This document shows, piece by piece, positions 1 to 19,950 of a stretch of DNA of 19,950 nt. Source of the stretch: a virus. Taxonomy: Duplodnaviria; Heunggongvirae; Uroviricota; Caudoviricetes. Numbering within the stretch: the first letter of the stretch is position 1; the number at the start of each line of letters is the position of its first letter. The stretch lies in the IMG/VR virus record IMGVR_UViG_2778261164_000003; one strand, written 5' to 3'. The notes below the pieces were generated by a model that had not been told where the DNA came from, searched no databases, and saw nothing but the letters and a program-made list of their open reading frames with translations. Both the position numbers and the translations under genes were made by a program.

Positions 1-136
1 GGAATGGTCTGTGTTGTCGGGAGGATGCGTGATCTGATCCTTCAACTCAGCAAAAGTTCGATTTATTCAACAAAGCCCTGTATTGGTTAAGCAATAAACA
101 GACAGCAATTACTCTCAACTGAACCTGAAAATCCAA

Positions 137-162
137 AGCCTAATAATTTAGGCTTTGGTCTC
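137..162 (-). terminator. Putative intrinsic terminator of the RT operon
   Basis: Perfect hairpin CCAAAGCCTAA-TAAT-TTAGGCTTTGG (11-bp stem). On the minus strand it is followed by AUUUUC; on the plus strand by a T7 run. Confidence 0.5.
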
Positions 163-299
163 AAACTGTTTTTTTAGCTTAAGTTTAAGCATTCAAGCCG
201 ATTTCAGTTCCAGCGAAATCGTCTTCATAATCGATATAAAATACACCGACGACGATGACGTAAGTATTTTGAAACTGACCACGACTCATATTTATCAAA
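163..299 (-). ncRNA. Candidate structured non-coding RNA 3' of the second RT gene (speculative)
   Basis: About 137 nt of non-coding sequence between the RT stop (300) and the terminator hairpin. Contains local hairpins (CGATTTC-9nt-GAAATCG at 199..221; GCTTAA-GT-TTAAGC at about 174..187). DRT-type RT systems are known to need a cognate ncRNA. Confidence 0.2.
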
Positions 300-2318
300 T
301 TAATAGCTTTCTTTCAATTCTTTTTTCTCAATCATTTTCACAATATCTAACTCATCCCACTTGACAAACCAATATGTTTGAAGCAGAGATTGCAAATCAT
401 TCTCAATCTCCAGATGACTTCTGTTCAGCTTTGGCTCATAGCTCTTGAGATATTTTCTATATAAAAAACGCCTTGTCTCTATTGAGACAAATGGACATGA
501 CATGACATCCAAAAATAAATGTGCCTTTTCCGATGATTGCAGCAAATCCATATTAGAACTTAATATTTCCTTTATTTCACCCTCTATTATACACTTCAAT
601 TTTCGGAATGATCTTCTGTTTCTAAAATAGAATAGCAGTGAGATTATAGTAAAGTAGTCCAATTTCTTTTTATGTATAACTCCATGAAAAAAACTGTCAC
701 TTATAAGATAATTATCTCCAAAAAAAGTAGCAGCCAAGATTAAATTAACCTTTTCAATTGAAATGAAATCATCAATAAACAGCCCATTATCATTCTCACC
801 AAAATTAATGTTTTCCGCAGCATTCACTAACGTAGTCATAAAAATACTACTATAGTCACTAGATATTTCATTCAAATAGTTATTAACAACAACCATTGTC
901 TTTGATAATTTATAAGATGATGAAACAGTTGGGTTAACACTGAAAAAGAACAACATAATATCGGTTATTGTGAAAATTAAGTCCTTAATCCTTTTTTTTA
1001 CATCTACATCATCTTCATTTTCTTGAACTCGTAATATATCAATTATTGATATTAATCTTTTGGAAAGAGATGATATTATATATGATGAAACATCAGAATA
1101 AGACACTTGATTTTCAATGCATATAGACTTGACATGATTAATTACATATATCTTTAAATCATGCTTACTTCTTATTTTATTTAAAGTAAAGCCACTATCA
1201 CGTTTTTCATACAGTTTAATTTCTAAATTGCGAATTAATTCATTAACTTTGACAATCAAACTTGTCTTGCTAGTGCAAAATGGCCTAGAATACTTCTTAA
1301 GCTTGTTTACATTTAATTGTAGATTATATTCATTTAACTTCACATTAATTATTTTTGTAATAACTTCGGCACTTGACTCACCATTACAAAAAACAATAAA
1401 ATCATCTACATATCTCAATATAACATAATCTTTATTATTAACCCATCCATGTTCACTAAGAAGGCATGACTCAATATTGCAATCAATTCGCTGAAATATT
1501 AATTCTGCAAAAACCCTGCTAAACTCTGAACCAATAGGTATTCCATTTGTTTCATTATTATTGCTACGTTGCATCAGTGTATCTAATTCTTGTCCAAATT
1601 GATTGCTGTGTTTAACATGTTTTTTGATATATGATTTATTTTTTAATGCCCAAGAAACCGAATGCGTATATATGCTATCAAAACAATGTGATACATCTAA
1701 CATCCACATCACCGAGAATCTTTTCTCAAGCTCAATAAACATCTTACTTTGAAATAGTTTATATATCCTGTTGAAACCGCCATAACTAAAATAAGAGGAT
1801 GAATATTTCCTCATTAACTCATCCTTTGTTGTTTCGATATCTTCCCCTTTATATTTTTCCAAAGCATTATTTTCATATAAAAAGAAAGAGTTAGCGACCT
1901 TACGTGGGTAGCGAATAGAAAAATTACTTTTTAAAGTATTTAATGTGATAACGGATGAGTATGTTTTATAAAATTCCGAATAATTAATTTGAGATCTTGG
2001 GTGAATTAAAGAAAGATGTCTTTGGCTAAAGGCATCTTTTACTATACAATAGCCAAATGGGGAGCTTTGTTTCTTCTTTTCTCGGTGGCGATCTGCGACA
2101 CTAATAGAAGAGTCTAAATTAGGGTTAACTATTTTTTTTAAGAAAGAAGAAACCGGAGTAAAATGTAACAAATCATTACAAACTCTATCATATTCTGTTA
2201 AGTTTATATATAAGCCATCATTTGAAAAAATAATTGGACAATCACCGGGCAGTGTATCACATAGTAAAGCCCTGAGATAATCTTTCTTATCAAGTTTAAT
2301 GTTTTTCTTTATAACCAT
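300..2318 (-). CDS. Reverse transcriptase, 672 aa, with long C-terminal extension (second gene of two-RT operon; UG8-like assignment tentative)
   Basis: RT motif A WMLDVSHCFDSI, motif B GIPIGSEFSRVFAELIF, motif C with catalytic YVDD (VILRYVDDFIVF). ATG at 2318 overlaps the upstream gene's stop by 10 nt (ATATGGTTATAA). Very AT-rich. Confidence 0.85.
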   Translation of the reverse strand: MVIKKNIKLDKKDYLRALLCDTLPGDCPIIFSNDGLYINLTEYDRVCNDLLHFTPVSSFLKKIVNPNLDSSISVADRHREKKKQSSPFGYCIVKDAFSQRHLSLIHPRSQINYSEFYKTYSSVITLNTLKSNFSIRYPRKVANSFFLYENNALEKYKGEDIETTKDELMRKYSSSYFSYGGFNRIYKLFQSKMFIELEKRFSVMWMLDVSHCFDSIYTHSVSWALKNKSYIKKHVKHSNQFGQELDTLMQRSNNNETNGIPIGSEFSRVFAELIFQRIDCNIESCLLSEHGWVNNKDYVILRYVDDFIVFCNGESSAEVITKIINVKLNEYNLQLNVNKLKKYSRPFCTSKTSLIVKVNELIRNLEIKLYEKRDSGFTLNKIRSKHDLKIYVINHVKSICIENQVSYSDVSSYIISSLSKRLISIIDILRVQENEDDVDVKKRIKDLIFTITDIMLFFFSVNPTVSSSYKLSKTMVVVNNYLNEISSDYSSIFMTTLVNAAENINFGENDNGLFIDDFISIEKVNLILAATFFGDNYLISDSFFHGVIHKKKLDYFTIISLLFYFRNRRSFRKLKCIIEGEIKEILSSNMDLLQSSEKAHLFLDVMSCPFVSIETRRFLYRKYLKSYEPKLNRSHLEIENDLQSLLQTYWFVKWDELDIVKMIEKKELKESY

Positions 2319-3586
2319 ATTTTTGTAATCTCAGTATAGCGCTTAAAGTTATACTTTCTATATACTCTATCCACAAAGCCTTTTCTAAAACTATTTCTTA
2401 GCAGTTCTTTTTTTTGCTTCAAATTAAAAGGTTTTTTTGCAACACTATTCAAACGCCCAGTATTAGATTGCACACAATATAGCAAAAAGTCATCTAATTT
2501 TTTTAGGGATATGGAGTCAACATCTAACTTCGCATTACTGTAATAAATACCTGTACTTATCTTGCTTTTTTCTAAAGAACTTAACGATTTTATTTTGCGA
2601 TTTAAATCCCTGTTACTAGTCAAAAAAGAAATCCTGTCTAGCAATAGTTTAAAATCACCATTAATATGATAAGAGTAGAAAGACCTAGCTATTCTTGTTT
2701 TAATTTTCTTCAGGCGAGATTTAGATAAATTAACAACAACCTTTCTGTAACAGCTATTAATCTCACCATCTTTGCTCAAAGGTGTGTCTATTATAGAAAA
2801 CGAGTACCCTAGAAAGTCAAATTCATGAAGCAATTTATCCTGTTTATTTAAACCCTTACTTCTCTTTGGTATGCATGGAGATATTTTTAATTTATTTTTA
2901 TTTAAAGCCAATCCCTTTGGTAATACATCTTGTATAAATTCCATAAAGGACGCTTCACATTCACAACCACTTGAAACGATTACCATATCATCTACAAATC
3001 TTGAATAATAAAATACTTCTGGATGCCTATGAATACTATTATCTAATTGTGCCAAGTACAATTCTGATAACATAGGACTAATTTCTAACCCTCTAGGTAA
3101 TCCTTTCGAAGAGTGAAGCCTTTCACACGATTTAAGATACCATTCTAGCAAATTTTTTGTATGTCTAGACAGTCGTGTTTCGTTATGTAAGAGCTGAAAA
3201 AGCTGCGGTAAATCAATTGATTCAAAGAAAGACTTTATATCCAAACGATATATTTTGAATGGAGTACCTTCTTCCAAATAAATTTTAAGCTCACTAATTA
3301 TTGTATTTCGTTGTTTGGGACGAAGCGATTCAAGGCATTTTAAATTTGCATTGCAATGTCTAAGTATTATTTTTTCCTTCAAACATGAAGCAGTGTAAAC
3401 GCAGCGTCCCTTAATATTTAGTTTCTTTACACTCACACCAGAGCGAAAATTCTCATTAGCAATTAAAACGGCATCACTAATTAATGATTCTAACTCAGCA
3501 ACATTATTTTTTTTAAAATAATAAGCCTTCTCACTTTCACTTAAGTTTCGTTTAAGTGCTGCTGAAGTAAACGGCTGACGGTTCAT
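2309..3586 (-). CDS. Reverse transcriptase, 425 aa (first gene of two-RT operon; UG3-like assignment tentative)
   Basis: RT motif A YRLDIKSFFESID, motif B GLPRGLEISPMLSELYL, motif C FVDD (YYSRFVDDMVIV), later FDFLGYSF. ATG at 3586 preceded by GAGGG Shine-Dalgarno. Confidence 0.85.
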   Translation of the reverse strand: MNRQPFTSAALKRNLSESEKAYYFKKNNVAELESLISDAVLIANENFRSGVSVKKLNIKGRCVYTASCLKEKIILRHCNANLKCLESLRPKQRNTIISELKIYLEEGTPFKIYRLDIKSFFESIDLPQLFQLLHNETRLSRHTKNLLEWYLKSCERLHSSKGLPRGLEISPMLSELYLAQLDNSIHRHPEVFYYSRFVDDMVIVSSGCECEASFMEFIQDVLPKGLALNKNKLKISPCIPKRSKGLNKQDKLLHEFDFLGYSFSIIDTPLSKDGEINSCYRKVVVNLSKSRLKKIKTRIARSFYSYHINGDFKLLLDRISFLTSNRDLNRKIKSLSSLEKSKISTGIYYSNAKLDVDSISLKKLDDFLLYCVQSNTGRLNSVAKKPFNLKQKKELLRNSFRKGFVDRVYRKYNFKRYTEITKIWL

Positions 3587-3930
3587 AATACCCTCATTAA
3601 ACTATCCTCTGTACTTTTTATAGCTCTTTCCATCACTTCCCGCAATCGTATCTCCACAACAGCGACCGCTTTATATAGCAATTTTCATAACTTCGATTAC
3701 AGCTCAAAACATGCGGTAACCGTGCCATAGTTATACCATTCAACGCCCTTACGCGGGCAGCCCCGCACGCCTGCCCGCTTCGCTTAACAGACTGGTTTTC
3801 ATGCATGCCATAAATCGTCTCAGATACCACCACACAAAGGTTTTCGCCTCAAAAAGGGTGCATAAGACTCATGCATTTTCATGCGCCATAGACATGCACT
3901 CATACGCTCTCAGGCCAGCCAGGGAAAAGG

Positions 3931-3960
3931 TGTTAAAAATCCCGGTACTCGACCGGGATT
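3931..3960 (-). terminator. Intrinsic terminator ending the satellite late operon
   Basis: Hairpin AATCCCGGT-ACTCG-ACCGGGATT. On the minus strand it is followed by UUUUUAACA, directly after the Ogr/Delta stop at 3981. Confidence 0.55.
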
Positions 3961-3980
3961 ACGTGGGCGTTTTTTTCTAA

Positions 3981-4253
3981 TCAGACAGGAATCTGCTGAC
4001 GGCTTGACAGTTTTGACGCGGAGCCATAGCGATTGAGCGTTTGCTGTTGTTTTACCGGGGGTTGTGATTTGTCTGGTTCCTGTTCATTGCGCCGGGGTTT
4101 CATGATTATCTTATCCACACTCTCCAGTGCCGTAAATGTGCAGGAACATTCCAGATTCTGGCACTGATACCACGAGCGTTTAACTGACGGAGCTTCATAG
4201 GCTGCTGTTCTGGCGTGTGCAACTGTACCGCATTCCGGACATTTAAGTGCCAT
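3981..4253 (-). CDS. Ogr/Delta-family zinc-finger late-gene transcriptional activator
   Basis: MALKCPECGTVAHARTAAYEAPSVKRSWYQCQNLECSCTFTALESV matches the P2 Ogr C-x2-C...C-x4-C zinc-finger pattern (CPLCQHAAHART...HQCQNVNCSATF). Track start 4262 is GTG; ATG at 4253 has an AGGAG Shine-Dalgarno. Confidence 0.85.
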   Translation of the reverse strand: MALKCPECGTVAHARTAAYEAPSVKRSWYQCQNLECSCTFTALESVDKIIMKPRRNEQEPDKSQPPVKQQQTLNRYGSASKLSSRQQIPV

Positions 4254-4258
4254 TAATA

Positions 4259-4810
4259 TCACTCCTGTATATCGTTAATGTCATTCAGGCGTTGCTGAAA
4301 ACGCAGATGTTGTGCCGGGGTGTAAGAACCCTGGCAATCACGAATCATCCCGGGGTCAGGCATCAAACCGGATTCATCCAGGATCTCACGATAATCCCCA
4401 GCAATTTCAGGCGGTGTTATTGCCAGCTGGCGAACCAGAGCACTGCGTAATATACGGGACGCAACGTCAACCCCTCCGCGCCCCTTCAGGAACGGAGCCA
4501 GTGCAGATGTCAGGGCTGCCCCATTCGCCTGCATAAAATTGCTGAGAGCGGCTTCTGTGCAGGCCTCCATCAGTAAATGCTGCGAGTAAATGCATTCGCG
4601 CGCAGCACAGTTAATTTGCCATTTCAGCACATCCAGACGTTCCCGCAGTAATTCGAGCTGTCGGGCATAATCTGCTGGTTTTTCTGTGGCAGCGAGGAGA
4701 GATGTTATCTGTTGTTCAACGGCTTTTCGGCTCTCATTATGTCCGGCCCACAGAATGCGGGCATTCCGAAAACTGGTAAGTGCCTGGTCAGGCGTGCCTC
4801 GGGCCGTCAT
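4259..4810 (-). CDS. psu: Psu-like protein (polarity suppression / capsid decoration), 183 aa
   Basis: Blocks LDVLKWQINCAAREC, NFMQANGAALTSALAPFL and FTPAQ resemble P4 Psu as recalled from memory. ATGA start/stop overlap with the upstream gene. Confidence 0.6.
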   Translation of the reverse strand: MTARGTPDQALTSFRNARILWAGHNESRKAVEQQITSLLAATEKPADYARQLELLRERLDVLKWQINCAARECIYSQHLLMEACTEAALSNFMQANGAALTSALAPFLKGRGGVDVASRILRSALVRQLAITPPEIAGDYREILDESGLMPDPGMIRDCQGSYTPAQHLRFQQRLNDINDIQE

Positions 4811-5550
4811 ACTGCTTTCTCCTTCTCAGCAAGTTCCTGACGAACCTTAATTTTATGCATAGCTGCCGGAGAGAGTTGATTACTGAAATCCAGACGCGCC
4901 GCATAATCCGGGGCAACTCCCGCCAGTTTAAACACCGGGTCCTGCTCAGGCATCGCATCGTTAGCCAGAGCCGGTCTGGTGATATGTTTATGAATAAAGT
5001 CTTTCAGCACTGTGTCCGGGTCATTAACTGAATTCACCACACCCACAACGGCACTGGCTTCCCGGCCCATTGTGGATTTAAGCAGGCTCAGCGTCTGAAT
5101 AAGCGCTTTTCCATGCGACTGCATAAAATCCTCCCAGATTTGTTTTGCGCGAATATCCACAAGAATGTTATGCGCGTGGATATACTTTCCGGCTAATTCT
5201 GCAGCTTTCTGCGGCAAAAGTGCATTTTCGCTTTCCTGAGCCGCCAGCAGCTCATCAAAATCCTCAAGCGTTTCTCGTCCCAGCGCAATTTCCGTGCGCA
5301 GTTTTTTCATTTCCTTTGAGACCACGCCCTGACTTTCACGAAACAGCGTGCGCCACTCCTCATTCAGTGTGTTCGTCGTGGCTTCCATTTCAGCGCGACG
5401 CTGGCGGATTGTCGCAATATTATCCGCTGCCGCTTTCTGCTGACGACGTGCTTCAAGCCATGCGTTTCTGGCTGTGTTCATGGTTTCCAGTGCCCGCTGC
5501 GTTACAGCCGGAAAAGTGGAAAGGTTGTTATTTACTGCGGTATTGTTCAT
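4807..5550 (-). CDS. Sid-like external capsid scaffold protein (Psu paralogue), 247 aa
   Basis: Psu-like blocks (AWLEARRQQ, IWEDFMQSHGKALIQTLSLL) in a 247-aa protein, close to P4 Sid length. Position upstream of psu. AGGAGA Shine-Dalgarno before ATG at 5550. Confidence 0.45.
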   Translation of the reverse strand: MNNTAVNNNLSTFPAVTQRALETMNTARNAWLEARRQQKAAADNIATIRQRRAEMEATTNTLNEEWRTLFRESQGVVSKEMKKLRTEIALGRETLEDFDELLAAQESENALLPQKAAELAGKYIHAHNILVDIRAKQIWEDFMQSHGKALIQTLSLLKSTMGREASAVVGVVNSVNDPDTVLKDFIHKHITRPALANDAMPEQDPVFKLAGVAPDYAARLDFSNQLSPAAMHKIKVRQELAEKEKAV

Positions 5551-5584
5551 GACTTCTCCTGTCGGGTTGGTTCGTTACGTCAAT

Positions 5585-5640
5585 TGTGTCGTGGCTGACA
5601 CAAGCACACTATCGGTGTTCAGTGTGTGGTGGCTGGCACA
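5585..5640 (-). promoter_or_regulatory. Two TGT-N12-ACA dyads (5585..5602 and 5623..5640): candidate Ogr/Delta-activated late promoter
   Basis: TGTgtcgtggctgacACA and TGTgtggtggctggcACA lie 38 bp apart, 35-90 bp upstream of the Sid-like start. P2/P4 late promoters carry a TGT-N12-ACA activator site. Confidence 0.45.
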
Positions 5641-5728
5641 ACGGGCGCTTGCGGTTATTCAGACGTGGCTATGAAAGCCAGCCAGATAAAAATGCCCTCT
5701 GTTTCAGTCTGCTTTATGTCCCTGATGC

Positions 5729-5916
5729 GGTGGAACAGGTGAAACATGTGTTACAGCTTTGTTTTATAAGACATTTATATACACTGCACCGGTGGAACAT
5801 CGCGGGTAACAAGGTGGAACAGCGGATTGGCTGGCGTTACATCTGTTCCACCTCACTATTTCAGAAGGTGGAACAGGTTCAGCCCTGTAAAATACGGTTG
5901 TTCCACCTGTTTCACC
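5729..5916. repeat. Iteron cluster, candidate replication origin (P4 ori/crr-like)
   Basis: Eight copies of GGTGGAACA or its complement TGTTCCACC (with GGTGAAACA variants) at 5729, 5738, 5791, 5813, 5844, 5867, 5899 and 5908, in both orientations. Resembles the P4 type I iteron TGTTCACC bound by alpha protein. Lies immediately 3' of the primase gene. Confidence 0.55.
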
Positions 5917-5950
5917 TGTTACCCTTAATAAATAAGACTCACGCAAAGCC

Positions 5951-8623
5951 TTAACCCGGCACCTCGCTGTTGAAGACATAGAGCCTGCGGGGATTCATCT
6001 CTGGCGGGCGAATGGTTGTCTGGTGTTTGCCATCAGTGGAGGGCAGCAGGTATCCACGATCTGCGCACAGACGCGCCACCTTGCGCGGGTCAAATCCCCT
6101 GCAGATTTCTTTCCAGCCGGACGGCATGACATAGAACGTAGTGACAGCTTCCGTGCCCTGCGCGGTACTGCCTTTCTCCACCCTGCGCCAGCCCACCATA
6201 TTGCCGGGGCGGTTGCGCTCGTCATACCAGTCTGCAAAGCGGCTGTACTGATTCGCGGTGAAGAAACTGCGAACCTGCTCCAGTGCGGCGATATCTTCCT
6301 GATTGGCGGTGTGCCCGCGATCTTTCAGCCATGCGTTCAGGCAGACGCGGGTTGCCCGCAGTGCTTCACCCTCAGGCCAGCCGGTGATACCCAGACGGGT
6401 TGCCAGTTCACCTGCCATCGCCACCAGAGCAAAGCGGTTCACAGCCCGGCCCACCTGATTGCCTGCATCTTTCGGAGTCAGGGCGGCAGCATATTCCTTC
6501 ATCAGCGATTTTGCCTGTGCCGTTAGTCCGTTAAGATCAGCGGTCAGTGCTTTCAGCCACTCCCGGAACGGCGAACCGTAGTAGCAGGACGTGGCCCATT
6601 CAAGATGCTCTGCCAGAGCCTTGCCGCTGTCGAAGCCGTGCAGCTCCTCAAAAACGCCAAACTTCCCGGAATCGCTGGGGATCTGGATCATCCTGACTTC
6701 CATCCCGGCAAAAGTACGCTCACCGGCCTTTGCCGCATGTTCGGTCAGAGACAACTCGCCAGTTGAAAAGAACAACAGGCGCCACTGCTTACGGGTACGC
6801 AGCTCACCGTCCGTACCGGCACGGCCCTTGCCCTGACCGTTTGCCAGCATGTAGGCGATATTGCCTGCCTCGCGTCCGTCAACTTCCCGGATCTCATCAA
6901 GCATCATGGCGGCATCGTTGCGGCGGCTGGCGCATCCCTCCAGCGCGTTGCCGGTGGCCCGCCATGTCTGCCAGTAGTCAGGCCCGCCGCAGACGGAGGT
7001 TGCCGCTTTCATGGTGGTGGTCTTACCGTCTGTCGATTCCCCTTTGAGGTGGTAGCCGCCGCCGTCCATACCAACCAGCCGTAACAGTGGTGCAGCAAAG
7101 GCCAGGCTGACAGCAAATGCCACGCGGGAGTTGCCGGTACAGTAGCGGGATACATGCTCCCGCCATTCCTCTGTTGTGCCCGACACGCGGAAATCACGCC
7201 CCTGCACGGAAGTGGTCTGGAGAATGACACCCTCTGCACCTTCACCGCTGACCTCATCCTGCAGGACGTAAACCTGACCATGCCAGCCAGTACGACTGAC
7301 GCAGGTCACGCGGCGTTCCGGTTTACACAGTGAGATATATTCCATCAGGCGTGCGCGTGCCTCACCGGTGGTGCTGATATAAGACAGCCCGTTAACCAGC
7401 AGTACCCGGCGCAGTTCCTCACCACTGCCGCTCAGCATTTCCATCGGCATCGCCCAGCGGCGACACTCACCCCACGTATCTTCCCATTCCAGCAGTCGTC
7501 CGAAGTTACCGCCATCGGCATCGCAGGTGATTGCCGTCACGCGCAGCGGGCTGCATATTTTGACGTTCTGGATCTCCGTCTCACCGTTGCGCTGTACCTG
7601 CTTTTCATACCAGAGATATTCCTGGGTAAGACGGAACCCGTGCGGCAGTTGCGTGCGGCCTTCCCCGCACAGTACCAGACCGTTGCGAAAGGCTTCACGG
7701 GCACGGGTAATACCGTGCTCCCGATGAAAGTCATTCCAGTCAGCCTTAATCTCTCCTGGTGGCAGCGTCATCCAGCCGCCAACAGCTTTTGCCGCCCGTT
7801 CAGCAAAGGCTCTGCCGGGATTCTCACCTCCGTCCTGAAAATCGTTATCACCGGCGATGATAATTTTTACCTCAGGCCAGCGTGCCCGCAGCGACTGCGC
7901 CACATTGGGCAGGTTGCCCGCAGATATGGCAGCCACTACGCATCCGGCAGTGAGCTGACTTACCGTCAGCGCCGTAGCGTAACCTTCGGTAATCACCACC
8001 TGTACCGGTGGTTCAGACGGTAACGGGCTGAGCGACACAAACGCGCCTTTCATCGTGCTGCCGGGCAGTATGCTTTTTTCACCCGTCGGGGCGATAAGCT
8101 GTGCACCAGTCACGGCTCCGGTGTTGGTCGTGAGTGGTAACAGCAGGGAACCGGCAGGAAAATCCTTACCGCTGATATGCTGCACGCTTCCGGTCAGAGA
8201 GGCCGGGTATCCGGCGAACCCTTTTCCTGTCAGATAGGCGCTTTCTCCCGTGTGGCTCTCTTTCATCAGCGCCGCCACGGTAAGACCCATGTCGCGTTTA
8301 GGGGCTTTTTGTCTGGCAGGCTTAACAGGCAGTTCCTGCACATCCGGCACATTAAGCACCTGCGCCACCTCCTGCGCAGCCTTTCTGATGCTGTAACCGG
8401 TTACGAGCTTAACCAGATCCAGACCGTCACCATTGCCACACTGGCTGCAGATCCACGTCCCGCGCCCGTCAAGGTCATCAAGGCGAAAACGATCCTTGCC
8501 CCCACATTTCGGGCAGGGACCGTGCCTGCCGTTTTCAGGTACATCAATACGCAGCATCTGGAGAATAACGGGCCATTTCCCCCGTGCAGCGGCTGAAATC
8601 TGCGTAACCGTCTGTATTGTCAT
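5951..8623 (-). CDS. P4 alpha-type bifunctional primase-helicase, 890 aa
   Basis: N-terminal zinc-binding CPKCGGKDRF...CSQCGNGDG, Toprim IIIAGDNDF, P-loop GESTDGKTT. GGGGGA Shine-Dalgarno before the ATG. Confidence 0.85.
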   Translation of the reverse strand: MTIQTVTQISAAARGKWPVILQMLRIDVPENGRHGPCPKCGGKDRFRLDDLDGRGTWICSQCGNGDGLDLVKLVTGYSIRKAAQEVAQVLNVPDVQELPVKPARQKAPKRDMGLTVAALMKESHTGESAYLTGKGFAGYPASLTGSVQHISGKDFPAGSLLLPLTTNTGAVTGAQLIAPTGEKSILPGSTMKGAFVSLSPLPSEPPVQVVITEGYATALTVSQLTAGCVVAAISAGNLPNVAQSLRARWPEVKIIIAGDNDFQDGGENPGRAFAERAAKAVGGWMTLPPGEIKADWNDFHREHGITRAREAFRNGLVLCGEGRTQLPHGFRLTQEYLWYEKQVQRNGETEIQNVKICSPLRVTAITCDADGGNFGRLLEWEDTWGECRRWAMPMEMLSGSGEELRRVLLVNGLSYISTTGEARARLMEYISLCKPERRVTCVSRTGWHGQVYVLQDEVSGEGAEGVILQTTSVQGRDFRVSGTTEEWREHVSRYCTGNSRVAFAVSLAFAAPLLRLVGMDGGGYHLKGESTDGKTTTMKAATSVCGGPDYWQTWRATGNALEGCASRRNDAAMMLDEIREVDGREAGNIAYMLANGQGKGRAGTDGELRTRKQWRLLFFSTGELSLTEHAAKAGERTFAGMEVRMIQIPSDSGKFGVFEELHGFDSGKALAEHLEWATSCYYGSPFREWLKALTADLNGLTAQAKSLMKEYAAALTPKDAGNQVGRAVNRFALVAMAGELATRLGITGWPEGEALRATRVCLNAWLKDRGHTANQEDIAALEQVRSFFTANQYSRFADWYDERNRPGNMVGWRRVEKGSTAQGTEAVTTFYVMPSGWKEICRGFDPRKVARLCADRGYLLPSTDGKHQTTIRPPEMNPRRLYVFNSEVPG

Positions 8624-9003
8624 ACTTCCCCCTGATACAACGTCACACCGGTACTGCAGAAGTCATCAAAGGCCGCCGGAAGCGTGCGGTACATCTCCGC
8701 CATCACTTCACAGCCGCGCGCGGTCAGTACCGGCGGCGCGGTCAGCAGTGACGGCTCCAGCATGTCAGTCAGCAGTGCCAGCGCGGCAGCGGCGCCCTGT
8801 GCTTCGCCGTACTCGTTAATCAGTACGCACTCGATATGCAGCGCAATGGCCATTTCAATACGCTCCACCGTCAGGCTGTGCGGACCATACTGATCACTGC
8901 CAGTTTCGTTCAGCATTTTCTGCCGCCATGCTGAAGCAATAGCCCGCCGGTAAAGCGCGGTGGTCATTTCTGCCGGGAAAATGGAAACCTGCGGCTGGTT
9001 CAT
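8620..9003 (-). CDS. Hypothetical protein, 127 aa, translationally coupled to primase
   Basis: ATGA overlaps at both ends (9003/9000 and 8623/8620). No motif recognised. Confidence 0.5.
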   Translation of the reverse strand: MNQPQVSIFPAEMTTALYRRAIASAWRQKMLNETGSDQYGPHSLTVERIEMAIALHIECVLINEYGEAQGAAAALALLTDMLEPSLLTAPPVLTARGCEVMAEMYRTLPAAFDDFCSTGVTLYQGEV

Positions 9004-9284
9004 CTGGCACCTCCTTCAATCAGTGCGCAGCTGTGTGCAATATCCGTCAAATCTGCCAGCAGGTACTCCATCAGCGCGGCGACACCATGCGCACAGCCAG
9101 TGTCCAGTGCTCCGGCCTGAGACGGGTATTCAGAAAAGAGAAGCTGGAGCATGTCGCAGGCATTTCTTGCGCGGGTCAGCTTTCCGAAACTGTCCTCTGA
9201 CAACCCATAGGCAAAAACACCGGTATTGTGTTTTTCAGGCAAAGTGTGGCCCTGAGCACCGTTGTGCCCGTTTGAAATATTCAT
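9000..9284 (-). CDS. Hypothetical protein, 94 aa
   Basis: ATG start, operon position, ATGA overlap with the downstream ORF. Confidence 0.45.
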   Translation of the reverse strand: MNISNGHNGAQGHTLPEKHNTGVFAYGLSEDSFGKLTRARNACDMLQLLFSEYPSQAGALDTGCAHGVAALMEYLLADLTDIAHSCALIEGGAR

Positions 9285-9315
9285 CGTGGATTACTCCGTT
9301 TTCAGCGGTATTGTG

Positions 9316-9675
9316 TCAGAGAAACTTTGAATAGTGACCGTCATCAGGCTCAGCAGAACGCCATATGCTACGCTCCCGCCAGCGGATAAATAGCACAGAC
9401 GGATGCAGTGTCAGCGGGCCGGAACCACTACCGCCTGCAGGAGCTGGTGCAGGCTTAAAGAGCGGTACATCAAACAGGCGCGTATATCGCTGTTCAAACC
9501 ATGCCAGAGGGCAGGAAGAAAGCTGGTTGTCGCTGTCATGACGTATCAGCACTTCACAGCTGAATTCAGGATTAACCAGCGCCACAGAGGGCGAGGCTTC
9601 TATTAATCGGATAATCGTGACCGTCCAGCCACGTTCATGCTGCCAGCGTTCGCCGGGATGCGGATAATTACGCAT
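9316..9675 (-). CDS. Hypothetical protein, about 119 aa
   Basis: Track start 9705 is TTG. The first ATG (9675, MRNYPHPG) overlaps the stop of the small upstream ORF (ATGCGTAA). Confidence 0.4.
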   Translation of the reverse strand: MRNYPHPGERWQHERGWTVTIIRLIEASPSVALVNPEFSCEVLIRHDSDNQLSSCPLAWFEQRYTRLFDVPLFKPAPAPAGGSGSGPLTLHPSVLFIRWRERSIWRSAEPDDGHYSKFL

Positions 9676-9844
9676 GTTCACCTCCGCAGGGAATGCGCCC
9701 GGCAAAGCTCAGTACATAGTCCGGGGCAAGTCTGCGCCGCGCTGACCGCTCGTTATCTGCGGTGATCCTTAACATCACAGGACGGGCATTGCGTTGACTG
9801 CGGTTGATCGCCGCAAATAACCAGGTACACTTCTGTTTAGCCAT
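9668..9844 (-). CDS. Small hypothetical protein, 58 aa (below the ORF-track cutoff)
   Basis: MAKQKCTWLFAAINRSQRNARPVMLRITADNERSARRRLAPDYVLSFAGRIPCGGEHA. Its stop overlaps the next gene's start. Confidence 0.35.
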   Translation of the reverse strand: MAKQKCTWLFAAINRSQRNARPVMLRITADNERSARRRLAPDYVLSFAGRIPCGGEHA

Positions 9845-9933
9845 CTTCGTTACCTCTTATAACGGTTGGTTAAATGCCCGATTTGTGTTCCCGCACAATC
9901 GGGCATTGCTTTTACAAGCGAACTATACTTACA

Positions 9934-9977
9934 ATGGTAATTACCATGTAGTCATCATATTCTAGGGTAATTACCAT
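9934..9977. promoter_or_regulatory. Twin palindromic operators ATGGTAATTACCAT / GGGTAATTACCAT
   Basis: The perfect palindrome GGTAATTACC occurs twice (9936..9945 and 9966..9975), 30 bp centre to centre. The second copy overlaps the ATG of the Arc-like gene. Confidence 0.5.
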
Positions 9978-10149
9978 GTCAACACCACAAGAGAAACGTT
10001 CTCCACCATTCCAAATGCGTCTTACCGACGATTTTAGGTTGCAACTCGAAAACGAAATGCGCAAAGATGGAGATAGCGCGTTGGCAACTTGGATTAAAAG
10101 AATTTTACGCAAAGAACTCCAATCACGCGGGATTGACCCTAAAGGCTAA
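9976..10149 (+). CDS. Arc/MetJ-type ribbon-helix-helix DNA-binding protein, 57 aa (absent from the ORF track)
   Basis: MSTPQEKRSPPFQMRLTDDFRLQLENEMRKDGDSALATWIKRILRKELQSRGIDPKG. The FQMRL...ENGrS-like beta-strand/helix pattern is typical of Arc-like repressors. Confidence 0.6.
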   Translation: MSTPQEKRSPPFQMRLTDDFRLQLENEMRKDGDSALATWIKRILRKELQSRGIDPKG

Positions 10150-10181
10150 TCAGTTAAATATTACTAACTATCAATTAAGGC

Positions 10182-10472
10182 TTAGGGAGTAGGTGATAAT
10201 CTATTCCCTTTATTAATTGCTCTTGCCTTATTTCTCATCCCCTCAAACTGTTGACCTGAGTTTTCTTCAAACCCATCTCGCCACTTATAATAATCAGCAG
10301 CGCGCCATCGTGACATCCGACCTATTTTTATAGGTTTTGGAAAGCGATTCAGAGAAATCAATCGATAAATCCATTTATCACTTAATAAACAATCGGAAGT
10401 AATAAACTTCATATCGATCAGAGAATCCATTGAAGGTCGTTGCAAAGTAGTATTATCATGTTTAGATAACAT
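10182..10472 (-). CDS. AlpA-family phage regulatory protein (HTH, excisionase-like), 96 aa
   Basis: YRLISLNRFPKPIKIGRMSRWRAADYYKW fits the AlpA signature (FPKPIKIG-R...W). GGAGAA Shine-Dalgarno before the ATG. Confidence 0.55.
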   Translation of the reverse strand: MLSKHDNTTLQRPSMDSLIDMKFITSDCLLSDKWIYRLISLNRFPKPIKIGRMSRWRAADYYKWRDGFEENSGQQFEGMRNKARAINKGNRLSPTP

Positions 10473-10597
10473 TCATCATTCTCCGTTTATCTAAGTCTAT
10501 TGGCTTCAACACGGAAAATTAAAACATAGGTTATAAATGAGAAAAATGTGACTAATGAAAAAAATTCAAAATCATTAGCCACAACAATTGTTAATAT

Positions 10598-11422
10598 TTA
10601 GTTAAACTTAATGTTTTTCATGCAACTACGTAGCAAACTAACAACAGTATCATAGCTCAAAGGCGGTTCTCCGGTCTTAGGCCAGAACTCACTGGCATGT
10701 TGAAAAAGATAATCAGCTATCGCTGCTGGACTCTCTCTTCTTAGCCTCATATCACGATGATAGAGCGAAATAATAGCCATGAGTATTTCAGCTCGAGGAA
10801 CAGCATGTTTTTGTTTTTGCGCCTCAGATTGTGATTTATATTTATTGGCGTTTTTTATCCGCTTTTGTTCGCATAAGACTATATCAATGAATTTTTGAAT
10901 CTGTACCTTTGTAATCCACAAAACCTCAAAAAGATAATAATTTTCTTTTTCATCATAATTTACATAAAGAATTACCTTACAATTTATATTAGGCGTACCC
11001 GCCAGTAGAAAATGAATAGGCCAGGAATCCGGTTGCCCCTCATGCTTAACTAACAGATCTTTATATTCATAATCAACAGCCCATAAACCGGATATGAAGC
11101 ATCGAATAAAACCATTTTTATCAATTAAATTATCTTCATCAGGGATTCTTATAGAACTTAAGTCTGACAACATAATATTGCCATTTCTATCTCGTGGTAA
11201 ATATTTCAGATTAGATAAGAACTCATCTATTTGACCATCAATCTTCAAACCACATGAAACATCATACTCATCATCATGGAATTCCATGCATAGCTCTACA
11301 TCTCGTTCTCTGGCAAACCAGAGTATATCCTTTTCACTACAACCAATTTTTTCTGAAGCTTCATCCAACTGGTAGTAATCTCTGAGCAGAGAATCAGTAT
11401 TATTAATTTTTAAAATATTCAT
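10598..11422 (-). CDS. Hypothetical protein, 274 aa, AT-rich cargo gene coupled to the integrase
   Basis: Its ATG overlaps the integrase stop (ATGA). Composition is strongly AT-rich relative to neighbours. No catalytic motif recognised. Confidence 0.6.
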   Translation of the reverse strand: MNILKINNTDSLLRDYYQLDEASEKIGCSEKDILWFARERDVELCMEFHDDEYDVSCGLKIDGQIDEFLSNLKYLPRDRNGNIMLSDLSSIRIPDEDNLIDKNGFIRCFISGLWAVDYEYKDLLVKHEGQPDSWPIHFLLAGTPNINCKVILYVNYDEKENYYLFEVLWITKVQIQKFIDIVLCEQKRIKNANKYKSQSEAQKQKHAVPRAEILMAIISLYHRDMRLRRESPAAIADYLFQHASEFWPKTGEPPLSYDTVVSLLRSCMKNIKFN

Positions 11423-12609
11423 TTATGAGTACCAATTTGCTCAGATAAATAATTAGCATACCATTGCATCATTTCTCTTCTCCCTTCGAGATATTGGGCA
11501 TGGTTATAAATTCCACGAATAGAGTTTTTGTCCGAATGAGCAAGCTGGGTTTCAATCCAAGCGCTGTTAAATCCTTTCTCATGTAGGATTGTACTCATCG
11601 TATGCCTGAAACCATGCCCCGTAACACGCCCTGCATATCCAATACGTTTAAACACCTGATTAATGCTTGCTTCACTCATAAATTTGCTGGGATCGTTGCG
11701 TCCAGGGAACATCAGCGGGTAGTTCCCAGTTAGTTCTTTCAAACTTTTGAGATGGGATAATGCTTGTTTTGACAACGGGACAATATGGCTCCTACGCATT
11801 TTCATACGTTCTTTTGGGATCTCCCACACCGCATTATCAAAATCCACCTCTCGCCACTCACCTGCTCGTAGTTCTCCAGTTCGTAGACCTGTCAGGATAA
11901 GTAAATGCGCCCCCAACAATACAATTGGACTTCCTGAATAAGAATTAAGGGCATTAAAGAACTCCGGTAGTTCGTTGGCTTTGAGGAATGGATAGTGGAC
12001 TGCTTCATGTCCTTGCATCGCACTGGCAAGATCCGGTGCCGGATTGTAGATTGCCCTACCCGTTACGATGGCATAGCGAAAAACTTCACCGCATCGCTGA
12101 CGGACTTTCTTCGCTTTCTCCATAGCGCCTCGAGCTTCTATCAACCTCAGAACTTCAAGCAGTTCAAGGGGCTGAATATCAGCTATAGGTCTGTGCCCAA
12201 TATGCGGGAAAATGTCTTTCTCGAATGCCTCAATGATGTCGGAAGCATAGCCCTCAGACCATTTGGGTGATTTCATTTTGTGCCACTCTAACGCCACTTC
12301 TCTGAATGGGTTAAGTGTCTCACTCGCTGCATTTAAAGCCTGCTTTTTGGCTTTTTTGACTTCGCCGGGATCTTCACCTGCTGCGAGTAGTTTCTTCGCG
12401 TCTTCTCGTTTTTGTCTGGCATCAGCAAGTGTGACTGTTGGATAAACACCAAAGGACAATCGTTTCTCTTTACCAGCAAAACGGTATTTCATACGCCAGT
12501 AACGCGAGCCATTAGGTTCGACCTGAAGGTATAGGCCACCTCCATCAAACAGCTTGTAGCTCTTCTCTTTTCCTTTCGCAGCTTCAACCTTGCGGGCATT
12601 CAGCATCAT
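11419..12609 (-). CDS. int: P4-type tyrosine integrase
   Basis: N-terminal KLFDGGGLYLQV...YWRMKYRF arm-binding region and C-terminal catalytic HGFRHT...RGIYNHAQY. Track start 12678 is TTG; tandem ATG ATG at 12609 with AGGAAA upstream. Confidence 0.9.
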   Translation of the reverse strand: MMLNARKVEAAKGKEKSYKLFDGGGLYLQVEPNGSRYWRMKYRFAGKEKRLSFGVYPTVTLADARQKREDAKKLLAAGEDPGEVKKAKKQALNAASETLNPFREVALEWHKMKSPKWSEGYASDIIEAFEKDIFPHIGHRPIADIQPLELLEVLRLIEARGAMEKAKKVRQRCGEVFRYAIVTGRAIYNPAPDLASAMQGHEAVHYPFLKANELPEFFNALNSYSGSPIVLLGAHLLILTGLRTGELRAGEWREVDFDNAVWEIPKERMKMRRSHIVPLSKQALSHLKSLKELTGNYPLMFPGRNDPSKFMSEASINQVFKRIGYAGRVTGHGFRHTMSTILHEKGFNSAWIETQLAHSDKNSIRGIYNHAQYLEGRREMMQWYANYLSEQIGTHK

Positions 12610-12685
12610 TGGGGGCACATTTCCTAGACCGAACAGAACATGCCCCTGATTGTGCCCCCAACCGCGTGTTGATTTCAAGAGACAA

Positions 12686-12758
12686 GGGTTGACCTCAAAC
12701 GTATGAAAACAACGTAATATATATGTTTTTAAATGATTTTGTTGATGTGGGTTGACTT
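12686..12758. promoter_or_regulatory. Direct repeats GGGTTGACCT / GGGTTGACTT between int and att core
   Basis: Two 10-mers at 12686..12695 and 12749..12758, 63 bp apart, upstream of int. Candidate integrase arm-type sites or promoter -35 elements. Confidence 0.3.
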
Positions 12759-12773
12759 GGGAAAACTAGGTGA

Positions 12774-12818
12774 TGGTGCCGATAATAGGAGTCGAACCTA
12801 CGACCTTCGCATTACGAA
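12774..12818 (-). other. Attachment-site core: 3' 45 nt of a tRNA-Thr(CGU) gene, not an intact tRNA
   Basis: Minus strand reads TTCGTAATGCGAAGGTCGTAGGTTCGACTCCTATTATCGGCACCA: anticodon loop with CGT, T-arm GGTTCGACTCC, acceptor 3' half and CCA. It matches my memory of E. coli thrW. The 5' half of the tRNA is absent from the flanking sequence. Confidence 0.7.
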
Positions 12819-13234
12819 TTATAAGAATCCGCTTCTAATTCAAAGCATTACCCCATCAACACTGCGCTCACACGTCCCACCACATCAAAACATGTAAAGC
12901 CTTGCAAGTCATTGCGAGGCCTTATGTGTCTCAGTTTTGTCCCACCTTGTATTACGACTTGCATAGCCAATGAAGATAAATGTGACGACAAACGGCGCAG
13001 CAGTCTTCTTTTCCTTCATACTTTCCCCACCCAGCATGCATACCTTCTACCATAACTGTAGTTAATGTCTGTTATGAGCGAAAAGCGGTCCTTAAATACA
13101 ATTTTCATTGATAACGCCGTCTTGTTGCTATTGAAGACATTATCAACATCATTGTGTTTTTACTTATATTTGAAGGAGGGCTATTCAAGGGATTGCCCCC
13201 TTTTAACAAAAATTCCACCAGAACAGTAGGTCTG

Positions 13235-14929
13235 CTAATTGGTCTCTATAATTGAGCTTAATTCGTTAATGAGCAGGTGAGGGCTCATTTGAGTTAAGTC
13301 ATACTGCCTCCCCAATTTCTCTTGCATTCCTCCTCGTATTTTCTTTAATAAATATTTGCCTTTAATGTTATTAACTGATGTCGGAACTTGGTTTCCAAAT
13401 AATGTTAGGTGTCGAGGGCATGCTTCCAGTCTCCCCTTATATAAATTATATTTAATCACCTCTCTTTTGGATTGAAAATCAGACTGGATGACAACATGAT
13501 TTTGTGCGGCTATATCAGTAATCCATGTTTGTATATCTTGCACAGAAGAGCCTGTAACATGAGATAAATGCTCTATTCTGGTAAAATAACTCTCAATATC
13601 ACTACCTTCAGTAATGAATGGAATGGCGCCACCTCTTTGAATTTCTGCTTTTACTATATCTACTTCTTCATCAGTCATAAAATCGCGGTCACGATGAATT
13701 ATAACCTTGCAATTAGGGGACATTTCCTTAAGAAGGTCAGCAGATACAATTGCTCCTTGCACATTTGTGCATGTTTTGTAGCTATAGACTGCAGTTCTCT
13801 CCATATCAAAACCATTATATTGTAAAAGGGCCTTGAAATATTTTTTATCTCTATCTTCAGTGAGAAATATATTCTCCACAACCCCTTCAGTTACTCTATC
13901 CAAGTCATTTAAAGCTCCTAAATCTAAGAACATTGATATTTTGTCCAAATCCATGCCTTGATTCTGAACATTACCATCTTTCATCCAAATAAAATTTGCC
14001 TCTCCATACAATGAATCAATTATATGTTTGCTATGAGTGGAAAGTATAACTTGAGTTTCTGATTTGTTATTTTCTGATATTAAACTCAATGAGTCAGTGA
14101 GAATATATTGATTATCAGGGTGAAGATGAGAATCCGGTTCATCTAAGAGTAATAATTTAGGTTTGAAATATACTATATATGCAAATATCTGTAATGTTTG
14201 AAGTAATCCAGTTCCCGCCAACTCGATAGGGTAATTTTTCCCACTTGCATTTTCTTTAAAATTAACGGTTAGATAAGTATCTTTATCCTCTTTGAAATCC
14301 ACTTCGATTTCTATATCTGGAAATACAACTTGCAGCATGCTATTGAGATTTACCAAGTGGTTATCTTTGTTCAGATAGTATATGACATTCCTTAAGTATA
14401 AATTTGCATCACCACTTGCCACTCCTCTTCTAACTATTGCTGGCGATTTTAATTCTTCCTTCTGTGAGATACCAGCCAGACCAGGAACATATATACTAAA
14501 GAGATTTTTTTCATCGGTGATTACTGAACCGAAGCCGGTATAATCACCGGTTCTTTCACATGACATATTTCCATGATTTCGTCCCTTAGATATAATTATA
14601 TTGTATTCTAATTGTCGACCAACAAGATCATCATATCCAAAAAGACTCAACACACTTTGATTGCCAGGCGACCTCGAATTCTTATAAGGTTCGCCGTTCT
14701 TTAAAACAGTGAAGTCTGGGGTGATATTATACATTAAAAGTTCAGTAGAGAATGTTTGTTGACTTTGTTGCCGAGCGGCAATAGCTGCGCATACTGAAAA
14801 ATGTATAGCTTGCAGAATACTGCTCTTACCTGAACTATTTGCCCCTACTAATACATTTATATCACTAAGGGTGATTTCTGCTGTGTCAATTTTTTTGAAT
14901 TTACTAACAGACAAAGACTTAATGAACAT
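13235..14929 (-). CDS. OLD-family ATP-dependent nuclease (ABC-type ATPase plus Toprim), standalone class-1 type like phage P2 Old
   Basis: Walker A LVGANSSGKSS, Walker B/H-loop LLLLDEPDSHLHPDNQ and LSTHS; C-terminal Toprim-like NIFLTEDRD and VIIHRDRDF. Length comparable to P2 Old and GajA. No UvrD-like partner follows. Track start 14947 is TTG; ATG at 14929 has an AAGGAA Shine-Dalgarno. Confidence 0.7.
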   Translation of the reverse strand: MFIKSLSVSKFKKIDTAEITLSDINVLVGANSSGKSSILQAIHFSVCAAIAARQQSQQTFSTELLMYNITPDFTVLKNGEPYKNSRSPGNQSVLSLFGYDDLVGRQLEYNIIISKGRNHGNMSCERTGDYTGFGSVITDEKNLFSIYVPGLAGISQKEELKSPAIVRRGVASGDANLYLRNVIYYLNKDNHLVNLNSMLQVVFPDIEIEVDFKEDKDTYLTVNFKENASGKNYPIELAGTGLLQTLQIFAYIVYFKPKLLLLDEPDSHLHPDNQYILTDSLSLISENNKSETQVILSTHSKHIIDSLYGEANFIWMKDGNVQNQGMDLDKISMFLDLGALNDLDRVTEGVVENIFLTEDRDKKYFKALLQYNGFDMERTAVYSYKTCTNVQGAIVSADLLKEMSPNCKVIIHRDRDFMTDEEVDIVKAEIQRGGAIPFITEGSDIESYFTRIEHLSHVTGSSVQDIQTWITDIAAQNHVVIQSDFQSKREVIKYNLYKGRLEACPRHLTLFGNQVPTSVNNIKGKYLLKKIRGGMQEKLGRQYDLTQMSPHLLINELSSIIETN

Positions 14930-14976
14930 TTTCTTTTCCTTTTTCAATGAAAGGTGTAAAACTTTAACTCATCATT

Positions 14977-15261
14977 TTAGTTGTTAACATTCAAAATCAT
15001 AAACTGATTCTCTATTTTACCAATGAATAGCAGTCCTATCAGAGTAAAAATAGTGTTAGATATTTTTCTTACATCTGAATCTGAGAAATATTCGGATTCT
15101 TTATAGCAATTATTCCATATGTCGAGTTCTCTAAAATCATAAGCTAAATGAGCAATTTTTCCCCAATCTTCATTTACTATATGCTCAGCCATTGTAAAAA
15201 AATCACTCTTAGTCGGAATGTCTATTCTCATTGTTACTTGGCCTATTTTTTCATTGCTCAC
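14977..15261 (-). CDS. Possible small ORF upstream of the OLD nuclease (doubtful)
   Basis: 94 codons from a GTG. No convincing Shine-Dalgarno at the GTG or at either internal ATG. May instead be the 5' UTR of the OLD gene. Confidence 0.2.
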   Translation of the reverse strand: MSNEKIGQVTMRIDIPTKSDFFTMAEHIVNEDWGKIAHLAYDFRELDIWNNCYKESEYFSDSDVRKISNTIFTLIGLLFIGKIENQFMILNVNN

Positions 15262-15458
15262 ATATATAACTATATGATATTTATATTAAAACTCCAACAT
15301 TAAGTTTCGGCTTTCTTCAAGTAAACTACATAGCACGATGTAAGCAACTTCCGCTTTTGGCACATAGCAGTCCTAGAGATACTGGCGTAAAGCCATGGAG
15401 GATCGGTGGGAGGAGGTAAAAATCCTCTCATGCAAAAAATACGCAAAATCGATAACAG

Positions 15459-15541
15459 TTGGAAATCATTCAATACTCGCACTATCGGAAGTTCACCAGC
15501 CAACCGCAGCACGTTCTTGCATACGACATGCCTGCGGTTTC
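15459..15541 (+). repeat. Hairpin-containing repeat, copy A
   Basis: About 83 bp, roughly 87% identical to copy B. Contains CCGCAGCACG-loop-(C)ATGCCTGCGG followed by TTT. Confidence 0.7.
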
Positions 15542-15684
15542 AACTCCCGCCAGCTCCACCAATCATGATTGGACGGTTAAGGACAACACCAATAAAAACA
15601 GGAAGTTAGCAGTCTCAGCAGGACACCGACCAGACGGTGAGGAGACAAAAAAGGATACGCAAAGGAGCCGCGGCTCCCGAGTGA

Positions 15685-15720
15685 CAAAAAAGCCCGCTTA
15701 TGCGGGCTTTTTTGTTTTTT
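15685..15720. terminator. Bidirectional intrinsic terminator after the Bro-N gene
   Basis: AAAAAAGCCCGC-TTAT-GCGGGCTTTTTTGTTTTTT: GC stem flanked by an A-run and a T-run. Confidence 0.7.
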
Positions 15721-15730
15721 TCCCTCAAGC

Positions 15731-16492
15731 TCACTGACGTGTTCTTGCCTCAACTACTTTCTGGTATATAGCGATAGCTTCATCAACCAAAGCTAATGGA
15801 TAGCAAGAATTTATATTCAATCCGGAGGGGCACTTAATTCTTTCTGCTCCACGTTCACTACGCAATTTTTCACACCATTGCCAAAGTTCCTCAACTGAAT
15901 AGGTATCCAAACCTAACTCCATCAATCGTTGAGGAACACTTCTGAACTGAGACAAATCTCTTAAACTTTCTAACGAGTTAACTTTTAGTTCAACTTGGTT
16001 TACTCTACTTTCTAACTCTTCACGTTTTTCTATTTCCATTACCAATGCTTGAACCGTCTGCTGCAGACTGTTAGCAAAAGCACTCAGTTCTGAACGTTCT
16101 TGTTTAGGTGGCGGAGGATATACACCAAATTCACGAATAGACGGAAGGACCTGATGAAAAAGCCAGCGTTGGAATTTTTTCCCCGCAGCAGTAGTATCCT
16201 GAGCAAGTACTCTATATAGACCTGGTTCAGTAAGAAATACCTCAGAGATAGTTTCACCATCCACGACAAGAGAAACATTCCTAAACTCATCTGGATCTAA
16301 AGTTTTTATTACCGCTCTTATTACAGTGAGCAAGCTTTGAGAAGTCTTTCCATCCAGTTTTCTGTTCTCAGCAGAAAGCGTTCTTAGCACATCTGAAAGT
16401 GAAACAAAAATCTGCCCTTTTTCATTCATGCTACGGATATAATTTTCTCCACACTCTCCTTCGTAGCATAATTGTAACAAATTCTTTTGCAC
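15731..16492 (-). CDS. Bro-N domain protein with C-terminal coiled-coil region (antirepressor-like), 253 aa
   Basis: N-terminal YIRSMNEKGQIFVSLSDVLRTL and FQRWLFHQVLPSIREFGVY match the Bro-N pattern. GTG start at 16492 with AGGAGG 5 nt upstream. Confidence 0.6.
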   Translation of the reverse strand: MQKNLLQLCYEGECGENYIRSMNEKGQIFVSLSDVLRTLSAENRKLDGKTSQSLLTVIRAVIKTLDPDEFRNVSLVVDGETISEVFLTEPGLYRVLAQDTTAAGKKFQRWLFHQVLPSIREFGVYPPPPKQERSELSAFANSLQQTVQALVMEIEKREELESRVNQVELKVNSLESLRDLSQFRSVPQRLMELGLDTYSVEELWQWCEKLRSERGAERIKCPSGLNINSCYPLALVDEAIAIYQKVVEARTRQ

Positions 16493-16770
16493 GCCATCCC
16501 CTCCTTTTTTTATGGATTATACATCCTATAAACATGTTGTCACCGAAAGGGAAAAGCATAAACCCAATTTATGTTCCACAAGATGTTCAAAAATCAAACA
16601 ACCATATAGCTGAGGAGCACAAAAGAGCAAAAGTTTACCAACCCCATATATCCATACAGCACATAAAATTGACACTACATGTGGTATTTTTTAAGTTACG
16701 CCTTGCACCATTTCATGATTTTATGTAGATTGTCATCACACGCTGAGATTAAAAAATTCTACAATTTTTG

Positions 16771-16799
16771 TTGATCTTGAGTTTGGTTTTTAGTATAAG
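16771..16799 (+). promoter_or_regulatory. Sigma70-like promoter for the HTH/peptidase operon
   Basis: TTGATC, 17-bp spacer, TATAAG, about 25 bp upstream of the ATG. Confidence 0.4.
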
Positions 16800-16825
16800 T
16801 GAGCATGGATTGTAGGAGGCGCAAC

Positions 16826-17176
16826 ATGGTAACTAGCTTTGGTAAGACTCTCAGAAAAATGAGAATAGACCGGGGTATGGTGCTCAAAAATATGGCTGAT
16901 CTGTTAGGCGTTAGTTCGGCTTACTTATCCGCCATTGAATTAGGCAAAAGAGCTATACCGGACTCATTAGTAAATACGATTGCAACAACTTTTGAGCTTA
17001 GCGGACAAGACATCATCAATCTCAAGAAACAGGCAGAGATTTCTCAACCGTCCATTAAGGTTGATATGTCGGATGCAAATGAGCAGAACAAAGAACTAAT
17101 GCTTGTTTTTGCTCGTAAATTTAAGGACCTGAGTCCAGAGCAACTCGATAAGCTTAATAAAATGTTAAAGGACTGA
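16826..17176 (+). CDS. XRE-family helix-turn-helix transcriptional regulator, 116 aa
   Basis: LKNMADLLGVSSAYLSAIELGKR HTH motif. AGGAGG 7 nt before ATG 16826 (track start 16799 is GTG). Confidence 0.85.
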   Translation: MVTSFGKTLRKMRIDRGMVLKNMADLLGVSSAYLSAIELGKRAIPDSLVNTIATTFELSGQDIINLKKQAEISQPSIKVDMSDANEQNKELMLVFARKFKDLSPEQLDKLNKMLKD

Positions 17177-17179
17177 ATA

Positions 17180-17713
17180 ATGATTGCGAAACGAGAACTT
17201 GGCCATCGCGTTTCACCTCTCAGCACCAGCATGATTAAATCATACGCTCATCGTCTGAGAGACGTTCTTCAGATATCAAATCACACATATCTGAGACTGG
17301 ATGTATTACTAGAAGGTCTTATGGCCTCAGAAAGCATTGAGCTAGAAATTGTTGAAGATCATGAACTGCCCAAACGCTATGCAGTGACTTATCCAGATAA
17401 GAACAAAATTGTTTTACAGCGATCTGTTTACGATGCAGTGTGCAATGGTGAGAACCATGCGAGATTCACTGTTGCGCATGAACTTGGTCATTTAGTCATG
17501 CATCGCAATCAAAGTATCTATGCACGTAATAAGACTAGTGGAGGGCATAAAATCTATGAAGACAGCGAATGGCAAGCAGATGTTTTTGCAAGCCACTTCT
17601 TAATTGACTCAAGACTAGTTTTGCCCACAATGACTGTTGAAGATATAAGCAAAACATTTGGTGTCAGTCAACAAGCGGCTGAAACCTGGATGAGAAAAAA
17701 TGCAAAAAGATAA
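17180..17713 (+). CDS. ImmA/IrrE-family zinc metallopeptidase, 177 aa
   Basis: HEXXH motif in TVAHELGHLVMH. Start lies 4 nt after the HTH stop, with AAAGGA Shine-Dalgarno. Confidence 0.85.
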   Translation: MIAKRELGHRVSPLSTSMIKSYAHRLRDVLQISNHTYLRLDVLLEGLMASESIELEIVEDHELPKRYAVTYPDKNKIVLQRSVYDAVCNGENHARFTVAHELGHLVMHRNQSIYARNKTSGGHKIYEDSEWQADVFASHFLIDSRLVLPTMTVEDISKTFGVSQQAAETWMRKNAKR

Positions 17714-17720
17714 CGAAAAA

Positions 17721-17743
17721 GCCAGCGAACCGCTGTCGCTGGC
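17721..17743 (+). terminator. Weak terminator-like hairpin after the peptidase gene
   Basis: GCCAGCGA-ACCGCTG-TCGCTGGC followed by TTCTCCT (poor T tract). Confidence 0.3.
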
Positions 17744-17838
17744 TTCTCCTATCGTAAGCAAATACGAAAAACTTGGCGGTTGTGAGTATACGCTTACCTT
17801 AGGTTTTGTCAACAGCGAAACTTTACAGGTAACACGAT

Positions 17839-17982
17839 ATGACCATTGAAAAAGCTGTATCTGAGGAATACATCACAATTTACCGTCCTTTTATTACGGT
17901 CAAAGGTAAACGGATCTTTGCTCGTCAAAAAGGCTTGGCAGCCTTTCCTATCAAAATTCCTGCCTCTAAGTATCGAGGATAA
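17839..17982 (+). CDS. Small hypothetical protein, 47 aa (absent from the ORF track)
   Basis: MTIEKAVSEEYITIYRPFITVKGKRIFARQKGLAAFPIKIPASKYRG. AGGTAA 8 nt upstream; followed 15 nt later by a terminator. Confidence 0.35.
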   Translation: MTIEKAVSEEYITIYRPFITVKGKRIFARQKGLAAFPIKIPASKYRG

Positions 17983-17996
17983 TCTTTGCTAATCTT

Positions 17997-18021
17997 AGGC
18001 CCTTTTCTAGGGCCTTTTATT
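17997..18021 (+). terminator. Intrinsic terminator after the 47-aa ORF
   Basis: AGGCCC-TTTTCTA-GGGCCT followed by TTTATT. Confidence 0.5.
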
Positions 18022-18133
18022 ACACTTCTGTTACGCGCACCACAGATAGAGTTTCAGCTAAAACTTTTGTTCATACCTAGGAGTCTGCTGACGAGTGGTT
18101 TGTTCACTAATAAACACGTAAAAACGGTAACGG

Positions 18134-18215
18134 CTGGACATCATTCAATATTCGCACTATTGGAAGTTCACCAGCCAGCCACAGCACGTTCTTGCATACA
18201 ACGTGCCTGCGGTTT
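18134..18215 (+). repeat. Hairpin-containing repeat, copy B
   Basis: About 82 bp matching copy A. Hairpin CCACAGCACG-loop-CGTGCCTGCGG followed by TTTTT. Confidence 0.7.
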
Positions 18216-18307
18216 TTGAGACCGGTCCGATCATCAAACGAAACATAAAATTAGCTCACACTATGAGGAAAAGTATCTTTTTTTACTATGTAAATTCAAA
18301 GAATTAG

Positions 18308-19177
<870 letters not shown>

Positions 19178-19197
19178 GTCTTTAAGTGATAAGCATA

Positions 19198-19239
19198 AAC
19201 CGCAGCACGATCTTCTTCCATACGACGTGCTACGGTTTC
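19198..19239. repeat. Hairpin-containing repeat, copy C; likely bidirectional terminator between convergent genes
   Basis: CCGCAGCACG-16nt-CGTGCTACGG (9 of 10 bp paired) matching the 3' part of copies A and B. Flanked by T-rich tracts on both strands. Sits between the GIY-YIG stop (19177) and the invertase stop (19238). Confidence 0.6.
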
Positions 19240-19792
19240 ATTTATCTCCGACCGGAAACTTCTTATACAGTGTCGATATACCAACATCATAGATGATCGC
19301 CACCTTCTGGCGAGGGACGCCTGATGCAATTAATCGCCCGGCCTGCGCCCATTGTTCTGGTGTAAGTTTGGGACGACGTCCACCAATTCGTCCCTGTGCG
19401 CGAGCAGCGTCCAGTCCAGCTTTTGTTCGTTCAACAATCAGTTCTCGTTCCATTTCAGCCAGGGCACCCATCATATGAAAGAAAAAACGCCCCATCGGTG
19501 TGCTGGTATCAATAGCATCCGTCAGGCTGCGAAAATTAACGCCACGTTCGCGCAACTCCTCAACCAGAATGACCAGATGCCGCATACTACGCCCCAGCCG
19601 ATCCAGCTTCCAGACAACCAGAGTGTCACCTACCGATAATGTCCTGAGCAGTTTTTTCAGTCCCGGCCTTTCGGACTTTGTACCGCTTATCTTGTCTTCA
19701 AAAATCAGCTCGCATCCTGCACAGTTCAGCGCATTACGTTGTAGATCTGTGTTCTGGTCATTTGTTGACACACGTACATAGCCAATAAGCAT
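19238..19792 (-). CDS. Serine DNA invertase of the Hin/Gin/Pin/Cin family, 184 aa
   Basis: MLIGYVRVSTNDQNTDLQRNAL...LVVWKLDRLGRS...MGRFFFHMMGALAEMERELIVERT...C-terminal HTH. Near-colinear with Hin as recalled. GGGAGA Shine-Dalgarno before ATG 19792 (track start 19828 is upstream). Confidence 0.9.
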   Translation of the reverse strand: MLIGYVRVSTNDQNTDLQRNALNCAGCELIFEDKISGTKSERPGLKKLLRTLSVGDTLVVWKLDRLGRSMRHLVILVEELRERGVNFRSLTDAIDTSTPMGRFFFHMMGALAEMERELIVERTKAGLDAARAQGRIGGRRPKLTPEQWAQAGRLIASGVPRQKVAIIYDVGISTLYKKFPVGDK

Positions 19793-19950
19793 GGTAGATC
19801 TCCCTGACAAAAGCAGGAATGATGCCATTTGCTCGTTATTTCTGCATTTTCATAAACGTTGGTTTGGGAGAATCGGCAAAACGGAATGTGGGCAACGGGG
19901 AAAACCAAATCCCTGATATGTCTTTCTGGACGGTTACTGGTGGCAATGGA

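Follow-up and report, generated by a model that had tools for sequence, protein, structure and literature searches.

The two reverse transcriptase (RT) genes near one end of this Caudoviricetes sequence raise the question whether the non-coding DNA that follows them encodes the ncRNA of a defence system, and whether the part of that RNA which is copied by the RT is there. The window analysed is the whole stretch of 19,950 nucleotides of IMG/VR record IMGVR_UViG_2778261164_000003, and all positions given below refer to it unless another locus is named. An earlier note on the same DNA had placed a candidate structured ncRNA between the stop codon of the second RT gene at position 300 and a strong terminator hairpin at 137..162, and had reasoned that such an RNA, if real, would define the template of the system.

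The DRT3 locus and the RNA downstream of drt3b

The two RT genes are overlapping ORFs on the minus strand, together spanning window 300..3586. The first, drt3a (UG3, class 2 RT), occupies 2309..3586 (-) and encodes 425 aa, and the second, drt3b (UG8, class 1 RT), occupies 300..2318 (-) and encodes 672 aa. Both products match Pfam RVT_1, and their matches to PADLOC Drt3a (E 1.4e-129) and Drt3b (E 8e-204) bear out the earlier assignment of the pair to DRT3. The closest solved structures are PDB 9z6y_H 'Drt3b' for Drt3b (E 3e-113) and 9z6y_A 'Drt3a' for Drt3a (E 3e-55). The window Drt3b is 100% identical to an E. coli protein cluster, has its catalytic motif YVDD at residues 303-306 and retains the C-terminal Tyr672. 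In Drt3a the catalytic motif is FVDD (residues 197-200, window 2993..3004), whereas the characterised EcoDRT3a has YVDD. Drt3a is 32% identical to EcoDRT3a, and both partner proteins are ~30-32% identical to their EcoDRT3 counterparts.

The presence of Ogr/Delta, Psu-like, primase and integrase genes among the neighbours of drt3a and drt3b places the DRT3 locus in a P4-like satellite of E. coli. Past the satellite integrase (11419..12678) the window continues with an AAA_15/AAA_21 ATPase at 13235..14947 (-), perhaps part of a further defence system, and with a serine resolvase at 19238..19828 (-).

The stop codon of drt3b is a TAA at 300..302 (-), and the DNA from 299 downwards is therefore non-coding, as had been stated from the sequence. 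The earlier note had placed DRT3 ncRNAs downstream of the RT genes, and this arrangement is indeed found in two published studies (PMC9226505 and PMC13174585). Folding of the minus-strand RNA 305..125 gave -57 kcal/mol with z = -6.5, and none of 200 shuffled sequences folded as well.

Altogether 72 DRT3 loci were gathered from E. coli genomes, one-per-species genomes, viral and metagenome contigs, and contigs with intermediate homologues. For 12 relatives whose Drt3b is 70-100% identical, the sequences 3′ of drt3b were aligned with MAFFT and the alignment was folded with RNAalifold. In this plain alignment the consensus structure comprises 76 pairs, of which 24 show compensatory changes, including pairs of P1, the stem closing the RNA. 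The core of the intact RNA is ~245 nt long and extends from nt 18 to nt 262 past the drt3b stop; in the window, too, the predicted RNA begins 18 nt past the stop. Compensatory changes extend over this fold, and the two computational checks proposed in the earlier note, RNA folding and covariance analysis across homologous loci, both came out in favour of a structured RNA.

A covariance model, R1, was built from the alignment of the 12 relatives. It matches RNA directly 3′ of drt3b and on the same strand in 34 loci, its reach extending through gammaproteobacteria down to ~40% Drt3b identity. An alignment of 36 rows was then fitted to R1, two weak opposite-strand rows included. Standard pairs make up 93.7% of its cells, against 37-46% when the partners are slid by 1-3 columns; 67 of the 76 pairs change on both sides, and none of 500 shuffles reaches the observed values. 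For P1 the fitted 36 sequences give 98.3% paired cells and covariation at 11 of 12 pairs, and all of these 36-row counts lean towards structure because the alignment was fitted to the model, the unfitted support consisting of the 12 fairly close sequences. An Rfam 15 search of window 1..4200 and of an intact locus gave no relevant match, and no DRT3 ncRNA family was found there.

On the window, R1 has a single match at 290..15 (-) with 180.1 bits and E 1e-49, as opposed to 274.4 bits in intact loci with an identical Drt3b. The last 50 positions of R1 are forced onto insertion sequence (IS) DNA in the window and have low posterior probability. The RNA gene of the window is thus recognised by the model from its beginning, while its end is occupied by foreign sequence, the nature of which is considered below.

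Architecture of the ncRNA and position of its template

P1 is a 12-bp long-range stem that closes the RNA and is followed by a short AAUA/UGUU extension. Its 5′ strand, GUGGUCAGUUUC, lies at 271..282 (-), and the partner strand, GAAACUGACCAC, is absent from the window and would lie on the far side of the IS. Among the 12 MAFFT-aligned, unfitted relatives all 12 of the P1 pairs are 100% paired, with GC>AU, CG>UA and UA>CG changes. P2, at 220..260 (-), is a long hairpin of variable sequence and length in which 17 of 17 pairs show compensatory changes. The domain that follows is held together by P3 and P4, placed by the consensus structure with 5′ strands at 202..216 (-) (P3, UCGCUGG at 210-216; P4, CUGAAA at 202-207) and with 3′ strands at 115..130 (-) (P4, UUUCAG at 125-130; P3, UCAGUUGA at 115-122). 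In the model alignment these helices (numbers 4-6) are 91-100% paired and all their pairs covary. Inside the P3/P4 domain, at 160..199 (-), are two small hairpins, P5 (188-199) and P6 (160-183), found in only about half of the aligned relatives, and P7 (133..158, minus strand). Since P5-P7 are gapped in about half of the model-aligned sequences, they represent a lineage-specific expansion. P8 occupies 78..114 (-), with its 5′ strand GAGUAAUUGCU at 104-114 and an inner hairpin at 78-102, and its 3′ strand is lost from the window; the P8 helices (11-12 in the model alignment) are 98.6% and 91.7% paired.

In intact relatives an unpaired segment, CUUACACACCUGAUG, runs between P8 and the 3′ strand of P1 and leads into that strand, and the template, CUUACACACCUG, is single-stranded just 5′ of it. 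The single-sequence fold of an intact copy contains the same P1 and reaches -89.2 kcal/mol (z = -6.6). No terminator was found when the intact locus was scanned 3′ of P1. Directly after the ncRNA, the E. coli MFDS1022581 locus (~2860..2945, minus strand) carries about eight tandem copies of CCCATGCTT, of which a metagenome relative has only about two. At the other end, a weak sigma-70-like site at 340..367 (-), consisting of TTGTCA, a 16 nt spacer and TATTGT, is situated within the 3′ end of drt3b, ~50 nt upstream of P1. Read from 367 to 340 it fits the promoter at 9 of 12 positions, and such sites are no commoner here than in shuffled sequence; judged by its sequence it could act as a separate promoter of the ncRNA.

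The hairpin taken earlier for an operon terminator at 137..162 is located at 133..158 (-), where it forms 11 bp, CCAAAGCCUAA-AUUA-UUAGGCUUUGG. It is not a terminator but the internal, covarying stem-loop P7 (helices 9-10 of the model alignment, with compensatory changes). The U-run behind it is only four nucleotides long, and the hairpin was not called in the terminator scan of the window. This run of U is itself part of the 3′ strand of P4, in which UUUCAG pairs with CUGAAA, and relatives have no U-tract 3′ of P7. With so short a U-tract, and with conserved paired sequence carrying on downstream, the hairpin differs from an intrinsic terminator. The RNA must read through P7, since the P3 and P4 3′ strands downstream of it pair with 202-216. 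Covarying helices as well as conservation continue to position 78, the latter even in a locus with 79% identity.

Folded on its own, the window RNA forms a local helix, UCAGUUUCA/UGGAACUGA plus GAGUCG/CGGCUU, in which the P1 5′ strand takes the P4 5′ strand. This helix was considered as a candidate and rejected: in the 12 relatives it is paired in 76% of cells, shows no compensatory change and has six U-U oppositions at one position. It is an artefact of the truncation, and the long-range P1 replaces it. The internal stem-loops reported for the region therefore stand in so far as the minus-strand RNA 305..125 folds beyond chance, while part of that predicted fold is such an artefact. Likewise, the proposed ncRNA unit at 163..299 was right in that 137..299 belongs to a structured RNA by covariation, but the RNA continues to 78 and, in intact loci, for a further 40 nt, which makes the unit about twice as long as had been proposed.

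The position of the template was traced by its sequence. In each of the 61 relatives whose sequence extends beyond drt3b, ACACAC lies 3′ of this gene, at 37 to 239 nt past the stop, where chance would provide ~0.1 occurrences per 450 nt. In the five loci whose Drt3b is identical to that of the window it lies 234 nt past the stop, 12 nt beyond the point that corresponds to the IS junction. Neither strand of window 1..299 contains ACACAC. In the window as a whole the hexamer occurs five times, always past position 2,700 and not in excess of the chance expectation; for the extended template motif there is no match even when 3 mismatches are allowed. The suggestion that the flagged interval defines the template of the system is thus contradicted, as ACACAC lies outside that interval and is missing from window 1..299 altogether. 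That the window has no template is due to an IS903-group element, which breaks off the gene at 77/78.

A clade with ~30% Drt3b identity (L033-L047, with Yersinia, Pluralibacter, Proteus, Pseudoalteromonas and others) has CACACAC 37-42 nt past the drt3b stop, except that in L042 the distance is 76 nt. Conserved structured sequence follows CACACAC in this clade (e.g. L036, 3504..3700), and the template is accordingly near the 5′ end, ahead of the structured part, unlike in the window type and in EcoDRT3. The arrangement thus varies within the DRT3 family, as is also noted in PMC9226505.

Two simpler readings of the region have to be set against this architecture. If 163..299 were a complete ncRNA with its template, terminated at 137..162, as first proposed, the stretch should be non-coding and strongly folded, which it is (z = -6.5), and the GC-containing 11-bp hairpin followed by UUUU would fit its end. 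The interval nevertheless lacks the ACACAC that 61 of 61 relatives possess, P1, P3 and P4 pair across the hairpin and covary, and conservation reaches past the hairpin as far as 78, even in a locus with 79% identity; the terminator scan passed the hairpin over, and relatives have no U-tract after P7. We regard this reading as highly improbable. Even less credit is due to the view that the region is a mere terminator-bearing 3′ UTR whose RNA serves no separate function. The lack of an Rfam family would agree with it, but compensatory changes extend over ~245 nt in loci of many genera, the position beside drt3b is invariant, and published experiments require the downstream ncRNA of DRT3 (PMC13174585, PMC9226505), loss of defence on deletion of the region having already been reported for EcoDRT3. 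The earlier note had thus recognised a real RNA gene and the right system; its boundaries, its terminator and its placing of the template in the interval were wrong.

The IS903-group insertion and its probable consequences

Window 1..77 (-) is the terminal 77 bp of an IS903-group (IS5-family) element, with the inverted repeat GGCUUUGUUGAAUAAAUCG at 77..59 and a transposase start near 45. About 2,780 E. coli records match it in their IS5/IS903B transposase regions, and in annotated IS copies the transposase gene, on the minus strand, begins at the position corresponding to window ~45. Both the inverted repeat, GGCTTTGTTGAATAAATC, and the transposase start agree with annotated IS5/IS903B copies, of which the window holds only these last 77 bp. 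When the window, two IS copies and intact DRT3 were aligned, the switch from one sequence to the other fell exactly at 77/78, the last base of the terminal inverted repeat. Loci with an identical Drt3b continue from CCAAUACAG into UUAGUGGUGCUUACACACCUGAUGUUGAGAAACUGACCAC, whereas the window continues from CCAAUACAG into GGCUUUGUUGAAUAAAUCG. The 22 complete E. coli genomes with this DRT3 type match the window only from 78 or 84 on, and both of the junction 30-mers predicted were missing from the viral contigs. A longer IS, reaching to ~90-108 by BLAST, was rejected, as the extension is explained by similar flanks at other insertion sites. The flanks of unrelated IS903-group copies (L073/L074, 1578..1600) resemble window 78..100 (TTGCATTGGTTAA and CTGTATTGGTTAA, respectively), and this resemblance may reflect a target-site preference of IS903.

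The flagged stretch represents the front five-sixths of the ncRNA, the gene being cut 12 bases before ACACAC. We hold with high confidence that 78..282 (-) is the 5′ part of a DRT3 ncRNA gene that has been truncated by an IS903-group element. By R1 and the alignment it comprises the remaining 5′ 205 nt of the ~245-nt core, from the P1 5′ strand through the inner P8 hairpin. The IS at 77/78 removes 40 nt in total, consisting of the P8 3′ strand region UUAGUGGUGCUU (12 nt), the template ACACAC (6 nt), CUGAUGUUGA (10 nt) and the P1 3′ strand (12 nt). The window ncRNA keeps the 5′ strands, and P1 and the outer P8 helix are without partners. The IS end at window 15..50 (-) contains GAGUUGAAGGAUCAGAUCAC, a weak mimic of the lost GUUGAGAAACUGACCAC which could form ~10 of 12 pairs with the P1 5′ strand; the mimicry is judged to be due to chance because no template precedes it.

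In the course of events that we propose, an IS903-group element would have transposed into the ncRNA gene directly after the inner P8 helix. The complete element would be a ~1.06-kb IS903-group IS, with a 9-bp duplication of CTGTATTGG flanking it, and then TTAGTGGTGCTTACACACCTGATGTTGAGAAACTGACCAC. The 3′ 40 nt would thereby have been separated from the rest, and the encoded RNA would be without its template and its closing stem. The amount of IS sequence at the start of the window, exactly 77 bp, is a common k-mer of short-read assemblers, and the start of the window may be a contig end, produced where the assembly broke at the repeated IS.

What such a truncation would mean can be anticipated from the DRT3 system of E. 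coli ECOR12, in which Drt3a copies the 5′-ACACAC-3′ loop of the ncRNA into poly(dT-dG), Drt3b makes poly(dC-dA) without a nucleic-acid template, and RecBCD restrains the dsDNA product (Wang, Yoneyama et al. 2026, PMC13174585). Expression of that ncRNA, its binding by the RT and its requirement were documented by RIP-seq, template mutants and in vitro assays (PMC13174585). By analogy, the ncRNA of the window type would scaffold Drt3a, ACACAC would be the template for repeat addition of poly(dT-dG), and the complementary poly(dC-dA) would come from Drt3b without any nucleic-acid template. The dsDNA formed in this way would accumulate when a phage inhibits RecBCD and would then lead to abortive infection. 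Because mutations in the template loop of EcoDRT3 abolish both product and defence (PMC13174585), the RNA-templated arm is presumably inactive here. This arm, and probably defence with it, is expected to be lost in this genome, and loss of function of the window DRT3 is, by this comparison, the probable outcome of the insertion. The intact Drt3b could, on the same analogy, still be making poly(dC-dA).

The junction on which this reading depends might be an artefact of assembly, either a chimeric join or an overlap at a contig end, with the real ncRNA intact. The window opens inside the IS with exactly 77 bp, typical of a k-mer overlap at a repeat, and the IS-ncRNA junction is carried by none of 5,426 complete E. 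coli genomes. The break coincides, however, with the final base of the terminal inverted repeat of IS903, which is the mark of transposition and not of a random chimera, and a k-mer overlap at a contig end would still need reads that join the IS end to position 78. We therefore consider an artefact quite improbable. A real insertion might, on the other hand, leave a working RNA, either by read-through with a 1-kb insert in P8 or by reassembly of the two halves via P1 (12 bp) and P8 (8 bp). The insertion is in a peripheral helix that might tolerate an insert, outside both the template and P1, the IS transposase gene is co-directional with drt3, which makes read-through conceivable, and drt3a and drt3b are intact with their catalytic motifs. 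Against this, the truncated RNA is predicted to refold, the P1 5′ strand capturing the P4 5′ strand, a 1-kb insert with signals of its own would likely terminate or destabilise the transcript, and the published 6:6:6 complex, as far as it is portrayed in secondary accounts, suggests tight packing of the RNA. A split ncRNA that still works is thus unlikely. It is similarly doubtful that the insertion is no dead end in the wider sense, with the ncRNA tolerating or reassembling around a 1-kb insertion in P8, or with the insertion being a selected off-switch of a system prone to autoimmunity. Were it a selected off-switch, the locus would be a natural separation-of-function allele, with poly(dC-dA) synthesis by Drt3b continuing and the RNA-templated arm silenced.

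Truncation of the ncRNA by transposition, with probable loss of function, is the reading we prefer, and it bears on how DRT3 loci are to be recognised. Having two intact RT genes, the window would be scored by defence-finder tools as a complete DRT3, though it is probably inactive, and DRT3 loci should be judged complete only with an ncRNA 3′ end that bears CACACAC. The IS allele would also be a natural control for separating the activities of Drt3a and Drt3b, strain PEC1003 (NZ_CP160643.1, 3487651-3491159 plus flanks) being one example with the intact but otherwise identical allele.

Comparison with known DRT3 systems and other templating RNAs

Structured RNAs 3′ of UG8 were predicted by Mestre et al. 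2022 (PMC9226505), who distinguished 20 groups of UG8 ncRNA with little sequence similarity between groups. An exposed 'CACACA'-like motif is conserved in groups 1-17 at varying distance from the RT (PMC9226505), and the relatives studied here are alike in this respect, with the motif 37 to 239 nt past the stop. That study gave no mechanism and reported no IS-disrupted copies. The mechanism was established for ECOR12 as described above, and Deng et al. 2026 arrived at the same view with a Drt3a-Drt3b-ncRNA complex of 6:6:6 stoichiometry (PDB 9z6y/9z6z), in which, to judge from what PMC13213688 and PMC13314766 relate of it, an ACACAC-like motif of the ncRNA is the template from which Drt3a makes poly(GT).

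The EcoDRT3 ncRNA is 161 nt long (sequence in Table S3 of PMC13174585). Like the window type it is located directly downstream of drt3b on the same strand, and like the intact form described here it has a conserved 5′-ACACAC-3′ in an unpaired segment. Its predicted fold has a 10-bp stem closing the ends, with ACACAC unpaired just 5′ of the 3′ strand of that stem and a terminator hairpin thereafter, a topology like that of P1 and the template in the intact form. The two differ in that the intact form has a ~245-nt core with additional stem-loops as compared to 161 nt, and in that the EcoDRT3 RNA ends in a GC-rich terminator hairpin whereas the scan of the intact locus found none; the window copy differs further by being without the template. 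No match was obtained when the 161-nt EcoDRT3 ncRNA was compared by blastn with all fetched DRT3 loci, and homology between the two RNAs consequently rests on context, motif and topology. The ~245-nt form of enterobacterial P4 satellites has the extra stem-loops P5-P7 and the highly conserved segment CACACACCUGAUGYUGAG; it adds to the ncRNAs in which elements of the scaffold and of the template boundary can be compared with the 161-nt EcoDRT3 RNA.

The ncRNAs of DRT10 and DRT9 and telomerase RNA are alike in presenting a short single-stranded template, bounded by helices in a scaffold RNA, that is copied repeatedly (PMC12632851, PMC13174585). They differ from DRT3 in RT clade, in template sequence, which is ACACAC in DRT3, and in partners, and among these systems only DRT3 pairs an RNA-templated RT with a protein-templated RT. 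DRT3 ncRNAs and their ACACAC template have already been published, and the copy in the window is a longer and naturally disrupted member of that family, not a new kind of system.

Follow-up and report, generated by a model that had tools for sequence, protein, structure and literature searches.

The window analysed here, 19,950 nt of a Caudoviricetes virus (IMG/VR record IMGVR_UViG_2778261164_000003), carries two adjacent genes for different reverse transcriptases (RTs) at 300-3586, which raises the question of what system they form and whether this copy of it can still work. Taken together, our analyses indicate that the pair is very probably a canonical DRT3 system (Drt3a/UG3, Drt3b/UG8 and a cis-encoded ncRNA) carried as cargo by a P4-like satellite, and that its ncRNA has been interrupted by an insertion sequence (IS), with the probable loss of defence. 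The system type, the proteins (identical to RefSeq entries), the mechanism and the residence of DRT3 in P4-like satellites are already published. The original description of DRT type 3 is reportedly that of Gao et al. in 2020.

The two reverse transcriptases are Drt3a and Drt3b

300..2318, minus strand: drt3b (UG8, Class 1 RT), 672 aa, intact
2309..3586, minus strand: drt3a (UG3, Class 2 RT), 425 aa, intact

The two genes lie side by side on one strand, drt3a before drt3b, and their ORFs share the 10 nt reported by an earlier, sequence-only reading of this DNA; the same overlap is present in all six related loci with listed gene calls (L051-L056). The palm motifs that this reading described as intact were also recovered, namely YRLDIKSFFES and SRFVDDMVIV in Drt3a (motif A, LDIKSFF; motif C, FVDD) and WMLDVSHCFDS and LRYVDDFIVF in Drt3b. 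The active sites of both proteins, LDIKSFF/FVDD and LDVSHCF/YVDD, are intact, and both are required for DRT3 defence. For motif C of Drt3a, the form FVDD occurs in 6/6 enterobacterial relatives and in 16 of the 42 motif matches in wider loci.

The suggestion that the pair corresponds to DRT type 3 (UG3 plus UG8) is borne out by curated equivalog HMMs, which both proteins match: Drt3a scores 359.6 bits against NCBIfam NF041747 (cut-off 200) over its full length (1-424/1-412), and Drt3b scores 614.7 bits against NF041748 (cut-off 350). The corresponding PADLOC E-values are 1.4e-129 and 8.1e-204, and in the PDB each protein best matches its namesake chain in 9z6y (Drt3a, 3e-55; Drt3b, 3e-113). 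In addition, about 20 complete genomes of E. coli carry PGAP annotations of drt3a and drt3b, at 99.9% identity; compared with the alleles of intact E. coli loci, Drt3a carries the single substitution F181L, while Drt3b is identical to the protein of the intact loci.

Residues were mapped onto the E. coli enzyme EcoDRT3b (PDB 26cz), whose E22, R71, D182, R241, YVDD and Y666 correspond to D26, R100, D208, R268, Y303-D306 and Y672 in the window, all of them invariant in 20 homologues. D208 and Y303-V304-D305-D306 are catalytic; D26, R100 and R268 are the counterparts of the templating and nucleotide-selecting E22, R71 and R241; and the C-terminal Y672 aligns to the priming tyrosine Y666. Position 26 is Asp in the window and Glu in the characterised enzyme, and the product of the window's clade is assumed by analogy with that enzyme; E22D is reported to be a common, partly active variant of Drt3b (PMC13174585).

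A structured ncRNA follows drt3b

The motif ACACAC occurs 116-234 nt past the drt3b stop codon in 37 of 38 evaluable loci. The ncRNA around it was recovered comparatively, from an alignment of 10 enterobacterial loci (A2), an RNAalifold consensus and pair counts. The consensus structure comprises 30 pairs, of which 96% are paired (32-47% in slid controls), with both-side changes at 14 pairs (2-5 in controls), and none of 500 shuffles reached the consensus. A covarying helix of 16 pairs closes the structure, and folding of the native RNA gives z = -6.9. Alignment A2 documents a satellite-borne enterobacterial clade in which the ncRNA is longer than the characterised one, spanning about 245 nt between the outer ends of the helix by comparative estimate versus 161 nt, while the 21-nt template block GCTTACACACCTGATGTTGAG is kept and is invariant in all 10 loci.

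The ncRNA is uninterrupted in all 22 E. coli genomes that have it. An Rfam search with the intact native ncRNA returned a chance-level match alone (E = 0.79), and so the DRT3 ncRNA has no curated Rfam family; the covariance model of the EcoDRT3 study covers 'subgroup 9' systems only (PMC13174585).

An insertion sequence interrupts the ncRNA in the window

1..77, minus strand: end (77 nt) of an IS5-family (IS903-group) element, with the terminal inverted repeat GGCTTTGTTGAATAAATCG from 77
78..282, minus strand: truncated DRT3 ncRNA (5' 205 nt), matching native locus L001 exactly up to the IS

The earlier two-gene description was right about both RTs but overlooked the obligatory ncRNA and its disruption; the IS5-family end at 1-77, which interrupts the ncRNA, had also gone unnoticed. 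Positions 1-77 have 100% matches in 1,938 E. coli genomes, at loci of IS5-family transposases. The transposase starts at about 45 and reads leftward beyond the window edge, and at locus L057 the transposase CDS starts 33 nt inside the same IS end. We take the element to be IS903 on the basis of its inverted repeat. All of the approximately 20 native DRT3 loci part from the window exactly at 77/78: the window equals the native locus for 222 nt past the drt3b stop codon and then passes into the IS terminal repeat, 12 nt upstream of the ncRNA template.

What the window keeps of the ncRNA is one side of the closing helix, its 5' strand (282..271, GTGGTCAGTTTC), together with the extension of that helix (268..265) and the stem-loops inside. 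About 40 nt are missing from the 3' end: the template-adjacent stem-loop has lost its 3' side, and the ACACAC template, CUGAUGUUGAG and the closing-helix 3' strand are absent as well. The template block was not found in the whole window at up to three mismatches, whereas it is exact in 10/10 related loci, and the ACACAC-bearing structured ncRNA is incomplete in the window and complete in the native allele L001, which is identical in other respects. The intact allele is carried, for example, by PEC1003 (NZ_CP160643.1), where about 3487400-3491450 corresponds to L001 5750-9800. The window copy probably does not work despite two intact ORFs, because the IS removes the template and the closing-helix 3' strand from the ncRNA. 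Our data show the protein families, the conserved residues, the ncRNA and its fold, the place of the IS and the hotspot setting, and from these we infer the DRT3 products at this locus and the loss of function.

It seems unlikely that this copy still functions, either with the IS lying outside the functional RNA or with the RNA parts reassembling after separate transcription or read-through. Both ORFs are intact, with one amino-acid change in total, and the 205-nt remnant of the RNA retains the internal hairpins and folds well (z = -5.6). Moreover, since IS903 transposition generates target duplications, the distal 40 nt probably survive past the IS; the window stops within the IS, and if those nucleotides are intact on its far side, read-through or trans-pairing could in principle rebuild the fold. 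However, the two blocks that the IS splits are invariant and contiguous in 10/10 related loci, the closing strand that it takes away belongs to the 16-pair covarying helix, and the ncRNA is unbroken in 22/22 E. coli genomes. In published DRT3 the template loop is essential, template mutations abolishing both defence and poly(dTdG) (PMC13174585), and the RNA is the structural scaffold of a 6:6:6 complex (PMC13314766). A clone of 1..3960, as once proposed for phage assays, would carry the truncated ncRNA, and an absent phenotype would therefore be uninformative on DRT3.

It is very improbable that the 77/78 junction arose during assembly, by a contig mis-join at a repeat, and that the ncRNA of the real genome is intact. 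IS copies often break or confuse assemblies, and the junction was found in none of the complete E. coli genomes of the collection; yet the sequence switches precisely where the terminal inverted repeat begins, beside unique sequence, which is the signature of real transposition, while a mis-join would be expected within shared repeat sequence instead. For a real insertion, a simple event would be expected to leave a 9-bp target duplication and TTAGTGGTGCTTACACACCTGATGTTGAGAAACTGACCAC beyond the IS; otherwise an IS-mediated deletion would be indicated.

Relationship to known systems

Among the closest known systems is EcoDRT3, the system of E. coli ECOR12 (Wang et al. 2026, PMC13174585). Like EcoDRT3, the window locus is a three-part system in which the ncRNA starts about 15 nt past drt3b, the ACACAC template of the native allele is followed by the closing-helix 3' strand, and counterparts of E22, R71, R241 and Y666 are all present. 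The ncRNA architecture agrees with that of EcoDRT3 apart from its length; in contrast, the Drt3b protein is more distant (270 bits), and the window ncRNA is cut by the IS.

The DRT3 of Deng et al. 2026 (PDB 9z6y/9z6z) consists of a 426-aa Drt3a, a 650-aa Drt3b and an ncRNA in a 6:6:6 assembly. It provides the best structural-database match, over the full length, for both window proteins and shares their gene order, catalytic motifs and C-terminal ...KxxY end. However, the sequences have clearly diverged, the window's Drt3b has Asp rather than Glu at position 26, its Drt3a has FVDD rather than YVDD, and the ncRNA of its clade is longer.

Among other RT systems, Drt3a resembles DRT9 and DRT10 (Class 2 UG RTs with ncRNA template loops), which make repeat cDNA off a short template loop, and Drt3b resembles AbiK and DRT4 (Class 1), which prime on tyrosine without a nucleic-acid template. 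The secondary HMM matches fall on exactly these two groups. Unlike either group, DRT3 combines both classes in one operon, which leads to complementary strands.

Retron and group II intron RTs were considered and rejected: the scores were 49.4 bits for retron St85 (cut-off 235) and 71.8 and 43.3 bits for group II intron maturase (cut-off 300), and there was no associated RNA of either kind, no Rfam family reaching its gathering score anywhere in the window, including group II intron and retron RNAs. The chance of a divergent or new two-RT system, or of a pair of retron, group II intron or DGR RTs, is practically negligible, since the secondary matches of Drt3a (group II intron maturase, 71.8 bits; retron St85, 49.4 bits) and of Drt3b (Drt4, 112 bits against a cut-off of 450) are of the weak kind seen for all RTs and lie far below those cut-offs, whereas the Drt3a and Drt3b equivalog models are passed by wide margins and the associated RNA is of the DRT3 type, with an ACACAC template. 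The profile-HMM comparison that had been proposed as a check thus gave a clear result, and, with proteins identical or near-identical to RefSeq-annotated Drt3a and Drt3b, the option of an equally likely novel two-RT system is excluded. Judged by its sequence, the locus is a DRT3 member with one disrupted component and not a different system.

Published mechanism and probable consequences of the insertion

The mechanism had been called poorly understood, which is out of date, as it was worked out in two studies of 2026 (PMC13174585; Deng et al. 2026, summarised in PMC13314766). [quoted passage not shown] As published for intact DRT3, an ncRNA with a long closing helix displays a 5'-ACACAC-3' loop, which Drt3a copies repeatedly into poly(dTdG); Drt3b primes on its C-terminal tyrosine and makes poly(dCdA) with active-site residues replacing a nucleic-acid template. 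The two products anneal to dsDNA that is normally degraded by RecBCD, and phage inhibition of RecBCD (lambda Gam) leads to its build-up and to abortive infection.

In the window copy, the IS903-group element parts the template and the closing-helix 3' strand from the remaining RNA. Drt3a would then have no usable template, neither poly(dTdG) nor dsDNA would be made, and defence would be lost, although synthesis of poly(dCdA) by Drt3b may persist. A less likely reading of the IS-split allele, which we regard as rather doubtful on present evidence, is that of a DRT3 uncoupled in nature, with Drt3b still making poly(dCdA) but no complementary strand; such an allele might be a silent knock-out that protein-based censuses score as complete, or might be under selection because it eases DRT3 toxicity (e.g., in a RecBCD-compromised background) or has a single-strand-based phenotype of its own.

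Protein-based tools (PADLOC, DefenseFinder and PGAP) ignore the RNA component of DRT3, and the window copy would be scored 'complete' by them despite its severed template, which calls for caution in defence-system censuses. The same IS-broken copy also calls for care with the claimed rarity of defence pseudogenes in P4 hotspots (bioRxiv 10.64898/2026.02.27.708500).

DRT3 as cargo of a P4-like satellite

3587..3760, minus strand: drt3a cargo-side leader and core/cargo boundary (about 3735-3760), where flank homology breaks
3981..4262, minus strand: Ogr/Delta (Pfam Ogr_Delta, 58.2 bits)
4259..4810, minus strand: Psu (Pfam Psu, 152.7 bits)
4807..5550, minus strand: Sid-like protein, a Psu paralogue (PHROG 6165 Psu-like, 311 bits)
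5951..8623, minus strand: P4 alpha-like primase-helicase (Pfam Zn-ribbon, Toprim, DUF927)
11419..12678, minus strand: satellite tyrosine integrase (Pfam Arm-DNA-bind_3, Phage_int_M, Phage_integrase)
12773..12819, minus strand: att copy, 3' part of a tRNA-like sequence (…GGTTCGACTCCTATTATCGGCACCA), with a 25-nt core at 12773..12797

The P4-like core genes are all present: psu, sid-like, ogr/delta, the alpha-type primase-helicase and the integrase. The sequence-only reading had placed AT-rich RT genes directly after the late operon, in the variable-cargo position of such a satellite, and this description holds. The cargo (78-3734) has a G + C content of 30.7%, compared with 55.3% in the satellite core (3735-9705), and it is preceded by sid-psu-delta in that order, with the late genes at 3981..5550 also supported by the RefSeq annotation of L001. 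The delta-side core flank is common to 847 E. coli genomes, in which homology ends at 436-461 of the query 3300-4300 unless DRT3 is present, and L058 and L059 hold other cargo at the same satellite slot.

The satellite is about 12.9 kb long, with a 25-nt tRNA-like att repeat at its boundaries. The 25-nt core recurs (24/25) at 5807..5830 of L001, about 130 nt past the intact ncRNA; for the window, the second att copy lies past the IS, beyond the window. ARAGORN found no complete tRNA; the att sequence presumably derives from thrW. The 19-nt P2/P4 cohesive end was not found at up to three mismatches, and the delta-drt3a spacer and the sid-psu-delta region showed no DNA similarity to any phage record, even in distant mode. 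The promoter and terminator scan gave fewer promoter-like sites than shuffles, with none convincing upstream of drt3a or the ncRNA and no convincing sigma-70 match in 3587-3760.

This arrangement resembles the defence hotspot of P4-like satellites (Rousset et al. 2022, PMC9122126), in which the cargo between the psu/delta end and att/int varies. It differs in that sid-psu-delta is co-directional with the alpha operon and int is at the far end, and therefore DRT3 adjoins att, not int, when integrated. A GC-rich conserved stretch was also observed at the core/cargo boundary, at about 3750-3790.

Identity and setting of the reverse transcriptase pair

The sequence-only reading described two overlapping reverse transcriptase (RT) genes with palm motifs in both products, adjoining satellite late genes. 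This was borne out by the ORF calls, which place the pair and the late genes on the same strand and give the two RT genes an overlap of 10 nt. The relevant features are as follows.

300..2318, minus strand: drt3b, ORF of 672 aa
2309..3586, minus strand: drt3a, ORF of 425 aa
3981..4262, minus strand: Ogr/Delta zinc-finger gene, a satellite late gene directly upstream of the RT pair
4259..4810, minus strand: Psu, satellite late gene
4807..5550, minus strand: Sid-like Psu paralogue, satellite late gene
5951..8623, minus strand: alpha-type primase-helicase, beyond the Sid-like gene
11419..12678: integrase, satellite gene
12773..12797: 25-nt tRNA-like repeat beside int

The motifs are LDIKSFF and FVDD in Drt3a, and LDVSHCF and YVDD in Drt3b; FVDD was found in 6/6 members of the enterobacterial clade and in 16 of 42 motif matches elsewhere. 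The proposed AT-richness also holds, with a G + C content of 30.7% for bases 78-3734 versus 55.3% for the satellite core (3735-9705).

The two RTs are Drt3a and Drt3b without ambiguity. Both match the NCBI curated equivalog models end to end (Drt3a, 359.6 bits, cut-off 200; Drt3b, 614.7 bits, cut-off 350), PADLOC assigned them to the same families (1.4e-129 and 8.1e-204, respectively), and among solved structures they best match the Drt3a and Drt3b chains of PDB 9z6y/9z6z. The next-best families, UG17/DRT10, group II and retron RTs for Drt3a and Drt4, Drt6, AbiP2 and AbiK for Drt3b, all scored far below their own cut-offs. In addition, a cluster of 213 E. coli sequences matches Drt3b at 100% identity, and the 4-kb region recurs at 99.9% identity in approximately 20 complete E. 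coli genomes, in which the two genes already bear the PGAP names drt3a and drt3b. Thus, the suggested DRT type 3 (UG3 plus UG8) assignment is upheld, and the alternative of a novel two-RT system, considered equally possible from the sequence, is excluded by these scores and by the nearly identical RefSeq-annotated loci.

The host element is a P4-like satellite, with genes for an integrase, an excisionase-like protein, Icd-like, DUF5375, alpha, sid, psu and delta. The late-gene order is sid-psu-delta, unlike the sid-delta-psu of P4. A second copy of the 25-nt repeat lies approximately 130 nt past the ncRNA in the intact allele, and the two copies delimit about 12.9 kb; we take the repeat to be the 3' terminus of thrW, a site consistent with the neighbouring pao/yagU. 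No cos site was found with the 19-nt P2/P4 cohesive end as the query (up to 3 mismatches). The delta-side flank is common to 847 of 5,426 E. coli genomes, and in all of these except the DRT3 carriers the homology stops at approximately 3735-3760, which confirms the cargo position proposed for the RT pair. Other cargo is found there. One near-identical satellite core has a lone 398-aa hypothetical gene at this position, and between delta and int of a classical P4-type element are genes for which the annotation reads 'ABC-three component system'. Psu and Ogr/Delta also lie directly upstream of drt3a in relatives from Serratia and Enterobacter hormaechei. The slot corresponds to the psu-int hotspot of Rousset et al. 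2022 (PMC9122126).

A 274-aa ORF (10598..11422, minus strand) had no match in Pfam, PADLOC, NCBIfam or PHROGs and may represent a second accessory or cargo gene of the satellite. It lies in an AT-rich patch (approximately 33% G + C), with the excisionase-like ORF (10182..10472) on one side and the integrase on the other, and it overlaps the integrase stop by 4 nt.

Functional residues

The mechanism of DRT3 had been called poorly understood, a view now out of date because two 2026 studies solved it (Wang et al., PMC13174585; Deng et al., via PMC13314766). As far as these sources describe the system, it comprises Drt3a, Drt3b and an ncRNA encoded just 3' of drt3b (PMC13174585; PMC13314766), assembled as a 6:6:6 particle with the RNA as scaffold (PMC13314766). 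Drt3a, a Class 2 UG RT, synthesizes poly(dTdG) from a conserved 5'-ACACAC-3' loop of the ncRNA; Drt3b, a Class 1 RT, uses its C-terminal tyrosine Y666 as primer, and its E22, R71 and R241 impose alternating dC/dA without a nucleic-acid template, the two products annealing into dsDNA. Defence is lost when either active site, Y666 or the template loop is mutated, recBCD mutants are unable to maintain DRT3, and the RecBCD inhibitor lambda Gam triggers its abortive infection (all PMC13174585; PMC13314766).

Residues were mapped on 26cz, the SUMO-EcoDRT3b entry, in which the chain residue equals the EcoDRT3b residue + 108.

Correspondence of EcoDRT3b and window Drt3b residues
E22: D26
R71: R100
D182: D208
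R241: R268
Y276-D279: Y303-D306
Y666: Y672

None of these window residues varies across 20 aligned homologues (identity down to approximately 41%). The window protein has Asp where EcoDRT3b has Glu at E22, a replacement that is frequent among homologues and partly active according to Wang et al. (PMC13174585). Drt3b is identical to the intact alleles, and Drt3a differs from them by one substitution, F181L (window 3044), which is the sole amino-acid difference across both RTs from L001 (NZ_CP160643.1, an E. coli locus with the uninterrupted allele); Phe is also present in the 9z6y homologue.

Conserved ncRNA downstream of drt3b

DRT3 loci were gathered from reference genomes (47) together with eight closer ones. 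ACACAC lies 116-234 nt past the drt3b stop in 37 of the 38 loci with at least 260 nt downstream, against a chance expectation of approximately 0.1 per locus. The exception, L030 (Alteromonas aestuariivivens), lacks it within 450 nt, and its RNA might lie elsewhere or have a variant template. Two blocks recur across ten enterobacterial loci: GCTTACACACCTGATGTTGAG, which is 21 nt long and invariant, and the conserved 5' block GTGGTCAGTTTCAAAATACTTACGT. RNAalifold pairs the 5' block with sequence just 3' of the template in a 12+4-bp closing helix that encloses further helices. On this consensus 96% of cells are paired, versus 32-47% in controls with the partners slid 1-3 columns out of register; both-side changes occur at 14/30 pairs versus 2-5 in the slid controls; and the covariation score was reached by 0/500 shuffles. 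For the native 283-nt region, the folding z-score is -6.9. The RNA starts approximately 17 nt past the drt3b stop and runs from the 5' helix strand through internal stem-loops and the template to the 3' helix strand. This architecture is that of the 161-nt EcoDRT3 ncRNA, as given in the supplement of Wang et al. (PMC13174585), although the RNA of the window's clade is longer (approximately 245 nt from helix start to helix end). Rfam returned no family for the DRT3 ncRNA, either in the window or in the intact native form.

In L050 (E. coli MFDS1022581), tandem ATGCTTCCC units (approximately 3245-3300) start right after the 3' strand of the closing helix and are overlapped by a small hypothetical protein called by PGAP.

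Interruption of the ncRNA by an insertion sequence

The two-RT operon is real and was rightly interpreted, yet it is ordinary: RefSeq already annotates this defence system, its mechanism has been published and the hotspot was known. The sole new detail is that the ncRNA of this copy is severed by an insertion sequence (IS). ACACAC was not found in the 299 nt 3' of the drt3b stop, nor the template block anywhere in the window (up to 3 mismatches). All genomic matches to the window end at position 78, and bases 1-77 are the terminus of an IS5-family element known from approximately 1,900 E. coli genomes, presumably of the IS903 group judging from its inverted repeat. Its transposase starts approximately 33 nt inside the IS end and reads out of the window.

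The uninterrupted L001 allele (window = L001 - 5923) continues TTAGTGGTGCTT-ACACAC-CTGATGTTGAG-AAACTGACCAC, placing the template 12 nt past the insertion point. The 5' 205 nt of the ncRNA (282..78, minus strand) are still joined to the operon and keep the inner hairpins, but this fragment is unable to close. The 3' side of the template-adjacent stem-loop, the template, the invariant CUGAUGUUGAG and the 3' strand of the closing helix are either lost or displaced by at least the IS length (approximately 1 kb). The ncRNA is uninterrupted in 22/22 complete E. coli genomes carrying it. As both ORFs are otherwise intact, with two DNA differences from the intact allele in 3,923 bp, the insertion looks recent.

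Because the RNA is the scaffold of the complex and its template loop is indispensable, this copy would probably make neither poly(dTdG) nor dsDNA and thus would not defend. Drt3b does not need the ncRNA in vitro and may still synthesize poly(dCdA). The lesion escapes protein-based annotation, and, since the ncRNA is severed, the proposed clone of 1..3960 is unsuitable as a functional test.

Defence-like genes beyond the satellite

Just outside the att copy, 13235..15261 (minus strand) encodes a 570-aa OLD/AriA/NsnB-like ABC ATPase (PADLOC NsnB 2.6e-31, AriA 4.9e-29; no equivalog passed), followed by an unannotated 94-aa ORF; this looks like a candidate uncharacterised ATPase-based defence gene pair. 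Further along are a Bro-N protein (15731..16492, minus strand) and, at 16799..17713 (plus strand), an HTH regulator followed by a CapP-like metallopeptidase-domain protein (PADLOC capP 5e-15), a pair that resembles the CapH/CapP-type regulators that control defence operons. A PD-T4-3 defence protein (18353..19177, plus strand; PADLOC 2.7e-140; Pfam LEM-3-like GIY-YIG domain) adjoins a serine resolvase (19238..19828, minus strand). Taking these genes together, the 12.8-19.9 kb region is a second defence island adjoining the satellite.

Follow-up and report, generated by a model that had tools for sequence, protein, structure and literature searches.

A divergent gene between integrase and alpA in a P4-like satellite, a positional equivalent of the integrase-overlapping genes of Vibrio PICMIs

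The closest described counterpart of the gene considered here is iolg, the integrase-overlapping gene of the Vibrio PICMI satellites, which lies between the integrase gene (int) and alpA and overlaps int by ATGA (PMC10803314). Among PICMI subfamilies, 21 of 35 carry an iolg, four an icg (contiguous gene) and three neither; the overlap with int amounts to 1, 4 or 13 nt, ATGA being the most frequent form, and the iolg and icg genes belong to 13 unrelated families of unknown function (PMC10803314). In PICMI115, deletion of iolg abolishes helper-induced excision, packaging and transduction; int alone complemented a deletion of int, and the iolg deletion was complemented only by int and iolg together (PMC10803314). 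It has been proposed by the same authors that int and iolg are expressed constitutively and alpA upon phage induction, the three proteins forming an excision complex (PMC10803314).

We analysed the gene that follows int in a 19,950-nucleotide stretch of DNA (the window) from the IMG/VR virus record IMGVR_UViG_2778261164_000003; this gene is called X below. Over positions 78-12819, the window has 99.9% identity with the region of Escherichia coli WCHEC025970 adjoining tRNA-Thr (thrW) and proA; the identity to locus L001 stops inside the tRNA, and no complete tRNA was found in the window. The element is a P4-like satellite whose modules are arranged non-canonically: they run int-X-alpA-...-alpha-sid-psu-delta on one strand (3981-12609), the order int-psu-delta-sid-alpA-epsilon-alpha being that of 77% of Type A P4-like satellites (PMC8628076). 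The features on which the analysis draws are the following, with positions in the window:

300-3586, minus strand: DRT3a/b, identified by PADLOC
3981-5550, minus strand: sid, psu and ogr/delta
5951-8623, minus strand: alpha-type primase with TOPRIM and DUF927
coordinates not listed, minus strand: icd-like gene and small open reading frames; DUF5375 gene
9976-10149, plus strand: Arc/CopG-like small gene
10182-10472, minus strand: AlpA-like small wHTH regulator (Phage_AlpA, PHROG), the next gene downstream of X
10540-10583, minus strand: intrinsic-terminator-like hairpin with a 12-bp stem and a 13-nt loop, then UUUUUCU, 14 nt past the X stop
10598-11422 (stop 10598-10600), minus strand: X, coding sequence of 274 aa (open reading frame, homologues, dN/dS 0.12, AF2 pLDDT 78)
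10601-10909, minus strand: X residues 172-274, long basic helix and conserved C-terminal helical domain (dN/dS 0.03)
10910-11236, minus strand: X residues 63-171, hypervariable alpha/beta middle domain (identity 14%, dN/dS 0.24)
11237-11422, minus strand: X residues 1-62, conserved N-terminal beta-alpha-alpha-beta-beta domain, wHTH-like and acidic
11419-11422, minus strand: ATGA overlap of the X start (ATG, 11422-11420) with the int stop (TGA, 11421-11419)
11419-12609 (mechanical open reading frame to 12678), minus strand: P4-type tyrosine integrase of 396 aa (RefSeq), recognised by its domains
12774-12819, minus strand: 46-nt 3' fragment of tRNA-Thr (thrW), the att repeat bounding the satellite upstream of int

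The integrase carries the Pfam domains Arm-DNA-bind_3, Phage_int_M and Phage_integrase. An Rfam scan of the window returned no family, the P4 CI/C4 RNA included. The satellite has its hotspot at the end distant from int, between ogr/delta and the far att site; it is filled by the antiviral reverse-transcriptase pair DRT3a/DRT3b (PADLOC, E=1e-129 and 8e-204; GC content about 30%), in agreement with the published locations of defence cargo in P4-like satellites (PMC13586616; PMC8628076). The corresponding hotspot of L016, a sister satellite, contains a retron St85 system and a RipA-like gene instead. To the right of the tRNA fragment (12820-19950), the DNA differs from the reference satellite locus and encodes an AAA_15/AAA_21 ATPase (13235-14947; AriA/NsnB/Old-like by PADLOC), a 94-aa open reading frame, a Bro-N protein (15731-16492) and a LEM-3-like GIY-YIG protein (18353-19177); this part probably represents another element, integrated in tandem at that att site.

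Like the PICMI iolg, X is encoded on the same strand as int, immediately downstream of it and with a 4-nt ATGA overlap; its place, again as for iolg, is between int and alpA, in a small helper-dependent island whose primase gene lies downstream (13 of 13 contexts for X), and both slots are filled by many unrelated or very divergent versions. The two genes differ in their hosts, which are Enterobacterales and Neisseriales for X and Vibrionaceae for the PICMIs, and in the type of satellite, X residing in P4-like elements with sid/psu/delta, or in capsid-encoding ones, whereas the PICMIs are minimalist. Moreover, a requirement for excision has been demonstrated for the PICMI115 iolg alone. A genome scan for PICMI att repeats gave mostly chance matches, two of them with a nearby integrase (Photobacterium sagamiensis L056 and Xenorhabdus L026). 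Compared with one PICMI-like slot gene, the 202-aa icg of L056, X gave no HMM or hhalign match, this comparison covering L056 only. X is the positional equivalent of the PICMI iolg and, by proposal, its functional counterpart; judged against a single PICMI-like slot gene, it appears to be a sequence-distinct version of the integrase-overlapping gene. The link drawn here between X and iolg is positional, and the PICMI slot itself holds unrelated families. A sequence-only reading of this DNA had set its own proposal, an acquired cargo gene, against homology to an integrase-accessory or excision factor: position and organisation speak for such a factor (PICMI iolg, PMC10803314), sequence homology, with one slot gene compared, does not.

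The same reading had described a 274-aa open reading frame at 10598-11422 whose start overlaps the int stop, and the nucleotides bear this out: the int/X junction reads ...GGT ACT CAT AAA TGA ATA TT on the minus strand, so that the int stop and the X start have four nucleotides (ATGA) in common. The start codon is ATG, and M1 is kept across X homologues. Judged from the junction, the ATGA overlap shows translational coupling of X to int. In 10 of 14 family loci, X starts -8 to +4 nt from the int stop, and in the remaining four 29-183 nt from it; the X stop is 96-156 nt from alpA throughout. The difference in composition between the two genes, also pointed out in the sequence-only reading, is real (GC 34.4% and GC3 28% in X vs 45.4% and 41% in int), but the low-GC tract is not restricted to X: it extends over the 125-nt spacer between X and alpA (27%), alpA (36%) and the last third of int (41%), the alpha-primase operon having a GC content of 59%.

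Downstream of X, the hairpin has a dG of -15 kcal/mol (z -3.3), and a hairpin followed by a T-run is found at the equivalent place in L016, L002, L003 and L008, with differing sequences. In the alignment, four pairs are compensatory and 92.6% of cells are paired, vs 33-59% when the partner columns are slid; this covariation is suggestive, not decisive, because only six sequences were aligned. No strong promoter-like site was found ahead of X. It is thus supported by the sequence features that int and X would form one unit, closed by a conserved terminator, with X co-expressed with int; the overlap and the conserved terminator before alpA agree with expression together with int and outside the helper-induced early regulon, as in the iolg class. 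No sigma-70 consensus promoter was found ahead of alpA, which would fit an activator- or helper-dependent expression of this gene, as reported in Gram-negative PICIs (PMC6092414). The AlpA-like gene itself matches Phage_AlpA with E=4e-4, just under the Pfam cut-off, is an excisionase/regulator according to PHROG, and aligns with the AlpA-like genes located 3' of X in nine loci.

Several candidate regulatory sites surround this module. A conserved block (10496-10520, minus strand) that follows the terminator and precedes the alpA ribosome-binding site consists of ATGTTTTAAT, 6-7 nt and GTTGA; it is common to the window, L016, L002 and L003, in which AlpA is 83% identical and X only ~30%, and is a candidate site for AlpA autoregulation or helper response. 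Further downstream (9934-9982), two exact copies of GGTAATTACCATGT, 30 nt apart and each with the palindrome GGTAATTACC, overlap the best promoter-like site of the region (minus strand, TTGACA-17-TATGAT, 11/12 matches) as well as the start of the 57-aa Arc/CopG-like open reading frame (9976-10149, plus strand), and this pair looks like the putative operator/promoter switch of the leftward icd-to-primase operon. On the other side of int, there is a perfect inverted repeat of 11 nt, TTGGGGGCACA ... TGTGCCCCCAA, whose arms are 31 nt apart (12609-12661); it lies at the annotated start of int and immediately ahead of it, and partly overlaps a weak promoter-like site. In P4, int is reportedly repressed by Int and Vis, and the TTGGGGGCACA/TGTGCCCCCAA repeat may be a binding site of Int, AlpA or X for the autoregulation of int.

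Regarding the relatives of the protein, a word-indexed search of 5.8 billion proteins yielded 18 clusters of X homologues, none with a Pfam domain and, for those with an organism name, all from Enterobacterales; a second word-indexed protein search gave just two further, distant members, and a profile searched exhaustively against 1.84 billion representatives returned 44 matches only, mostly full-length (roughly 250-330 aa) plus some short fragments. Homologues reach ~20% identity, with hosts ranging from Enterobacterales to one betaproteobacterium. By these searches, the X family is a small orphan family, and a fast-diverging one. As the sequence-only reading had it, the gene is an unrecognised one: X has no match in Pfam, PHROGs, PADLOC or NCBIfam, and PDB sequence searches with full-length, N-terminal and C-terminal profiles gave noise only. 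The remote-homology and structure-prediction check that this reading had suggested led to an AF2 model (pLDDT 78) and to no homologous fold; with the model, a Foldseek search against PDB and BFVD gave nothing below E=0.3, hence no convincing match for the predicted fold.

The model has four parts, namely a beta-alpha-alpha-beta-beta unit (residues ~16-61), an alpha/beta middle (65-171), a long helix (172-202) and a C-terminal helical bundle (211-270). Among 32 divergent members, the N-terminal part has the consensus YYxLxEAAxxLGCxxxDxLHWA and the C-terminal one the motif ERHAxxRExVLxAAI...FWP..PPLS; mean pairwise identity is 31% in the N domain, 37% in the C domain and 14% in the middle domain, in which no residue is invariant in these 32 members. 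An enzyme is therefore unlikely, and we rejected this assignment; no conserved catalytic-type residues were found in X, in line with the absence of a catalytic motif stated in the sequence-only reading. X is thus shown to be a three-part protein of non-enzymatic appearance. Compared with the 93%-identical allele of E. coli L016, its overall dN/dS is 0.12, with values of 0.06 and 0.03 for the N and C domains and 0.24 for the middle one. X is a genuine gene under purifying selection, and a spurious open reading frame is rejected on the basis of dN/dS and conservation. The same measures bear on whether X could act mainly in cis, as a structural element whose coupled translation tunes Int levels or mRNA stability while the protein itself has little function. 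The tight overlap of the int stop and the X start agrees with such a role, as does the joint int/iolg complementation needed in PICMI115 (PMC10803314); with strong purifying selection, notably on the N and C domains, an architecture kept across ~20% identity and four loci in which int and X are separated by 29-183 nt, it is extremely improbable.

The N-terminal domain resembles the AlpA, Vis, TorI and Xis excisionases in its predicted beta-alpha-alpha-beta-beta topology and in its linkage to a tyrosine integrase, and its pattern Y-x-L-x-EAA-x-x-LG-x-x-x-x-D-hydrophobic recalls the HTH_17/excisionase fold (MerR-superfamily wHTH). However, X is three to four times larger than these excisionases, acidic instead of basic, and fails the Pfam and profile comparisons: HTH_17 is touched by only three of 32 members (E=0.023), no significant match to PF12728 or PF05930 was obtained, and neither a single sequence nor a profile of the N domain has similarity to AlpA (hhalign probability below 1%). 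A bona fide AlpA-like gene is, besides, already next door. The family is acidic, most members having a pI of 4.8-6.5 whereas the AlpA-like neighbours have a pI of 9.3-11.5; the net charge of the N domain is -10 in the X of the window (family mean -2.8), leaving it without a basic DNA-binding surface. Classical DNA binding is therefore doubtful despite the wHTH-like shape, and a protein-binding role of the N domain is at least as likely. A classical basic HTH repressor was rejected on the same ground.

Across the family, the order P4-type int, X, AlpA-like gene, small open reading frames and primase/helicase is found in 13 of 13 contexts (window/L001; L016; L002 and L003; Laribacter L004; L005-7; L008; L009/10; L011/12; L013/14; L017/18; L019/20; L021; L022), always with X on the strand of int and with a DUF927 or D5_N primase/helicase, Laribacter and metagenomic contigs included; in this int-X-alpA module, the terminator sits between X and the AlpA-like gene. 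This clade of int occurs in 84 complete E. coli genomes and is nearly complete in 80 of them; the X alleles of complete E. coli genomes add up to 79 (66 of the window type, 11 of the L002 type and two of the L003 type), and the alpA segment is found in as many genomes as the window-type X with which it co-occurs (66). The int-X-alpA module is joined to differing replication modules (L013 vs L014, L009 vs L010) and to differing hotspot cargo (DRT3 in the window, retron St85 in L016, Kiwa in L003), X being retained. By synteny, X is part of the backbone of an integration/regulation module (int-X-terminator-alpA) in a satellite lineage with P4-type integrases, and not random cargo. The sequence-only reading, which saw an acquired cargo gene expressed with int, was right as to co-expression (overlap, no strong promoter of its own, terminator hairpin), but cargo does not fit the 13/13 slot or the counts of 79 and 80; mapped across related satellites, X is retained between int and alpA and is not patchy cargo.

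Capsid-encoding relatives also have the int-X-alpA module: in L003 (5946-6950), L019 (8786-9790) and L017 (14251-end), a major capsid protein (P2-family, Phage_cap_P2, or Phage_capsid) replaces the annotated sid/psu pair. An ogr/delta-like gene is found in L003 and L019 as well, an Ash/epsilon homologue in L019 and the Kiwa defence system in L003. Many islands with a P4-type int and alpA are devoid of X, for example Xenorhabdus L026 and CP4-57, and Int and AlpA can therefore function without it. YfjH, encoded between intA and alpA in CP4-57 of K-12, was discarded as a counterpart of X, being unrelated and on the opposite strand. In two of 66 E. coli genomes, X is split by IS1 (NZ_CP138407.1, 4321441-4323042; NZ_CP128592.1, 3700871-3702472), the match consisting of two pieces over 1602 bp, under which an IS1 transposase is annotated. 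The integrated element can therefore persist when X is lost, and the disruptions are compatible with a mobility function dispensable to the host.

Dispensability to the host would equally suit an accessory anti-phage, anti-defence or satellite-exclusion factor riding on the expression of int, as would the AT-rich composition of X, its allelic replacement by recombination and its fast protein divergence, which are typical of conflict genes; satellites do carry defence genes (PMC9122126, PMC13586616). Such a role, toward which the sequence-only reading inclined, is nonetheless decidedly improbable. X matches no family among the PADLOC and NCBIfam defence models, with which DRT3a/b and the AriA/NsnB-like ATPase of the window score strongly, nor does Pfam give a defence match; no effector, TM or NTPase domain was found, and the variable middle domain is without conserved catalytic residues. 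X lies outside the defence hotspot, which is at the opposite end (DRT3), and tblastn searches of phage and plasmid collections gave no match. Its slot is strictly conserved in 13/13 contexts and over ~20% identity, whereas cargo is patchy. With the cargo found at the position of gop, beta and cII in the P4 hotspot, X does have in common a P4-like satellite, the proximity of int, a high AT content and exchange by recombination; unlike that cargo, it is a conserved, homologous slot-filler and not one of a set of variable, unrelated genes, and the hotspot is here at 300-3586 (DRT3), with a retron in L016.

The divergence of X follows a peculiar pattern. Between the window and L002/L003, Int is 95-97% identical, AlpA 83% and X 29-34% (aa), and the DNA similarity ends ~30-40 nt short of the 3' end of int to return within alpA; X thus does not co-vary with Int. 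Between L002 and L003, the proteins are 97% (Int), 100% (AlpA) and 58% (X) identical; the nucleotide identity is 93-100% in the flanks, 55-70% in X and 79-83% in the last 400 nt of int, and dS is saturated in X, 2.1 in the C-terminal part of int and 0.05-0.12 in the flanks, dN/dS being <= 0.09 throughout. A fourth allele, P0053, is ~21% identical to the X of the window and stands behind a similar integrase adjoining proA, that is, in the neighbourhood of thrW, in the capsid-encoding satellite L019. As judged from these patterns, the X alleles are old, purified classes moved by homologous recombination between near-identical flanks, in the manner of an immunity region. A recent foreign insertion or ongoing positive selection was rejected as the cause of the divergence, the pattern of dS, dN/dS and flanks being contrary to both. 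What the sequence-only reading called acquisition is hence true of the X allele, exchanged by recombination between conserved flanks, and not of the slot, which persists while it is the hotspot cargo that changes.

This pattern is also what makes one think of an immunity-like or helper-sensing gate analogous to the Stl of SaPIs: made with Int in the quiescent state, X would hold the alpA-driven programme off by binding AlpA, the AlpA promoter or Int, and would be freed when its middle domain binds a cognate protein of a helper phage or of a rival satellite, the different alleles being different induction or immunity specificities. Like Stl, X is adjacent to int and extremely divergent among islands with common integrases, and it combines a conserved HTH-like N-terminal part with a variable remainder. 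Deeply divergent alleles between near-identical flanks are found in phage immunity regions (compare L002 with L003), variability is highest in the middle domain, and X is directly upstream of alpA, whose promoter has no sigma-70 consensus; in addition, the P4 CI/C4 RNA is not in the window, and the repressor of Gram-negative PICIs and the helper route to alpA are not known (PMC6092414). We regard this gate as rather unlikely. X has the orientation of alpA, with a terminator between the two genes, whereas stl is divergently transcribed; X is not an HTH repressor divergent from a lytic operon, has no homology to Stl and occurs in Gram-negative hosts. Its wHTH-like domain is acidic (net -10; family pI ~5-6.5, AlpA 9.3-11.5), and AlpA is 100% identical between L002 and L003 although X is 58% identical. 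As the repressor of the replication operon, the Arc/CopG-like gene, with the twin palindromic operator over the strong leftward promoter (9936-9982), is a more obvious candidate, and the effect of deleting the PICMI iolg is a block of excision, not its derepression (PMC10803314).

By analogy with iolg, we tentatively favour X as a protein coupled to Int that serves the integration/excision switch in an accessory or specificity role, acting with Int and helper-induced AlpA, a proposal that is quite possible without being the expected outcome. Against it speak the purely positional character of the link to iolg, the independent divergence of X and Int, and the islands in which a P4-type int and alpA do without X. 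X would be produced together with Int in the integrated state; once the helper phage has switched on alpA, it would work with Int and AlpA to permit excision. It might do so as a protein-binding adaptor or specificity subunit and probably not as a classical DNA-binding repressor, because its wHTH-like domain is acidic, and the variable middle domain could set the specificity for its partner. In a more specific and quite unlikely version, X would be the specificity subunit of an Int, X and AlpA switch whose middle domain recognises a protein of a helper phage or a rival satellite, the cognate signal licensing excision. If this holds, the old alleles exchanged by recombination would amount to "induction/immunity types" among Gram-negative satellites, and helper sensing in alpA-type satellites would be explained.

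Integrase-overlapping genes were recognised in 2024 as essential, mechanistically opaque parts of the Vibrio PICMI satellites (PMC10803314), and a gene equivalent in position is now known in the P4-like satellites of E. coli and their relatives. Since E. coli with P2-type helpers has excellent genetics, the triggering of excision by Int, AlpA and a third protein becomes testable, and the same system could show whether the third protein confers helper specificity. More generally, the case of X calls for caution against labelling every AT-rich unknown gene beside a satellite integrase as "defence cargo".

Follow-up and report, generated by a model that had tools for sequence, protein, structure and literature searches.

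The window, by which we mean the whole 19,950-nucleotide stretch of DNA analysed here, contains two sets of genes that meet at a 45-nt fragment of a threonine tRNA gene (positions 12774-12818). The left-hand set (78-12773) is encoded on the minus strand, and the segment from 78 to 12819 is 99.9% identical to a block present in many complete Escherichia coli genomes. In those copies, the RefSeq annotation lists an integrase, an HTH regulator, Icd-like and DUF5375 genes, a TOPRIM/DUF927 primase, a 'septation initiation' (sid-like) gene, Psu, an Ogr/Delta-like gene, Drt3a and Drt3b. The gene that adjoins the tRNA fragment, on the same strand, encodes a tyrosine integrase of the P4 type (11419-12609, minus strand; Pfam Arm-DNA-bind_3, Phage_int_M and Phage_integrase; WP_040075774.1). 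The gene-calling program had placed this open reading frame at 11419-12678 with a TTG start, and the RefSeq start of identical copies moves its beginning to 12609. Farther from the fragment lie a gene for an alpha-type primase/helicase of P4 (5951-8623, minus strand; Pfam Zn_Ribbon_Prim, Toprim_3 and DUF927, the last with an E value of 2e-90) and a cluster (3981-5550, minus strand) of sid-like (4807-5550), psu (4259-4810) and delta-like (3981-4253) genes, which take their names from RefSeq's entry for the MB52 copy, 99.9% identical to this one (L002 coordinates minus 5923). The core set of P4-like satellites, that is int, alpha, sid, psu and delta, is thus present in full (Pfam, and RefSeq annotation of the 99.9%-identical copies), and by its gene content the left element is a P4-like phage satellite, with a length of ~12.8 kb when complete.

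The hotspot between psu and the attachment site is occupied by drt3a (2309-3586, minus strand; PADLOC Drt3a, E 1.4e-129, with which RefSeq agrees) and by drt3b (300-2318, minus strand; PADLOC Drt3b, E 8e-204, RefSeq 'antiviral reverse transcriptase Drt3b'), the second reverse transcriptase of DRT type 3. The two genes are adjacent and overlap, as in DRT type 3, and are predicted to form a defence cassette of that type. Two further observations concern the non-coding parts of the satellite. Approximately 390 bp of non-coding DNA (3587-3980) upstream of drt3a separate this gene from the delta-like gene, and the immunity region between the Icd-like and HTH genes gave a weak symR-like Rfam match (9839-9910, plus strand; 31.6 bits, E 0.015, below the gathering score) that could represent a P4 CI-type small regulatory RNA or chance.

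At its far end the satellite is interrupted by an insertion sequence. Positions 1-77 correspond to an IS903B-type end (96% over 78 bp to the annotated IS903B end in TF5, L005 27838-27915), which replaces the last ~170 bp of the satellite together with its distal att copy; all other genomes match the window from base 78 only, and a 40-mer across the IS-satellite junction had no exact match in genome contigs or metagenome contigs. Because the IS903-type element cuts the distal end, the competence of the satellite for excision is doubtful, and the insertion may have immobilised it.

The prophage end and its cargo

The right part of the window (12819-19950) is 99.9% identical to E. coli strain H7, where the DNA continues past the homologous segment into tail-fibre genes, Mu-like baseplate, sheath and tube genes, and HK97-type head, portal and terminase genes. 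The segment is therefore the end of a full-size prophage. The window itself stops (19950) within the tail-fibre/invertase region, of which only the invertase is visible, the tail-fibre genes being seen in H7; SfV-type Int/Xis and the HK97-type head and Mu-like tail genes were likewise seen in relatives, namely H7 (99.9%) or E. coli 50EVAW, which shares the junction of the window (12474-13081 at 98.4% identity). A megablast search of the right part against a phage collection returned short matches only, mainly to invertase genes, and the family was found by a protein search with the integrase of a relative: the Int of the 50EVAW prophage is 99.7% identical to that of SfIV, 99.5% to that of SfII, 99.2% to that of SfI and 98.1% to that of SfV, and ~90% identical to the Int of P22-like Salmonella phages.

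The edge of the prophage adjoining the tRNA fragment (12819-13088) corresponds to the attP arm that lies on the gtrA side in SfV. Its first 126 bp (12819-12944) are 94.4% identical to the SfV DNA flanking the 45-nt core of that phage (L008 7593-7468), and the arm is kept up to ~13088 in 13 genomes with the same junction. The thrW core and the SfV arm, at 98% identity, were also seen in a 3.8-kb contig of a metagenome-assembled genome, Candidatus Scatousia excrementigallinarum (L009 778-949), which most likely entered the bin as a contaminant from E. coli or Shigella. Searches of 12819-19950, Pfam and PADLOC among them, revealed no genes of a gtrABC cassette. The prophage therefore resembles SfV in the integration module and, as seen in relatives, in the genes for morphogenesis, but it is not serotype-converting.

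Where SfV has gtrABV, the window has a variable cargo slot (13089-15537, minus strand) that holds a gene for a 570-aa ABC-type ATPase (13235-14947; Pfam AAA_15, 1.5e-28, and AAA_21, 1.3e-23) and a 94-aa ORF (14977-15261). The best PADLOC matches of the 570-aa protein (NsnB, AriA, Old and GajA) are confined to the ATPase part, the C-terminal half being uncharacterised, and the two genes together are a candidate defence system. In other genomes, the same flanks enclose retron Ec48, an S1 peptidase or hypothetical genes, and the slot is a possible defence hotspot for which we found no description in the literature searched.

Beyond the slot lies a conserved, int-distal accessory region (15731-19828; Pfam and PADLOC), 99.9% identical to H7. 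It comprises genes for a BRO-N protein (15731-16492, minus strand) and, on the plus strand, for an HTH protein (16799-17176; PADLOC CapH model, 6e-11), an ImmA/IrrE metallopeptidase (17180-17713; PADLOC CapP model, 5e-15) and a GIY-YIG protein of the PD-T4-3 type (18353-19177; PADLOC E 2.7e-140), followed by a Pin-type invertase (19238-19828, minus strand). The location of the HTH and ImmA/IrrE genes just upstream of PD-T4-3 suggests that either PD-T4-3 or the divergent BRO-N gene may be under DNA-damage-responsive control. Where the variable slot borders on the conserved BRO-N gene, the segment 15645-15790 contains a strong GC-rich hairpin with a T-run; its sub-threshold Rfam matches to leaders and small RNAs were rejected, the element being a single intrinsic terminator hairpin. 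An initial annotation of this DNA, made from the letters alone, had suggested that each element carries defence cargo at its distal end, and the assignments agree with it: Drt3a/b in the satellite, and the ATPase candidate and PD-T4-3 in the prophage.

The thrW fragment and its relatives

The fragment at which the two gene sets meet (12774-12818; plus-strand sequence TGGTGCCGATAATAGGAGTCGAACCTACGACCTTCGCATTACGAA) equals, in reverse complement and without a mismatch (45/45), positions 32-76 of thrW, the reference being the 76-nt tRNA-Thr(CGU) gene of E. coli 50EVAW as delimited by ARAGORN. Position 32 opens the anticodon loop and position 76 ends the CCA; the match stretches to 46-47 nt, with position 31 and the first base past the CCA also agreeing. 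The DNA rightward of 12819 (TTATAAGAATCC...) shows no resemblance to the 5' half of the tRNA when aligned with the 50EVAW thrW. ARAGORN detected zero tRNAs in the whole window and Rfam gave zero tRNA matches, even at E<=1, leaving no intact tRNA over 12774-12850. The initial annotation had read the 45 nt beside int as the 3' part of tRNA-Thr(CGU), from the anticodon loop to the CCA, with the 5' half of the gene replaced by unrelated DNA, and on both points the comparison with thrW bears it out. The 45-mer is single-copy in the window (0 expected, 200 shuffles), no second copy of the core being present even when up to 3 mismatches are allowed. It has the same orientation as the intact thrW of 50EVAW, and the window sequence contains no IS end at 12819.

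An identical 45-mer is found in SfV (NC_003444) between gtrA and int, and the int side of the SfV attP matches the DNA next to the intact thrW in 50EVAW. Since the SfV core is exact and the arm beyond it is 94.4% identical, the junction in the window is precisely the attR of an SfV-family prophage. The fragment also belongs to the satellite, as shown by the repeats that bound this element elsewhere. In MS1665 a direct repeat of 19 nt without mismatches, CTCCTATTATCGGCACCAT, bounds the satellite, its copies being spaced by 12,826 bp, and in MB52 it runs ~170 bp beyond the break of the window to a degenerate thrW copy (L002 5808-5830); this distal copy, in both MB52 and QDFD216, is 23 nt long with a one-base deletion. 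The att core of the satellite itself therefore consists of only the last ~19-23 nt of thrW. By thrW identity, the 19-nt repeat maps to window positions 12773-12791 and the ~23-nt variant to 12774-12797, and because these bases fall within the fragment, the 45 nt (minus strand, thrW positions 32-76) form a hybrid junction that is prophage attR and satellite attL at once. Of the thrW repeats that flank the satellite, the window has the proximal copy (12774-12818); the distal copies were seen in relatives only, as the IS903-type end sits at 1-77.

The arrangement expected around such a junction can be followed in related genomes. In 50EVAW the order is proA, an intact thrW, an SfV-type int oriented toward the tRNA, a ~40-kb prophage, the 45-nt core, and the P4-like integrase WP_040075774.1, and in QDFD216 the prophage lies between two direct 45-nt cores 38.5 kb apart. 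Singly occupied sites are found as well. In MS1665, proB and proA are followed by an intact thrW, directly beside it the identical integrase WP_040075774.1, and then the satellite, a yagP remnant and paoD, the hotspot cassette of this satellite being an AAA ATPase and an S8 peptidase instead of Drt3a/b. In a set of 5,426 complete E. coli genomes, the satellite int is contiguous with an intact thrW and proA in 52, while 343 have the yagP-side chromosomal flank contiguous with the full 45-nt core and the SfV arm, and 13 have the tandem junction of the window (satellite int, core, SfV arm). These 13 genomes come from varied hosts and countries, and the identity of their arms ranges from 89.8 to 99.5%; none of the complete E. 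coli genomes matches the window over >=80% of its length. Thus the further core copies and the intact tRNA-Thr that the initial annotation had proposed to look for are present in relatives (both in 50EVAW, and the core copies, at a spacing of 38.5 kb, in QDFD216 as well), as are the singly occupied sites, with the satellite alone in 52 genomes and the prophage end in 343.

The same fragment adjoins other elements too. In E. coli, thrW is listed among the tDNAs most often targeted (PMC7545054). A search with a 45-mer spanning core and arm returned three loci only, all without the satellite. Its neighbours in MB52 are a divergent integrase with a frameshift and an island that encodes a type I restriction system. 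In H7 the core (L003 19956-20000) separates the end of the prophage from an island of the CP4-6 type that terminates in yeeU/cbtA, and in PEC1003 it adjoins an element with conjugative-transfer genes, a ~48-nt thrW overlap being joined to the arm of another element. The 112-nt 'tRNA-Ser' that RefSeq places over the core in PEC1003 (L013 4301-4412) and in GPEC60-12-649 is spurious; ARAGORN finds nothing there. QDFD216 has the 45-nt fragment between the prophage int and a third element (L004 39340-39384), and the presence of the fragment at such further internal junctions (QDFD216, H7) implies that arrays of at least three elements occur at thrW. With a third element past the prophage and a region rearranged by IS1, QDFD216 was dropped as a clean model of the array.

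Origin of the junction and order of events

Tyrosine integrases that target tRNA genes use an attP that carries the 3' part of the gene; upon integration the gene is restored at one end of the element, and its former 3' portion ends up at the opposite end (Hudson et al. 2015, PMC4383910). Judged on the sequence comparisons above, the 45-nt fragment is very probably the attachment site inside a tandem array in which two unrelated integrative elements occupy the thrW hotspot of E. coli. Read in the orientation of the tRNA, such an array would begin with proA, an intact thrW, an SfV-type int/xis and an SfV-family prophage of ~38-40 kb that ends in accessory and defence genes, and would continue with the 45-nt fragment, the P4-type int, the 12.8-kb satellite with Drt3a/b, a short thrW repeat and yagP'/paoD. 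The SfV-type integrase would act on an attP with a 45-46-nt copy of the thrW 3' end, by an anticodon-loop-type crossover, rebuilding the tRNA beside int and shifting the displaced 3' portion to the end of the prophage away from int, where it would be the fragment in the window. The P4-type integrase would use the last ~19-23 nt of thrW, by a T-stem/acceptor-type crossover; both classes, anticodon-type and T-stem-type, are tabulated in Islander (PMC4383910). The fragment is 45 nt long because the anticodon-loop-type att core of the phage and its integrase, and not the P4-type enzyme, set its length, and the 26-27 nt beyond the satellite repeat, explained only by a phage-type core, constitute independent evidence of two integration systems.

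The initial annotation had interpreted the junction as an internal attachment site of a tandem array, a view that the 50EVAW gene order, the occupancy counts and the SfV attP match all favour. It had further proposed that a second element, starting at 12819, entered the same tRNA. The SfV attP arm upholds this as regards an integrated element, and its nature has to be revised: it is an SfV-family temperate phage and not another P4-type island. An intact thrW and the phage int presumably lie ~35 kb beyond the window in the same genome, an expectation that carries no guarantee for the tRNA, since some relatives (QDFD216) have the fragment at that end of the prophage and then a third element.

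As for the order of the two integrations and the ability of either element to excise today, both are matters that we infer. The order is not readable from the sequence, because both orders give the SfV arm, 45 nt of thrW and the int-side arm of the satellite. We consider it an even chance that the satellite was resident beside an intact thrW and that an SfV-family phage integrated later, so that the former 3' 45 nt and the satellite were moved downstream. This course has a laboratory precedent, in which incoming SfI entered the tRNA-proximal attL of a resident SfX (PMC3306764), and its presumed precursor state, with the same int protein, exists in the 52 satellite-only genomes; the opposite order, however, yields an identical final sequence, and the alternative precursor, a prophage end alone, is even commoner (343 genomes). 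That opposite order, with the prophage in place first and the satellite then entering the 45-nt fragment that the phage had displaced (the prophage attR), is possible, if not the course that we would expect. The fragment holds the complete 19-23-nt repeat of the satellite, the 343 genomes with yagP flank, 45-nt core and SfV arm supply a precursor, and the occurrence of 99.9%-identical satellite copies beside several different neighbours suggests recent mobility. On the other hand, it has to be assumed that a P4-type Int can use a core without the 5' half of the tRNA as its left flank, and the intact tRNA would compete as a target. By analogy with the SfI/SfX experiment (PMC3306764), the balance slightly favours the phage having arrived second.

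It is rather unlikely that the tandem block was imported whole, by homologous recombination or by transduction of the proA-pao region from another strain. The recurrence of the junction in 13 complete genomes of varied hosts and countries, with arm identities of 89.8 to 99.5%, would fit such a transfer, and the core genes proA and paoD on the flanks would supply homology. Import would account for the spread of the block but not for its origin, the junction still needing site-specific integration; moreover, the cargo slot matches H7 only, where the neighbour is a different island, which indicates that modules are being reshuffled and argues against transfer of the block as a whole. The chance that there was no second integration at all, the tRNA having been truncated by a deletion or by an IS-mediated or illegitimate rearrangement, is close to negligible: an IS903-type element does sit at 1-77 and the thrW region is heavily IS-rearranged in some relatives (QDFD216), but the breakpoint coincides exactly with the place where the SfV att core stops, with the SfV attP arm beyond it in the correct orientation, no IS end is present at 12819, and related genomes have a second direct repeat and an intact tRNA at the far end.

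The tandem array at thrW, our preferred reading, is real but ordinary; it is of a known kind and a product of textbook site-specific recombination. Its value is chiefly for annotation. Since a partial tRNA next to an integrase signals an internal boundary, the proA-pao block ought to be annotated as two mobile elements, each with cargo of its own, and not treated as one island, and the length of the fragment (45 nt versus ~19-23 nt) reveals which integrase family made it. We found no paper describing the pairing of an SfV-type phage with a P4-like satellite, an arrangement present in 13 public complete genomes, and the present case adds this one documented combination to a known hotspot. The variable cargo slot of SfV-type prophages may deserve a survey for defence systems. 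The current understanding of integration or defence is unchanged.

A more consequential interpretation is highly improbable in our judgement. The shared 45-nt site could be functionally exploited, with recombination between the outermost thrW copies producing a composite circle of prophage and satellite; or an SfV-family phage, rather than a P2-like one, could mobilise the satellite or be parasitised by it; or, in a milder form, the former gtr slot could be an undescribed defence hotspot and the ATPase and 94-aa pair a new defence system. Were the composite circle or the SfV-family helper true, co-residence at thrW would be a selected partnership and not two independent hits on a hotspot.

Comparison with known systems

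The closest parallel is the tandem of SfI and SfX at tRNA-thrW of Shigella flexneri, which was made in the laboratory (Sun et al. 2011, PMC3306764). Both tandems occupy the same tRNA gene and involve the same integrase family (50EVAW Int being 99.2% identical to SfI Int), and both have an internal att site between the elements, with the prophage int and the accessory genes at opposite ends. They differ in the second element, here a P4-like satellite whose P4-type integrase is unrelated and whose core is shorter, and in that the gtr O-antigen genes are here replaced by other cargo. In the comparison with SfV (NC_003444), the attP core is identical over 45 nt and the adjoining arm 94% identical over 126 bp (12819-12944), whereas SfV carries gtrA-gtrB-gtrV by this arm and the window has the ABC-type ATPase, BRO-N, HTH/ImmA, PD-T4-3 and Pin invertase genes.

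For P4-like satellites, a hotspot of defence genes located between psu and int has been described (Rousset et al. 2022, PMC9122126). The left element conforms to this plan in its int, alpha, sid, psu and delta genes and in the variable defence cassette between psu/delta and the att end. There is no substantive difference, although the copy in the window lacks an intact tRNA beside it and has lost its distal end to an IS.

Islander catalogues tandem tDNA arrays (Hudson et al. 2015, PMC4383910), the members of which bring one integrase and one tDNA fragment each, the fragments being oriented alike. Of these features the window shows the satellite int and a tDNA fragment oriented like the intact gene; the prophage int was seen in the junction-sharing relatives 50EVAW and QDFD216, and the intact tDNA at the proximal end of the array in 50EVAW. 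Both crossover classes are represented. Compared with the arrays in that catalogue, the one described here has two members that use different crossover classes in one tRNA, so that the longer of the two cores dictates how long the internal fragment is.

Follow-up and report, generated by a model that had tools for sequence, protein, structure and literature searches.

Within the window, by which we mean the whole 19,950-nt stretch of DNA that was analysed, an earlier note made from the letters alone had described three genes, coding for a Bro-N protein, an XRE-family HTH protein and an M78 peptidase. All three open reading frames were found in place, and they are more than chance open reading frames because the encoded proteins are 78%, 84% and 80% identical to those of phage LLS at a DNA identity of 75%. 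The features of the locus are as follows.

13235-14947: left neighbour, an AAA_15/AAA_21 ATPase, beyond the ssrA att fragment
15534-15562, plus strand: 3' end of ssrA (tmRNA) and att junction, left limit of the prophage segment with the cassette
15683-15716, bidirectional: intrinsic terminator separating the ssrA end from the Bro-N 3' end, 15-bp stem and T-run
15731-16492, minus strand: Bro-N/coiled-coil/small C-terminal-domain protein, 253 aa, apparently an independent moron-type cassette
16516-16543, minus strand: Bro-N promoter, -35 GTGACA (16543-16538), 16-nt spacer, -10 TATAAT (16521-16516)
16713-16729: O2, a weaker operator-like site, TCATGATTTTATGTAGA, with two mismatches to a TCWACA-N5-TGTWGA dyad
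16757-16775: O1, predicted operator, 7-5-7 inverted repeat TTCTACA-ATTTT-TGTTGAT overlapping the HTH -35
16771-16799, plus strand: predicted HTH operon promoter, -35 TTGATC (16771-16776), 17-nt spacer, -10 TATAAG (16794-16799)
16826-17176, plus strand: XRE-family HTH regulator, 116 aa, C-terminal helical domain with invariant F95-A-R97
17180-17713, plus strand: short M78 (ImmA/IrrE-type) zinc metallopeptidase, 177 aa, peptidase domain and short HTH-like tail
17709-17841, plus strand: structured RNA of about 130 nt between the peptidase gene and sm2
17839-17982, plus strand: sm2, 47-aa basic protein of small beta-sheet fold, conserved third cassette gene and presumed output
17997-18015, plus strand: terminator-like hairpin, 7-bp GC-rich stem then TTTATTAC, ending the HTH-M78-RNA-sm2 unit
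18109-18215: D1-B, dinI-like fragment of lambdoid/Stx phages, marking where the cassette meets the PD-T4-3 unit
18404-19177, plus strand: PD-T4-3/CMoRE, single-gene type IV GIY-YIG restriction endonuclease (5hmC/5ghmC-dependent), a neighbour outside the switch

In strain C7 an intact annotated ssrA continues into the sequence found at 15534-15562 and is directly followed by Bro-N, then the HTH-M78 pair, PD-T4-3 and tail genes, and in phage LLS attP and a 'tmRNA pseudogene' adjoin the Bro-N gene; in strain MS1657 the genes lie at the end of a prophage inserted at prfC. We conclude that the HTH-M78 cassette is most likely an accessory ('moron') unit of a lambdoid prophage that is integrated at ssrA, in which it occupies the att-proximal end. 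The terminator at 15683-15716 gave partial Rfam matches of leader/terminator type on both strands. Fragment D1-B is a direct repeat of 15434-15540 (107 nt, 87% identity) and matches dinI-like genes in 170+ phage records. Duplication of ssrA/att was rejected as the origin of this repeat, since ARAGORN and Rfam found no complete tmRNA in the window, ssrA sequence occurs only at 15534-15562 and the repeat is itself dinI-like. The pair had been said to sit between two nuclease genes; this holds for its right neighbour, the GIY-YIG enzyme PD-T4-3, but the left neighbour is an ATPase with no detectable nuclease domain and, as it lies beyond the ssrA att fragment, it is in a different mobile element.

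The HTH gene starts at ATG 16826 and not at GTG 16799, with a Shine-Dalgarno GGAGG at 16815-16819 (the GGAGG at 15815 is unused); this Shine-Dalgarno sequence and the ATG are invariant in four diverged loci, and RefSeq has the same start. Its product matches Pfam HTH_19, HTH_31 and HTH_3 (E 4e-9 to 8e-7) and, in the PDB, C.BclI, ClgR, DdrOC and the N-terminal domain of CapH (7t5u), and its best PADLOC match is capH (6e-11, 41 bits, model positions 2-96 of 103). The C-terminal half has no detectable sequence match to any solved chain, the CapH C-terminus included; within it the FAR at residues 95-97 of 116 is part of a FAR[KRSM] motif that is invariant across pairs at 32-49% identity. The peptidase gene follows in the same orientation after a 3-nt gap, an order kept in all homologous loci. 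It can be seen from its match to Peptidase_M78 (PF06114, E 2.8e-11), and from a zinc site (H100-E-L-G-H104 with E130 of EWQAD) that is invariant in eight diverged homologues, that the catalytic centre is conserved. The capP model of PADLOC, which gives no curated cut-off for capH/capP, matches at 5e-15 (54 bits) over positions 31-146 of 242 only, and the sole PDB sequence match, CapP 7t5t, likewise covers the catalytic core.

The capH, capP and 7t5t matches place the pair in the XRE plus M78 class (ImmR/ImmA, CapH/CapP, DdrO/IrrE), as had been proposed. In the profile search capH and capP are the best or near-best matches, but the peptidase is without the GAF domain of CapP, and because of this we regard the pair as a short ImmR/ImmA-type switch and not a CapP. 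That it is not a classical lytic switch was correctly anticipated, since phage LLS carries the same Bro-N, HTH and M78 genes near attP and has, apart from these, a CI/Cro/CII region as well as a KilAC antirepressor.

The HTH and Bro-N genes are indeed divergent, and the control region between them spans 333 bp (16493-16825). Position and hexamers of the predicted HTH promoter are kept in LLS and in loci L019 and L050-L053 (TATAAA). Operator O1 emerged from comparison of multiple loci, a generic repeat search being uninformative. Loci that carry Bro-N (window, LLS, L019) and loci that lack it (L050-L053, L066) both retain O1, and in L053 the palindrome is perfect. No other site in the window matches with zero mismatches, and no other operator is conserved. 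At the O2 position GTAGA is conserved, and L050 and L051 carry a GTAGA-N3-TCTAC palindrome there. A further dyad with two mismatches lies at 18330-18346, upstream of PD-T4-3, but chance alone would give about three of these per window; candidate operator copies there or at the Bro-N promoter were rejected, none going beyond chance. LLS_29, a small open reading frame of the divergent region, was also set aside, as it is not conserved in the window. The centre of O1 lies at about -40 from the predicted transcription start. Class II activators and dual regulators of the C-protein and lambda CI type bind at this position, and therefore the HTH protein could activate, rather than repress, its own operon.

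Downstream of the peptidase gene the structured RNA is predicted to form helices P1 (17719-17745), P2 (about 17751-17799) and P3 (17801-17823), with a loop-loop helix pairing 17731-17736 with 17812-17817 in a predicted pseudoknot. Folding z-scores at five diverged loci range from -3.2 to -6.7, and the model of this RNA, R1, matches 14 loci, at the same position every time. In an alignment that spans two clades and was fitted to the model, 92.5% of cells are paired as against 35-42% when it is slid, eight pairs show compensatory changes, and the loop-loop helix is 100% paired (CG/UA 7:6, GC/AU 11:2). For 17709-17841 no Rfam family reached its gathering score, the only match at E below 10 being at chance level (16 bits); the covariance model found nothing convincing at distant sm2 loci, and the matches of a pattern scan over viral contigs belonged to the same clade. 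The spacers of distant cassettes fold variably (z +0.7 to -4.0). RefSeq annotates a 'hypothetical protein', sm1, across the RNA (17700-17849). LLS, L050 and L051 have a broken sm1 frame and Gilliamella has none; sm1 is probably this RNA mis-annotated as a protein. Helix P1 is a hairpin that could end transcription before sm2.

Neither sm1, sm2, a 94-aa open reading frame nor the C-terminus of the ATPase gave a match in Pfam, NCBIfam, PADLOC or PHROGs, and no literature was found under the RefSeq protein accessions of the locus. In L050 sm2 is 90% identical to that of the window, compared with 79% for the peptidase. Genes like sm2 are also found on their own, or under WYL repressors with other cargo behind them: in 13 of the 39 distinct sm2 variants they lie directly downstream of a divergent WYL/BrxR-type repressor, and in such WYL loci variable defence cargo follows them. 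The RNA and sm2, neither of which figured in the earlier note, are the likeliest output of the pair. Candidate roles for sm2 are those of an antirepressor-like protein or of an RNA- or DNA-binding alarm protein, and it may use its own promoter.

The order HTH-M78-sm2 is kept at M78 identities of 32-49% in Gilliamella P2-like prophages, a Mu-like phage and metagenome loci, all without Bro-N. Pairs of the window type (76-85% identity) are likewise found without Bro-N, at an icd att end, beside an integrase or in a nin-like region. No sm2 accompanies the pairs of Vibrio (49% identity) and Accumulibacter. Taken together with the PD-T4-3 distribution described below, the locus appears to hold three independent cassettes, Bro-N, HTH-M78 (with the RNA and sm2) and PD-T4-3, in one prophage hotspot.

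The reading that we favour, to which we give about an even chance of being right, is that the pair heads a self-contained cassette made up of promoter/operator, repressor, peptidase, RNA, sm2 and terminator, the neighbours being separate. HTH dimers would bind the 7-5-7 palindrome over their own -35 and set the expression of the operon. On a cue, the peptidase would cut the C-terminal oligomerisation helix of the HTH protein, probably at F95-A-R97 by homology with ImmR/ImmA, CapH/CapP and DdrO/IrrE, and the cut protein would leave the DNA so that the operon is de-repressed. ImmR is reportedly cut at F95/M96, and for the HTH protein a cut after a Phe in its C-terminal part would be plausible. 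Gene order suggests that sm2 would be the product that matters, with the structured RNA further tuning its synthesis through read-through of hairpin P1 or through control of translation. Bro-N, with its own near-consensus promoter and terminator, and PD-T4-3, with its own upstream region, would both stand apart.

A broader idea, which we hold to be doubtful, is that the RNA and sm2 are an undescribed output module common to two unrelated classes of alarm repressor that sense damage or infection, short ImmA-type HTH/M78 pairs and WYL/BrxR, and relay their de-repression; sm2 would then be a small factor that binds RNA or protein. The targets of such a relay might be, for example, prophage repressors, defence cargo or the pseudoknotted leader of the module itself. 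In BrxR/CapW loci an sm2-like 'regulated first gene' lies downstream of the WYL repressor as sm2 lies behind HTH-M78, although the window encodes no WYL protein and the two regulator classes are unrelated in sequence. The analysis points to a conserved, unannotated output, an RNA and a 47-aa protein family, and the protein family recurs behind two unrelated regulator classes of defence islands; if real, this output would be a testable handle on switches that have no obvious effector. There is also some resemblance to the TF-smORF phage induction modules (Silpe et al., 2023; PMC10432266), in that a phage XRE-type factor (sharing C.AhdI, C.BclI and ClgR as structural neighbours) is coupled to a tiny unannotated protein at variable accessory positions, as a second sensory input beside CI. 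In those modules, however, the smORF is divergent, TF-activated, without homologues and not accompanied by a protease, whereas sm2 is co-directional, lies behind the peptidase and the RNA, and belongs to a conserved family.

Among characterised systems, the pair resembles ImmR/ImmA of Bacillus ICEBs1 and phage phi105, as outlined by Bose et al. (2008): an XRE repressor, expected to autoregulate, is followed in one operon of a mobile element by a short (about 170 aa) single-domain HEXXH peptidase of the COG2856/M78 type. It differs in that the pair is not the master switch of its element, which has its own CI/Cro, in having no int/xis link and a Gram-negative host, in lying in the b-region beside att with no operator seen at the divergent promoter, and in the conserved structured RNA and sm2 downstream. 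We regard the pair as a short ImmR/ImmA-type switch with a probably undescribed output.

CapH/CapP (Lau et al., 2022; Calloji et al., 2026) provides the best HMM matches and the sole PDB match, and shares an HTH with a C-terminal helical domain, an F-x-R motif near the CapH F82|R83 site and a defence-rich setting with a defence gene adjacent. In CapH the cut falls at F|R, within the first helix of the C-terminal dimerisation domain. [quoted passage not shown] The cysteine-switch residue is also missing, with Ala in place of the Cys of 7t5t, although the switch loop is present in only about 33% of CapPs and is optional for the family. Under the CapH/CapP rule, the immune operon that a pair represses is on the other strand, with the pair upstream of it. 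Here the gene in the divergent position, Bro-N, is not recognised as an immune operon, and PD-T4-3 is downstream, co-directional, behind a terminator and independent of the pair in its evolution. In Deinococcus, DdrO/IrrE (PprI) shares the logic of repressor and M78 protease, and DdrOC is among the HTH PDB matches; IrrE, however, is a three-domain chromosomal global regulator whose GAF groove senses ssDNA, in contrast to the phage-borne minimal peptidase found here.

The most serious alternative, though one that we consider unlikely, is that the pair switches the divergent Bro-N gene in the manner of CapH/CapP, with the HTH protein repressing Bro-N and cleavage freeing an antirepressor or DNA-binding effector for prophage induction or phage exclusion. 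The divergent layout does fit the published CapH/CapP and ImmR arrangement. Xre-Bro pairs, an HTH gene beside a Bro gene, are moreover a recognised recurrent association (Makarova, Wolf & Koonin, 2009; PMC2701414), and the Bro-N protein matches PHROG 'anti-repressor Ant' families. Adjacency of pair and Bro-N is kept across the whole clade at identities of at least 78%, including LLS, L019/L020 and L095 (75-90% DNA identity), and the Bro-N promoter, which matches 11 of 12 consensus positions, would need restraint if its product were harmful. However, every Bro-N orthologue, with or without the pair, keeps an upstream ATGACA-N16/17-TATAAT core, A-run and GGGG ribosome binding site, and in 16 prophage loci with neither a nearby HTH gene nor a LexA box the promoter is unchanged. 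No operator-like sequence is present at or near this promoter in the window, LLS or L019, where conservation is limited to the promoter hexamers, and the pair retains its operator at its own promoter where Bro-N is absent. The Bro-N domain itself is N-terminal; beyond residue 125 there is no Pfam or NCBIfam match, the ANT/KilA-C domain of characterised antirepressors is absent, and the remainder is a coiled coil and a helical domain of about 65 aa with no fold match. Neither a PADLOC match nor an enzymatic domain was found. LexA control of Bro-N was also rejected: the 400 bp upstream of the gene contain no CTG-N10-CAG box in the window, LLS or L019, and the LexA boxes of L023 and L025 belong to dinI. 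The pair does not appear to switch Bro-N, although it may act on the gene remotely or via a degenerate site.

Alternatively, the cassette might be a toxin-antitoxin-like or abortive-infection module in which sm2 or the peptidase is toxic, the HTH protein is the antitoxin/repressor and the outcome is prophage stabilisation or killing of the infected cell. We think this rather improbable. A phage operon of HTH and COG2856 with a postulated third component is what the Xre-COG2856 'three-component TA' prediction describes (Makarova, Wolf & Koonin, 2009), the proteins weakly match the PADLOC candidate models PDC-M69A/B and RosmerTA RmrA, the cassette moves among accessory sites of many phages as toxin-antitoxin and defence genes do, and sm2 is small, basic and better conserved than the peptidase. 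Yet sm2 is unlike any toxin family, and in place of a RelE, PIN or RmrT toxin the third component is a 47-aa member of an unnamed protein family behind a structured RNA. RmrA is a fused HTH-M78 protein of about 380 aa (~370-400 aa) with RmrT adjacent, whereas the genes here are split; the RmrA models match domain-wise only (1.6e-5, 4e-11) and no neighbour matches RmrT. That sm2-like genes occur alone or under WYL repressors is also more in keeping with a regulator or adaptor than with a dedicated toxin.

A genuine defence gene does adjoin the pair, as had been suspected: PD-T4-3 matches its PADLOC model at 2.7e-140 over positions 1-255 of 256 and carries the Pfam LEM-3 GIY-YIG domain, and it functions as a type IV restriction enzyme (PMC12923530; bioRxiv 10.1101/2024.12.20.629700). 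The earlier note had proposed that the pair may gate a neighbouring effector; as applied to this gene, gating through read-through or upstream HTH binding, which would make restriction damage- or infection-inducible, is very unlikely. The gene is co-directional and 420 bp downstream of sm2, its order is as in the window in 31 of 34 full-pair genomes, another HTH/M78 pair is divergent to it in four genomes, and the 18330-18346 dyad and the defence cargo behind sm2-like genes in WYL loci could be read in the same sense; the authors of a native-host study also suspected that PD-T4-3 is repressed in its host. However, PD-T4-3 is present in 839 of 5426 E. coli genomes and the pair in only 36, and the PD-T4-3-only genomes (about 800) have the same sequence upstream of the gene but match the window only from about 18073-18112 onward. 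With more than 99% identity among them, the 31 linked cases represent one ancestral arrangement, and in three genomes the pair has no adjacent PD-T4-3. The O157:H7 gene, whose loci have neither type of HTH/M78 pair, is active alone when cloned with its native promoter in heterologous hosts (PMC12923530), and the terminator-like hairpin (17997-18015) and the dinI-like seam lie between the two units. Pairs of HTH protein and M78 protease are annotated wholesale as CapH/CapP-like regulators of the nearest defence gene; at a locus of three separately travelling cassettes, with a short peptidase that has no ssDNA-sensing domain, adjacency alone is an unsafe guide.

Finally, the notion that this is a decaying remnant of an old immunity region with no present function can be largely dismissed: the locus is pieced together from element ends (dinI fragments, ssrA fragment), with IS insertions in some strains, and the pair occurs in only 0.7% of E. 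coli genomes, but all of its open reading frames are intact, protein identity to the viable phage LLS exceeds DNA identity, and the operator, Shine-Dalgarno sequence, catalytic motifs and RNA pairings are all conserved.

The three ORFs described in the earlier note, encoding a Bro-N protein, an XRE-family HTH protein and an M78 metallopeptidase, were all found in the window, where they lie among the following features:

15731-16492, minus strand: Bro-N ORF, 253 aa, above the Pfam Bro-N threshold and with matches to PHROG anti-repressor families
16543-16538 (GTGACA) and 16521-16516 (TATAAT), minus strand: putative Bro-N promoter
16826-17176, plus strand: gene for the XRE-family HTH protein, start codon ATG at 16826
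17180-17713, plus strand: M78 peptidase, 177 aa, with H100ELGH104 and E130 kept in eight homologues
17839-17982: sm2, third gene of the cassette, a 47-aa basic protein, MTIEKAVSEEYITIYRPFITVKGKRIFARQKGLAAFPIKIPASKYRG
18404-19177: PD-T4-3 (CMoRE), full-length match, E 2.7e-140
15434-15540 and 18109-18215: 107-nt direct repeat bracketing the module, 87% identity between copies

The HTH start codon, which RefSeq also places at ATG 16826, is preceded by GGAGG, and both start and Shine–Dalgarno sequence are invariant across four diverged loci. The remainder of the Bro-N protein consists of a 42-residue coiled coil and a helical C-terminal domain of ~65 residues, for which an informative fold match was sought and none obtained; nor was an enzymatic domain found in this protein. 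Compared with LLS, a temperate phage carrying the same genes, the Bro-N, HTH and peptidase proteins are 78%, 84% and 80% identical, respectively, at a DNA identity of 75%, and we conclude that all three genes are under purifying selection.

The assignment of the pair (the HTH and peptidase genes) to the repressor plus HEXXH metallopeptidase family is borne out by HMM and PDB matches. CapH/CapP is the closest HMM match of the pair and CapP the sole PDB sequence match of the peptidase; by architecture, however, the peptidase is of the short ImmA type, as CapP and IrrE have peptidase, HTH-linker and GAF domains whereas the 177-aa protein stops where the GAF domain would begin. In CapP and IrrE activating ssDNA is bound in the peptidase–GAF groove. 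A further difference from CapP is the Ala at the cysteine-switch position of the window peptidase. CapH is cut at F82|R83, and the C-terminal domain of the window HTH protein has F95-A-R97, which is invariant in all pair types; by homology, we infer that the peptidase may cleave the repressor.

In all loci with a window-type pair, a spacer of 110-180 nt comes after the peptidase gene and then an ORF of 44-47 aa, sm2, whose identity is 90% where that of the peptidase is only 79%. The HTH–M78–sm2 order is also kept in Gilliamella P2-like prophages, integrase-adjacent loci, a Mu-like phage and metagenome loci, at 32-49% peptidase identity and in no case with Bro-N; sm2 is absent beside the Vibrio and Accumulibacter pairs. 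The family comprises 25 database clusters and has neither a Pfam family nor a name. When the contexts of 39 distinct sm2 variants were tabulated, the upstream neighbour was a co-directional HTH–M78 pair in 11, a divergent WYL-domain (BrxR/CapW-type) regulator in 13, a 260-aa protein in four and something else in seven, the upstream sequence being too short to classify for the other four. At the WYL/BrxR loci (L071, L072, L116, L121, L122, L127, L133, L134, L140, L144 and L147-L153) the sm2-like genes encode 44-47 aa and lie just downstream of the divergent regulator, often with a conserved 58-71-aa protein ('KPYGDG..GAVK..RSQFQTP') in between, and the cargo that follows sm2 is variable (a TIR protein, TnsA of a Tn7-like end or a 95-aa protein). 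Thus sm2 occupies the position of first regulated gene behind two unrelated classes of regulator, both of which are known controllers of defence operons.

Conservation of the spacer between the peptidase gene and sm2 exceeds that of the genes on either side. RefSeq annotates a 49-aa hypothetical protein over it (sm1, WP_001519526, 17700-17849), but this is probably a mis-annotation because its reading frame is interrupted in LLS, L050 and L051 and does not exist in Gilliamella. The spacer is predicted to fold as three hairpins, P1 to P3 (z-scores -3.2 to -6.7), and a covariance model built from six sequences retrieved 14 loci with E values of 1e-25 to 1e-44, all between M78 and sm2. In the resulting alignment, which is fitted to the model, holds only two clades and still has the Gilliamella P1 one register off, 92.5% of paired cells were compatible with pairing, against 35-42% with slid partners, and eight pairs carried compensatory changes, a number reached in 0 of 500 shuffles. 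The loops of P1 (17731-17736, CGCUGU) and P3 (17812-17817, ACAGCG) can join in a loop–loop helix in every sequence, which would make the RNA pseudoknotted; changes are fully compensatory at two of the six helix positions (CG/UA 7:6 and GC/AU 11:2), and in two more distant loci the equivalent sites read UGCUGCC...GGCAGCA. The RNA matched no family in Rfam. [quoted passage not shown]

When sequences preceding the HTH gene were aligned, taken both from loci that have Bro-N and from loci that lack it, one strongly conserved block stood out, the inverted repeat TTCwACA-N5-TGTTGAw (putative operator O1, 16757-16775), which is a perfect palindrome in the nin-like-region locus L053. It overlaps the predicted -35 element TTGATC (16771-16776), from which a -10 element TATAAG (16794-16799) is spaced by 17 nt; a weaker operator-like site lies at 16713-16729. 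A search with the operator dyad found no such site at the Bro-N promoter, and together these observations indicate that the HTH protein would regulate at least its own operon. As O1 is centred near -40, the sign of that regulation is not readable from the sequence. Gene content, linkage, the putative operator and the RNA pairing are all established by sequence comparison, and the best-supported reading, which we regard as about an even call, is that the HTH gene, short M78 peptidase, RNA and sm2 form a self-contained, autoregulated cassette with a further independent moron on each side. Xre–Bro pairs were catalogued in 2009, as were Xre-COG2856 operons for which a third component was postulated, and TF-smORF modules offer a precedent for accessory sensory inputs with a tiny-protein output.

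The proposal that the pair gates expression of the facing Bro-N gene fares less well. The two are neighbours in the window, but a window-type pair stands beside Bro-N only in the closest relatives, and the second pair type at one locus (L021, where it is co-directional with Bro-N). Bro-N orthologues (66-100% identity) occur across Enterobacterales; in 28 prophage contigs the orthologue is the final gene ahead of att or int. Sixteen Bro-N loci are without any pair, carrying instead upstream dinI-like, impC/umuD'-like, umuC-like, hicB or acyltransferase genes. Conversely, L050 and L051 (at an icd att end), L052 (beside an integrase) and L053 (in a nin-like region) have window-type pairs of 76-85% identity but no Bro-N. 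Every Bro-N gene, in pairless loci too, keeps one and the same promoter of near-consensus type (ATGACA-N16/17-TATAAT, plus an A-run and a GGGG ribosome-binding site), and control by the pair is therefore only weakly supported. In many prophages (L022-L025, L029, L031, L033, L035, L036 and L038) the -35 of this promoter (CCCCATGACA) lies inside a reverse-oriented copy of the tRNA-Pro(CGG) 3' half (TGGTCGGCACGAGAGGATTTGAACCTCCGACCCCCGACACCCCATGACA), about 70 bp upstream of Bro-N; at these loci a relic attachment site seems to have given rise to the promoter. The fragment is absent from the window and from LLS.

That the pair instead gates the effector to its right, PD-T4-3, is not supported, in view of their distribution, the dinI seam and hairpin between them and the activity of PD-T4-3 alone. 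PD-T4-3 has been renamed CMoRE, a single-component type IV restriction endonuclease specific for 5hmC/5ghmC DNA, and the enzymes from APEC O1, O157:H7 and Klebsiella are active when cloned alone with their native promoters (PMC12923530); activity of PD-T4-3 has also been seen in one of its native hosts (bioRxiv 10.1101/2024.12.20.629700). Of 5426 complete E. coli genomes, 839 carry PD-T4-3 and 36 have any match to the Bro-N/HTH/M78 stretch, 34 of them complete; PD-T4-3 follows the complete stretch in 31, all >99% identical to one another, and not in the other three. In PD-T4-3-only genomes the shared sequence starts only at about 18073-18112, the dinI fragment, and a terminator-like hairpin (17997-18015) separates the unit of the pair from the gene. 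We conclude that PD-T4-3 is an independent cassette. A sequence 58 bp before its start codon (18330-18346, TCAACACTACTGGTTGT) resembles the operator dyad with two mismatches, but this is at chance level, about three such matches per window being expected. A second, unrelated HTH/M78 pair is divergent from PD-T4-3, across a dinI fragment, in four E. coli genomes; both pair types are absent from O157:H7 loci. This second pair, for example in E. coli WP5-S17-ESBL-11 (L005 6813-9104), is only 32-41% identical to the window pair and is without sm2.

The view that the pair is not a classical lytic switch is supported by its prophage setting. Positions 15534-15562 of the window, E. coli DNA, correspond to the ssrA 3' end, and in strain C7 the order is intact ssrA, Bro-N, the pair, two small annotated ORFs, the GIY-YIG gene and lambdoid tail genes. 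The LLS homologues lie between the tail-fibre/invertase genes and attP ('tmRNA pseudogene'), with integrase and excisionase on the opposite side of attP; the phage has, separately, a CI/Cro/CII region as well as a KilAC antirepressor. A lambdoid prophage at prfC in strain MS1657 ends with these same Bro-N/HTH/M78 genes. From these layouts we conclude that the Bro-N/HTH/M78 genes are cargo that ssrA-integrating lambdoid prophages carry in their att-proximal accessory ('b') region, and not the primary immunity switch of these prophages. The 107-nt repeat was considered as ssrA and rejected, being homologous to a dinI-like region at the end of lambdoid/Stx phages; related copies occur in about 4600-5250 of the 5426 E. 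coli genomes. Distant HTH/M78 pairs in Vibrio (L007 3701-5998) and Accumulibacter (L008 5645-9345) are at prophage tail ends too, the former adjoining a dinI-like gene and a DNA methyltransferase, the latter a seeming TIR-like protein and an SRA/HNH nuclease (the methyltransferase and both Accumulibacter labels were read from sequence, not from profiles).

Left of the ssrA fragment the window contains:

13235-15261 (within): AAA_15/AAA_21 ATPase, 570 aa, best PADLOC matches NsnB and AriA, beside a 94-aa ORF of no family
300-12678: P4-like satellite
11419-12678: satellite integrase
5951-8623: satellite alpha primase-helicase
4807-5550: satellite Sid-like gene
4259-4810: satellite Psu
3981-4262: satellite Delta
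2309-3586 (Drt3a) and 300-2318 (Drt3b): DRT type 3 defence system in the satellite hotspot

No nuclease domain was detectable in the ATPase, and its last ~250 residues matched nothing; its D/E-rich motifs (FLTEDRD, HRDRDF and TEGSDIE) may point to a Toprim/DUF4435-like domain. The GC content of the P4-like satellite swings from 27% to 60% along its length.
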